DNA of 64,000 nucleotides from Antedon mediterranea (lineage: Eukaryota > Animalia > Echinodermata): NCBI RefSeq assembly GCF_964355755.1, contig NC_092678.1, positions 17,873,365 through 17,937,364 of the forward strand. Direction: 5' to 3'. Below the pieces are notes generated by a model. That model was not told where the DNA came from, did not search any database, and worked only from the letters and a program-made list of their open reading frames with translations. Both the position numbers and the translations under genes were made by a program. Of the stretch, positions 1 through 64,000 are shown in pieces. Numbering within the stretch: position 1 is the stretch's first letter; every line of letters begins with the position of its first letter.

Positions 1-1630
1 AACGTATCACACATTAAACATACATATTCCGTAGAAGTATTAATTCCTAAAATAAAATAATTGTTTTTTGAGGCATAGAGTTAAACTTACGTTTTCATGA
101 GAGGAGGATAAGATAATATTTGTTCCTCGTGCAAAATAAGCTTATTACAACACTATTGCAGATTATAACGTGAATCGGCGGCGATTGTACGGAGGCATGT
201 CTATTTTTGTTTTCGTATCTAATTTTGGCTTTCAAAAATGGCAGCCCAAAGCAATCGCGACCCCTGGATCCGACCCGTCGGACTATTTTGATATACAATG
301 ATGGAGGTTCAGACGTTCTGTGGTACATTTAAATTGTATTATTTGTATTTCCTCTTAACTTAATCTTAATTTCAAATAGAATAACATCAATAAAGTAATA
401 TTGTTTACTTAGAAGTGTGCCAGTTATTCAGCACTGAAGAAAACAAAATCAGAAAACATTTAAACACATGCGACCACGTTTTTTTAAACAGTATTAAGGC
501 TAAGTGTGTTAATTATTGAGATGTAAAGCACATAGGCTGATTTTAGCATGAGTAAGTGCAGATATGGAGGGAGGAGAAATATAAAGTGTAGACACAGATA
601 TCACCTCACACGCAAGCTATTACTGACCCAGTGTGAAGGCCGAAATCAAGAGATTAGTTGTTTGACGGGATGGGATGTTCCTGCTCCCCAATTATTGTGA
701 TCCCTTTATTTATAGAACTTGAAAAGCAGAAAAAAGAGGAGAATGTGTATGTTTGTTTGTTGCAAGATGCCTATAACGCTGGTTCAAATTTTAACTTAAG
801 TTTATCTTACGAACGGATAACGCTAATATTGTACGTACCACCACATTAGGTAACCGATGCGCCCCCATTATGACACGTGCGAATAAAGAACAAGTGCTAT
901 TCCACTGTACGGAGGGATAGCTACCCGATGCCTCTCATAATAATATTATTTTTCATTCAAAAACATTTACTAATAATGATAATAATAAATTACTATAAAA
1001 CAAACGAATACAAGTAGGCATATCACTACACACAATACAACTACATACAGGAGCTTGTGTTAAAAGAAAGGTTTAGGGATCAATCATAATCAAACAAAAA
1101 CGGGCATATTATATTATTTTTGTTTTGGATGAATATTCTGTCTTTGCAAAGAGTAAAAAATGAAATGATGTGACATAAAGTGTGGTAATCTTACAACGAA
1201 AATATACTATATTCAAAAGTATGATAAACAAGGGAAAGCACTCACAGTTGTGTCAATGATGTCAAACCATCAAAGACGTTTTCTGGTAATGTAGTTATTT
1301 GGTTAGTGAACAAGTACCTGAAAATCGTGAAAAAATGCATTAAATAGGTATATATACAGTACCAAAGGATAGTACGATAACAAAAATTATTTTTAAAATT
1401 TCGAAAAACAAACAAAATATAACAACACATCTATATTGTGCCAACAGAGGCCATAAACGGCTTATGTCTAATTAGGCGTGTCACTCCAGCAGTGAAACCA
1501 TTACAGGGTATATACAAGGACATAATAATAGTTGTTTAATGTTACTTTAGCTCGTATTATCATTAGTTGCATGTTTTAGCTGTTTTTCTTTAACTGCTTT
1601 TACATGATTTAACTATGTTTTATCTGGATT
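1..1630. repeat. LRR exon+intron duplication unit A
   Basis: 1-1055 matches 15310-16445 and in part 19060-19815; 1047-1630 matches 18272-18830; 1345-1630 matches 14805-15090. Confidence 0.9.
1246..1317 (-). CDS. 72-bp LRR exon, type A (YLFTNQITTLPENVFDGLTSLTQL)
   Basis: cag|G...CT|gtgagt; forms the end of ORF-track entry 1242..1430. Confidence 0.88.
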
Positions 1631-4600
1631 TACAACAACCAAGACAGAGGCACCCCAAAGATAATGCTGGCCAGGAAAAGGTATACAAAACAATTCTAAG
1701 TCTAAACAACTTTAAGAAACCTCATTATTTCCATATGCCTTAATGAATAAATGGGTTTTTAATAATTTTTAAAAAGTATCAATAGTTTTTCAAAATCTTA
1801 TAGAGCTCGGTAGAGCATTCCACAGACGAGGAGCAGTAACGGAGAATGCTCTGTCACCCCATGAGTGGTGAGACTTAGGCTGATGTAGAAGCAGCGAGTC
1901 ACTAGAACGCAGATTACGTCCGGGAACATACAACCTAAGCATGTCAGAAATATATTCAGGAGCCATGCCATTTATAGACTTAAAAACAAAGAGTAATATT
2001 TTAAAAACAATGCGGTACCTAACAGGGAGCCAATGCAAAATTTCCAAAGTATTTGATATGTGTCCATATCTTGGTAATTTTTTAACAACTCGTGCCGCTG
2101 TATTTTGAATCAGTTGGAGCCTGTGGAGTTGTTTTTGTGGTAGCCCGTATAGCAAAGAGTTTCCCATATCCAGTCGTGAAGTGACAAAAGCATGAACAAG
2201 TTGTTTAGCTGCTGTCTCATTTATAAACTTGCGAATCCTTCGAATGTTTCGCAAGTGAAAAGACGACGCAGAAATAGTTTTTGAGATATGAGAAATCATA
2301 GTCATACCCACATCCATTTCAACCCCAAGATTTCTAACCTGCCTAGCCGGGTCAATTTGGGTTTCACCAATGTGAATAAAGCTTGGTGGCAGTTTTTCCA
2401 ACTGCTGTTTTGATCCAAAGAGAACAAATTCTGTTTTTTCATCATTTAATTTAAGAAAGTTGTTTTTCATCCAGAAAGATAGATACAATGTTGGAGCAAT
2501 TCTTTCAGCTTGCATGTCTATCTTTCAAAGCTCTACATCACTCTGCTCCTCTTACTATCTGTCAGCTTTTAACTAAAGTAACTTCCAACGGCCGTATGAA
2601 CACTAGGCAAATTACTAAAGGAGATCTCCTTATCCCTCGTCCTTACCTTGAAATCTTTAAACTTTCTTTTAGTTTCAATGCTCCTTCTTTCTTTAATTCT
2701 TTATCTTTAAGCATTCGTAACACTTACAATTTCTCCTCCTTTAAATCTCTTTTGAAAAAACACCTGTTTCTCTCTCTCTGATTTTATTTCTTTTTTTCCT
2801 TCTTTCATTGTTGGCTTTCTGTATATTTTTTTATATATATATATATTTATTTTTTATATCTTTGTTAATTTTGTGTTTTTATAGTTCATTTTGTATTTAC
2901 TGTTTGTTTGAGGGTCCCTAATGATCAGCTGATGCTGGATGGACCACCCTCATAAAATATTGTTGAAATAAATAAATAAAATAAATTCCAAAGAAATGTC
3001 ACTGTGTTTCATAGTAGGTTTAAAAGAAATATAAATCTTGAGTATCATCAGCATAAACATGATAGCACAGATCATATTTACTTATGATATCCCGTATCGG
3101 GTGTAAATAAATAGTAAACCATTGCGGCCCATGAACAGATCCTTGTGGTACCGAAAAGTTTAGAAAAGAAGCTTTTGAAATAGCATCACCAATACATACG
3201 TGTTGTGGTCGTTTTTCCGAATATGACCGACACCAATCAAGTGCATTTCCTTCAATACCAATATAAGTACTGAGTCTATTTAGCAACACAGAATGATCAA
3301 CCGTATCAAATGCTGCACTTAAATATAATAATACTAGATCAGTTAGCTTTCCATCATCCATCCCACGTAGGATGTCATTATTTACACGAAGTAATGCCGT
3401 TTCAGTACTGTGATGCGCTTTGTAGGCAGATTGATACGGATCAAGTAGCCCATGTTTTTGTACATGCGACAAAATTCGTTTAGAAACAACCTTCTCAATA
3501 ATTTTTCCTAAAAACTAAGATTCGAGATAGGTCTGTAGTTTTTCAGAATCTCGGGATCTAGACCTGTTTTTTTCAATGTGGGTCGAACATGGGTGACTTT
3601 TAGAGACTCTGGGAAAGAACCACTTTCAAGAGACTTATTAACAATATGTGTGATTAATGGAATAAATGCAGAAGTACATTTCTTAATCAGTAAAGTTGGT
3701 ACCGGGTCAAGTGCACACAATTAAAAGGGAGAGTTTTTGACTATTTTTATAATTTCCTCATCACTTGCAGGTTCGAACTGAGAAAACCGTATAGACCTAG
3801 TTAAACCATAAGATATATTACATTTATCAGAAGAAGTTATAACTTCGGCAGTATTTTCATTTTCTAGTGAATCACGAATTGATTTAATTTTATTTACAAA
3901 AAACACAGAAAATCTTTCAGCAAGAGCTTCATCGGAGACAGACGAAGGAAGGACCGATGACTTGGAGTGATGTAAAAGTTTATTTACTATATTGAAAAGT
4001 TTCTTTTGATCACCTGTGCAGTCACTAACCAGACTAGAGTAATACCGCATCTTGGCCTTTTCAATCAGTCCATTTACAACGCATCTTTGAACACAGTATT
4101 CCTGTCTATCCTTAAGAAGCTTTGATTTCATCCATTTACGTTCAAGTTGACGACGTACTTTCCTTTCAGATCGAATTTCATCGGTATACCACGGTTTAGC
4201 TTCCTTTTGCTTAATTGTTTTGTTCTGAACTGGCGCATGTAAATCAAGTACAGCTCTGATATCAGAATAGCTTTCTACACTGTCTTCAAGAATTACACTT
4301 ACATCGGTTATATTAGACACACAGGCTTTAATGTCATTTGTGAATTTCTCAATATCAATTTGTTTTAGGTTGCGACTTTTTCTTACAGTTTTGTGTGTTG
4401 TGGGCCGTTTAAGATCAAACTTGCAAAACATGGCAAAATGATCTGACAGGCCAGGGTGTATCTTTACATCCGAGAGCAGTAGATCATCTCTAGTGATGAT
4501 AAGGTCGAGGCAGTGCCCACTACAGTGTGTGGGTTCACTTATATGCTGCTGGAGACCAAACGATCTAAGCAGTGTTTTAAATCTATCCGCTGCCACATTT

Positions 4601-7600
4601 TTTTTTATTATCCATATGGATATTAAAGTCTCCGCAGAAAACAATTTCAGACGAAAAGAGAATAAAGTCAAACAACATTTTTTCAAAATCATTTAGGAAC
4701 TCTGTAACAGACAAGGTTGGTGGTCGATATATGTTAACTAAACGAAGAGATTTCGAGTTAGACGTAATATGCACATGTATAGCCTCAAATGATGCATATG
4801 TATGTACATCCATTTTCAAGTTAACAACTAAGCTTGACTTAGACAGAATTCCAACACCACCCCCAGTTTTGTCCACCCTAGGGACATGCACAAAGCGATA
4901 TCCTAGTGGAGTTAAATCTCCAATCACAAGATCATCGTCTGGTCCACAACTTCATCACACTTGCGTGCATTTAGAAATTAAGATGTGCTTTTTCTTTAGA
5001 CCTATGCTTTTCTGTGGATTTAGTACTCGTCTCACCATTTCCAGATACTTGCTCCACTCCTTTTCTTGAGGCTTTGCTTTGCGTTGCGTGGATCGAGCAT
5101 TAAGTACACATAATTTTAATTTAGAAAAATGAGTACTTATGGCACTGTGTCCTTTTGCAGTCGGCGGACTGTGTCCAGGTACTGGCTCCACTCTTGGTGT
5201 ATTTGGTCTCTGTAGGGTTTTATTTGTAGAAATACCGCTGCGAAGATCGTACATCCTATATATCCTCGAGTACGATGATATTGACTGAGTCATTTTCGCG
5301 TCCCTGTCATATGAAATTAATTTTCGTGTGGCAACACTCGCGTTTGGCGATAAATAAACAAAAGTCATCTACTGAGACTTGAACTCGCGATGATTAGTCC
5401 ACACTATCACGAGACAACGTTTAACCCGCTAGCGCCACGCAACTTGCTTAAAGAAATTAATCAACTACACTATTTAAACTATGCATACATAACGCCCTAA
5501 TTTATTATTAGCCCTCTCTAGACGTGATGAAAGACCGTTTGTGATTGGTCAATACTCACGGTAGTAACCTGGTACGCGCGGCGCGCTGAACATCTGGTGA
5601 TTCGGCTCGAAGAAGACGAATTATTATTTATTCGGCCTAACTGATAATAATAATATTATTATTATTAATGTAGATTTATTGTTGGAAATTCTTCTGTTAA
5701 TTTAAACGACCTAGGCCTAAGTGAATATTTTATTGCCAAGGAATCATTAATTAGTAATTATCTGTATATTGCTCTTCGCAAGGTAACTAGGCAGGCTTAT
5801 TACATACATGTGGTCTAGCTACTCCCGACCCAGTAGATATTCTACTTGTTGTTGGCTATATAATATAACAGATATCGCCTTTTATATCGGCAAAATATAA
5901 GATTTGACATTCCCTCGGGAATGATATTTTGTTCGAGGGAATATATTCCCGAGGGGATGTCATTCCCGAGGGATGTTAAATCTGTTATTTTTAACTAACC
6001 AGGCGAATATCTGTATTATATATTATGTCGTTAGACACATGTGGCCAAGGATTACCAATAGTAAAATGAATCACTGTCCTATCAGATAGGTGGTGATTCC
6101 ACTAATACAGGGGCTATTTTGTGAACCAGTTCACCGGGATAACTCCATACTCGTCTCGAATGATGAACTGGATTCTTTAAAGTACACACGGGTTATAACT
6201 ATGTACACTGGACCTACGGTTTGTAGTACTTATCCGAGAAGACTTGTTCAACCACCAGAACTAGGAGCGAGTCGGCCTCGAACCATTGTTGATATTGTTG
6301 GCTCTTTCGTCATGGTAAACAGCTCCTCTGCATTAACCGCTCGGTCATTTGAATATGGGCCAATAGGTCCAACAAAATTTTATTTAACTACAACATCCTT
6401 GCTACAAACAATCTCGTTGTACATGTTAATCATAGAATAATGGTTTACACTTTTATTCGTGGTTCTTCTTCTGTTCTTCGCAATCAAGAACATGTGACGT
6501 ATTTCAATTAAAACATAATGGTGACGACTTACGATCGACATTTTTCCGACGAACTGTCATACTTCGTAGTCTTGAATAGTTAAACGTCATAATGTCTGAA
6601 AACACATCGGTACCGGCTTTGACAAAATCTTCAAGCTATGTCTACACTTTCAAACTTTGTATGAAGAAAATGTGATGTGCCCATATTGATGTCATATCAG
6701 TAGCATAATTTGGTCGTCAAACTAGTTTGATAGTGTAGACAGAGCTATATAAATAGCTAATAACAAGTGACGGTGTATCAAGAAAATAAACGTATACAAG
6801 CAGAAAAAAAAATTCCAAAAATGTTAGTAACCTTAAGCATACTATTCTCTCCCCTCCGAAGAAATGTATACTCAATAGTTATTTTGAATATTCTACATGT
6901 TGACTTACATAATAAACTGTACGCACTTCCTCCTGAACTGATATCTACCAAATACATCTAAACATTTTACTGTGAACTTTCACACATTTGTGCTTATAAT
7001 CATCTGGTTCGGTTTTATCAAAGATATGCTGTGAACATTCTAACAAATCTCGCCCTTTCTCCAAGTATTCTTTAATGTTAATTTTACTTTCACACAAAAT
7101 CGATTATAAAAGGCAACCGATGAACATTACTGTTTAGAGAACACTAAAAACTGCGGCGTTTCTCGATCATCTAGTCCGAGGTGTGTAAAGTTAGAATACA
7201 CTGCTTCGGGAATACGCTACCTTAATCCACGTTAGGGAAATTGAGCACTGTCTGTAAGACTTTGTTAAGCAGAAAGGTATATCGAATGAAAACTAAAAGA
7301 AAAGTTAGGAGCTGTGACTAACCATCGATTTCAGCCAAACAAAAACATGGAACATACTCTATCGACTAAATACGGACCAAATCATGACCCATCAAGATCA
7401 TATGTATAACTTGACTGCTGATAAATGACGATCGTAAGCTCTTTACACTCCACCACTGTAAGGAGCTCGAAAGCAGAGATGAATAAATGAAATGAATAAC
7501 TTTCACTACTATATCCTAATTGATAATGAAATAAACATGAACTATATTAAAAACATTAAAATTGTTAACTGAAAGTACATGATGAACAAACACTATTTAG

Positions 7601-10600
7601 TTTAAGAACATCTGTAATATAAAGAAATTGAAACTACTTAATTTGTATTTTGTACATTACTTTATTGCATTGTCAATACCAACGTAATGAAATATCAGAA
7701 TAGAGGCCTACAGCACCGAATATTTATGATAACGTGATCAAATGATTATTTGAATAGACACCACACCTATGAAATTGAATACAAACATTCTGTAGTAAAA
7801 ATTAAGCTGGTTTCTTGTGGTAGCGTCAGCAAGCATTATTGACGTGAGTAGTGTACTCCATATTATTGTTATGATGTATTGTAATTTGTCAGGATATATT
7901 TTAAGTAAACAAAGCTAAATCAAATAAACTGGACTTAGTTTTCCCTTAGTAAATTGACACTTTATACTGCCTTAGTAGGTTACAATGAACCTAAGAATCA
8001 GGCAAACCTTCAAATATCATATCTTATATCAATCATGTCTAATTTCATAATTAATATATGATTGCAGTCTTGACATTTTTTGGAAGCATAAAATTATAAA
8101 TTACACTTACAGTTTTTGCAAAGATGTTAAACCACCGAATACATTTGCAGGCAATGATTGTAAGTTGTTTTCGTATAAATACCTTCAACAACAAAAAGAA
8201 ACAACAGTTAGTAATTAAACATTCACGAGCTGTTTCGAAGGATGTCGTCTTTGTTTTTGAACAAAAAAGTTAATTAAAATATGTTGGCCGTATAGAATAG
8301 GTGTCTGTGGAAATTAAGATAAGGCTGATAACGTTACGAACGTTTGGTTATTACACAAATGAAAATGTAAATAAAGTGCATGGTCGAATAGTTTTAGGGT
8401 TCTAAGATGGAGAAATAGACATCAAACTCGTCTGCTGTCATTCGTCTAAAAGTCAATATAAACGGTCAGGCCGTTATTATAAATGAGAAAACACGTAGTA
8501 AAAGTGTAGTAGTATACATAAACTTAATTTAAACTTTTCATAAAATGTCGATTGATGTTACGTATGAAGTGATATCCGGGAACATTGCGTCAAGTTTATC
8601 GAACAATTTGGTACGAACTTTCAAAACCGCTTTACCATGCCATTAAGTAATTGTTCATATAAAGAATCGAGTCAAATGGCCGAGCGGTTAAGGCACGGGC
8701 GCCGTTTACCGTACCTAAAGAGCCAACAACATCGACAAGGGTTCGAGGCCGACTCGCTCCTAGTTCTGGTGGTGGAACAAGTCTTCTCGGATAAGGACTA
8801 TAAACCGTAGGTCCAGTGTACACAGTTATAACCTGTGTGCACTTTAAAGAACCCAGTTCATTATTCGAAAAGAGTAGGGGGTTACCCCGGTGAACTGGTT
8901 CACAAAATAGCCCTGTATCAGGGGGATTACCACCTATCTGATAGGACAGTGATTAATTCAATATTGGTAATCCTTGGCCACATTGCCCAAAGACATAAAA
9001 TAAAAATAAAATAAATAAATAAAATATCAATGTAAACGATTCTATGTGGTTTATGTTCTAAAAAAAACTGCTATTGTTAGCCATATCCATTGAAAAAAAG
9101 AACCTATTATACTTTTACGGACCATTTTCGCTGAACACGTCGTAGATGTTGGTACTTAGCGTTAGTTAGTTTTAAGTTGGACAAAAGCAGTTTATTAACT
9201 TTAAAAGGAGCATCCCAACCATTGCCTGGTCGGCTATCTGTGACTAAACGTCCTAAATGGAAGATACTAAAGCATTTTTTAAAACTAGAACACAATACTA
9301 CTGTTGTAAGGTCTATGGCCCACAAGAGATTTGATGTTACTGTAATGATCAACAACTGTAACATTAACATTGGTCAAATCAAGTAAACATGTTCCTACCA
9401 AGAATAACCTGTAATACAAAAAAAGTAAACATAATAATACAATTTTAATATAAATGTTATTGACAAAAAGAGAGATAGACGTTTCGGTACCATCATAGAA
9501 CCATTTTCAAGATCAAGTGAATTCAAATCAATAATAATTATGTGCACTAAGCACCAAAGTTGGTGACATGAAATGCTACTGAGGGATTGAAATTATATAG
9601 TAAACGTCTTTTTATTCCTAGTAATACAACTTAAAACTATCATTTTAATTATTTTGCAAAAAAACAAAAAAACACCAACATATTTTATGTTTTATCCGCT
9701 TTGATTAAGAATAAATTGAATAATTTGTTATTGTTCAGAGTCATACCACAAGGCTTCAATTAAAAAAACATACTTTAACGTACTAATGTTATAGGATCTA
9801 GTATGCCAACAAATTACACCAGGTATGTATGCAACATTTTACTCCAGAAGATGTAAAAATACTCAAGAATAAACTAGCTAAGTGTGAAACTGATGGGGGT
9901 GACAGTGTCGTATTAAAACGTCGTCAAAAAGTCGAGAATAATATGACCGATATCTTATCATTTCTTATTAACAATAATGTTGAATTAAAGAATTCCGACA
10001 TTTGCTGCTGTGAACTTATCTAAAATTGCAACTGTTCATATTGGGGCTGTAGATACTGCCTCGTTATATCGTGAGATAAACAAGATACCATTTGATTTGC
10101 AGCTTGTAAAAGGAGATGTTGAGCATGGTTTTACTGAAAGACAACACATCAAGAATAAGCTGAATGAGTGTTATTGAACAGTCAAAACTTCATTGAACTG
10201 CAATAATGCTAGCAACGCCAAGTATTTTCCTAATGCTGTTTAAGTGATGCTTCTCGTCAAGGTACGTATAAGCAAAGGCCACAAAAAAGCAGACACATGC
10301 CTTCTTTGTGTCTATACCTTGGACATATGTCCGTTGATACCACCGTGGATGGAAATCAATGCAAAAGTGAGTGCTTTGACTGTTAACACTTTGACTGCCA
10401 GAGGTTTTTCCAGTTAGAAACTGCCACCGCCAGCGTTTATAGCCCAATTCAATGTTTTTATTAAAGCTGATTGAAACTATGTATGTGATCTGATTTCCAT
10501 GTAATTTAGACTAAAATAATCATAAAGATTTTAGCTTTACAATGGTACCAAGAACGATTTTCAAATCGCTATATGTAAATCGGAATAGTAAAATGAAAGT

Positions 10601-13600
10601 AACTCACTTTTTGAGTTTTTCGTAGTTTCGCGCAAGAAAGTCGAGATATTCGCGATTTTGTGCAAGACATCACAATATGAAAATATCGCCCGGGGAGATA
10701 AACAAACAACGAAAAAGTTACTTACACGGCACCGGTAGGCCTATAAAAACAAGTTATCACTATCGAAAAATGTATTACATTTCATAAATCATAAATCTTA
10801 CATCAATGTTTCGCCAAAATCCACATAGTAAAGACACCAGGCCTAGTGTAGTAAACTAGGCCTAAAGTTGGTCCGGAACCGTTTTACGACTAGGCCTAGG
10901 CTATAGGCCTAGCCTAGTACTACTAGGCCTAGCCTAGCTAGTAAACTGATGATAATATTTATACCATTTCTAAACAAGTTTGTTGCGTGAAACTCGGCCA
11001 CTTACAGTGAAACACCAAAACAATTAGGGTATAGGCCTACATACAATAATAAAATTAAAGACTTCATATTGAAAATTCATCCATTATTTTTTATTCAGAT
11101 AACAAACAAACATGCCAATCCACATAAACCTTTGTAATGCTTCGGCGGCATAGCTAGCGCGCGACCGATACACAATGCGCCAAACCATCGCTGTACGCGC
11201 TACTGTGATGCGCGGTGTATGTTATTTCGACAGGTACCATTTTGACAATCGTTCGTAACCAGATTAGTTACTTTAAAAAAGTAAATTATTCACGGTCCAG
11301 ACCGAATATAGTGTGCATATTTATAGTATATACCAATAATTAACCTATCTACCGGATTTCGTAAAAAAATGCGAAAAACGAAGATCTTCGTGTTTGGCAG
11401 TCAAGCGTTGTGTTTCCAAAAACGAAGATCTTCGTGTTTGGCAGTCAAAGTGTTAAAAGTGATGAATATGTTTCTTTATTGTTGAGCTGTGATGCTAAAT
11501 ATAAAGAGAATATACTTGGTCCGTCACTCTGGCCTGCTAATGCCATCATTCGTAAATATTATGAGCCTAGAATTGGTTTGATAGATAATCAATATGACTC
11601 CAGCTTTAACCATACTGGTTAGTCATGGCTGTACATCAAACTTGTGATGTCCGAGTAGTTTCATATAACTGTAAGAAATTAAAGTCTAGACAGAAAAAGA
11701 TTATTGACTTATGCGAGACGTATGATGTTATTTGTTTCCAAGATGAGCTTCACCTCTTGAAAACGCTGTATATTGATTTTGACTGTTATGGCACGTCGTC
11801 TATTGATACCTCCGCATCTCTGGAGGTGTAGCTACATTGTTTAGAAAGAGTTTATATAGTTCTGTTAGGCACATTAATCTAGCTGACAATAGCTTGTTGC
11901 CATTGAGCTAGGTGTAGATAACAATAAAACATTGCTTGTCAGTGTATACTTAACGTATGACTGCAACGAAAATTGTGTAAATTTGAAGATATGATTGAGA
12001 AGTATGATAACTGTAAAATAGTGCTTTTAGGAGATTTAATTAATTTCTGTACAGAATGAAATCTACATTTGTCTGACTGTGAGAATCGGGGTTCACGTCT
12101 GACACGTTTACCTTCTATAGCACATAACATAACCAGTCGGTTGGACCATTTAGTTTCCACTCTGAGTTCTCATTATTGTTTAAGTAATTTTAATTGTAGT
12201 TTTGCGTCAGGGAGTTGAGTGATTAGATGTTTTGCCCTACTCTGAAGTAATTTGTACTTTATACTAAGTACATTTGAGAATACTTGCGAAAAATTTCGCA
12301 AGTAGTTCTCGGGTGGGACTCGAACCCACGACCTCCAGATCACTAGCCTGGCGTTCATACCTCTAGACCACTGAGCTTGCGCTGATGGCTAGTGGTTAGA
12401 TTCGAGCTCAAGTAAGCAGCGGGTACTGCACCAACAGGATTGTAATTGTAGTTGTAGCTATTGTAATTTTAGCTACATGATTTCATAGGGTCTGATCATT
12501 TTCCTATTGCATTTTGTATTAATGATGTTTTATGGGATAAGCCTATAACCCATGATTCAAGATAACGACAGACATAACATTGCAACTATTGTTAACTGGA
12601 AGTCCGTTAGTAAACATGATATTGATAAGTACACTTATACCACATGTATTACTTAATAGTCTTTTAATTAAGTCCTAAGCTTTCAATTGACATAGTTGCT
12701 TTCTGGACGCACCAAAAGCATTCGATCGAGTCAAATCTTATTTAAAGTTTTAGTTGAAAGAGGTGTGCCTATCTTTGTAGTTATGATCTTACGACTGGTA
12801 TGATAATCAAGAATGTGTAGTTAGATGGGGACATTGTGTCCCTTCACCTTTTTTCTGTTATTAACGGTGTGCGACAAGGGTGTGTAATGTCTCCACTGCT
12901 TTACAATGTAGCCTATTATATTGACGATCTTTATGTACAACTTAGAGAGTCCAATCATGGGTGTACTATTGGTGATAACAAAGTTAATTGTCTTGGTTAC
13001 GCTGATGACATGCTTCTCATGGCTCCTTTTTCTATTGGAGTACTGAATCTCATTAATGTTTTTGAACTTTATGCTACGAATCGAGATATTGTGTACGGTA
13101 CTATACAATCCAAGTGTATGTTTTTATGTGCTTGTGTACGTAAGTTACAAGGTTGACCTAGTGTTAAGCTAAACCAAACTGACCTTGAATTTGTTGACTG
13201 TATAACATACTTGGGTCATGTGATTTGTAACTCTCTGAATGATGATAATGATATTAAGAAACAGTATCGAGCTCTGTGTATCAAAGCTAATGCATTATGC
13301 AGGACATTCTCCAAATGTTCCGTTGAAGTTAAATGTCAGTTATTTAAAATGTTTTGCGTTAATGTAAGCCAATACTGTATGACTCTATGGAGTAAATTCC
13401 GTGAAGGTACTGTAAACTAATTCAGAGTTTTCTTTAATAACGGGTTGCGTAAGCTACTGATAATTTTTAGTTATAGCATGATGTTTTTAACGAATAACGA
13501 TCCCTCATTCTATAATTTGATGGAACGCTATACATTATAGTTTTAAGAGCATAATTCATGACAGTTGCAATAGCCTGATTCAAACCATAGTTAACGTCAT

Positions 13601-16600
13601 TCCATAATCCAACCTACATCAGCGTTGGTACAAATTGGTATTTTTTTAGGATATTGTAAGTTGATTTGTGGAAGTTGCTTATTTTATTTCCTGGTTAAAT
13701 TGTTTCTATTTCTGTTTTTATGATTTGTATATGGATGTACTATCCGAAATAAAGAAAATGAATGAATGAATGAATAGTGTATTGGCCTAGTACAACGTCA
13801 TGCTATTTTTAAACAGTTAAACCTACCCTTAAATGCATAATTTCACAATTAACCAGATTTACTTACAATTGTAAAGCTTGTTTCTACAAGTAAGGAAAAA
13901 TGAGAATAAACACTTACAGTGTAACCAATGAAGTCAAACCACCAAATGCATATTCATACAATGTAGTAATGTCGTTAAATCTTAAATCCCTTCAAAATAA
14001 AAACATGAATACTTGGTAAAATAACAGTTCACGAGTTCAGGTTTTCTTCTTCGGGGAAAAATTGTTACAGTTTGGTGTGTATGTCAGCGGACAAAATTAT
14101 GACCTTAAAATAATTTATCTGCATTGTACTGTTAGTGTGTATTACGTGTCAGTGAAAATTAAAGAGGGTCGATAATTGTGCAAACATTAAAATATCAAAA
14201 TTAAAATACAAAGTTTATCAATTGAGTACGTAGAACTAAAGATCCGAAGCCTAGTTGGTTGGAACTTGTTCCGCCAGAGATGGTTCCTGATCAAGTTAAA
14301 ACTATTAAACACGTCACAGGTATGGCGTTGAAAAATGTGGAAGACGCGACAAACTTCCAAGGAAAAAATTCAACTCTCCAATGCCATCTGTTATTTTTGG
14401 TAAAGCTCACTCACTCAAAAACAAGTTTTTGGCTGCAAATGCCAGTATTCGAATACAGGGACAGTTGCCTTATGACGCTCACTGAAACTTGGCTAAATGA
14501 ATCTGTTTCGGATCATGTATCAACAAATTATTCTTGTAATCTGGAATTATTAACAGTTGCTCTTCGTCCCTTTTACTTGCCAGGTTCTAGTCACCATTAT
14601 CTAGGACTATGTAGTGCAATTAATTAAAGAATTACATGATTTTTAAATATTTTAGACAAAGTTCAACACAGTGTGACGTATTGTCTGCTACAATATCTAA
14701 TGATTACACATTTTTAATAATTATGTAATTTCTCATTTAATAAAACATACCAGTTATAATAACAAATTACCGTATTAAACGTACAAATCAAAGTATAAAA
14801 ACAATAAGTATATACAGTACCAACGGAAATTACGATAAAAAAGTATCTATTTTATTAATTTCGAAATACAAAGAAAAAATAACAAAAAAATATCTATATT
14901 GTGCCAACAGAGGCCAACAAGGCTTAGGTCCAATTAGGCGTGTGACTCTGACAGTGAAACAATTACAAGGTATAATTGATATAATACTAATTTAATGTTA
15001 CTTTATCTCGTATTATCATTATTTGCATGTTTTAGCTGTTTTTCATTAACTGTCTTTGCATGATTATAACAATGTTTTATCTAGATTGACTGTAATCATG
15101 TTGTACTTTCCATATCATATGATTTCTAGACATAGATCAATATCTACGATACAATACAACCGTTAAATGACGATGATCCATGTATTCTGCTATATTTTTA
15201 TTTTTCATTATGGCCGCCGATGGTGCTACAGTAACTGAATTAAAGAGTCTTGTTCGCAAACAATACCAAAATAGAAAAAATTAAAAAGAGTAAAAGAAAG
15301 ATATTACGTTTGGACATATCACACATGAAACAGACATATTCCGTAGAAGTAGTAATTCCTAAAATAAAATAATTGTTTTTATGAGGCATAGAGTTAAACT
15401 GACGTTTTCATGAGAAGAAAATATATAATATTTGTTCTACGTGCACAATAAGCTTATTACAACAATATTGCAGATTATACGTACGGTGAATCGGTGACGA
15501 GTCGGAGACGAACCGAACGGATCATCCAGGATTTCTGAAAAATCTGGCCTAGTGCGCACACTTGGCGCAGCATTGTACGAAGGCGTGTCTATATTTGTTT
15601 TCGTATCTAATTTTGGCTTTCAAAAATGGTAGCGCAAAGCAATCGCTACTCCTGGATCCGCCCGCCGGAATATTTTGACAAAAAATGATGTAGGTTCAGA
15701 CGTTCTGTGGTACATTTAATTTGTATTATTTGTATGTTCCTTCTTTAAACTTCATCGTAATTTCAAATATAATAATATCAATAAAGTAGTATTGTTAACT
15801 TAGAAGTGTGTAAGTTATCCAGCACTGAAGAAAACAAACTCAATTCAAACTTAATTATTAAAGCTAAGTGTGTTCATTAATGAGATGTAAAGCTGATGAG
15901 CTGATTTTAGCATGAGGAAGTGAAAATATGGAGGGAGGGGAACATATAAAATGGAGAGACACAGACATCACCTAACAAGCAAGCTATTACTGACCCAATG
16001 TGAAGGCAGAAATCAAGAATTGTTTGATGGGATGTTCCTGCTTCCAAATTATTGTGGTCCCTTTATTTATACAATTTGAAAAGCAGAACAAAGAGGAGAA
16101 GGTGTATTTTTGTTTGTTGCCAGATGCCTATAACTCTGGTTCAAATTTTAAGTTAAGTTTATATTACGGACGGATAACGCTAATAATATACGTACCACCA
16201 TATTCGGTAACCGATACGCCTCAATTATGACGTTAGTAGAGGAAGATACAAACCATTTGTTGGGCGTGCGAATATAGAACAAGTGATATTCCACCGTACG
16301 GAAGGAAAGATGACCAATGCCTCTCATAATAACATTATTTTTCATTTAATAACATTTACTATTAATGATAATAATAATTTACTTTAAAACAAACGAATAA
16401 CAAGTAGGCCTATCATTACACACAATACAACTACATACAGGAGCTTAGTCTGGGCTCCAGACGGAGTTTTGTCTTAATATTAGTAAAAATATAAATATTT
16501 TTGCACATATGGCGTTTCATACGTGTATTACTTGAGTTTGGATACTCCGTCTGGGGAAACACGCACAAGTCACGTGGTTTGACACCAAGAATTCTTGGTG

Positions 16601-19600
16601 CATACGATTATCCGGTTGACTACTTTCAGCTGCATGCGATTGGCTACTCACTCGTACACTGTTTTAATATTCATATTTCAGAATTTCAAAGACTCAACAT
16701 CTACGACGATGCGCATGCGCTATATTACGTTTAGACAATGTGTACTTGGGTACATTGATGAAAGTTTCTGAAAGCTAGAAATGATTTTATATGCCTAGTA
16801 GTCTGGTAAACATTTGATGGGATTTTTCCCAAGAACATGAAAACTCGTCTTGATATGATAGGCTAGCTTCTCCGCAAATCAAACATTGAATGGATCATTT
16901 ATTATGCGGAGATAATTTAATTTATTTCCCACCCATCCATACCCTGTCCTGTTCTTTGTGGTGGTGTAGCCCTGTTGTGTGCCGGTGTAGCCCTGTTATG
17001 TGCCGGTCGGTGGTGGTATGTACCTTATTGGCGTTCTATTTGGCAGGTCATACGTACGAGTTGAGTATCCCTACGAAGGAGGCCTAGGCCAGGACTAAAC
17101 AAATAATAAACAAAACAACTTGGCAACACGATTTTATATTTCAACAGTTGTTCAGTCTCGATCGTACATTCAGCACTGTATGTACTCTATCTTTTTCATT
17201 TTGAAACAAAATGATCATTGGTTGATTCGAAATCCATATTTACATACCGCCCGCCCCATATAGCCAAATACGGTATGATAACCTACGTCATTCTTATCGG
17301 ATGTTTGCTAGTCTGGGCTCCAGACGGAGTTTTGTAAAAATATAAATATTTTTGCACATAATATGGCGTTTCATACGTGTATTACTTGAGTTTGGATACT
17401 CCGTCTGGGGAAACACGCATAAGTCACGTGGTTTGACACCAAGAATTCTTGGTGCATAAATTATCCAGTTGACTAGTTTCAGCCGCATGCCATTGGCTAC
17501 TCACTCGTACGTCGTTTTAATATTCATATTTCAGAATTTCAAAGACTCAACGTCTAAGACGATGCGCATGCGCTATGTTACGTTTAGACAATGTGTACTT
17601 GGGGTACATTGATGAAAGTTTCTGAAGGCTAAAAATGATTTTATATGCCTAGTAGTCTGGTAAACATTTGATGAGATTTTTCCCAAGAACATGAAAACTC
17701 GTCGTGATATGATAGGCTAGCTTCTCCGCCAAATCAAACATTGAATGGATCATTTATTATGCGGAGAAAATTTGATTTAATTCCCACCCAGACCCTGTCC
17801 TGTTCTGTGTGGTGGTGTAGCCCTGTTGTGTGCCGGTCGGTGGTGGTATGTACCTTATTGGCGTTTTATTTGGAAGTACGTACGAGTTGAGTAGCCCTAC
17901 GAACCCGCCTACGATCGAAGGAGGACTAGGCCAGAACAATTAATAAACAAAACAACTTGGCAACACGATTTTATATTTCAACAGTTGTTCGGTCTCGATC
18001 GTACATTCAGCACACTGTACGTACGTACTCGATCTTTTTCATTTTGAAACAAAATGATCATTGGTTGATTCGAAATCCATATTTACATACCGCCCGCCCC
18101 ATATAGCCAAATACGGTATGATAACCTACGTCATTCTTATCGGATGTTTGCGGTTTGCAAATCGATTTCTATACGTGTTTCACAAGTCTGTATTTTCAGA
18201 CTAAAATTGCGGTCGAAATAAAAACAAATACATAAAAAAAAGACAATAAATACAGACTTGGGGCAAGTCTAACAGGAGCTTTGCGTTAAAATAAAGGTTT
18301 AGGGATCAATCATAATCAAACAAAAACCGGCCTGTTATATTATTTTATTTTTAGATAAATATTCTATCTTTGCAAAGAGTAAAACATGATGTGACAATAA
18401 GTGTGATTATATTACAACGAAAATATACTATTTTCAAAAGTATGATAAACAAGAGAAAGCACTCACAGTTCTGTCAATGATGTCAAGCCATGAAACACAT
18501 TTGCTGGTAATGTAGTTATTTGGTTACTGTACAAATACCTGAAAACCGTGAAAAAATGCAATCAATAATTATATATACAGTACCAAAGGATAGTACGATA
18601 AAAAAATATCTATTGTATTAATTTTTAAATACAAACAAAAAATAACAACATATATCAGCTATATTGTGCCAACAGAGGCCAAATAGGTTTCTGTCCGGTT
18701 AGGCGTGTCACTCTAGCAGTAAAACAATTACTTGTTTAATGTTACTTTAGCACGTATTATCTTTATTTGCATGTTTTACATGTTTTTCATTAACTGATTC
18801 CCATGATATAACTATGTTTTTTTTCTGAATTTACTAATCATGTTGTAATTGCCATATCGTATGATTTCTGGATTTAGATCAATATCTACGATACAATACA
18901 ACCCTTAAATGACGTTAAATCCATGTAATCTTCTATATTTTTATTATTTTTCATTATGGTCGCCGGTGGTGCTACATTAACTGAATTAAAGAGTCTTGTT
19001 CGCAAACATTACCAAAATAGAGAAACTCAAAAAGAGCAAAGAGAAAGATATTACATTTGAACGTATACACATGAAATATTCTGTAGAAGTATTAATTCCT
19101 AAAACAAAATGATTTTTTTATGAGGCATAGAGTTAAACTGAGAAGAAGCTATATAATATTTGTTCCACGTGCACAGTAAGCTTATTACAACACTATTGCA
19201 GATTATACGTGAATCAGTGCCGAGTCGGTGACAAACCAAACGGATCATCCAGGATTTCTGAAAAAATCTGACCAATTGCGCATCCTTTGCGCAGCATTGT
19301 ACGGAGGCGTGTCTATTTTTGTTTTCGTATCTAATTTTGGCTTTAAAAACATGTCAGCCCAATGCAATCGCTACCCCTGGATCCGCTCCGTCGGAATATT
19401 GTCGATATAAAATGATAGAGGTTCAGACGTTCTGTGGTACATTTAAATTGTATTATTTGTATGTTCCCTCTTTAAACTTCATCTTAATTTCAAATAGAAT
19501 AACATCAATAAATTAATATTGTTTACTTAGAAGTGTGCCAGTTATTCAGCACTAAAGAAAACAAAATCAGAAAAAAATTTAAACACATGCGACCACGTTT

Positions 19601-22600
19601 TTTGAACATTATTAAAGCTAAATGTGTTAATTAATGAGATTAATTAGTTAATTAATGCTGATTTTAGCATGAGGAAGTGAAAATATGGAGGGAGGGGAAA
19701 ATATAAAATGTAGAGACACAGATATCAGCTAACAAGCAAGCTATTACTGACCCAATGTGAAGCAGAAATCAAGAATTGTTTGACGGGATGTTCCTGCTCC
19801 CAAATTATTGTGGCAAAAATAGAAAAACTAATAGAAGAGCAAAAAGGAAGATAGTACGCCTGAACGTAGTATACATGGAACAGACAGACACCGTACAAGT
19901 GTTCATTTATAAAGGGTCAAACTGTGCCTGGAAATAAACATAATTACTGAACCATGGCCGGTTGAATGACAACATTATTTCCACCATATACAATTTTTAT
20001 ACGGAACAAACAAATTTGACAAAAACAAATATGACGAATATAAACACGAACAAAGGAAAACAAAATACATCAGATTTATGAATAACGACGTTAATTTCCG
20101 ATAATTATAATTAATTAAATCTCAATTTTATAGAAATCAAACAAGGCCATATAGATGCCTGCAGTCGCGTGCTCAAGTTAGTGTTTACCAACCGACCGCC
20201 CAACCGACCGACCGACCGACCAACCGACCAAAATTGCTGAACATGTTTAAAAATGTTGAAAATGTTTAAAAACATTTATTTTTTTTAATTTACACGTGCG
20301 TTGCCTGTCACTTTTGACGTGCTCGTATAACGTAATTTCGAGTTAAAAAGTGAATAAAATATGATGATATTATTAAAAGAAAGGTTGTTGATGAACAACT
20401 CTAAAATGTATATAGGAAATGTTTTTTTTTTATTTTGTATCTATTATGTTGTGTTTATTGTTTTATGTAAAAGGGTCCTGCAAAAACAGAAGTGTAAACT
20501 TCTCTATGCAGGATACTTGCCATCATTTATGCTATGAAACTGTATTTATAAACGATGAGTAAATAAATGTGAATGTGAAAACAGAAATCGGACAAAAAGA
20601 GTGCATATTAACATTTAACGCGCAATGCGTGTGCAAAAATCTGCGCACTCATGGCAATTTTTTAAACGCTTAAAATTGCCTGAACGTACTCTTATATAAT
20701 CGAAAATCAATTTTGACAATTTTGAACATGTTAAGCACGCGTACGCATGCGTTACATGCGCTACGCACGTAATTGTATTGCCATGATGATTTATGCCCTG
20801 AAATTTATGAGTACCAACTTTTATTTAATTGTGATTCATGCTTGTAAAGGTATGATGACAAACGTGATTTCATTAAATCGTGCGTAGACCGCGTAATTTT
20901 TGATTACGCACCGTGAAAACATAAAAACAAAGATTCCTGGCCATAAGGAAAATACTGTGAAAACTTGACTGTGTAAATAGGTTAACTGCACACTACAAAG
21001 TTGTGGATGAGAGTTTGGTGTAATGGATATGTATCCAGCCTCTCACAGTTGAAATCGCAGATTCAATTCCCGCATTGGATCTTACTTTTTTCATCATCCT
21101 TATTATAATTTTTTTAAATATTTTACTATTATTATTCATTATTATAATTAATAATATTTTATTTTAAATTTTACTTTTTTACTATGACGCTAACATTACG
21201 TTAAGTCTGCTCAGTACCAGATCGCCGGCGTTTGGAAATTGTCTCCTTTCTTTTAAGCCAGTATAATTCTTCTACATAATTTTATATGATTTATTTGTGT
21301 GTGTTAGTGCTGTATTTGATTTGGCTAATTGCACTACAACTTTGTGAATGTGAGCATTATTTTACCCTGACCATTCAAAATGTAAACACAATTTTATGAT
21401 GAGTCATTGATTTTGGTTAGAATATGATAAAAACTGTGGTCTCTAGGCAGTAAAATAGTTTTTTGTCAGATGTGACCTTGACCTACGACCTTTTCCCCTC
21501 AAAATCGAACTCGTCCGAGCTTTTGGGGAATATGTCATTGTGGCCAAATTTGGCCATATACGGATGAAAAATGTGGCCTCCAGGCTGTTCACATGATTTT
21601 CTCATTCATGCCGATGAAATAGATACGTCATAAGTTCACCTTACTACGGAAGGATACGTACCACACTACACTAGATAACAGGTTCTTCTCATAATAAGGT
21701 GTTCATAAGAGGAAGATATGAACAAAATATTTAATAATATTGTTCCGCGTGCGTACAATAAGCTTTTTACAACATTATTGCAGATTATACGTGAATGTCG
21801 AGCATTTCTTTCCGCGTAGACAAGTATGTAGAGAAACTTGAACATTCTTGAACATCGGATTGGATAATTGTAAGGATGAGTTTCCAGAATCTGGTTAAAA
21901 TCGCATTTTACAAAATGCAACGTTAGGCAAACGTTTTTACCTTCGGATTGAGGAAAGAAAGCGAAATCAGTGTCTACAAGAAATATCAGGGTCCAAAACA
22001 ATATCAACACGGAAGCGACAGCAGTATTCATCGTATTCAAGCTAAGTACAGTACAACAAATAATCACTATAGGTCAGCAGTCACATTTGACAATTTCGGA
22101 AAACCTGACCACAAACAACATACACTGCAGAACAATATCGAGTACGAGTACCCGACCCAGTAGATATTCTATATATAATACATTGTTAATTTCCGGGTGA
22201 AATTGTTTCTTTTTTTTGTGTTTTTGTATGATTTGTATATAGATGTACTATCCGAAATAAAGAAAATGAATGAATGGGTGAATAGTGTACCGTAATTTTA
22301 CAAGTTATATTATTGGCCTAATACAACATCATGGTATTTAGACACAGTTAAACAATTAACAATGATTTACTTACAATTGTAAAGCTTTTAAATGTTTACA
22401 AGTAAGGACAAAAATGAGAATAAACACTTACAGTGTAACCAATGACGTCAAACCAACAAATGCATTTTCATGCAATGTAGTAATTTTGTTACTTCTTAAA
22501 TCCCTTAAAAATAAAAACATGAATACTTGGTAAAATAAGAGTTCACGAGTTGAGGTTTTCTTTTTTGGGAAAAAATAGGTACAGTTTGGTGTGTATGTCA

Positions 22601-24807
22601 GCGGACAAAATAGTGACCGTAAAATAATGTATCTGTATTGTAACTGTTAGTGTGTATTACGTGTCAGTGAAAATTAAAGAGGGTCGATAACGGTACAAAC
22701 GTTAAAAATTAATATTATTAAAATTAATATACAAAGTTTATCGATCAAGTACGTATCAAGTTCAAACTATCAAACACGTCACAGGAAGCGTGGACAAATA
22801 TCGAAGACGTGTGAAACTTCGAAGGAAAAAAAATTAAACCTTCCTATGTCATCTGTTATTTTTGGTAATGCTCACTCACTCAAAAACAAGTTTAGTGAAT
22901 TTGCTGCAAATGCCAGTATTCGAATACAGAGACAGTTGCCTTATGGCGCTCATTGAAATTTGGCTAAATGAATCTGTTTCATATCATGGATCAAAAAATT
23001 GTTCTTGTAATCTGGAATTATTATCAGTTGCTCGTCGTCCCTTTTACTTGAAAAGGGAATTCTAGCAGGTTCTAGTCATCATTATCTATATACACCCGAA
23101 AGCAGACTTCAAAGTAGCTTGCGCTAAAGTCGTTGAGATAGATAGACAACTAAGCTGCAAATCACCAGATTCAATAAAGCTGTTACTTTGTGACTTTAAC
23201 AAAGGATCCTATGAAGAGCTTGCAAACGTAATTCCACACCTTCATCATGTAAATGTCGCTACGAGAGAAGGCACTATACTTGGTATGCGCTATGGAAATG
23301 TTAAAAATGCTTATACAGCAAAGATATGTCTAAGCACTGGGTGGTCAGATCACAACATGATCCCAAGCTATAATTTACGAACATAGGAAGCCTCAAAATT
23401 AATATGATACGCACATATCTTAGTGCCGTTAATTGTGATATTCATTAGGCCTACATTAGGCCTGGGTTAACCCACTGTGCAACTGTAGTGCTGTTTTTTT
23501 TTGTTTATTCTTTAGTTCGATTCTTCCAGCATAGTATTGTTTTATTTATTTAATCTATAGAAGGTTCATTACAATACGAACGTTAGATTATTGTAAAAAA
23601 AAAATGTTCGATAAAACTAAGTCATTGGATTTTTGTCTAGATTTGGTAGTTTTTTTTAGGTTTACGAATTAATTTTTCCTTTGGTTAAGGGGGATTGGTC
23701 GGCTGAATGTTAATAATTTGTATGATTTAGCTTTGTAATTTATTTGTCATAGGTATAATCTCTGGTCTATGAGCAAGTGCAAATATTCTACAATTCAGAC
23801 TCGACTCAATGAAATTAAGCAAATTTTGTTTAGGAATTAATGTTAGATGGTGTGAGATAAAACGAGAAAATGTCAAGTTTATAACATGAAATGAAATTGA
23901 AGATGAGTACCACTTTTTGTTAATAATTATGTTAATACAACTTAAATTTATCGTTTGATTTCTTTTGCAAAATACACTAAATTAGGAAAAACATATTTTA
24001 TGTTGTATCCGCTTTAATAATAAAGAATAAATCAAAGAATTTGTTATTGTTCGCAGTCATACCACCATTATAACGCTTTAACAAATATTTTAACCTTTCC
24101 ACGTATTAATGCTTTAGTGTACTAATATTACAAAATATTGTAAGACTTCAGCACGTTACCCTGAACGTCATGGTATTTGGAAACAGTTAAACCTACCCTA
24201 AATGTATAATCACAATTAACATGATTTACTGACAATTGTAAACAGCAACCTGAAATCAAATCAAATCAAATCTATATTCGTTTCATATATAAAAACGTAG
24301 CAAGTAAGTACTTGTCAACTGGTTTAACCAAAAATTTAACATTTATTTATTAAATAAAAAATGTACATTGTTTTCCTCGACAGAAAAATATGGTAAAACA
24401 TTCACAATTACATCATACATAGAACACATTTACACTTTAAAAACATTAATTAAAACATCCATCAACTGTAAAACTTTGAAATATATATATTGCATGTGCG
24501 TTATTATGATCTAACAATCTTTGAGTTAAAATATGCGTTGAATATGGTACAAAGGACAGTCGGTTTCTTGACGTATCAGCTCTGAGAGCCTTTACATTTT
24601 TATAAGATGTATTTGCCGTCTAGCACGTGAAAGTATTCTTCCTTCTCTGTGCCTAAGGCAGAATTGGAAGGAAAACATCAGTATACATTTGCCAAAAAGT
24701 GACATAAAAGTATAAAGAATACTCGATAAAAATACTTTATAATAATCTCATATAGCGCCGCTACATACTCGCACATTATTTGTTTAATAATTTAAGCAGA
24801 TTCTGAA

Positions 24808-24869
<62 letters not shown>

Positions 24870-27800
24870 TTCAGAATCTGACTTTTTCTCATTCTCACAG
24901 ATTTCTTCATCTTTATCGTTTCAAATTAATTAATTAAATTTCAGTATATCACCGGGCGGTTTAGAATTAATGTTCTTTGCCTCTTGTGTTTATATATATA
25001 TATATATATATCAAAATACTACGTATGTAAAGATCAACGACTGTAACAATAACATCGGTGGATTTGAGGACAACCCTGAATACCTGTAATATAATAAATT
25101 ACAAACAGTAATATAACTTAAAACTTAAAATCATCAGCTAACATACCATTTTATCCGCTTTGACAATACAGAATAAATCAAAGAAGTTGTTATTGTTCAC
25201 AGTCATACCACCATAATGCTTCACTTTGAATGTACCGTAATTTTACAAGTAATATTTAACAGTTAAACCTACCGTTAAATGTATAATTTCAGAAATAACA
25301 TGATTTATTTGAATTTTTATAAGTAAGAAAACAAAATGAGAATAAACACTTACAGTATAACCAATGATGTCAAACCACCAAATGCATTTTCATACAATGT
25401 AGTAATGCCGTTACTGCTTAAATCCCTTCAAAATAAAAACAGTTGGTAAATAACAGTTCACGAGTTGAGGTTTTCTTCTTTGGGGAAAATAGGTACAGTT
25501 TGGTGTGTATGTCAGTGGATAAAATAGTGACCCGTAAAATAATTTATCTGTATTGTACTATTATTGTGTATTACTGTACGTGTTAGTGAAAATTAAAGAG
25601 AATCGATAACGGTATAACAAACGTTAAAATATTATTCAAATTATAAATACAAAATAAATTGATTTAGTACGTACTGTAGTACGTCAGGAATAGGTTGTTC
25701 GTTTATATAATTACTAATCTAAGACGGAGAGATAACATTTTAATACATCTTAAAGGCAATTGAAAAATAATCAATCCCTTACTAAAAGCCGAAAAGTAGC
25801 AAGAGTGTGCAACTTATTTGTTATAGAATAGAGAAAAATAGTGCATGTTTAGACACAAACCAGCACAGCTGATGTAATCTGAGGGTAGCCTACAATAATT
25901 AAAGTACACGTATAACTAAACGATAAAGAAAGAAATGTATACATATATCAATGTCAAATAACTACTGTAGCTCGATGATATCAAACGGCGCATCTACACA
26001 CTCACACATTGATTCAATCCGAAAAGTTTACACTGACAAGAAAAGTCAGCATTTTTTTAAAGTTATGTATTATCAACTACCAAAATAATAATAAAATTGT
26101 TTAAAATACCGTTCGTTATCTAATTTACGGACATTGGAAGTCTAAAAATCAATATATATGTACATAATTATTTGTTATTTATTGCCTTTGATAACATTAA
26201 CATACGTTACTCTATTGTGTTAACCCACTGTGTAATAATAGTGCCTGTTTCTGTGGTTAATTGCGCGGTGCAATGCTGGTTTTTCAATTGAGGATTTTTC
26301 AATTCTGTTCTCGCACGATTGTGTTATTCTTTTTTATGAAAAGATGAGGGGCATTTTGGAAACACATTTTTTATACAATTCGAATGAGTGTACGATGTAT
26401 TAACCAATTTACAGAACTTACGTATCGAAAAAAAACACCATGTACTGAAATCGTGGTTTTGTGTGGATGTGCTAATTGGAATGATTCGTTTATGCTAGTC
26501 CAGTACTTTTACAATTAACTAATATTAATTTTACGTTGTATCATTTTCATTTCTATATTTTGTAATAAAAATAATATAATCATAATAACATTATTTGTTT
26601 TAATATAAGCTTTAGAATTAACGTAACTGCGATCAACGTTTCAATGTTACATTAACTAATTTAAATTGTCTGTAATAAAAATAGTATAAATTATAATTAT
26701 TTGTTTAATAACATAGACTTTGGGAATAACGTAACTGCGATTGACGTTTCAATGTTACTACGCTTGTCTTATGAAAGCTTACAGTTTGCACAAAACAGGT
26801 TATTTTTATGATACTTACAAGAATGTTATTGGTTGATGATTATTGTAGTTCCTGACGGATTCTGCTGTTGTATATTTCCGACAGCTTAAGTAGTTAAATA
26901 TGCAATCGCATCCAGTTGGACATATTTGTGTTAGGAATATTAATTGTTCTGTAAAAAAAAAATGTTTGTGAAATTAGCTACTAGTTTCGAATTTACCTAA
27001 ATGGACAGTAAAACAATAGCTATAAAAATGTAATAACTATGTTTGTCATTTAACTATTAATTGTATAGGACTTGGCTCTTGAGTAGGACTAGACGTTGTG
27101 AAAAGGTAGATGTATCTTAAGTTTAGGTCATTCTTCAAAGATATCATAATCTAATATCATTTTGATACATTACTGTTGTACATGTGCAATTTTGGATTTG
27201 TGGATTTGACGCACACTGGATAAATATTGAAGTTTTTTTCTTCAAATGTCTCTCAATTTCGTGTCCAATTACGTCTGCCGGTGGAATTTGTATAGTCTCT
27301 AACAATGCACCATCACCGAGTTGGCCGCATTGGCCGCCTTCTCCAGAGTAGGGTCAAAGAGCCAGTGTTGTGGTGGAATAATGTTTTATAATTCAGGTGA
27401 TTCATTATTGTCTCGTTTCTAACAATATCGGATTTTTTACCGGGATGAAGTCTCTTTTGCAAAAAGAAGCTTTGTGTTATGTTTGTTTAGAAACCTCTTA
27501 CCATTACGTTTGTGAATTTCTTCCAATTGATCAATTGTTTTTGCAGAGGTTTTTTAAAGATTTTAGGTTGTTCAGGGAGCGTTTTTTTTGCCTAATTCTC
27601 TGCAATCTAAGGTTGTGTCTAATTATCAATCAAGTAAAGAGCTTAAACTATTCATTATGATTAATTACTGTAATTGAATATTTAATTAATGGCAGTAACA
27701 TAGCCTAGATTATAGAGTATAGACAGTGATTCCGATTAATATTTCTTATAAAATCAAACAACAAACGTAAAAGACTTTAGTATATAATAGCTATCTTCCT

Positions 27801-29102
27801 TGTATTTAGCTACAGTGTTTTATTTTAGAATTTTTGCAAGGAGTGTTTCTCTGTTTTAAAAGTATCTTCTATCAAATCGCCTAAAAAAGCCTAATCAGGT
27901 TAATACATTACACTTTTTCAGTAACTTAGGGGTTATTAGTTTACAATACGTCGCGAAACGCGTTACACTTAGCGACTGACGCGTTTATTTTTTTTCAATA
28001 TTTATAATACAATTATGTATTATTAATTTTTAAAAAACATTAAAACCTAAATAACCTACTGAATACAAAATATATTCATTGTATCCTAATTTCAAAATTA
28101 ATATTAAACGGACCCATTTTTTCGAATTAGCATACTCAGGGATGTATGATCCCACAAAAGCATGAAAAAAATACAGATTTTTTATTATTCTTCATTTATC
28201 AGACTTATAATAGGCCTTTTTTTAGTTTTAATAAAGTTAATAAATTCCATAGAAAAGACCGAAATAATAATGTTTCTACTTATAAAAAGACAAAATAAAC
28301 AGATTAATTTCAACACAACCTCATTGAACTGGCAGCGCAGCTAATTTGATTATTTCCTTTTTCAAGTAAATATATTTCTTAAAATCCAATTGGTCTATGT
28401 GAACTCTTATGTGACATTAAAATGGCATATTCAACAAAAAATTCCAAAAAAATTATTTTTTCAAGGGATAAAAAATCTTCAATTCTCATTTTACTTATAT
28501 TTTCAGGTTATAGCCTAAAATGTGAATAATTTCTTGCACCAATTAAATTTAAAAATAACTCAATTACCCGGTGGAACAATTAATGCTGTAACTGTTGCAT
28601 TAAATCCTCTCTTTGTTTGATCCTCATCAGTAGATAAAGCAATCCACATTGTGTTGATGTTGGAAACTAGAGAATCAAATGTTAAACCTGTAAACATAAC
28701 GTTATATTCATTTCCTGCAAATGCTATATTCAAAAAATCATATTCGTCCTCCAGTTGAAAGTCGTTGAACTCAAGATGAATGAATAACCCTGGAGAGGTT
28801 GTAACCATCCATTCACAGTTTAAATTGTTGTCGCAGTTTTTCGGATAATTAGGAGACCAAAATACATATGATGAGTTCTCAGATTCAAGATGAATATCCT
28901 TGTTACATTCTGCAAGAGAAATAAGATAATAATAATACACGGAATGTAGGCCTATTGTTACTATTGTATTGATAGAAAAATAGCGTGATTAGTAATTTAG
29001 GTAATCACAATATTTGATATTTTCAAAATAACTTTAAAGGTAATATATCCGGCTAATCCTGTATATCTAATTGTTATTGATGGTATTAATATGATAGGCC
29101 TA

Positions 29103-29133
<31 letters not shown>

Positions 29134-30272
29134 CAATGATAATAACACTAATGATAATAATAATAGTTCATTCTTATAATAGTGCATATATAATCAAGCT
29201 CTCAATGCGCTGCACATTATTACCGCGGAAATTGTTTTGGATCATACACGTATGGAAACATACTCCCATATTACTAGTTATTTTTTACCTATCCATGTGT
29301 TTTTATAATATAGTTTTAACAACAATTATAGTCTTTCAATCAGCCCGTGCTATACAGTATAAAATAGGGTACACAAAATATATAAAATTACATTAGATTA
29401 CAAATGTGCAAATAGTAATTAATCAGTAATTGCCACGGCCCAGTTATCCCATTTATAAAAGTGTGAATTTTATCAATTATTACCTATTGATGAAAAATAT
29501 TTGATTTCCGTGTATACTTTGGTAAATAAATCGAGTAAGTTTACTACCAGGTGTCCAGTTTTAACTGTACAAGGAAAGTTAGCACCTACTCTTTCGCCAA
29601 AACCTAACTGCACATGCGCCAAAGCTTGGTGTACCAGGTCAATACAATTTACCAATAACATAGCCTTCTTAACTTATGTAAAATTAAATAAACAACAATC
29701 GTCTGACTGAGTCCATGTTATTGTTTAAACTCATAGTCAGACAATTTTTAGTATGTTATGTAGAAACAGAATCACGATTGATCAAGAGAGATAAACCATT
29801 TGTGCAAAATTGTAGCCAATTATAATTTCCAATGGATTCTCAAATGTTATTGATTTAAAAAGACAATTGGTCGGGCAATTGTTGTTTATAATTATGTTCT
29901 ACAGAATTAACCAGTTTTCTGTAGAAAAGAAATGACGGTTGCTCAAGATAGAAATGATTGTGTAAAATTTCGGAGAATTACATTTTTCAATCCACATTAT
30001 AAGTTTAAAAAAAAAATCAGTTGGGCAATTGTTGTTTCTATGTTCTACAGTATTGACCAGTTTTCTGTAGAAAGAGAATCACGGTTGGTAATTGCTCAAT
30101 ATAAAAACGATTATGTAAAATTGTGGAGAATTACGTCTTTCAATCAATTCTTATTTATATTTTTTTGATTTAAAAAGTAAAACAAGTTGAAGTACTTGAA
30201 AGCATACTCACGACTAGAACAGCTTGAAAACGGTACAACAACCAACAACATGATAACGCTAAAGATAAACAT
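1246..30272 (-). CDS. Signal peptide-CUB-LRRNT-LRR receptor-like protein, 5' part only; continues beyond the left edge (possibly a GRL101/LGR-like LRR-GPCR, C-terminus not visible)
   Basis: Exons (minus strand, all GT-AG, phases consistent): 30272-30212 signal peptide MFIFSVIMLLVVVPFSSCSS; 28909-28568 CUB; 26948-26819 LRRNT (CPTGCDCIFNYLSC); six 72-bp LRR exons at 25425-25354, 22503-22432, 18538-18467, 13989-13918, 8182-8111 and 1317-1246. The joined frame has no stops. Confidence 0.85.
1632..4945 (-). mobile_element. L2/CR1-group LINE (APE endonuclease + RT), frameshifted, 5'-truncated
   Basis: ORF pieces: endonuclease (GGGVGIL, NIYRPP, GDFNIH, GHCLDL, SDH), RT (NYRPISNLSF, QSAYK.HHSTETAL, LSAAFDTVDH, VPQGSV, YADDTQ) and C-terminus (LHWLPV, GDRAFS..APRLWNALP). 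Confidence 0.9.
2487..2985 (+). mobile_element. 3' end of a second LINE inserted into the RT of the first
   Basis: SFSFNAPSFFNSL...SFKSLLKKHL C-terminus, pyrimidine-rich 3'UTR and (AAAT)n tail; interrupts the host RT downstream of YADDTQ. Confidence 0.8.
6022..6352 (-). mobile_element. tRNA-derived core SINE (same family as 8670-9023)
   Basis: Reverse-complement match to the 8670-9023 copy over head, core and tail. Confidence 0.85.
8111..8182 (-). CDS. 72-bp LRR exon, type C (YLYENNLQSLPANVFGGLTSLQKL)
   Basis: ag|G...CT|gtaagt; 24-aa typical LRR. Confidence 0.88.
8670..9023 (+). mobile_element. tRNA-derived core SINE (Nin/Deu-like central domain)
   Basis: A box TGGCCGAGCGG, B box GGTTCGAGGCC, core GGATAAGGACTATAAACCGTAGGTCC...GCACTTTAAAGAACCC, A-rich tail. 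Confidence 0.85.
10387..11452. mobile_element. Non-autonomous piggyBac-like DNA transposon inserted in the LINE
   Basis: TTAA at 10383-86 and 11453-56; 14-bp TIR CACTTTGACTGCCA / TGGCAGTCAAAGTG. Confidence 0.8.
12172..12380 (-). mobile_element. tRNA-derived SINE
   Basis: Minus strand GCTCAGTGGTCTAGAG (A box) ... GGGTTCGAGTCCC (B box) followed by non-tRNA body. Confidence 0.65.
13690..14605. repeat. LRR exon+intron duplication unit B (with LINE endonuclease remnant)
   Basis: Matches 22190-23085 and in part 25255-25670; shared remnant SCLM.L.E.WL...LELL.VA.RPFYL. Confidence 0.88.
13918..13989 (-). CDS. 72-bp LRR exon, type B (DLRFNDITTLYEYAFGGLTSLVTL)
   Basis: ag|G...CT|gtaagt; 24-aa typical LRR. 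Confidence 0.88.
16446..18271. mobile_element. Non-autonomous TAG...CTA element (Academ/AcademH-like) as a head-to-tail partial dimer with a 9-bp TSD
   Basis: TSD ACAGGAGCT at 16437-45 and 18272-80 (single copy at the paralogous empty site ~1047); truncated copy 16446-17308 plus full copy 17309-18271; terminal hairpins. Confidence 0.75.
18467..18538 (-). CDS. 72-bp LRR exon, type A (YLYSNQITTLPANVFHGLTSLTEL)
   Basis: cag|G...CT|gtgagt; 24-aa typical LRR. Confidence 0.88.
22432..22503 (-). CDS. 72-bp LRR exon, type B (DLRSNKITTLHENAFVGLTSLVTL)
   Basis: ag|G...CT|gtaagt; 24-aa typical LRR. Confidence 0.88.
24797..24880. repeat. Perfect 84-bp palindrome centred on (AT)29
   Basis: CAGATTCTGAAAG-(AT)29-CTTTCAGAATCTG. 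Confidence 0.9.
25354..25425 (-). CDS. 72-bp LRR exon, type B (DLSSNGITTLYENAFGGLTSLVIL)
   Basis: ag|G...CT|gtaagt; 24-aa typical LRR. Confidence 0.88.
26819..26948 (-). CDS. LRR N-terminal cap exon (phase 1-2)
   Basis: EQLIFLTQICPTGCDCIFNYLSCRKYTTAESVRNYNNHQPITFL; CPxxCxC-x5-C LRRNT motif; 130 bp with canonical splice sites. Confidence 0.8.
28568..28909 (-). CDS. CUB-domain exon (phase 1-1) of the CUB-LRR gene
   Basis: CNKDIHL..SPNYPKN.DNNLNCEW....PG..IHLEFNDFQLE..YDFL.I.....TMWI.LSTD.....GFNATV; acceptor tgcag, donor gtaatt. Confidence 0.9.
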
Positions 30273-32216
30273 CTTGTTACGTATTTCAGTACTGATTCGT
30301 TGAAGATTTCCGCAATTCCGTAAGTTCACTCACTCGTATCCGCGAATGAAACTTACCTCCGTGATTCTTTCCAACTTATAACACTTGTTTTTGGTGGTCT
30401 TCATTAAATTATGATATTGCTGTTAGACAATTTACAACATTGATTAGATAAATTGTATCACCAGGCCTATACTAAATAAAGTATGAGTTTGTTACTGATG
30501 TTGCATGCATTATGTTGTTCTACAATAATTTTAACCTTCATACGATTATACTAAGATCTGGTTGCGTTGTTCTTCGATCGTGTTGTTAAGTTTGTAAACG
30601 TTTAATTGAATTATCAGATATATCCTTTGATTAATAATTTATTTGTTTACAAACCGTTGAGAGAAGATTGATACGAGTCCATCTGTTAAAGTCTTCATTT
30701 TGCCATTAGTTGTATACATAATGCATATAATATACATAAACGTATTTCATCGTAATATTTATGTTTCAAAGAAGTAATAATTATTAAATCTTCTTATGTG
30801 CTTTAGATAAAATATCTATGTTTAGCCAAAAGTAGTAAATGTTTGTTTCATTATGTTCATGTCAAACGCACACATAGTTGTTATTCATATTAGTGGAGTT
30901 GATGAATCAAATTATTTCAATACTAAAAATTAACTCCTTTGCTAACGTACTGTTAGATAAATTGTTGATAAATAAATCATGATAACAACCTCATTGTTTC
31001 TCAATTGAACGCAACGTAAGAACGTAGACGCAACGCAAACGAGTTGACCAATGACAAGCGACAGTTCGAATAATCCATCGCTTGTGATTGGTCAAATCCC
31101 TCACGTTGCGCTAAGCTTAGTTCTCACTTGGACGCATCGTAAGAACGTAGACACAACGCAAGCGAGCAGTGACCAATGACAAGCGAAAGTTCGAATAATC
31201 CATCGCTTGTGATTGGTCAAATCCCTTACGTTGTGTGTCTAGTGAGAACGAAGTACAAATAAATATAGCGTAAAGCTTGGTTCCAACTTCATCAACAGAC
31301 AGTTTACATTGTTTATCTTCAAGATGCCAAAGAGGCTTGTCTTTGTAGTCTAAGCATGAAACATAAAACATAGACAGACGCATTACAATTACAAAAAAAT
31401 GACATTTTGAGACAGAAAAAGAAAAAATACAAAGTGAGATCAACGCAAGGACGTAACGCAACGCAAAGTGATTTGACCAATCTCAAGCGATGGATAATTC
31501 CAACAGTCGAGTGTGATTGGTCAACTTGCTTGCCTTGCGTCTACGTCCTTGCGCTGCGTCCTAGTGGGAACCGAGCTGTGTTTCCCCCGCAGCGTAACAC
31601 AAATGATCATTCAACCAAACAGATGATTAAAGCAAAAATAAATTGCGCATGAACAGTCATTACCGGACACAAGTGTCCAATCACAACGCAACAATGTGTC
31701 TTTTATGTAAAAAAAGTATTGCATTTATCCGAAATATCTGATTTTTCAGGAACTTTATCGGTTAAATTGTATCGATAAATATCTTATTTAATTTAATTAT
31801 ATCTTAATTATCTTATCTTATTTTTCCTATTTTGATATTTCAATGTAAATGTCATTGTATGCCTATTATTAACTGTAGTTTAGCGCGTCTCGCTGACCTG
31901 GTTTAATGTTTTTAATATCAAAGCGTCAACAATTGCAGGGAAGGACCATAGGTAAACCCGATTGTTTACATTTTATTTTCTGAACTATTTATTCTGTATA
32001 AATATGTTTTAAATAAATGAAATAAAAACGTTTTAAAAGTTTATTCAATATTGCCGTTATGCACCGCCAACAACATTTTATTATTTATTTTTAAAGAAAG
32101 TTTATGCTTTCTTGTCGACAATAGAGGGCCTCCCATATAAACTGTGATGGCGACGCCCATGAAACTAATAAAGGTCTTTCAGTTCACCGAATGATTGTTG
32201 TAAATAAACAACAACA

Positions 32217-35200
32217 ATGTTTCGAGCTTTGTATGACTATCAAAGTAAAGATGGGAAGTCTATGAACTTTCAGAAAGGGCAACGGTTTACCTTGCTTGAC
32301 AAAAGCAACGGTCATTGGTGGCAAGTTATGTCCGATCAGTCCGGTACGGTAGGATACGTACCGGCGAATTATGTCACAAAAGATGAGGTAAGGACGGTCT
32401 GTTGTCGTGCAGTATGATGGATGGATGGAAGTGGGATGTGTTTGGCCTAGCTAGCTAGCCTAGCTACATGAAGATCTATAGGTCTAAAGAAATTGGCTAT
32501 GAATCTAGACCAGGGAGAGAAGTGACTGCCCTGCTGCATCATAGCCTAGGCCTTCTTTCTCTATTTATCAAACATTTAATCACATGGATAGAAATTGAAA
32601 CACAGCATGCGTGCGATGTAGGGGAGGGCCTATCTAGGCCTAGGCGGCCAGGCTAGGCCTACTGTAGGCGACCAGGCTAGGCTGTATCTACTAGGTCTAG
32701 GCCTAGAGACTAATAGGGCCTAGGCCTAGCTAGGTAGGCTCATGACACAAATGTATTGCTTTTGTCTACGATCATGTAAAAACCGTAAAATATAACGAAA
32801 ATGATTAGGCCTAGATCAGTGGTAGGTTTTTAGTCGCGTGGACACTATGTCGGTCGGTCTGTCAGTTTGTCTGTCGGTCTGTCTGTCGGTCCGGTATCAC
32901 TATGCATTGTATTGTAGCACGCGACTTAATGGCTGTTGGCCTTGTTTATAAAAAAAAAGGATCCAGCACATCTTCTATAATCTTAATGCACTTGTTTGTT
33001 TGTTTTATCTTTATACTGGGTGACCTCTTCAGTCAAAGACTGATCTCCCAGAGGGCCCAGTTGGTGATCAGTGGCTGTGATGTACTAATACACCGGGGTA
33101 ACCCCCTACTCGTCTCGAAAGATGTACTAGGTTCTTTAAAGTGCACACGAGCAAGTTGTGTACACTGGACCTACGGTTTATAGTCCTTATCCGAGAAGAC
33201 TCGTTCTACCACCAGAACCATGGAGTGAGTGAGCCTCGAACCCCTGCCGATGTTATGGCTACGTGATTACGGTTCCACTGTCTTAACCGCTCGGCCACTC
33301 ACTCACTTGTCAATTGTATGACCCACTATACGACCTCCGGGCGAGGTGTGTCATTTGTCCAAAGTATGCACCCGTGTGTAAAAAAATATGTATTACCTTT
33401 AGGTGACCATGACGCACTGTGACCATGTTGTTTATTATATGGTGGGTGGTAGAGTGACATTGACACACCATTGTCCATTGATATGATGTACCATCTAGGT
33501 TTTTTGATGCATTCTTGTGTCAATAATTATTTGTAAATGACGCACTTCTCCTGGGGGTCGTATAGTGGGTCATTTTGACAATGTGCATAATTGTCTGATG
33601 TGCGTCATTTAACATATTAAGAACATTACCTTGTTGGTTATAATATAGTGGGTGAGTGGTAGAGTGACATACATTGAAAATGCCATTGTTTATTGATGTA
33701 ACCTACCATTTAGGTTTTTTGTTGCACCCCTGCGTCAATAATTATTTGTAAATGATGCACCCATAACGCACCTCTCCCGGGAGTCGTATTGTGAGTCATT
33801 CGATTGAAAAGGTGCATTACACAAAATGTAATGTTCGTAATTATGGTATACTGTAGGTGCACGCCTACTAAAAGCACATTTAGTATTAATAAATGTTATT
33901 ATTTTATATTTAAATTTTATACCATTTTTTTAAACAACTAACATTGGAAGTTATCAATTACACCAGTCACCTGTGTGATGTGCCCAAATATGGTAATGAC
34001 ATGCCCAAATATGGTAGTGATATGCCCAAATATGGTAATGACATGCCCAAATATGGTAGTGATATGCCCAAATATGGTAGTGATATGCCCAATATGGTAG
34101 TAATATGCCCAAATATGGAAGTGATATGCCCAAATATGGTAGTGATATGCCCAAATATGGTAGTGATATGACATCGTCATGTCCATATATGGGCAACATT
34201 ACATTTAATTACATAAACGTATTGCTATGTGTAATAATAAATAAAAAATAAGTGGCTTTTGTTATTTTGAATCTTTATTTTTAACGTTATTTTATATTTT
34301 TTGTTGTTGTAGGATGCATGCATGTAAGAACTTATCAGATTTTGTAAATCCATAGTGCGTGGTTTTGTTACATTTTTTGGAATAAAGTAACCTATATACA
34401 TATATATGTGTAATAATACATCATTGATGGATGGACGTTTGAGATGATGTACAGTGAACCATTCCAATGTTGTGTTGTAACATAAGTGATCATGTTCGTT
34501 GTGTGTGTTTAAATGCAGGTTTACATACTGTGTGTTAATTTATAATTACCAACTTTGTCCTTAAGCTCTGTCTACACTAGATGTGACAAAAAAAATGTGA
34601 TGCGCCCAAATAAGGTATTCCCAAATGTGGTAGTGATATGACATCATCGTATCCATATATGGGCACATCACACTTTTTTTGTCACATAAAGTTTGAACTT
34701 TATAATCTAATTTCATTATTAGGGATGTACATATGATTTCAGAACCATCGCGAGATTAAGGATATTGATGCATGCACTAATTTTATAGTAACCCTAACCC
34801 TTATTGTAATCGAAGCATGAGGCAGTATTAAAGCATTTCTTCTTAAAAGCAAAAGTTTATTAAAGCCTAGTTATGAACCAGCTCGATTTGTGTGCCATTT
34901 CAAAGTGATTTTTAATGAAACATGCATTTTGTACAAACACATGTGATGATCACACATTTGTCATGCATTTATCAAGTCTATGCATGACTATTTTGTATAC
35001 TATTTGAGAGGAAATTCATTCAAATTTATTAAAAATATAAAACTGTTAAAAAAATCTGGAATAAAATACAATGGCGCGGTGGTGTTGTTATCATCTATGG
35101 CCGCCACAACAGTTTACATGCAAATCCGACCAGCCCTCTTTCTTGCACACGCTTGTTGAAACAAAAATGAAGAAAAAATCTAAAAGTGCCATTGTCTAGA

Positions 35201-38200
35201 CCCTACAGGCGGTTCTAGAATTCCCTGTCCTTCCCCATTAAAAAAATGTCACGCATTTCAAATCTCTCAGACTCTATGACCCAATTTACACTTACGATTT
35301 GAACTGGCCCTAAGTCGGCAATCGATAAGTGTAAAAACTTCATACAGTTAGGCCAGCCCTGGGCCGGATGCAGACCTGGACCACCTCTTGAGGTGGGTCC
35401 AGTAGCGGCTTTTATGTTTGGGCTGGCTTATAAAGTGAACCATGACCAATGGCTTAAGAAAATGTAAATTAATCCTCTCAGGTTTTGCGAACGCAAGTGT
35501 AAACACGCTAAGAACAGGGTTGAAAAACTTGTACCCGATCCTGGAGCGTCACAGGACCCAATCATAATGTGAAATAGGGTCTATTTATGTTAAATCACAA
35601 ATTAATTATTTTATGTGTTTTTAGTTACCATCAGATCAAGTTCTTGCGTCTATTGATCGTGCAATGGAGTTCCTTCATATAGCAGCAACCAATAAGAATG
35701 GGGTTTACACAGCTGAACAAAGAAAAAGCTTACAGTTAAGTGTGTTAAGTTAACCAAGGCAATCCTAACAGCAGGATGCTGAGCTCTGGAGATCAAAGGG
35801 TTTATCTGTGGCTGCGACACAATCAGTTCCACACGTCTTAACAGACACAGCGCGCCGCAGACAATGTACATTGTTGGTATTTGTCGCAGCCAGACATAAG
35901 ATCAAAGTTCCTATGTTGGCAAGGCAAGCTCAGTGTCCTGTTGTTAGATTGCCTTAGTTTAATAAGAATAATAATAGTGTTCAATTTATATAGCGCAAAT
36001 TGCAGGGCGCCTCTACTAACCGCTGAACAATCAACAGAAAATGTGAAAAGCACTAATTAATTAATAAGTTAATTAATTAGCCACACAGAGTAGTAACTAT
36101 CATGTTGAACCAGTTACTGTTTCTGGATTGAATTAGGTCAGGGGTCATCAACAGTTTTCCATTGTAGGCCTATATTTAATTTACAAATAATCTTGCCAGC
36201 CACTTTTAGCAAACAGAGTGTCTTAGTGCTGCACTCGTCCATACTTAAGCTCTGTCTACACTATCAAACTAATTTGACAAAAAAAGTGTGATTTGCCCAA
36301 ATATGGTAGTAATATGACATCATCATGTCCATATTGGCACATCACATTTGTTTGTCGCATAAAGTTTGATAGTGTAGACAGAGCTTTGGTTGAATCTCTT
36401 TCAATGAAAATGTTGCTCCTTATTCAACATTAGCATAATATTTCTATATTAGTAATTAGTATACCCTGTACTTCATTATTACTTTTGTTAGTGTAACTTA
36501 GTAACCTATGTATACTTTACAAACTTGCATACATGCCAACATCTGAATTAAAAAAATCGGGAAGTGGTGTTTTTTTTAGGTCAACAGCACCCTCTATCTA
36601 TTATCGAGAGGTAAGGAGTGCAGTGTGTAACGTCACAAACAGTATTGCGTGGTGGCTATGTGAGGGGAATCCCCTTTCCGTTGTGAAGAAAATAAAAAAA
36701 TGATGACCGCAGATGGTCATACAATGGTTTAAATATCATAAATTTGCTTGTGTAAGCCTTTTTGTTATATTTTTACACAGAAAACCACACAAATACATCA
36801 AAATTCAGTTATCTTTGTAACCCAGAGAAAATGTGGAAAACCGGGAGCACAATATTAGGCCGGAAGACAAGTCTAAAATACGGGAGTCTCCCGGCCAAAA
36901 CGGGAGTGTTAGCATGTATGAAGTTGTATGCAGAAGGGCCTTACTAATCAATTTTAATCTTTTTGTAGGAAGCTTGTTGAACATCGTCAAACCATCATGC
37001 GTGAACAGCTAGGTGAAAATGTACCTCAACCAAAAAGAGTAGCACCAGCAGCGCCCCCTAGCCAACTATCATCCTCTCAACAAACTCGAAACTCATTTAC
37101 AAAAGACAACACGCCTCCGACGTCACCACAAAACTCACCTGTCAAACGAGCATCTAGTACTAAATCAATTAAAGCGCCCTCACCTCCAGCGCAACAAGTG
37201 CAATCTGTAATCCCCGTTCCACCTCCAGACTCAACGTCGCAATCGTCAACATCGCAGCCTGTTGATGCTTCCACGAGTCCTATGCCATCACCCGCACGAA
37301 AATACCGAGCACCATTATCACCACGTGAACTTGCAAAGTCACCAACCATGGAGTCGTTGATTAGTCCAACACACAGAGCGCGCTCAGACAGTGCAATAGC
37401 TTCAAATCTTGGTCCTGAATTAGTTGAAATGGTGCGAGTTAACACAAACCTCAGTTTTAATAAATCTAAAGTGGCTGTTGCCATGGTGTTGAATCATGTT
37501 AAAGATTCCGTGCCAAGTGTTGCCATGGTAATGGAGAATATTATAAAAACATTGAATACAGTAAGTTAATCAAAATGTTTATTTTTCAATTATATCAGTT
37601 ATATTTACTTATTGTTATATTTATTTACATAATTAATTTTGAGGGTAATGTCAGTACAGTCAACTCTCCTAATACCGGACACCTTTGGGCTGGCCAAATA
37701 TGTCTGGTTTTCCGGAAATTTTGGTATTCGGAATGTGTTTTTATTGGTAAAAATAAATTTTGGACCTTTTGAACTTCAAGAAAAATCTGGTATTGGAAGA
37801 GTTTCTGGTGTTCAGAGAGTCGACATAGATTTTTCTCCTATCAAACCACTATTTAAAGATCAACCTCATAATAATAATAGCATATGATTGCTTGCAAAGC
37901 TAAATTATCAACTGTTGTATATTAATAATATATCATATTTCCCAAGAGAGTTCCTATTTGTACAGTTAGTTAGTTTACAAAAACAGTTATTTCTCAAACA
38001 ATATTTGATGAATGTCCTCATAATAATATTCAACATCCAACAATATTTTGCTTAGTGGTATGAATTACAGTATATTGGCATACTGTATCAAAAATTCATA
38101 CCAAGTATACAAATTACCATGTTAATTATGATACCATAGATGATCTAGAAGGCACGCTGTTCAGCCCTCTTATCCCTAAAGATAGAATACAATGCAAAAG

Positions 38201-41200
38201 ATAAAGGTTCAGCACTTTATTAAAGGACAACTTGACCGAGGACCATTTTTTAACAACGTATTAGAGATGTACATATGATTTCAGAACCATCGCGAGATTA
38301 AGGATATCGATGCATGCACTTGCCATACAGCCGTCACCGTAATTTTCTGTGATGTCACAGGTGCATCGCAAAATTTACGTCATGTGTTTTCTGGCAAAGT
38401 CTGGCAAATCGTGAACATTTCTAGTAAACACACTTCGTAAATAAATCATAAGAAATGTTTTTTTTATTGTTTCTTTTGCGTATCTGGACTCATTTAGTAA
38501 ATTTTTCGATGCACCTGCGACGTCACAGTAGTTTACGACGACGGCTGTACGGCGAGCGCATGCGGAGATATCCTTAATCTCGCGATTGTTCTGAAATCAT
38601 AATGTATGTACATCCCTAATACGTTGTAAAAATATGGTCCTCAGTCATGTTGTCCTTTAACAATTTGTAGGCCCTTTAGAAACCTCTTTAAAGAAACTAT
38701 ACATTTAGCAATGATTTGTTTCCATCTATTATGTAGTCAGGGGTATCTGTTGGAGGTGGACGGGATGAAGAGCGCCTCCAGGTGATTTTTTCTGAGCTGA
38801 CAAGTTGTAAGGATGATGCGCAACAGAGAAGCTGGGCACTTCACGAGGATGAGTCTATCATTACGGAGTATTTAGAAGAACTTCTTTCAATATTGGTAAA
38901 GAAATTATTTTTAAGGCCACCAAAACTAAAGATAAAATAGAATACAGCCCAGTACAGCCAACCTTCTTGTACCGGCCTAGTAACGTTGCTACTATAGCTG
39001 TTAGCCACCAACGTTACCTACATTAGGTTTTTTTTTCCGATATAAAAAGACTCAAAATACAACTCATAGTTGAAATGAAGAGCTTACATAGGAAAATGAT
39101 AATTAACATAAAACCAAGTTTAACGTAGAAAAAACACATTAAGGCCTATGATACAGTAATGAACAGTTTAATTTATTTAAACTTAAATTTACTATAAAAA
39201 TTGCACAAAGATCAACAGATAACATTAATTATTACAAATTCTTATATATTTACAAATGTTGGCTTGATAGGCCATTATTGTTAATTATATTAAAACTTAA
39301 AAGTCATTAAAAAATAATTACTTGTAAATAGTGGCATAACAGCTATGATGAATGCTCACTGGCTAAACCCAGGAACCTCAGAGTTTAAAGACACCTTCCT
39401 TACAATTTGTGACGTTTTGTAAAAACAATGCATATATATTACTTTAAAAACATTAAACCAGGTCATTCCTTGTCTTAAATGTACGTTTTATGGTAAATTA
39501 TGATAAAAAGTGAGAAACAATGCACTACCTAAGTAGCTCACGGCGAATGACCTCTTGTGCACAGTCTTTAGGCCTACAGCCTAGCTAGGCTTTGTTTTGT
39601 AGGCCTAGCTGGTAAACATCGGTAACGTACGAACATTGTACGCTAGCTATACCTATTCACATTTTTAACCATTTAAAGACGAAAAAAGTTATCGCAATAG
39701 GACTAATAGTATTATTTTTACATTAAATATAGTTTATGATCTTAAATTGAATCTAAAAAACATAGGACAGGTGTCTTTAAGGCGCTCCAGAGCAGGAGAA
39801 GTCCAATGCAACTACCAGAGTTCTTCGCCACCTGCATTAGGCCACTGCTTGTAAGGGATATCAAAGATCAACCGAGTTGTTAAAATGAATTTCTGACCTT
39901 TTGTTTCAATTGGTTATAAATTCATTTGGTTGATACTTTCTTTGTTTTAATTATTTTGTTGTTCATTCATTAATTTAATCCATTTAAACTATCTAAAGCT
40001 CTGTCGACACTATCAAACTTACAAACTTTTCTTACTCTGGTGCCCTTGAATTTCTTAAATTAGAGACTTTGGCTCAAAGAAGGGTGGAGCATTGTCGCAA
40101 GTTCGCTGAGTATCTCCCCAAAATTAAACAAACAGCTGATTTAATCCCACCGACCAGACATAGCTGTCATGGTAGGAATTTAAGAAATAAAAACAAAATT
40201 ACCCAGCTAGCGTCTAAAACATCCAGATTTACCAATAGCCCTATACCCTACTTCATCAAATTACTGAATTCTTAATTTTCTCCCCTGCTAGTTTGCGACT
40301 GCTCTCCCCTTCTTTGTTTTTTTTTTTTTTTTTTTTTTTTTTTTCTTTCATATTTTTTATATATATTTATATTTTTGATATGACATGTATTTTACACGCA
40401 ATTTGGCTCTTAGCCACGAGTTGTAATTTTGGTCAATTTTTTGATATTTGAAATAAAAGTGAATAATAATAATAATAACAAACTGTATGTGATTGTGACA
40501 AAAAATGTGATGTGCCCATATATAGACATGATGATGTCATATCACTTCCATATTTGGGAATATTACTGCTATATTTGGGCACATCACACTTTTCTAAATC
40601 TAAACTGGAAGTATTCTTTAATGTCCTGACAGAATGATGCTGATAAATGTGTTAGTGTGGGAGTTATCCGACAAGAGGAATTTGAGCCGCTATCAACTCT
40701 TGTACAATACTATCAAATGGTAAGCAGAATATCAATTTGTTAAACTGTATGAATCAGTGTTATAATCATAGTCATTTATTTGTGTCACTTAGCAGCCATG
40801 TCCATACTGTGTTGAAGCATCGGTTCTCGGCAGATTACTAAAGTTAAACAACGTTGGGCCCGTTTGTGTACTGGATGGGAGGAAATGATAATAAATAATT
40901 TTTTAAGTTTTTACGAAAAGTTGAGAGAGAGGAAGAGTTAGCAATACTGGTATCTAATTGATTCCATATTAAAAGTCCAGAAACATAAATAAAGTGGGAA
41001 GAACTAGTTAATCTTACAAAAGGAATAGTTAACTGAAACTGATCAACTAAAAAATAATGTTTTTTTAGTATGATAATCATGTTAAAGTATTTAATTTAAA
41101 GGTTTCTCCAAGTATAACAATGATACAATTTCTATTTTTTTTAAAGTATAATATATTTACTAGTGACCTAAACATAACGTTCTTGGAATATTCATTCTAT

Positions 41201-44200
41201 TCTTTTATCTGAAATAATTTCTAGACAATTCAATTTTTATTTTGTCCTTGACCAGCACCTATTATCCATAATTGTCTCCCTTTGCCCAGGAGTATAAATG
41301 GCTACTAACATTCAGGATGTTGGTTTTATTTATTTGTATCTTTACATGATAGTTATTCCTTAGAGAAGAAATTAATTGTTTTATAATGTAATGTTTTGTT
41401 GAATGCAGGAAGTTAATACTATTATAATAAGTTGGTGTACTCACTGTTCTGTACTTGTGTCTGGTTTTGAGTACATAGTTTTAAAGATAAGAATTACTAT
41501 ATTGGTAATGTTTTATTTTCGGTTGCGATAAAATCAACTTCTGGTACTTTAAAGGAGCGCTACTATCTATACTGTTCTGTACTTGTGTCTGATTTTGAGA
41601 CGTATATATAATAGTTTAAAGATAAGGATTACTATATTGGCTATGTTTTATTTTCGGTTGCAATAAAATCAACTTCTTGTATTTAAAAGGAGCGCTACTA
41701 TCTATACTGTTCTGTACTTGTGTCTAATTTTGAGACGTATATATAATAGTTTAAAGATAAGGATTACTATATTGGCTATGTTTTATTTTCGGTTGCAATA
41801 AAATCAACTTCTTGTATTTAAAAGGAGCGCTACTATCTATACTGTTCTGTACTTGTGTCTAATTTTGAGACGTATATATAATAGTTTAAAGATAAGGATT
41901 ACTATATTGGCTATGTTTTATTTTCGGTTGCAATAAAATCAACTTCTTGTACTTTAAAGGAACGCTACTATCTATGCTGTTCTGTACTTGTGTCTGATTT
42001 TGAGACGTATAATATAATAGTTAAAAGATAAGGGTTACTATATTGAGCATGTTTTATTTTGGTTGCGATAAAATCAACTTCTGGTACTTTAAAGGAGCGC
42101 TACTATATATACTGTTCTGTACTTGTGTCTGATTTTGAGATGTATATATAATAGTTTAAAGATAAGGATTACTATATTGATCATGTTTTATTTTGGTTGC
42201 GATAAAATCAACTTCTTGTACTTAAAAGGAACGCTACTATCTATACTGTTCTGTACTTGTGTCTAATTTTGAGACGTATAATATAATAGTTAAAAGATAA
42301 GCGGGTTACTATATTGGTCATGTTTTATTTTTGTTTGCGATAAAATTAACTTCTTGTACTTAAAAGGAGCTCTATTCTCTATGCTTTTGATGATATAGGT
42401 GGTTTTTTATATCAAGCACATTATTTAGTAAATGAAATAAATGACTAAATCTAGAAACAGCGAAGTAACTATATCTTTTTAAAGTTTACAGTAATTATTC
42501 TAATCCAAAAATATATAATATAATATCTATGGCAAAATTTTAGATGGATATAAACCAAAAAAAAAACAAAAAACAGTGCTAGCATTGAAACATCGATCCT
42601 TTTAAATACAGTAGAGATACACTGTTGTAGCTTCATTTCCTTATTCTTTAACCTTGATAAAAATAATTCTTGGATATTAAATGTTTGCTCAATTCCTCTT
42701 CACTTTGTGGTTACTAACACTTGAGGATATACAGTAACTACTTAAAAATTCTTCCTTGCAATTTTCCAATAAAAAAAAAAACAAAATGTACTTCAAATAG
42801 TTATTGAAACTTCTTCTCTAACTTAATAAATAAAGAGGTTTACACCGGGCAAATGGGCCCGTATTCATTAAAGGTGATCAATTTTAATCCTGGACATATT
42901 TTATGATTTGAAATATCATTTTGAAATTTTAATTTTTCATTTTTATAATTTAAATAAATACCTAATTAAAAGCTATAGTTACATTGTTGCCCACTAATAT
43001 AAGTAACAAAAATATTACACCAAAACAATTCCCAGACCGGGAATCCTAAGGATCAATTTTTGGAAATAAGGTTGTCACTCAGATATTAGGTAAATTTCTG
43101 AGATTTGTAGCTTATTCCATAATTATATAACTATATAAACAAAATAAGTTCAAAAATTATGAAATTTAGCTAACAACTCATAAATATGCATGATATGGTA
43201 ATGACTTCCACACAGAGAAGATCCTATCTGTCTCCAATATTAATAAAGCGCCAATTGCTCATTTTGTAAGTGGAGATATGATTTATTTATGTTTTCTATC
43301 TCTCCTCCATTTCCTCCTAGGAAACAAGGACAAGTATACGGCTTCTGTTACTAAAGGTTTTTGGCTGTATATGTTCGTTAGACATGTTCGCCCTCTCTTA
43401 TCTGCTGACGTCGGTGCTACCGGTTGAGATTGCTCGTGATACGATGACTGACACAAAAAATATCCAAAAACTCTGCTTCTCTGCTCTAGTACTTACAATG
43501 TTATTTTCACAAGGGGAATCAATCCCATATACGCACTATGGTTAGATTTTTTCTGTGTTTTTTTGTGGTTTTTTTTAACTATATTTTAATGAGGGTAATC
43601 CATCTAGCAATTGCTTATCATTTGTGACCCTTACAGGTTCACAAGACAAACATATGCACAAGATGCTCTACAAAAACAAAGTCTTATGACAAGTCTTTGG
43701 GAGTGGGGTTGTAATTTTGTCTGATATGTGACAGGACTTGAACCCAGGACCCTTAGTAGCCAAGCATCATAACTACCAAGCCACAATTCCACTTCTAATA
43801 TCTTATTAACAAGTTATATTTGATGGGGTCTTTGTGATAAAAAACTTTTAGTTTTCTTTCATACAGTAACTTAATTATGGTATTGTATATATCACATACT
43901 TATGGACAAATTTATTTTGATGTACTATTACTAATAAATACTTGGTGGAAACTTTGAAATCCTGGATCTACCTCTGGAATGCAGTCTTTTATTCTACTTT
44001 TTGGTAAACTACTGATTTAATATAAATCAATTACAGTATTATCAAATCAATTATTGTCTTTTAGAATAATATTGATTTTTTTTTAAATGATTTCTCTTCT
44101 TTTTTTTTAGATCAGTTGAATGTGGAGTTTGTAAATTATTTATTGAATTCGATTGAGAATCCACCAGTCAATGATGAGGATGAGCAAACTCCTGATCTGT

Positions 44201-47200
44201 TTGTTAATGTCATTCTTGCTTTCAATCTACAGTTTCGAAGTAAGTCAACAAGTTTGTTGTTTTTTTGCTATAATGTTTTTTGTTTAGTTTTTTTTTTAAT
44301 CATAAATAATCAATTTTCTTTTTATTTTGGTTCTGTTGTACAATCCCATCATCTTCCTATAAATGTGTTAAGCTCTGTCTACACTTTGTGACTAAAAAAT
44401 GTGATTTGCTCATATATGGACACGATGACATCACCACTACCATATTTGATTATTTAAACTATCAACGTAGTTTGGCATATTATCAGCAAATTTTAATGCA
44501 ATTATTAGTCAGTTTCAAAACTGTAAAAATTCACTTTCAGTTTTTAAATATTACAGAAAAACAATGGATACAATAATGTTGCAGTTTTCAATTATCAATT
44601 TGTAATGTGTCAATCAGGCATATTTTTTTCATTGTTTTGTTGAAGGTTATTCAGCTATGCTACACTGGTGAAAAGGTCTGTAGTCCAATGTTAATAATAA
44701 TAATAATATTCGTTCTTATAGCGCTTATTGTACAATGCTTCTAAGCTCTTCACATTATATAATACAGCTTTACCACGTTGAAACACCGGTTCTCGTCAGA
44801 TCACCGAAGTTAAGCAACGTTCGGCCTGGTTAGAGCTTGGATGGGGGACCATCTGGGAATATTGGGTGCTGTATATGGAGCTGGGGTCCTGTTAGGCATT
44901 TGAAATCAGCACTGCTGACTCTTATGGCAGCCCCTGCATCTAGTATCTGCCTCAGATATATTGGCTTATGCCTTTCCTTTAGTCAAGGTGGGCACTGGAT
45001 GAGAGAAGCCCTTATTTTTATTTTTTTATTTATTTCCAAACCCAACCAACAGCAAAATAAATTCGCCAATAACAGGATCATCAATGATTTATCAATGTTA
45101 GGACCAATCAAGGTGCGTTAAACAGTCCTGGCTTTGTTTTTATCAAACCTGTTTTAGTGGCGGTAATTATCGCTGTTGGTTTCGATTGAATACTCCGGTG
45201 ATTTTTTTTTTAATCAAAAACTTATGAAAACATACTCCCATAATGCAGATACAGTAGTATGTAAACAGCAAATAAGTTGTGTCTTAATCTAACATATACA
45301 CCTGGGTGGAGAGACGGAAGCGCAAGTAATCTAAGCAATGCGACGAGAATTGGATTTGAAATCACGATCACTAATCCAACGTCCAACACACTGCGCCACG
45401 CGCCCTCACGTGTAGACGAAAACAACATTTTTCACTTGTAGTTGTACTGTGCTTTTTTGGGGTTTGAATAGCCTACTGGATAGAATCAACATATTTTGTT
45501 TTATGAAAAGAAATTTACTCCCAATAATATTTTAATTTATTGTACAAATCAGAGTATAGTTAATTACTGCAGTAAGAGCCTATTATTTATTTAGCTAACT
45601 ACAATTGATGTTGATAATGGAAACCACTGTGTTTAATCTGTAGTGTAATAAAAAAAAAACTGTAATATGAGGCATTTTTATTTTCAATAATTTTGTTTGT
45701 GTGTTTAGTTCCAGCTGAAAATCCAGTAGTGAAAGCTTTTAGTGACAACTCAAATGTGAAATATTTTACTGAGAAATTTATGCTACTAATCAATAGGGAA
45801 GGTGAGTTGATCAATTGATTGTTATTGATAATTACAAATTGTTGTTTACCTTCGGTATTGATTGTGCGATCATTCAATAAATCGGGTCAAAAAGAGGTCA
45901 CCATTTAAAACATTGCACTATGGCTCAGAGGTTATCTAGAGATTATGGGTTTAAGCTCTGGTTGGTCACGACAGTGTTGACTGCTTGAGCAAGATTTTTT
46001 ATCCACATGGTTCCTCCTCTCCCACCCATGCGACATAAATGGCTGTGTATAAAAAATCACTGGGAGGGAAATTGTTTTTACCATAATTAATGAGGGTGAT
46101 CCATCCAGCAATTGCTGATCATTAGGGACCCTTAGAGGTTCACAAGACACTCATACAAGATGCACTACATAAACAAAGTCTTATTACAAGTCTTTGGGAG
46201 CGGAGTCCTGACATGTGACGGGACCCAGGACCCTTGGAGTGGTAGCCAAGCATCATAACCACTAAGCCACAACTCCACTCAAAAATGCACTCCACTTTAC
46301 TTATCACTTTAAATACAAATTATTTATCGAAGTTTAATTAAGTTTAATAATTTTATAATTATTTTATTTTTATGAGTGCAAATTGGAACAGAAGTTTTTT
46401 TTTTTTAAATAGATGATCCTATATCCATGTTTGACTTTGAACCTAAGCCACAGAATTCTATGGTGAAGTTTTTAGCTGACATCTTCTCATCAACAGAAAC
46501 ATCAAATATTTTCTACACAAATGATATGAGGGTGCTGATAGATATTGTCATACGACAACTGACGGACTTAAATCCTGGAGACAAGGTACAGTAAACTACC
46601 ATACCATTGAAGTGTTATTAGGATGACTCTGCGATTGGCTAGAGCGTAGACTCTAATCTTATAGTAGCAGTTCAAAAAGGGATTCTCCATAGCCCTTTTC
46701 ACATCGAAATTGCAGCAATACCGCAGTAAGCAAGCCGGTATTGTTGCCGGTCTAGACAGACACACAGCAGGTAAAATTGCGGTAATCTTACTGTGAAAAA
46801 CACAACATATTGCCATCTTTAAAGGGTCTTACACAGCTGTTCCGGCACGGTTCCAGTCCGGCGCTGGCAAATCCAATCGAACGTCAATGTTTCGTTTTTA
46901 CACGGCAACGCACATATCGATTGCCGCCGCGTGGAGTATTGTGAACGAAACATTGGCTTTCGATTCGCCGAACCGGAACCGTGCTGAAACAGGTTTGAAA
47001 GGCCCTTAAGAATAGAGACTCGCACTTTTTTGTAAAAAGAATGGCAGGCAACGGCAACGAACATGCCATGCATGCATGTGGCCGCTGCTTTTGGGTCAAT
47101 CGTTATTTTTTATTGCTGCATATAAACTATATTTAAATTGCTGTACATACACTAAACTACATACACAGACACCACTCCACGCTAATAGTTTTCCTGACGT

Positions 47201-48188
47201 GGCCTAAGTAACAAAATCTACTACAAATCAATGCGAGTGTAACATGTGTATGCCTAGCTACAGTAGTACTAGACCCAGTGTATGGTACTTCACTTATAGA
47301 ATTACTAAGTAGGCCTAGGACCCAGGCTTACGTTACAGCATCTTCCTCTTTGGACCAAAATCACTGTAATATTATTAGCCGTATTTCTTTTAATGTTATA
47401 TTATTATTACAACATATACTAATCTACACCAATGTCGATATAATCTAGTAATAATAGTTAATAAAAATGTCCCGAATTCGATCTTCGTTTGTAATGCTTT
47501 ACTGCGTAAGTGGGCCTTATATCGTGAACTCTTTCACACAGATCAGGCTTACGACCGTGATGGTAATATTACAGAAATTTTACTTGGTCCATAGGCGGTC
47601 TAACGGACGGAAGCCTGCATTCGGAGGTTTTTACTCTATCACACATAAGCCGGCATTCGCGAATTACTGTAATATTACCGTCTTGCAGCTTTGTATGAAA
47701 GGTGCTAACTCAGGGATATGACTACAGCAAATGACCATTCGATAAGCTACAGTAGTCACACCCCTTACCAATGCGAGAACATGTATTGTATAATATTCCA
47801 TACAATCCTTGTATGCAAAGACACTATAAATTTACCAAGAAACTAATTCATTTAATTGCGATGAACAATAGTTTTCAGACGTGGTCTTATTATTTTAAAT
47901 GACTTCTGTCACTATCATTGCCATTATTAACATTTTAATTGACTATGAACTGTTTTAGAGGGAATAGTTATTCTTAATACAATTCATGTTTTTTTTTTCT
48001 AGAATCGAACCGATTACATTTCACTAGTGCATAGCATACTACAGTTCACGCCTTACAATGACCACAGACATCGCAGGGACGATCTCCAAAAATGCCTTCG
48101 ATCAATAGCAGAGGAAGAAGATCAGTCAAGTGGGATGGACAGACTCATTGTTCAGGAAATTTTCAAGCAGTTCCCTGGACTTTTCTGA
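32217..48188 (+). CDS. NCKIPSD: NCK-interacting protein with SH3 domain (SPIN90/WISH/DIP1), 10 exons, 639 aa
   Basis: Exons 32217-32387 (SH3: ALYDY...[10 protein letters not shown]), 35625-35734 ([13 protein letters not shown]), 36969-37560 (Pro/Ser-rich, [13 protein letters not shown]), 38737-38895 ([15 protein letters not shown]), 40633-40719 (LVQYYQM), 43321-43540, 44111-44239, 45709-45801, 46413-46585 ([12 protein letters not shown]) and 48003-48188 (TGA). Total 1920 nt, all GT-AG, phases consistent; motifs match the SPIN90/Ldb17 armadillo domain. Confidence 0.95.
32827..32947 (+). mobile_element. Helentron-associated (HINE-like) short element; related copies at ~20140 and ~52378-52478 (minus)
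   Basis: TTTTTAGTCGCGTG...(GTCG/GTCT)n...GCACGCGACT...GGCCTTGTTT: subterminal inverted repeats, microsatellite, T-run insertion site. Confidence 0.65.
32995..33305 (-). mobile_element. tRNA-derived core SINE, same head and core, different 3' tail
   Basis: Shares the A box and core with 8670-9023 up to GGGGTTACCCCGGTG, then unrelated tail. Confidence 0.8.
33318..33573. mobile_element. MITE with TIR ATGACCCACTATACGACC, followed by a partial tandem copy to ~33800
   Basis: Inverted termini ATGACCCACTATACGACC / GGTCGTATAGTGGGTCAT. Confidence 0.7.
33977..34170. repeat. 21-bp minisatellite (GATATGCCCAAATATGGTAGT) x~9 derived from a MITE interior
   Basis: Direct repeats visible; the same 21-mer occurs once inside the MITE at 36248-36386. 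Confidence 0.9.
36248..36386. mobile_element. ~140-bp MITE (TIR AAGCTCTGTCTACACTATCAAACT); other copies at ~6634, 34563, 39997/40485 and 44370
   Basis: Inverted termini ...AGTTTGATAGTGTAGACAGAGCTT; multiple dispersed copies in the window. Confidence 0.85.
38224..38656. mobile_element. Non-autonomous Kolobok-type element with long TIRs
   Basis: TTAA at 38220-23 and 38657-60; AGGACAAC...GTTGTCCT termini; inverted similarity extends >130 bp. Confidence 0.8.
39389..39776. mobile_element. Non-autonomous Kolobok-type element
   Basis: TTAA|AGACACCT-TCCT ... AGGACAGGTGTCT|TTAA. Confidence 0.7.
40028..40477 (+). mobile_element. 5'-truncated CR1-group LINE 3' end inserted into a MITE
   Basis: TSD ACAAACT at 40021-27 and 40478-84; C-terminus L.QRR...C.KFA...RNLRN...TSRF.NSPIPY.IKLLN; (AAT)n tail. 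Confidence 0.8.
40795..40883 (+). pseudogene. Older, truncated 5S rRNA-derived fragment
   Basis: CCATACTGTGTTGAAGCATCGGTTCTCG.CAGAT.AC.AAAGTTAAACAACGTTGGGCCCG...TGGATGGGAG. Confidence 0.65.
41443..42385. repeat. Tandem repeat, ~135-bp unit x7, in NCKIPSD intron 5
   Basis: ACTGTTCTGTACTTGTGTCT starts at 41443, 41571, 41706, 41841, 41976, 42111 and 42245. Confidence 0.95.
43588..43793 (-). mobile_element. tRNA-derived SINE with LINE-derived 3' tail
   Basis: TGGCTTGGTAG A box, GGTTCAAGTCC B box; homologous to 46088-46280. Confidence 0.75.
44763..44873 (+). pseudogene. 5S rRNA-derived sequence (pseudogene or SINE3 head)
   Basis: ACCACGTTGAAACACCGGTTCTCGTCAGATCACCGAAGTTAAGCAACGT..GGCCTGGTTAG..CTTGGATGGG.GACC..CTGGGAATA..GGGTGCTGTA; degraded 5' end, no oligo-T terminator directly after. 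Confidence 0.8.
46088..46280 (-). mobile_element. tRNA-derived SINE with LINE-derived 3' tail
   Basis: A box TGGCTTAGTGG; tail AGGGTCCCTAATGATCAGCAATTGCTGGATGGATCACCCTCA matches the LINE end at ~2910-2952. Confidence 0.8.
46691..47707. mobile_element. Putative Harbinger-like MITE with a nested smaller MITE (~46821-47008)
   Basis: Imperfect TIRs AGCCCTTTTCACAT / TGTATGAAAGGTGCT; inner AAGGGTCTTACACA..CCGGCACGGTTCC / GGAACCGTGCTG..TGAAAGGCCCTT. Confidence 0.5.
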
Positions 48189-48747
48189 TTGGTCAACTGT
48201 TTATTTTAGACAAAATAATAAAGTAATAACCAAAAATATATAATTAATATCAGGAATGATAATAACAGTAATGATTAATCATTTTTATAATATTAATCAT
48301 AATATTAGTAAAATACAACATAATTTTAATGCTATCTAATTCTATAATGCTGAATATTTATATGGTATGGTATCAATATATTATTTATTTGCAATATTTA
48401 TTCAAATGGTATACCAATTAATTTAAAAATATTTTAAAATAAAAATTCTTTACAATAACTCATCATATTCAACAAGTTTATCTTGAAATTGTTTATGCTT
48501 AGAATAGAATGTGCTAGAACTGTACAGTTAAATGGTTATGGTTATTTTATGAGGCGGAAATTAAAAATATGGTATTATTATTTCAATAGTAATAATAATA
48601 ATGGTCTTTTATGCAATATATGTTTTTATACCCAGTCATAACTAGTGTTATCTATCTTAAAACCTTAAAATGCTGCTAATGTTGTTTCTAAAAAACTGAA
48701 GAAGTCTTCTTAATACTGTACTACAGTATAACATAATTTACTATTAA

Positions 48748-49458
48748 AAGCTTGGTTCCCACTAGCGACTCAACCTCCGCAAGTGCCCTTCCGATAATTG
48801 TGTGTGCCTCCGCCTGCGTGAAATCAAACCTGCTTATTGCGCGTCAACGTTAGCATGCCGTAAACCTTGACCTGGTTCACCCCGCGTAGTTTTGGATACG
48901 GTCTGTACTATGTTTCAAGTGTTCTTTTGCCTTGCGTTGTTGTATGAAATCCAACTGATTTTATTTGGCGATATTTGCGGCACAGTGTTACACACGTCGT
49001 CGGTTCCACCAATACGGCACTTTGCGTAATTACGTCGCTATGTTAAAACTTGGTTCCCACTAGCGACGCAACCTACGCAACGTATGGAAATGCCTTTCAA
49101 ATAGTTGTGCTTATTCCCCCGCCTGCGTGAAATCAAACCTGCGATGTTTCCAGCACTGTTGCGTCGTCGGTTCCCACTTGTGATTATGCAATACTGCACT
49201 TTGCGTCAATACGTCGTAAGCTTGGTTCCCACTAGCGACGCAACCTACGCAATATAAGCAAATGCCCTTCCAATAATTGGGTTTGCCCCCGCCTGCGTGA
49301 AATCAAACCTGCGATGTTTGCAGCACTGTTGCGTTGTCAGTTCCCACTTGTGATTACGCAATACGGCACTTTGCGTCAATACGTCGCTGCGTTGCGTTCT
49401 AGTGGGAACCACGCTTTAGAGTTGCGTTACGTTGTGTCGCTAGTAGGAACCACGCTTA
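48748..49458. repeat. Tandem/nested copies of a MITE with TIR AAGCTTGGTTCCCACTAG; related cluster at 31010-31578
   Basis: CTTGGTTCCCACTAGCGAC recurs at ~48751, 49049 and 49221; closes with CTAGTGGGAACCACGCTT. Confidence 0.75.
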
Positions 49459-49584
49459 ACATAACACTTGCAAAACATAAGGGTCACATCATCCCCATAC
49501 ATTCACTGCACTAATAGCAGCTGGATACAGACTATTGTGGGAGATATGTTTGTCTTTGATACAAAACAGTTTTAAAGAATTTAA

Positions 49585-49897
49585 AGATGTATTGTCTCCC
49601 AAAAACAGACGTTAAATAGATGATTTTGTAGTTTTAATAAAGTTCACTTCCGTAGGAAAAAAACGGGGAAAAAAAATGTTCTCAGCATTAAAATGCCAAA
49701 ATAAATGGTTAAATTCAACCAAAAACCAAATGGCTGGCAGCCAATTGAATATTGTTTGCTTTAAATTACAGTTTTTTAGGTAAATACATTTTTTTTTCGA
49801 TCCCATTTTTTTTTCAAAGTGGATAACTATTAGGCATTAAAATGGCATATTAAAAAAATAATTGTTTTAATAATTTGTTTAGGGGGACAATACATCT
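49585..49897. mobile_element. Non-autonomous Kolobok-type element
   Basis: TTAA|AGATGTATTGTCTCCC ... GGGGGACAATACATCT|TTAA. Confidence 0.75.
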
Positions 49898-52800
49898 TTA
49901 ACAATTTTACTGAACTTTGGTTAGTAGTATTATATTAGTGTTATGAGATTGTTTTATAATATTTCAAATATATTAATTTTTTTTTCTATGTTATGAAATT
50001 ATAAACATAATTTATGATACAGTAGGAACCCGGCTTTTTTTCTTGCCAAATGTGTGGCTTGATTGTACCATTGGATAGCATTATAAAATTCAAATACTTT
50101 CTATAATAGTAACTTTTGAAACCTCCTTTTTATAATGCAATATACTGTAAAATGTACCGTGTAGTGCAGTGCTTCTGATAATTTGTTTAATCAAACGCGG
50201 GAAATTATCTTGTTGACGTTAAGAAGAGATTACGTTGCCAATTTGCAGGTACGTAGTTAATCCCCAATCTAATGGAAAATTGGCCCATGGGCTTAATTGA
50301 AGCACTGCAAGGTTTTTTGTTAATCGGAAATATTGTATGATATCAATTATGTAACGTTATAGCGAGGAGACATATTTTTGTGCTGCTATGAACAACGGCT
50401 ATGAATAATCGTAGTATCATCACTTGAGTTTTTTGTTTGTGTATTTATTGTTTTACCCACCGTTAGTGTTGTACAGTACATTTGTAAGGTAACTATTATG
50501 CAATTTCACATATCTTTTTTTTTATAGTGAAAATGTACTGTAGTAAAAAAACAGAAATCTTGAAAAAGAGAAAAATGCTTTCCAACTGTTTATTTTAAGT
50601 TACATTCGTCAGCAGCAGGAAACCCGCCATTAACAGAATGGATTTAAAATATATAAATAAAACGATTTAAAATATTTTTAAAATGTTATAAAACAAATAG
50701 GCCTACTCACAGATCGTATTACTGTACAAAAACATTGAGCTATCAAAAAATGTGTCAATGAAAATATGTTTTTCAACACAATTGTTAAAAGTAAACAAAT
50801 ACGACCAATACATTCATTTTTGGTAGCTTTGACACGACACAAAAGAATAGATAAAGTAAAATATTAAAATTAGATTTACGAGTACGACATCCAAGCTTTA
50901 ACACGAAAGGAGAACAACGAGATAAAATCACATGTACAGGGAATCCTCTGATCCCGAATGTCCTATCTTTTGCATTGCGATTTTAGAAATTTAGGGCTGG
51001 CTATTTTCATTACACATTATAACATATCGTATTAAATAAGATATGTTATAAATGTACAATGAAAATAGTAAATTTTATTCTAATAAACGCCCTAGAGTGT
51101 TTATTGTTTGTAATTCACAACGTGTTACTCGTCTTAGCTCTTCTTCAGTTGGTATTCTTTTTGATATTCGATCGTCGCTGCAGAACAGAATCTTATTTTT
51201 AATCGTATATCCCACATGTTACCAGAATTTGAAATAACTTACCTTATTTTGACATTTCTTTTAAAACCAAATTATTAAATTATCTCAATATTTATATATT
51301 TTTTTAATGATTTTGATGTTGAAAATGTGTGTAGTTGGTCGCTTTCTTGTAGATGCTTTAATTGTAGATTTTTTTTTCTGTGTGAATCAGTACCTTCTTT
51401 TCAATCAAATCCCACGTATTACTAGAATTGAACTTACCTGATAAAATTCGCAACTTTGACATTTCTGGTATTTCTTTTAAAACCAAATATTTTTTTTTTA
51501 AATAATTTTGATGTTGAAATTGTGTGCAGTTGGTCGCTTTCTTTTAGATGCTTTAAGCGTAGAATGTATTTATTTTTTTGTGTTTTTTTTTCTCTGTTCT
51601 CTGTTTCGGGTTGACCAACTAGCATAGGTGTTTAACACCTGTTTGGTCTTTCCTTGCCTTTTATATTTGTTTTGTCCTTTTCTTTATATTAAATATGAAT
51701 ATGACAGGACAGGAAATGAAAATAAATATTCAAAAAAAAGAAGAAATAAATACCCATAGATATGAAAAAATACAACAAGGCCTAATTAGCATAATATCAA
51801 GAAGTAATACAATTTTGTATTAAAAATTCCTGTTAAATTGCAGATCCTTTCAATCATTGAATTCTTCAACAAATAGAAATGTATTGTAATAACATTGTAT
51901 ATGCATGTGGCGTTTGTTAGAATAAATAAGGTAGGGAGTTGCATAGAAAACCATATAAAAGAGTATTAAAGATATATAATTGTATTACAAACTCTGTGTC
52001 AAATATCAGACACGCTGACAATATAATTTTATAAATAAAAAGCAGTTTTCAAAATGTTAATGACATTTATTAAACAATAATAAAACAATACATTTTAAAA
52101 TAATGCGTCATTTGGACACCACTCAAGTAGTCATTAGTAAAAATAAATACTGTGAAGAAGAAGGTAAAGTTACGTCTACTAATTTATTTATAACTATTAT
52201 ATTGTTTTAACTTAATTATTATCATCCGGGTATTTTGTCGGTTCAAATGTCGTGGAAGTACCGGTCCATCTTAAATCTCTCCAATGGATATGATTGTTTT
52301 GCCTGAAGTTCAGCTGAAAAATAAGCTCCATTGAAAATATATTTTAAAAGATAGGCCTACTTTGTTGTACATTGTTAAACAAGGCCATATACATTGCTGC
52401 AGTCGCGTGCTCTAGTCAGTGTTAACCAACCGACCGACATAGTGAGCTGTTTAGTCGAGTTGCACGCACGCAACTGAACAGCGGCTGAAACGGTCAATAG
52501 TATACACTGGTCGTTATTTTGGCGTTATAGCTAATAGTTGCACATAAAAAGATAATGTAAACAGACGGATAACGGTAATAGAGATATAGAATGCCATTTC
52601 TTATGATCATGCACAAAGCGCGGAGCGCGGACTGTCGGTTCCGCTGAGGATAGATACAGCAGATTCTTCTTGGAACAACCTACGCGATTTCTGGCTTATT
52701 ACCACTCGTCTGTGTGTACTCCAACACTCGATTGAAGTGTTTTGTTGGGTTTTTTTTATAGTACGAAAGAAATTTTAATTTTTTTATTTTAATTTCTCAT

Positions 52801-52940
52801 GAAAAATGGAGCTAAATGTATTCATTACTATTAATTTTTTGGATATTTACTAAAATTACTGTATACTTTACGTGGGCCTAACTTTCAACCCATAGTTTTG
52901 TTGATATGCTGAAAATAAAGCTACATATTATACTTTTACT

Positions 52941-55900
52941 TCAAACATGTTGTATTTGTGTGAAATTGTTTAAACTGGATGAAAGATATTGGATGTAGTG
53001 TGGTGGTGGCGTAAACATTACTTTTGATTTGCCGTAAGCCTGACAATTATTTAGTCCTTGTGGTGGATAGACATTTGACACTGGCCAACATGGCATGCCA
53101 TCCCGAATCAACACATGCACTGGAACTTTCCGAGGTAACATCGGTATTTTCTCAAACGATTCTTCTCGTAGAGATTTCTTCAACTTGTAGCGACGATTCT
53201 GAAACCAGATTTTCACTTGTGTAGGAGTCAGACGAATGAGATGAGCCAGACGGTGACGTTCCAGTGGTGATAAATATTGGTTTTGATGAAAGTGCCTCTC
53301 TAGTTCGTAAGTCTGTGCTTTTGTAAAAACTCTTCGTAGTTTTCGTTTTTTCAGTAATCTTTCTAATGCTTCGAAATGAGATTTCTTTTCTAAAAAGCGA
53401 AACAAATTATTATTGAATTATTATAACATGCAAATTTAAGAATACCATAAATAAGAGTAAGATTATACTAACAACGAACGAACGATTATTTCTTTATATT
53501 TATGTTCGAAAAGAGGTAAAATATCATTTGTGTTGTTTAAAAAGTAAAAATCGAATTTTTTATTGATAAGGAAAAAAAGCAGAGAGATAATGGAGCGGAA
53601 TCCCTGAAAATACAATATTGTAAACTTGATTTAGGCCTACTTGTTACATGTTAGGCAATCTTGTAATACGGTTATTAATGTGTAGGCCTCTGTATGACTC
53701 GATGACTGTATGATTAGAGTAAATTGAGTGAATGAATGTCTGTAATAACGGGTTAGGTATTAAAGTAAGCAACTGAAGTTATACATAGTTTGATACGACG
53801 AAAAACGTTCCCTCATTTTATGAATATTGAAAGAACTACATTCAAAGTTGTAAATCTTGGTTTATTTCTATAATTTTTACTTGATGGTATATAAAGTTGG
53901 TTCCTACTTTCCGTACTGATTTTAACCATCTGATGTAACCCTGTTTACTAATTAAATTGAGTTAGGTAATTAGTTATTGACGATTAAAGTGCTAGTGCCA
54001 CACTTTCGACAAATACGACATTTACTATTATCAGTATCAAGAATAATATATGTAGATACTGTGTTAAATTGAGTTTCAATAATAAAGTGTTATATATATG
54101 AAAAAAAAAGCAATATGTGTGTCGTTATTTGGTCACGAAATGTTACCTTTCGACATTTGTATGTGACGTCACAGCCAGAACACCGACGATCGCGAGGAGG
54201 AACTAACCTGCATCTTGCGCCTTATAACACACCCCGCGGCGATCACAACAAGCTTACTGAATATTTGTTATGGATTCCGAAAGCGATTTAGAAAGTGTTT
54301 CATCAGATAGACCAAGTAGTAGTAGTTCATCATCAAGTGATGAGGAAAATGGTACTGGCCTTATAATACCATATAATTTCGAACCACGTTTTGAGGAACA
54401 TGAATTACAAGACATTGATGAAGAAGCCCAAGGTGAAGATGTTGACATGATGGCTGCACGCCTGGATAATTTAGAATGGTAGGTGTTCCCCCGTTGTGGT
54501 TGTTGTAGTGAAGCGTCTGCTTGATTGGGCTAGGCCTAATTAATCAATCGAAGCTAGAGCTACCTCAGTGTTTCTAAATTCTAAATATACAATCGGTTTT
54601 TTTTTCAAATTTTGTGAGATGCCATACGTTAATATAAAGTCCCCATCGTAATTTGTTTGATGATTATTATTAGATGGGTCGGATTTGGGACGGTGGTTTA
54701 ATAATAATAGGCTACTCCTTGCTTGGCTTGGGTTTGGTTATAATAATAGATGGACTAGGCCTAAAGTATTAATATTAATATTCTGGTCATAGTTCAAATG
54801 GGCATTTGAATTTCACTTGATTGAGTGACTGCTGATATGATCAACTAATTATAATCATAATAATTAATTTTATAATGACTAAATACATGTTTTCATCTTG
54901 TTCAGGTGTTCCTGTGAACATTGCCAAATCATGGGCTCAGGGGAAGAGTGCATCTGCTGCAAGGAGTGCGAAAACACAAGTGCTAAACTTGAAGACAATG
55001 TCAATCTGTTCAACAATGATGCTCCATTCTCCTGCATCACAAATCATCCAGGTTTCAAGTCTGTTGCTCTTGACCCTTGGGTGCTGGAAGTAGCATGGCT
55101 TTCGTATAAGCAACACTATGATAAGAAAGTTATCTATAACGGACCAAAAAACAAAAAGTACCGTCACATATCGTACAGACAGTATGCCCGATGGATACAT
55201 GGATATGTCGGAAAAAATATCCGTATAGTGCTTCCGTCTTGTGTTGTCTCTTGCATAAGAGCACATTTCCCACCACCTGGAGATGACCCAGTGTTTACAG
55301 GATTTAAATTACCCGACCTAAATTAAAACAGCCATAGCAGCATTTTAATTTTCTTATACTATTTAGTATTAGTTTAATAATTTTTTGAAATTAAATAAAG
55401 TACAGTAATAATTTATACAATTTGCAACTCATTTTGATTTTATTGCTTCTCTCACTCATATACATCTCCAATACATTGTTATTGGGGAAAAAATGAAATA
55501 GTCTGAAAATACAGTACATTGTGGATATTTCAACAATTTTATTATGTCTACAATAATATGCTGTGTTCAATTCATTTATATGATTAATAAACATGGTGTC
55601 AAGTTATTACTGGTTTTTAAACCGGCTTGTATGTTGGGCAACTGCAGCACTTTTTTCAGGTCTTTCAAATGCTGCGCACAATGATGGTGGTATGGTCTCT
55701 GTAAATGCATCTAGATTTGGTTCCATAACAACCTCAAGAAGACTCTTGAACAACTCATCAACATAATTATATGTACATTCTGTTAAAAGTTTTTTAACAA
55801 TGTAACCCCCTTTCTTGTACTTGGGAAATGATATTACGTATTGCTTTTCTCCAGCCTTATTTACCATTTGTTCTCTGGTACTGTTCTCATTATAGTGAAG

Positions 55901-58900
55901 AGCAGCTATGAAAAGTCGACTCTTCATTCCACTATATGAAAAGTGGAACATTTTAGGAGCAAAATGATTAATAAGGCTATGGTACCCTTCCACTGATGAC
56001 GTTTGCCCATGAGGTGAAGAATTGCGAATGTCCTTCACCAACATTTTGGTTTCAACAAATTTTTGTAAGGCATCACAAGCTTCAGTATCAGCAGTCAACC
56101 ACTTTGTTAACCGTTGGTCTGAAGGAGACATTACCGGATGGGCACATTCCGTATATGGTTCAGGATGTCCAGTATGAAGATTTTGTACATGTCTTACCAC
56201 AGACTTCCACTTTGCTTCAATGATATCTTTTTCATCAATGTTGGTGGACATTACACACCAGTAATAATGGTTAGAAATAGATTTTTGCCAATTACCTAAA
56301 AGGTTACACGATTTTTTTGTTGATATGGCCTGGATCTTTTTCTTAATACTTTTTGCAATGTGCCAGCAGTCAAAATAATGCTTAATGTCTGGAAAATTAT
56401 CCCTTAAATATTTTTGTAGTTGTCTATGTCTATCGGAAACAATTGTACTTATATTTACTTTGAAATCTTTAAAGACATCCAATGTTTTTTGTAGACCCTT
56501 AAGTTCCATATGATAAGATGATTTAACATCACTACTCTGAACTAATTCAACATTCAAAATCTTATTTTCGGTCAAGTCAACTGATGTGTATGAACCATAT
56601 TTTGCACTGTGGCCCATACTGTCACAGCGTCCATCTACGCCAATAGAAATATCCTTGCCCTGTAATTCAGCAAAGTGCTTATCCCTTTTAGAAAACCAAT
56701 TATTCCTTACAACTCTGTGCAAGAAATTTTGTTGGTGACGGAAAAAAGTACGTTTACTAATGGCGCTCACATTTATACTTTTTAGCGCTCTTAAAAATTG
56801 TGTGGGTGTTGAGCCAGAAAAAAGAATAGCCCCACTTAGTAGAATGTTACCCATTGGGGTACCTCTAGCTTCTGGCTGACTTTTCCACTCGCGGTTAGTG
56901 TGGCAACATAAGCATCTTATGTTTGCAATAAGCATGCTTCCCTTGTTACGACAACATACTTGAACTTTACTGGAAAAACAGGAAAGGCATATAGAAAGTA
57001 GCATCAGTAGGTGATTGTGAAAAACAATGTATTTTGGCTGTCTATGTGCATCCCCATTAAATCCTTTCATCTCATCATCTTCCATCTCTGTATCCTCACC
57101 ATCTGAAACCGATACATCCTCTTCCGGTCGATAATCTGAATCGCTATCATCTTCTGTCGACTCATCAAAATCTTCATCATCTTCATCAGACGATTGTTCT
57201 TTGTATGTTGGTTTGGCTTTTTTGGGTGCCACGACTTTAGCTTTGCTCATTTTTCGTCGCCGAACACGTTTTCTTTGCTTTCGTGTCTGTGTGCCTCTGG
57301 ACACCATAAGAGGCTTATCGCATACACTTGCCAGCTCCTGTTCATCCTCTTCCTCATCCTCTGTTCCAGTAATAAGCTCCCTGATCACTCCCGCCTTTTC
57401 TCTTTTAACAAATGCTGACCTGTTGGAATGAATATTAATACTATTAATAAATAAATATCAGACAAACCTAAACATTTTTTCTTTTATTTATTGAATCTAT
57501 TACACTAACCTCTGTGCTGTACACTCTTTGGCCACCTGACCACCATCGTCGGATGTCTCCCTCACAACATGTATTGTTGGTACCGCTGTTTTGGCATTCA
57601 GTAAAAGCCTAAAAGTAGTGAGGAAACCGTTGTCTAGTTAATATTAAGGGCAAAATAACGTAAGCAATATAATTATAATATAGTTGTTAGTTCCCACTTA
57701 CACCGACAGGACATTCTCCTACTGAGCATAATAGTGTAGGCATTGACTAACCTCCATCATGTTTGTACAGCATTCAGTAGTACTAATTAGGCCTGGCTAG
57801 GCTAGCCCTTATCCCATTATTATTAATGTAATAAGCCAAATACATAACAACTAGGTTAGGCCTAGTTGAGTTATCTGTGTGGTGTAGGCAAAACTGTTAC
57901 TATTACTTATTAATTATGTTAAGTTTATTTAAAGATAAACCAACATAAAGTAAATACTATACATATATATCAGGCGGAGCAACTGTACTCTGTATGTATG
58001 TACAGTAGTTTTAATGTTACTGCAAATTATGTGCCGGTGTAAGATTTAAATGTGTCCGGTGTTTGAAAGTGTCCACTGGACAATTTTCAGCATTGAATAG
58101 TGTAATACCAGCTGTTGAAAATGGCTGCAACCACCCGGGCAGCTTTCATCGATAAAAAAAGTAGGACCATCGACATCGACATCATAATATTAACCCCGTA
58201 AAAACTAGGGCACTGGACGGTCACCAACTCCCGTTAGGGTAATTATAATTCCTTAGAATACCAACTTGAATCGCAAAATATCAAGTCGATTGAAATAAAT
58301 ATTACTATTATTATATCTGGAGACATATAGTCTAATCAAATTAAATTGTTTGTTTTTGATTGAGTATATACAACCTGTTGTCAATTTGAAGTAAATCGAC
58401 AACTTGAAAAAATATATGGCCTACCGGTACTGTATTATTATTTCTAGGGAATGAATATCACTAAATCATATAGGCATAGGGCCTACCTATTTTCGTTCTC
58501 TCGAAATATTATTTCATTGGAATTCGAATTACTAATTCGCGAGAGAACGAAATAATTTCCCTCGAAATTATTTCGTTCTCTCGATCATTCCTTGTCTCGA
58601 AGTAGTAATTCGTTTTTTATATTGTTCAGTTCTTGAAATCTTATTTTGTTCTCCCTAAATATATTTGTTCCCTCAAAATATTTTTCAGTTCTCAAAATAT
58701 TATTTTGTAATATTCATAATACTGTTACTAATTTAATAATATTAACTGATAACAAAAGTGCTTTAAACAAGTAAGTTCGTCATTGTTAAAGTGAGTTCTT
58801 TTTCATTATATTTTTTTTCACAGATGCCTGATTTTTGGTTTTATTTAATAAAACATTGAATTGGTTAGTCACAATATTTTTTTTGTTTCTAGAGATTTTA

Positions 58901-61900
58901 CATTATTTATTTATTTATCTAAAATACATTTGAAAAATATTGTTGATGCATATTACCAAAAAATATTTATTTTTTTATATTTTATATGGCAAAATAAACA
59001 CCTTAATTGCGCATCATAATTATTCGTTCACTCAAGGGTATTTCGGTTTTTTGTATTTTTTGAATAATCTCTAAAAAAAAAACGTCCACCTCTCCTAAGG
59101 GACCACTTCTCATAATTCCGTAACGACCACCTTTCGCAAATTACCACCTCTATTGAGGTGGTCACTTACGGGAGGTGTAGTAGGTAAAAGAAGTGGTCGT
59201 CTACGAGCGGTGGTAGTTTATGAAAGCAGTCCGTTATGAGAGGTGGTTACCCCTTCAGGAGGTTGTCCATTGTGAGAAGCGGTCCTTTAACAGAGGTAGT
59301 CCCTTTTAAATATTAAAGGTGGTCGCTAACAAGGGTGGTTGCTTACGATCAGAGTGCTAAGTTTTGAAAGCCGATCACTTACGAGAGGTGGATAGACTGA
59401 CGGCAAGTAGAGAAATACATTTGCACATGATTTAGACATTTAGGTTTGTAAAATATATAATATTTTATTAGCTGGCGATATTAACTACATTAGCTGTGAG
59501 GCAATTTTCGTTACTACATTACCTGTTGAGTTGTACATGAGTATAATGTTGATTTTTATTTGATAAATAAGCTGTTGGTGTTTCTACATCATTAGCTAGT
59601 TCTAGGTTTTATTATATGGGTGGATTTGACTTTTCTACACTAGCAGTTTTGAACAGGGCCTACTGTGTTTAAATGGAATGCTACAAGTTGTATTATATTT
59701 TTTTATTTATCGTTTTGTGTACTAAAGTGGCAGCATAATCAGTATTTATTTTTACCAGATGTCCAACAAGGGTAATGTCCCAATTGGTAATTGCCACAAT
59801 TGTCAGGTCAACCTCAAAACAGCGGCTCTCGGGACCGGGAGAGTTGTATGATTTGTTTTTATTTTTTTTTTTTTTTGAATGCGCCTTGAGCACTCTGTGG
59901 TATGTGCGCTATAAAAATCCTGTTATTATTATTTGTTATTATTATTTCACCTTTTAGTCGTGTCTGTCTTACAGTAAAGTGATCTTTAATTGGAAGAGGA
60001 CCAGTACAATTACTTGTTTTTAATCACATGATTATAAACTATTTATTCCTCTTGTCTGTGCTCGTACAAAATAATAAAACGGTCGCTAATTGGAAGTGTC
60101 TTAAAGTAAAGTGATCTTTAATTGGAAGAGGACCAGTACAATTACTTGTTTTTTATCACATGATTATAAACTATTTATTCCTCTTGTCTGTACTCATACA
60201 AAATAATAAAACGGTCGCTAAATGGAAGTGTTTAAATTGAAGTGATCTTTAATTGGAAGAGGACCAGTACAATTACTTGTTTTTTATCACATGATTATAA
60301 ACTATTTCTTCTTCTTGTCTTTATTCATACAAAATAATATAACGGTCGCTAATTAGAGGTGTCTTAAAGTAAAGTGACCTTTAATTGGAAGCGGACCAGT
60401 ACATTTACTTAATTTTGTCACATAATTAAACTATTAATTATTCTTACCTTTACTCATACCAATTAATAAAAATGGTCGCTAATTAGAGGTGTCTTAAAGT
60501 AAAGTGATCTTTAATTGGAAGCGGACCAGTACAGTTACTTAATTTTGTCACATAATTAAAACTATTAATTATTATTGTCTTTACTCATACCAATTAATAA
60601 AATGGTCGCTAATTGGAGGTGTTTTAAGTAAAGTGGTCCTTTATTGAAAGAGGTCCAGTACAATTACTTGTTTTTTGTCACATAATTAATAACTATTATT
60701 ATATTCTTCTTGCTTTATTAATACTAAATAATATAATGGTCGCTAATTGGAGGTGTTTTAGGTAAAGTGATTTTTAATTGGAAGAGGAACACTTCATTTA
60801 CTTGTTTTTGTCACATACTTAACAATTATTTATTCTTCTTGTCTTTTCACATACCATATAATATAATGGTCCCTAATTGGAGGTGTTTAGGCAAAGCGAT
60901 CTTTATTTAGAAAAAAAAAATTTGTTTGGCATCATTAAGTATTATTGGTTATTAAAAAAAGACAAGACAAGTGCAGGCGTGGTAAAAACAACCACCTATC
61001 ATAAAACGTATGATACAGTATTTAATAGTGGACGCATTTCAATCCATGGGTCAGACATTATTAAACGGGCCGGACAGCATTAAATTGTTGAAAAACGCCC
61101 ACGAACCCGTTGAAACATGCAACTGGACACTATCCAATGCTGAAAAGTGTCCACCCGGACACTTTTGAATGCTGGACACAATTCAATCTTACACCGGCGC
61201 GCCTAGAAGCTAGGCTTGGCCCAGCGGGCCCAGCAGGCCTAACAATAGCGACGGCGAACGTATTTTATGCAGTTTTTGTTGAAGGTAAAATATTAAAAGT
61301 AAATTCATCTAATTAACAAATACTTACTTTGTAGCTAGACCAGCTTTGAATTGACCCATGTTTGTAAATGAATCGTCTGAAAAATGCTTAAAACAGAGCA
61401 CTGATCGAGCTGTGGGTTTCCATTTATCGCGTTTTGTACGTACAAATCGCGTCCATTGCCTGGCGATGGAACTGTCCTTTGGCCACCGAAACAATAAGTT
61501 ATTTTCATGATCACAATTCGCAGCAACACAGCGAGAAGGCATATTGATTTATTATAATAGATAAATAAAAAAGTAGCTGACAATAATAATAGTTGAAAAT
61601 AACAATTAGTACCAGTAGAAAGCAGTATACAGTATATATTATTAGTAGTAAACCAGCGTCTCATGCATGCACGTGTGTTGTTTTAAAAGGCGGAAGTAGA
61701 ATGTCTTCTGCCTGTGACGTCACGCTTATAAAGTACGAGGGCATATTAACGTTCCTAATTAAGAGGCGATTACGGCCATACCGTTAAAAGTAGGTCAATG
61801 CAAATTTCGGTCAAGATTTATAGACATTAAGTCTACCCAAAAAATCATTAATATCTTAATTTAAAGGCTGTGGCACTAGCACTTTAAAACGAATTTAGGT

Positions 61901-63400
61901 TCAACGATTTGCCCCAAATAGGGGTGTTTTCCGATCGTGGTATACACTGTCTAATGGATGTCCATCTTGAAAAATACCCGCCACAAAAATACGAGGAGGC
62001 TTCGCATTTTCCTATCTCCTTCTACGATAATTGTTTTTAATAGCTGAAAACCGGTTGAACAGCTAGAGTACAGCATCATAATGTTGAAGACAGGCCTACT
62101 TTCTTCAAAAATACTATTTTGATATATTTAATATACGATTATACAAATGTATTGATTTGCGATGAATGGAACATTCCAATCTCTGTTTCACAAGTGTCTA
62201 TTCCCTCAGGCGTCGTAAAGGCAAGTACAGTACTGTATACTCAAAATTCGATCCATTTTTGTTTTCAATCTGTGCTGCAGAGGTTGGATATAATTTTTTT
62301 TTAAACGGATAATGAGCTAGCGTTTTCACTCGCCGTATATTATGTACAAATCTTTATTATTGCAGTTAAACCACCCACATCATCACCTTTCCCTCACTGG
62401 CATGAGTAGCGTTGTAAAACCAGTAGAGAATAGGCCTACGGTACATCACATGCCCTAAACGCAGAACAACTTTGGTGGGTAGGGTAGAAACCAACTTAAG
62501 TATGAATTGGCTCTAAGAAACAATTGAAAACCATTAGGCCTACTAATTAAGTTGAGTTAGATAATTTAATATTTATTGACGATTAAATCGAATTTATGGT
62601 TTTACATTGTATTATAAACATATACACGTCGTAGTGATGTATCGTTACATGTGCTGTACTATTTCAATCGACTAGGACGGTGATAGCTTCAACAAAGTAT
62701 TACATCGCAATGTTTTACTGTGTTTAGTGGTATATTATTTGTAAAACATGAAAGCAATTAATATTTCGTTACTAAATGGATAAAGAATAATATTTTAACA
62801 TTGTTCCTCTTTGCACCCATCCTCTTCCCCATCTCAACCCTAATGTTACATACAAAACACAAATTAAGTTTGTTTAAATTTGACTTAAACAATTGGTCTT
62901 ATAGGGTGCTAATTTTAGTTGAGTACATAAATCACAGTGTCTATTTATTCGTTCCTGTAAACGACATGTATTATTGTCCTGCGGTACGTACATTTGAAAT
63001 CGCCAGTTTTTTAACGCTGAAATTATTATGTATTCGAGAACCATCTGTGGGCACGACCTAGATGGTACGCGAGCGAAGCGAGCGTACCATCTAGTTTTAA
63101 AAATTCATGGCAGTTGTAATGGTTGAATTAAACCATAGTCAATATAGGCCTATACTTTCAAAATCTTCAGCGTTGGTGCAAAATTAATTAATTATGGATT
63201 ATTTTTAATTTCCTAATTGAATTTTGTGCTTTAACGGATGTACTATCCGAAATAAAAGAAAGGAATGAATTAATTTATATAATTAGAAGTATCTTACCGT
63301 TAACCGGCGCACCAGCACTAACAACATTCGCCGCCGAAGCGCTCTCAGGTTCTCCGATGATATCATTGATAGAAAAGCCGATTGACTGTTTCGTCATCAT
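52941..63400 (-). CDS. NK2-class homeobox protein, divergent Nkx2.2-like, 2 exons, 183 aa
   Basis: Exon 1 63400-63298 [18 protein letters not shown]... (TN/eh1 motif FSINDII; phase 1 donor gtaaga). Exon 2 53389-52941 (acceptor tttag) has homeodomain [17 protein letters not shown]...[20 protein letters not shown] (Tyr54) and NK2-specific domain [16 protein letters not shown]. An extra small exon cannot be excluded. Confidence 0.88.
54164..54171. promoter_or_regulatory. CRE/ATF palindrome upstream of the KolX-like gene
   Basis: TGACGTCA within TGTGACGTCACA, ~100 bp upstream of ATG 54270. Confidence 0.4.
54270..55326 (+). CDS. KolX-like accessory protein: P2X7 C-terminal ballast / Zn-cluster-like domain, 2 exons, 209 aa
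   Basis: Exon 1 54270-54478 (acidic, PYNFEP, ends TG|gtaggt) + exon 2 54906-55326 (cag|G) gives WCSCEHC...ECICCKE...CITNHPGF...[17 protein letters not shown]...[15 protein letters not shown]...FTGFK. Confidence 0.88.
55607..61542 (-). CDS. THAP-domain DDE transposase (Kolobok type), 3 exons, 708 aa, intact
   Basis: Exon 1 61542-61328 THAP (CVAANC..FRWP..W....W.P....LCFKHF). Exon 2 57608-57510 supplies the THAP AVPTI box. Exon 3 57419-55607 has an acidic linker, a Cys/His cluster (CLSC..CLCCH), and catalytic motifs [32 protein letters not shown]. Both junctions are phase 2, canonical GT-AG. Confidence 0.9.
58033..61198. mobile_element. Non-autonomous TIR element nested in transposase intron 1
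   Basis: Imperfect ~75-bp inverted repeats: GCCGGTGTAAGATTtAAaTGTGTCC...TTTTCAGCATTGaATAGTGT from 58033 and its complement ending ...AATCTTACACCGGC at 61198; no clear TSD. Confidence 0.7.
59974..60912. repeat. Tandem repeat, ~131-bp unit, ~7 copies plus a partial
   Basis: Motif AAAGTGATCTTTAATTGGAAGAGGACCAGTACAATTACTTG recurs near 59976, 60108, 60240, 60371, 60501, 60630, 60764 and 60893. Confidence 0.9.
61715..61722. promoter_or_regulatory. CRE/ATF palindrome upstream of the transposase
   Basis: TGACGTCA within GTGACGTCAC, ~175 bp upstream of ATG 61542; ETS-like GGCGGAAGT adjacent at ~61689. Confidence 0.4.
63058..63094 (+). mobile_element. Helitron-like 3' terminal hairpin
   Basis: CTAGATGGTACGC-gagcgaagcga-GCGTACCATCTAG|T, 13-bp stem ending CTAG before T. 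Confidence 0.45.
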
Positions 63401-64000
63401 TATTAGGCCTATACTCGATTTTCGTTTCTATCTTGCCAGAAGCTAAAACACAAACAGGTTTAATATAAAAAATATAATGGGCCTATTTGTGTTGATATTT
63501 TAAAAGCTTGACCAAATTTACGTAACATGAGATTAGAATGATGACCATATTCGCGAAGTACCTGTTGTATGCTGTACTGAAGTGTTAACAACAACATCTT
63601 CGCATTTAAAAAAAATTGTCTAGGTAGGTTGAGTATGCCGTATCTTGTAGGGTATAATAGTATGTTGCCCATTTGAGTAGCATTACATGCAGTAATCATA
63701 CCATTACTCTGGACATTTCTGTTAAATCACATTAATTTATATTTTACCTAACATCTTTTGCTAAAACACCTGTTTGCATTGTTTTCTGAAGTTACTGAAC
63801 ATCAAAACAAAGTATTTTTTTAAACATCTATTTACAATACCACTTTTTATATTAATTAAAATTACAAATTATTTTTGTGTACTGCAAAATCCACTCCACA
63901 TCATTAAGTTAACTAAAGCAAGTTGGTATTCTGAATTTAGCCCAGATAGATACATAGATGAATGTACCCCGTCCGGAACGTACTTGTAGACTATGTAACA

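What the first reader, a model, noticed from the sequence alone, without database searches (positions are those of the whole stretch)
54270..55326. Transposon-borne stand-alone P2X7 ballast (Zn cluster / guanine nucleotide-binding) domain
The protein aligns by eye with the cytoplasmic C-terminus of vertebrate P2X7: WCxCxxC..ExxCC Zn cluster, CIT..F, RHxxYRxYxxWxxG, LPSC...IRxxFP and terminal (Y/F)xGFK. It has no transmembrane helices or ATP-binding ectodomain. In P2X7 this domain binds two Zn ions and GDP/GTP, and the RH, Y, IR and GFK motifs I recall as lining that pocket are retained. Inference: the accessory protein may be a GTP/GDP-sensing regulator of transposition, and elements like this may be the source of the P2X7/Nanor ballast domain. 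The KolX-ballast link may already be noted in the TE literature, but its function is open.
Basis: partly seen in the sequence, partly recalled or inferred. Interest (0 to 1): 0.72.

Follow-up and report, generated by a model that had tools for sequence, protein, structure and literature searches.

The report
Kolobok transposon's ballast-fold helper gene
This is the small zinc-cluster helper gene (KolX) of an intact, recently copied cut-and-paste transposon; its kinship with the tail of the vertebrate P2X7 receptor is real but was published in 2022, and the protein likely works as a partner of the transposon's own transposase, with GTP/GDP binding possible but untested.

Summary
Observation confirmed. 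54270-55326 is a two-exon, 209-aa gene whose product matches Pfam P2RX7_C. Among 48,161 solved chains its model matches only P2X7 (Z 11.4; next 2.7). It lies inside an intact Kolobok (Kol0) transposon, 53988-61883, with TTAA duplications, 15-bp AG..CT inverted ends and a convergent 708-aa THAP-DDE transposase. So it is KolX. The KolX-ballast link and the P2X7/Nanor origin are in Kojima & Bao 2022; GDP-residue conservation was discussed by Rump 2020; this scan noted the link 21 times in at least 7 other genomes.

All seven zinc cysteines are kept, but only 3 of 5 named GDP residues (R574 and K583 are lost family-wide). P2X7 binds GTP and GDP equally, so a GTP/GDP switch is unlikely.

New here:
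- 40 of 47 informative relatives sit opposite a transposase.
- KolX is under purifying selection.
- A KolX-transposase complex prediction passed weakly (0.42, best control 0.01; such passes are more often wrong than right unless likely beforehand).

Likely role: transposase partner subunit, perhaps holding a guanine nucleotide as the P-element transposase does. New member of a known kind.

The parts
53988..61883 (.). Whole Kolobok (Kol0) element, 7,896 bp (about 4,736 bp without the nested insertion)
   Evidence: contigs of other copies break off at these ends
53984..53987 (.). Left TTAA target-site duplication
   Evidence: the empty form with a single TTAA joining the two flanks is seen as loose ends in 12 X1 and 16 X6 contigs and from the other side in all 4 runs
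53988..54002 (+). Left terminal inverted repeat, 15 bp, begins AG (5'-RR)
   Evidence: perfect inverted match, the longest between the two flanking regions searched
54164..54171 (.). Subterminal TGACGTCA palindrome upstream of KolX (mirror of 61715-61722)
54270..54478 (+). KolX exon 1: acidic, low-confidence N-terminus with a conserved P-Y-x-F-E-P motif (residues 34-39) and a helix
54479..54905 (+). KolX intron, 427 nt, GT..AG
   Evidence: skipped in contigs of X5 and X10
54906..55326 (+). KolX exon 2: ballast domain (C71, C73, C76, C87, C88, C113, C182; R156, H157, Y160, R176, R188)
55607..57419 (-). Transposase exon 3: RNase H-type core, D367, D434, DCWH 455-458, E582
57510..57608 (-). Transposase exon 2
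   Evidence: three-exon model identical to P0303, 708 aa; intron 2 skipped in an X5 contig
58038..61193 (.). Nested 3,156-bp insertion in transposase intron 1: TGTAA..TTACA ends, CCGG duplicated (58034-58037, 61194-61197), Ginger1-type ends; holds a 131-132-bp x 7.2 tandem array (59969-60912)
   Evidence: absent from what appear to be single contigs in X5 and X6 (same length and depth, complementary ranges)
61328..61542 (-). Transposase exon 1: THAP domain
61715..61722 (.). Subterminal TGACGTCA palindrome upstream of the transposase gene
61869..61883 (-). Right terminal inverted repeat, 15 bp, element ends CT (YY-3')
61884..61887 (.). Right TTAA target-site duplication

Best explanation
This gene is KolX, the second gene of an intact, young Kolobok (Kol0) cut-and-paste transposon, and its ballast-fold protein likely works as a zinc-stabilised partner subunit of the element's own transposase. 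Shown: the element, the two inward-facing genes, the fold, the seven cysteines, the linkage to a transposase across families, and purifying selection on KolX. Inferred: (1) two zinc ions hold the domain together, as in P2X7 (about 0.9); (2) KolX docks on the transposase (about 0.55); (3) its pocket (R156, H157, Y160, R188, plus the KolX-specific R176) holds a guanine nucleotide, probably less tightly than in mammalian P2X7 and without telling GTP from GDP (about 0.4); (4) that nucleotide acts as a bound cofactor that helps pair or position the purine-starting ends, as GTP does in the P-element transposase (about 0.15-0.2). The identification as KolX is about 0.97 sure; the confidence given is for the partner-subunit role.
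For: Element and genes. Youth: the identical KolX protein is on 5 contigs under at least 4 accessions, and both frames and both ends are intact. Linkage: of the 80 metagenome loci kept (best of 131 confirmed), 47 have at least 1 kb downstream, and 40 of these 47 carry a related transposase on the opposite strand; 13 of 15 sequence groups at 90% identity do. Selection: dN/dS median 0.16, under 0.5 in 23 of 23 usable pairs (pairs not independent, only intact frames used). Complex prediction, transposase 228-708 with KolX 28-209: weak support, score 0.42 against a best control of 0.01; runs share at least 87% of contacts; partner pLDDT at least 69. The mark was reached by 51 of 78 solved and 2 of 108 mismatched pairs, but at 0.60 or under by only 5 of those 78 and by all 4 mismatches that passed (of 180). 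On eukaryotes it was reached by 39 of 65 solved pairs with no like complex and 2 of 126 unrelated pairs. Precedent: transposase-accessory binding in MuDR, PIF/Harbinger and CACTA (PMC12973397 passages). P-element transposase shares THAP and C/DxxH, is a close fold neighbour (6p5a, E 2.7e-4) and needs GTP, without hydrolysis, to position the DNA end (PMC7776569 passages). Pocket: R546 kept in 121 of 127, R578 in 118 of 126, Y550 in 122 of 127.
Against: The complex pass is weak; the tool rates such passes more often wrong than right unless likely beforehand. It gave no interface, did not use my alignments, carried ligands unlike its calibration, and left out transposase residues 1-227. Two of five named GDP residues are absent family-wide (R574: R in 1 of 127; K583: K/R in 0 of 125), and H547 is His in only 68 of 127 (Tyr in 39). 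In P2X7 the cavity includes a helix from the neighbouring subunit (PMC9859053 passage). Many Kolobok lineages have no KolX or carry unrelated nucleases or helicases, so it is not needed by Kolobok transposases in general. The conserved arginines may simply be structural or bind DNA. 7 of 47 informative loci lack a detectable neighbouring transposase.
Confidence: 0.52

Rival explanations
1. KolX acts on the host and not on the transposase: it would be an anti-silencing, chromatin-tethering or transcription-helping protein that raises the element's expression or steers insertion through host partners, perhaps by its acidic N-terminus and P-Y-x-F-E-P motif.
For: Selection and linkage fit this equally well. 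The N-terminal motif is conserved (P34 72 of 80, P39 72 of 82). Transposon accessory proteins that evade silencing exist (VANDAL). Nanor was proposed to act in transcription. The domain has been reused by hosts (P2X7, Nanor).
Against: The weak but control-beating complex score with the transposase core (0.42 against 0.01, with the caveats above).
Confidence: 0.22
2. The pocket does not hold a free nucleotide: it would grip a terminal or flipped-out purine, or the backbone, of transposon-end or target DNA (or RNA), making KolX a nucleic-acid-end-binding factor like the accessory enzymes of other Kolobok lineages.
For: In P2X7 the base and ribose are buried and the phosphates exposed, a pose that leaves room for a chain. 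Residues 150-209 are basic (pI 9.9). A Gly-x-x-x-Arg motif (G172 116 of 127, R176 118 of 127) is fixed in KolX but not in P2X7 (D562, F566). The accessory genes of KolobokD, E, P and H encode nucleases or a helicase. TTAA-targeting piggyBacs carry the cysteine-free C-terminal half.
Against: No DNA-binding test was possible. This reading is not exclusive of the partner-subunit reading.
Confidence: 0.15
3. One reading: KolX would be a GTP/GDP sensor that switches transposition on or off with the cell's guanine-nucleotide state.
For: Three of five GDP residues kept. GDP stabilises the human ballast domain (Kd 2.6 uM, melting point 43.3 to 51.0 C; PMC9574498).
Against: GTP and GDP are reported to bind P2X7 with equal affinity. 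R574 and K583 equivalents are lost in the family.
Confidence: 0.08
4. The gene is a captured or domesticated host gene that rides in the element with no role in its spread.
For: 7 of 47 informative loci lack a detectable transposase neighbour. Domesticated copies exist (Nanor, P2X7).
Against: The same convergent arrangement in 13 of 15 groups, purifying selection between element families, and a multi-copy family with intact ends here.
Confidence: 0.03

Closest known systems
KolX of the Kol0 (Kolobok0) lineage of Kolobok transposons, type family Kolobok-1_XT (Kojima & Bao 2022, PMC9587614; passages, sections 3 and 10, supplement searches seen; Figure S6 is a picture and was not seen)
   Same: TTAA duplication, RR..YY ends, DDE transposase with C/DxxH, second gene with the ballast fold and seven cysteines; the transposase core is colinear by eye with the Kolobok-1_XT and -1_BF rows of their Data S5.
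   Different: A crinoid-labelled family ('Antedon' has 0 hits in that paper's supplements; Repbase itself was not searched); this copy carries a nested Ginger1-type insertion. That paper proposes no function for KolX and never mentions GDP.
Cytoplasmic ballast domain of vertebrate P2X7 (Pfam PF20478; PDB 6U9V, 9E3M)
   Same: Fold (Z 10.6-12.1, about 30% identity over 116-126 residues); seven cysteines; R546, H547, Y550, L569, R578, G590-F591.
   Different: No channel, no transmembrane helix, no C-cys anchor. R574 is Val, K583 is Pro, A567 is Ile, F566 is Arg, D562 is Gly. It has an acidic N-terminus with a P-Y-x-F-E-P motif.
Nanor and invertebrate 'ZCD' proteins, PANTHER PTHR36981 (Rump et al. 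2020, PMC7016195; passages and section 11 seen)
   Same: Short stand-alone ballast proteins that keep R546/H547/R578 and lack R574/K583; that paper already suggests they may bind GDP.
   Different: That paper did not recognise them as transposon genes ('transpos' 0 hits).
Drosophila P-element transposase with its GTP-binding insertion domain (PMC7776569 passages; PDB 6P5A)
   Same: THAP plus DDE with C/DxxH; a fold neighbour of this transposase; uses a guanine nucleotide without hydrolysis.
   Different: There the GTP site is inside the transposase; here it would be a separate gene. The likeness is one of possible function only.
Two-gene transposons whose accessory protein binds the transposase: MuDR (MURA-MURB), PIF/Harbinger, CACTA (PMC12973397 passages)
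   Same: Transposase plus a small accessory gene within one element.
   Different: Their accessory proteins are not ballast proteins by any search here; binding is shown there and only weakly predicted here.

Membership tests
Kolobok superfamily | TTAA target-site duplication | tested here: met
   TTAA at 53984-53987 and 61884-61887; empty form with one TTAA in other copies of the host repeat
Kolobok superfamily | Termini 5'-RR and YY-3' (piggyBac differs) | tested here: met
   AG...CT within 15-bp perfect inverted repeats
Kolobok superfamily | DDD/E transposase with C/DxxH | tested here: met
   D367, D434, DCWH 455-458, E582, conserved in at least 90% of 94 aligned sequences; best fold hits ISCth4, then P-element transposase. 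The catalytic role is inferred.
Kolobok superfamily | Zinc-finger motif between C/DxxH and the last E (all but Kolobok1) | tested here: met
   H489, H515, H520, C530, H532 nearly invariant in that interval; which of them bind zinc is not determined
Kol0 (Kolobok0) lineage | Second gene encoding KolX with the ballast fold | tested here: met
Kol0 (Kolobok0) lineage | Transposase falls in the Kol0 clade | tested here: inconclusive
   Only a by-eye comparison with the Kolobok-1_XT and -1_BF rows; no tree with the reference set was built
P2X7 ballast domain (PF20478) | Profile match above the curated cut-off | tested here: met
   60 bits against a cut-off of 23.5
P2X7 ballast domain (PF20478) | Seven cysteines of the two-zinc site | tested here: met
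   C71/73/76/87/88/113/182 align to rat C477/479/482/498/499/506/572 (counted); each Cys in 94 of 95 to 126 of 127 sequences. That these are the seven ligands is recalled; the count of seven is.
P2X7 ballast domain (PF20478) | Full mammalian GDP motif R546, H547, R574, R578, K583 | tested here: not met
   3 of 5 kept here; 62 of 124 relatives keep the three, 0 of 124 keep all five. Fish P2X7 also lacks two.
P2X7 ballast domain (PF20478) | Binds GDP/GTP and zinc | not testable with these tools
   Ligands rode along but are not scored
P2X7 ballast domain (PF20478) | Trimer in solution | not tested
P2X receptor | Two transmembrane helices and an ATP-binding ectodomain | tested here: not met
   209 aa, only PF20478 found, highest hydropathy window 1.15
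P-element GTP-binding insertion domain | Shared fold with KolX | tested here: inconclusive
   See Tried and rejected

The most novel reading that the evidence does not exclude
KolX is a separately encoded GTP-holding subunit of the Kolobok transpososome: it docks on the transposase and presents a guanine nucleotide to the purine-starting DNA end, doing in trans what the P-element transposase does with its inserted domain. The unexplained GDP/GTP site of the inflammation receptor P2X7 would then be a relic of a transposition cofactor. I found this in no paper (searches; 'Kolobok' has 0 hits in the P-element review; 'GDP' has 0 hits in the KolX paper and its supplements), though an earlier first-stage note of this scan named a GDP-GTP cofactor role.
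Probability: 0.17. Interest if true: 0.8.

Novelty: new member of a known kind. Interest (0 to 1): 0.36.

Why it matters
The homology and the evolutionary story are in print, so they are not news. What is open is the job of KolX and of the P2X7 GDP/zinc site. This copy is a good tool for that question: both frames are intact, the ends are perfect, the family is young, and the element is only about 4.7 kb without its nested insertion. A KolX knockout in a transposition assay plus a nucleotide-binding measurement would settle what the ancestral ballast domain does, and could show a second, independent use of GTP in DNA transposition.

Tried and rejected
1. Whole-genome copy count: no genome is held. 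Contig depth inside the element is about ten times that of the unique flank in X1 (about 420-460 against 42), but the tool warns this is no copy number, so I use only the protein accessions.
2. Expression: no RNA holder listed; X5 is an RNA guess and also holds unspliced and terminal sequence. Host exon 1 (63298-63397) has no cover in X5, which says nothing either way about the chimeric model P0306.
3. Fusion ('Rosetta stone') evidence: five long models join a MULE transposase to a ballast domain (P0267, P0310-P0313), and two join THAP to one (P0216, P0280). None of the 9 long proteins tested matches the Kolobok transposase profile, and P0310 holds the KolX N-terminus twice around the MULE part. 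I read them as likely chimeric gene models and do not use them. The 'longer' search covered only 458-2000 aa and returned no P2X7, so no tree of P2X7 against KolX was built.
4. Homology of KolX to the P-element GTP domain or to any nuclease: none is listed at Z>=5 or E<3; absence from these lists does not exclude it.
5. Solved relatives of the transposase by sequence: none better than E 0.25, so memory of a like complex is an unlikely cause of the weak pass.
6. Viral contigs: 0 of 62 pattern matches confirmed. Prokaryote genomes: 2 of 9 confirmed, one a 658-bp MAG contig that is probably animal DNA, the other marginal and with no KolX match.
7. TTAA-flanked ends in relatives: 7 of 29 loci examined, in 3 families; most contigs are too short to hold both ends.
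8. piggyBac or MuDR identity: rejected; the ends are RR..YY with TTAA, and the Pfam MULE score (22 bits) is under its cut-off of 27.6.
9. McCarthy 2019 (the P2X7 structure paper) is not held; GDP residues come from Rump 2020, Durner 2023 and a review.
10. A word search of earlier findings for a KolX-transposase complex result gave 0; a place search near this window gave 0.

Full report
1. The observation. The interval holds a two-exon gene on the + strand: exon 1 54270-54478, a 427-nt GT..AG intron, exon 2 54906-55326, giving 209 aa. The product is identical to database protein P0035, found on 5 contigs under at least 4 accessions labelled Antedon mediterranea, a crinoid, and differs by one residue from P0001. 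Contigs from 2 of 4 runs laid skip exactly this intron (X5, only guessed to be RNA, and X10, another organism); their shorter sides are 27 and 30 letters, under the tool's 31-letter mark, so this is supporting and not conclusive. The match to P2X7 is formal, not only by eye: Pfam P2RX7_C E 3.7e-16; phmmer of exon 2 hits four P2X7 sequences at E 6e-5 to 7e-4; a profile of 127 relatives hits the same four at E 1e-19 to 5e-18 and nothing else at E<=1. The AlphaFold model (pLDDT 87.5, pTM 0.76) has P2X7 as its top 14 Foldseek hits, with the next at E 3.1, Z 10.6-12.1 on re-alignment, and as the only match with Z>=5 among 48,161 chains (Z 11.4, rmsd 3.5, 116 aligned; next 2.7). There is no transmembrane segment.

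2. The element. A perfect 15-bp inverted repeat starting AG at 53988 and ending CT at 61883 is flanked by TTAA on both sides. The flanks are the two halves of a very high-copy host repeat. Its other copies show the uninterrupted form with a single TTAA (loose ends in 12 X1 and 16 X6 contigs; in 25, 33, 13 and 3 contigs of X1, X6, X5 and X10 from the other side), so the TTAA was duplicated on insertion. On the - strand, three exons (61542-61328, 57608-57510, 57419-55607) give a stop-free 708-aa protein identical to P0303. It has a THAP domain and D367, D434, DCWH and E582, conserved in 94 aligned sequences. Its model's best matches are the ISCth4 transposase (E 3e-7), then the P-element transposase (E 2.7e-4), with Hermes close behind. 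TTAA, RR..YY ends, C/DxxH and a KolX gene define Kolobok and its Kol0 lineage. Intron 1 holds a 3,156-bp insertion with TGTAA..TTACA ends and a CCGG duplication, the Ginger1 signature. It is missing from what appear to be single contigs in X5 and X6, so the plain element is about 4.7 kb.

3. What is already known. Kojima & Bao 2022 (PMC9587614) state that KolX adopts the ballast fold, that P2X7 arose by fusion of a P2X4-like gene with KolX, and that Nanor is a domesticated KolX (passages; abstract, sections 3 and 10; supplement look-ups; Figure S6 is a picture and may mark residues I could not see). Rump et al. 2020 (PMC7016195) list the rat GDP residues R546, H547, R574, R578 and K583, note that sea urchin and acorn worm proteins keep only R546, H547 and R578, and suggest they may still bind GDP (passages; section 11). 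The scan has met the same link 21 times in at least 7 other genomes.

4. The pocket. Counting along the rat alignment, the seven cysteines are all kept and are 98-100% conserved in the family. Of the five GDP residues, R546=R156 (121 of 127), H547=H157 (68 of 127; Tyr in 39) and R578=R188 (118 of 126) are kept. R574 is V184 (Arg in 1 of 127) and K583 is P193 (Lys/Arg in 0 of 125; this site borders an indel, but the next column also has 0 of 119). Of 124 sequences with all five columns filled, 62 keep the three and none keeps all five. A567 and L569, also named as GDP contacts (PMC9859053 passages), are I177 and L179. The K of GFK is not among the residues named in the papers I read and is variable (32 of 122). 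KolX has its own fixed residues next to the pocket, G172 (116 of 127) and R176 (118 of 127), where P2X7 has Asp and Phe; whether R176 replaces a lost phosphate contact could not be read from the tools. P2X7 is reported to bind GTP and GDP equally, with the base buried and the phosphates exposed (review PMC9248971 passages). The isolated human domain binds GDP at 2.6 uM and is trimeric (PMC9574498, parts 1-2 of 4). This makes binding plausible and a GTP/GDP switch unlikely.

5. Is KolX part of the machine? A metagenome scan confirmed 131 loci and kept the best 80. Of these, 47 have at least 1 kb downstream, and 40 of the 47 carry a related transposase on the opposite strand. Of the 33 shorter ones, 4 do, 1 has a same-strand hit upstream and 28 have none. 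The 47 fall into 15 groups at 90% identity, 13 with the convergent transposase. Of 58 loci with a long match, 40 have intact frames; with the window these give 31 distinct sequences and 23 pairs in a usable range, with median dN/dS 0.16 and all 23 under 0.5 (not independent, and biased by keeping intact frames). The one complex job (transposase 228-708, KolX 28-209, GTP and two zinc riding along) gave weak support: 0.42 against a best control of 0.01, at least 87% shared contacts, partner pLDDT at least 69. The mark was reached by 51 of 78 solved and 2 of 108 mismatched pairs, but at 0.60 or under by only 5 of those 78 and by all 4 mismatches that passed (of 180); on eukaryotes by 39 of 65 solved pairs without a like complex and 2 of 126 unrelated pairs. 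My alignments were not used, the job is unlike the calibration, and no interface was given. The guess was moderately likely beforehand, since accessory proteins of MuDR, PIF/Harbinger and CACTA bind their transposases (PMC12973397 passages), so I put binding a little above even odds.

6. Mechanism. Most likely KolX is a zinc-stabilised partner subunit of the transposase (0.52). The bolder extension rests on the P element, whose THAP-DDE transposase needs GTP without hydrolysis, held in an inserted domain against the terminal base (PMC7776569 passages). Kol0 elements might supply such a site in trans (0.17). Rivals are a host-directed role (0.22), a DNA-end-gripping pocket (0.15, compatible with the partner role), a true GTP/GDP switch (0.08) and a passenger (0.03). 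No step beyond fold, linkage and selection is shown.

7. Verdict. A real, well-preserved member of a described family. The homology is published; the function is open and testable with this element. Novelty: new member of a known kind. Interest 0.36.

Noticed in passing
window 52941-53389 and 63298-63397 (- strand): The element sits in what appears to be the intron of an NK2-type homeobox gene (best PDB match vnd/NK-2, E 1e-23). Its short first exon has an F-S-I-x-D-I-I stretch like the eh1/TN co-repressor motif (motif name recalled; no Pfam hit). By the splice positions the two exons would join in frame.
   Followed up: partly
window 63397-63298 joined to 57633-57510 and 57419-55607 (- strand): Database model P0306 (678 aa) is exactly host exon 1 spliced in frame into transposase exon 2 through an upstream acceptor: a predicted repressor-motif/transposase chimera without THAP. 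It may be a gene-prediction artefact; no transcript evidence either way.
   Followed up: partly
window 54164-54171 and 61715-61722; L019 1512/6644; L032 2259/7419: TGACGTCA lies 160-200 nt inside both ends of this element (2 of only 3 sites in 64 kb) and of two other families, but not at both ends of the L042/L043 family. It could be a CRE/ATF-like promoter site for the two inward-facing genes, or a transposase or host bZIP site.
   Followed up: partly
window 53984-61887 against run X6 (organism B): A second organism holds the element at about 98-99% identity (5 differences in 666, 17 in 867), while its best homeobox-exon contig is about 89% identical and much of the non-coding flank does not lay. 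This hints at horizontal transfer or introgression, but that contig may be a paralogue.
   Followed up: no
window 58038-61193: Nested Ginger1-type element with no long ORF; it contains a 131-132-bp x 7.2 tandem array (59969-60912) and short internal inverted repeats.
   Followed up: partly
window about 53862-53987 and 61888-63100: The target is a very high-copy host repeat (summed contig depth above 100,000 in X1 and X6); 61888-63100 looks like a mosaic of several such repeats.
   Followed up: no
window 44065-44250 and 46409-46594 (+ strand): Exons of a SPIN90/NCKIPSD-like gene (Pfam SPIN90_LRD, E 2.8e-16 for the second; no hit for the first).
   Followed up: no
window 48748-49458: Cluster of three to four related 170-bp repeat units with inverted ends, MITE-like.
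   Followed up: no
window 6039-8983 and 33109-33201: A 2.9-kb segment with long inverted ends (at least 6039-6284 against 8740-8983) and a related copy near 33,150: another probable DNA transposon.
   Followed up: no
window 54369-54386 (KolX residues 34-39): A P-Y-x-F-E-P motif conserved in the otherwise variable acidic N-terminus of KolX relatives, outside the region that aligns to P2X7; a candidate docking motif.
   Followed up: no
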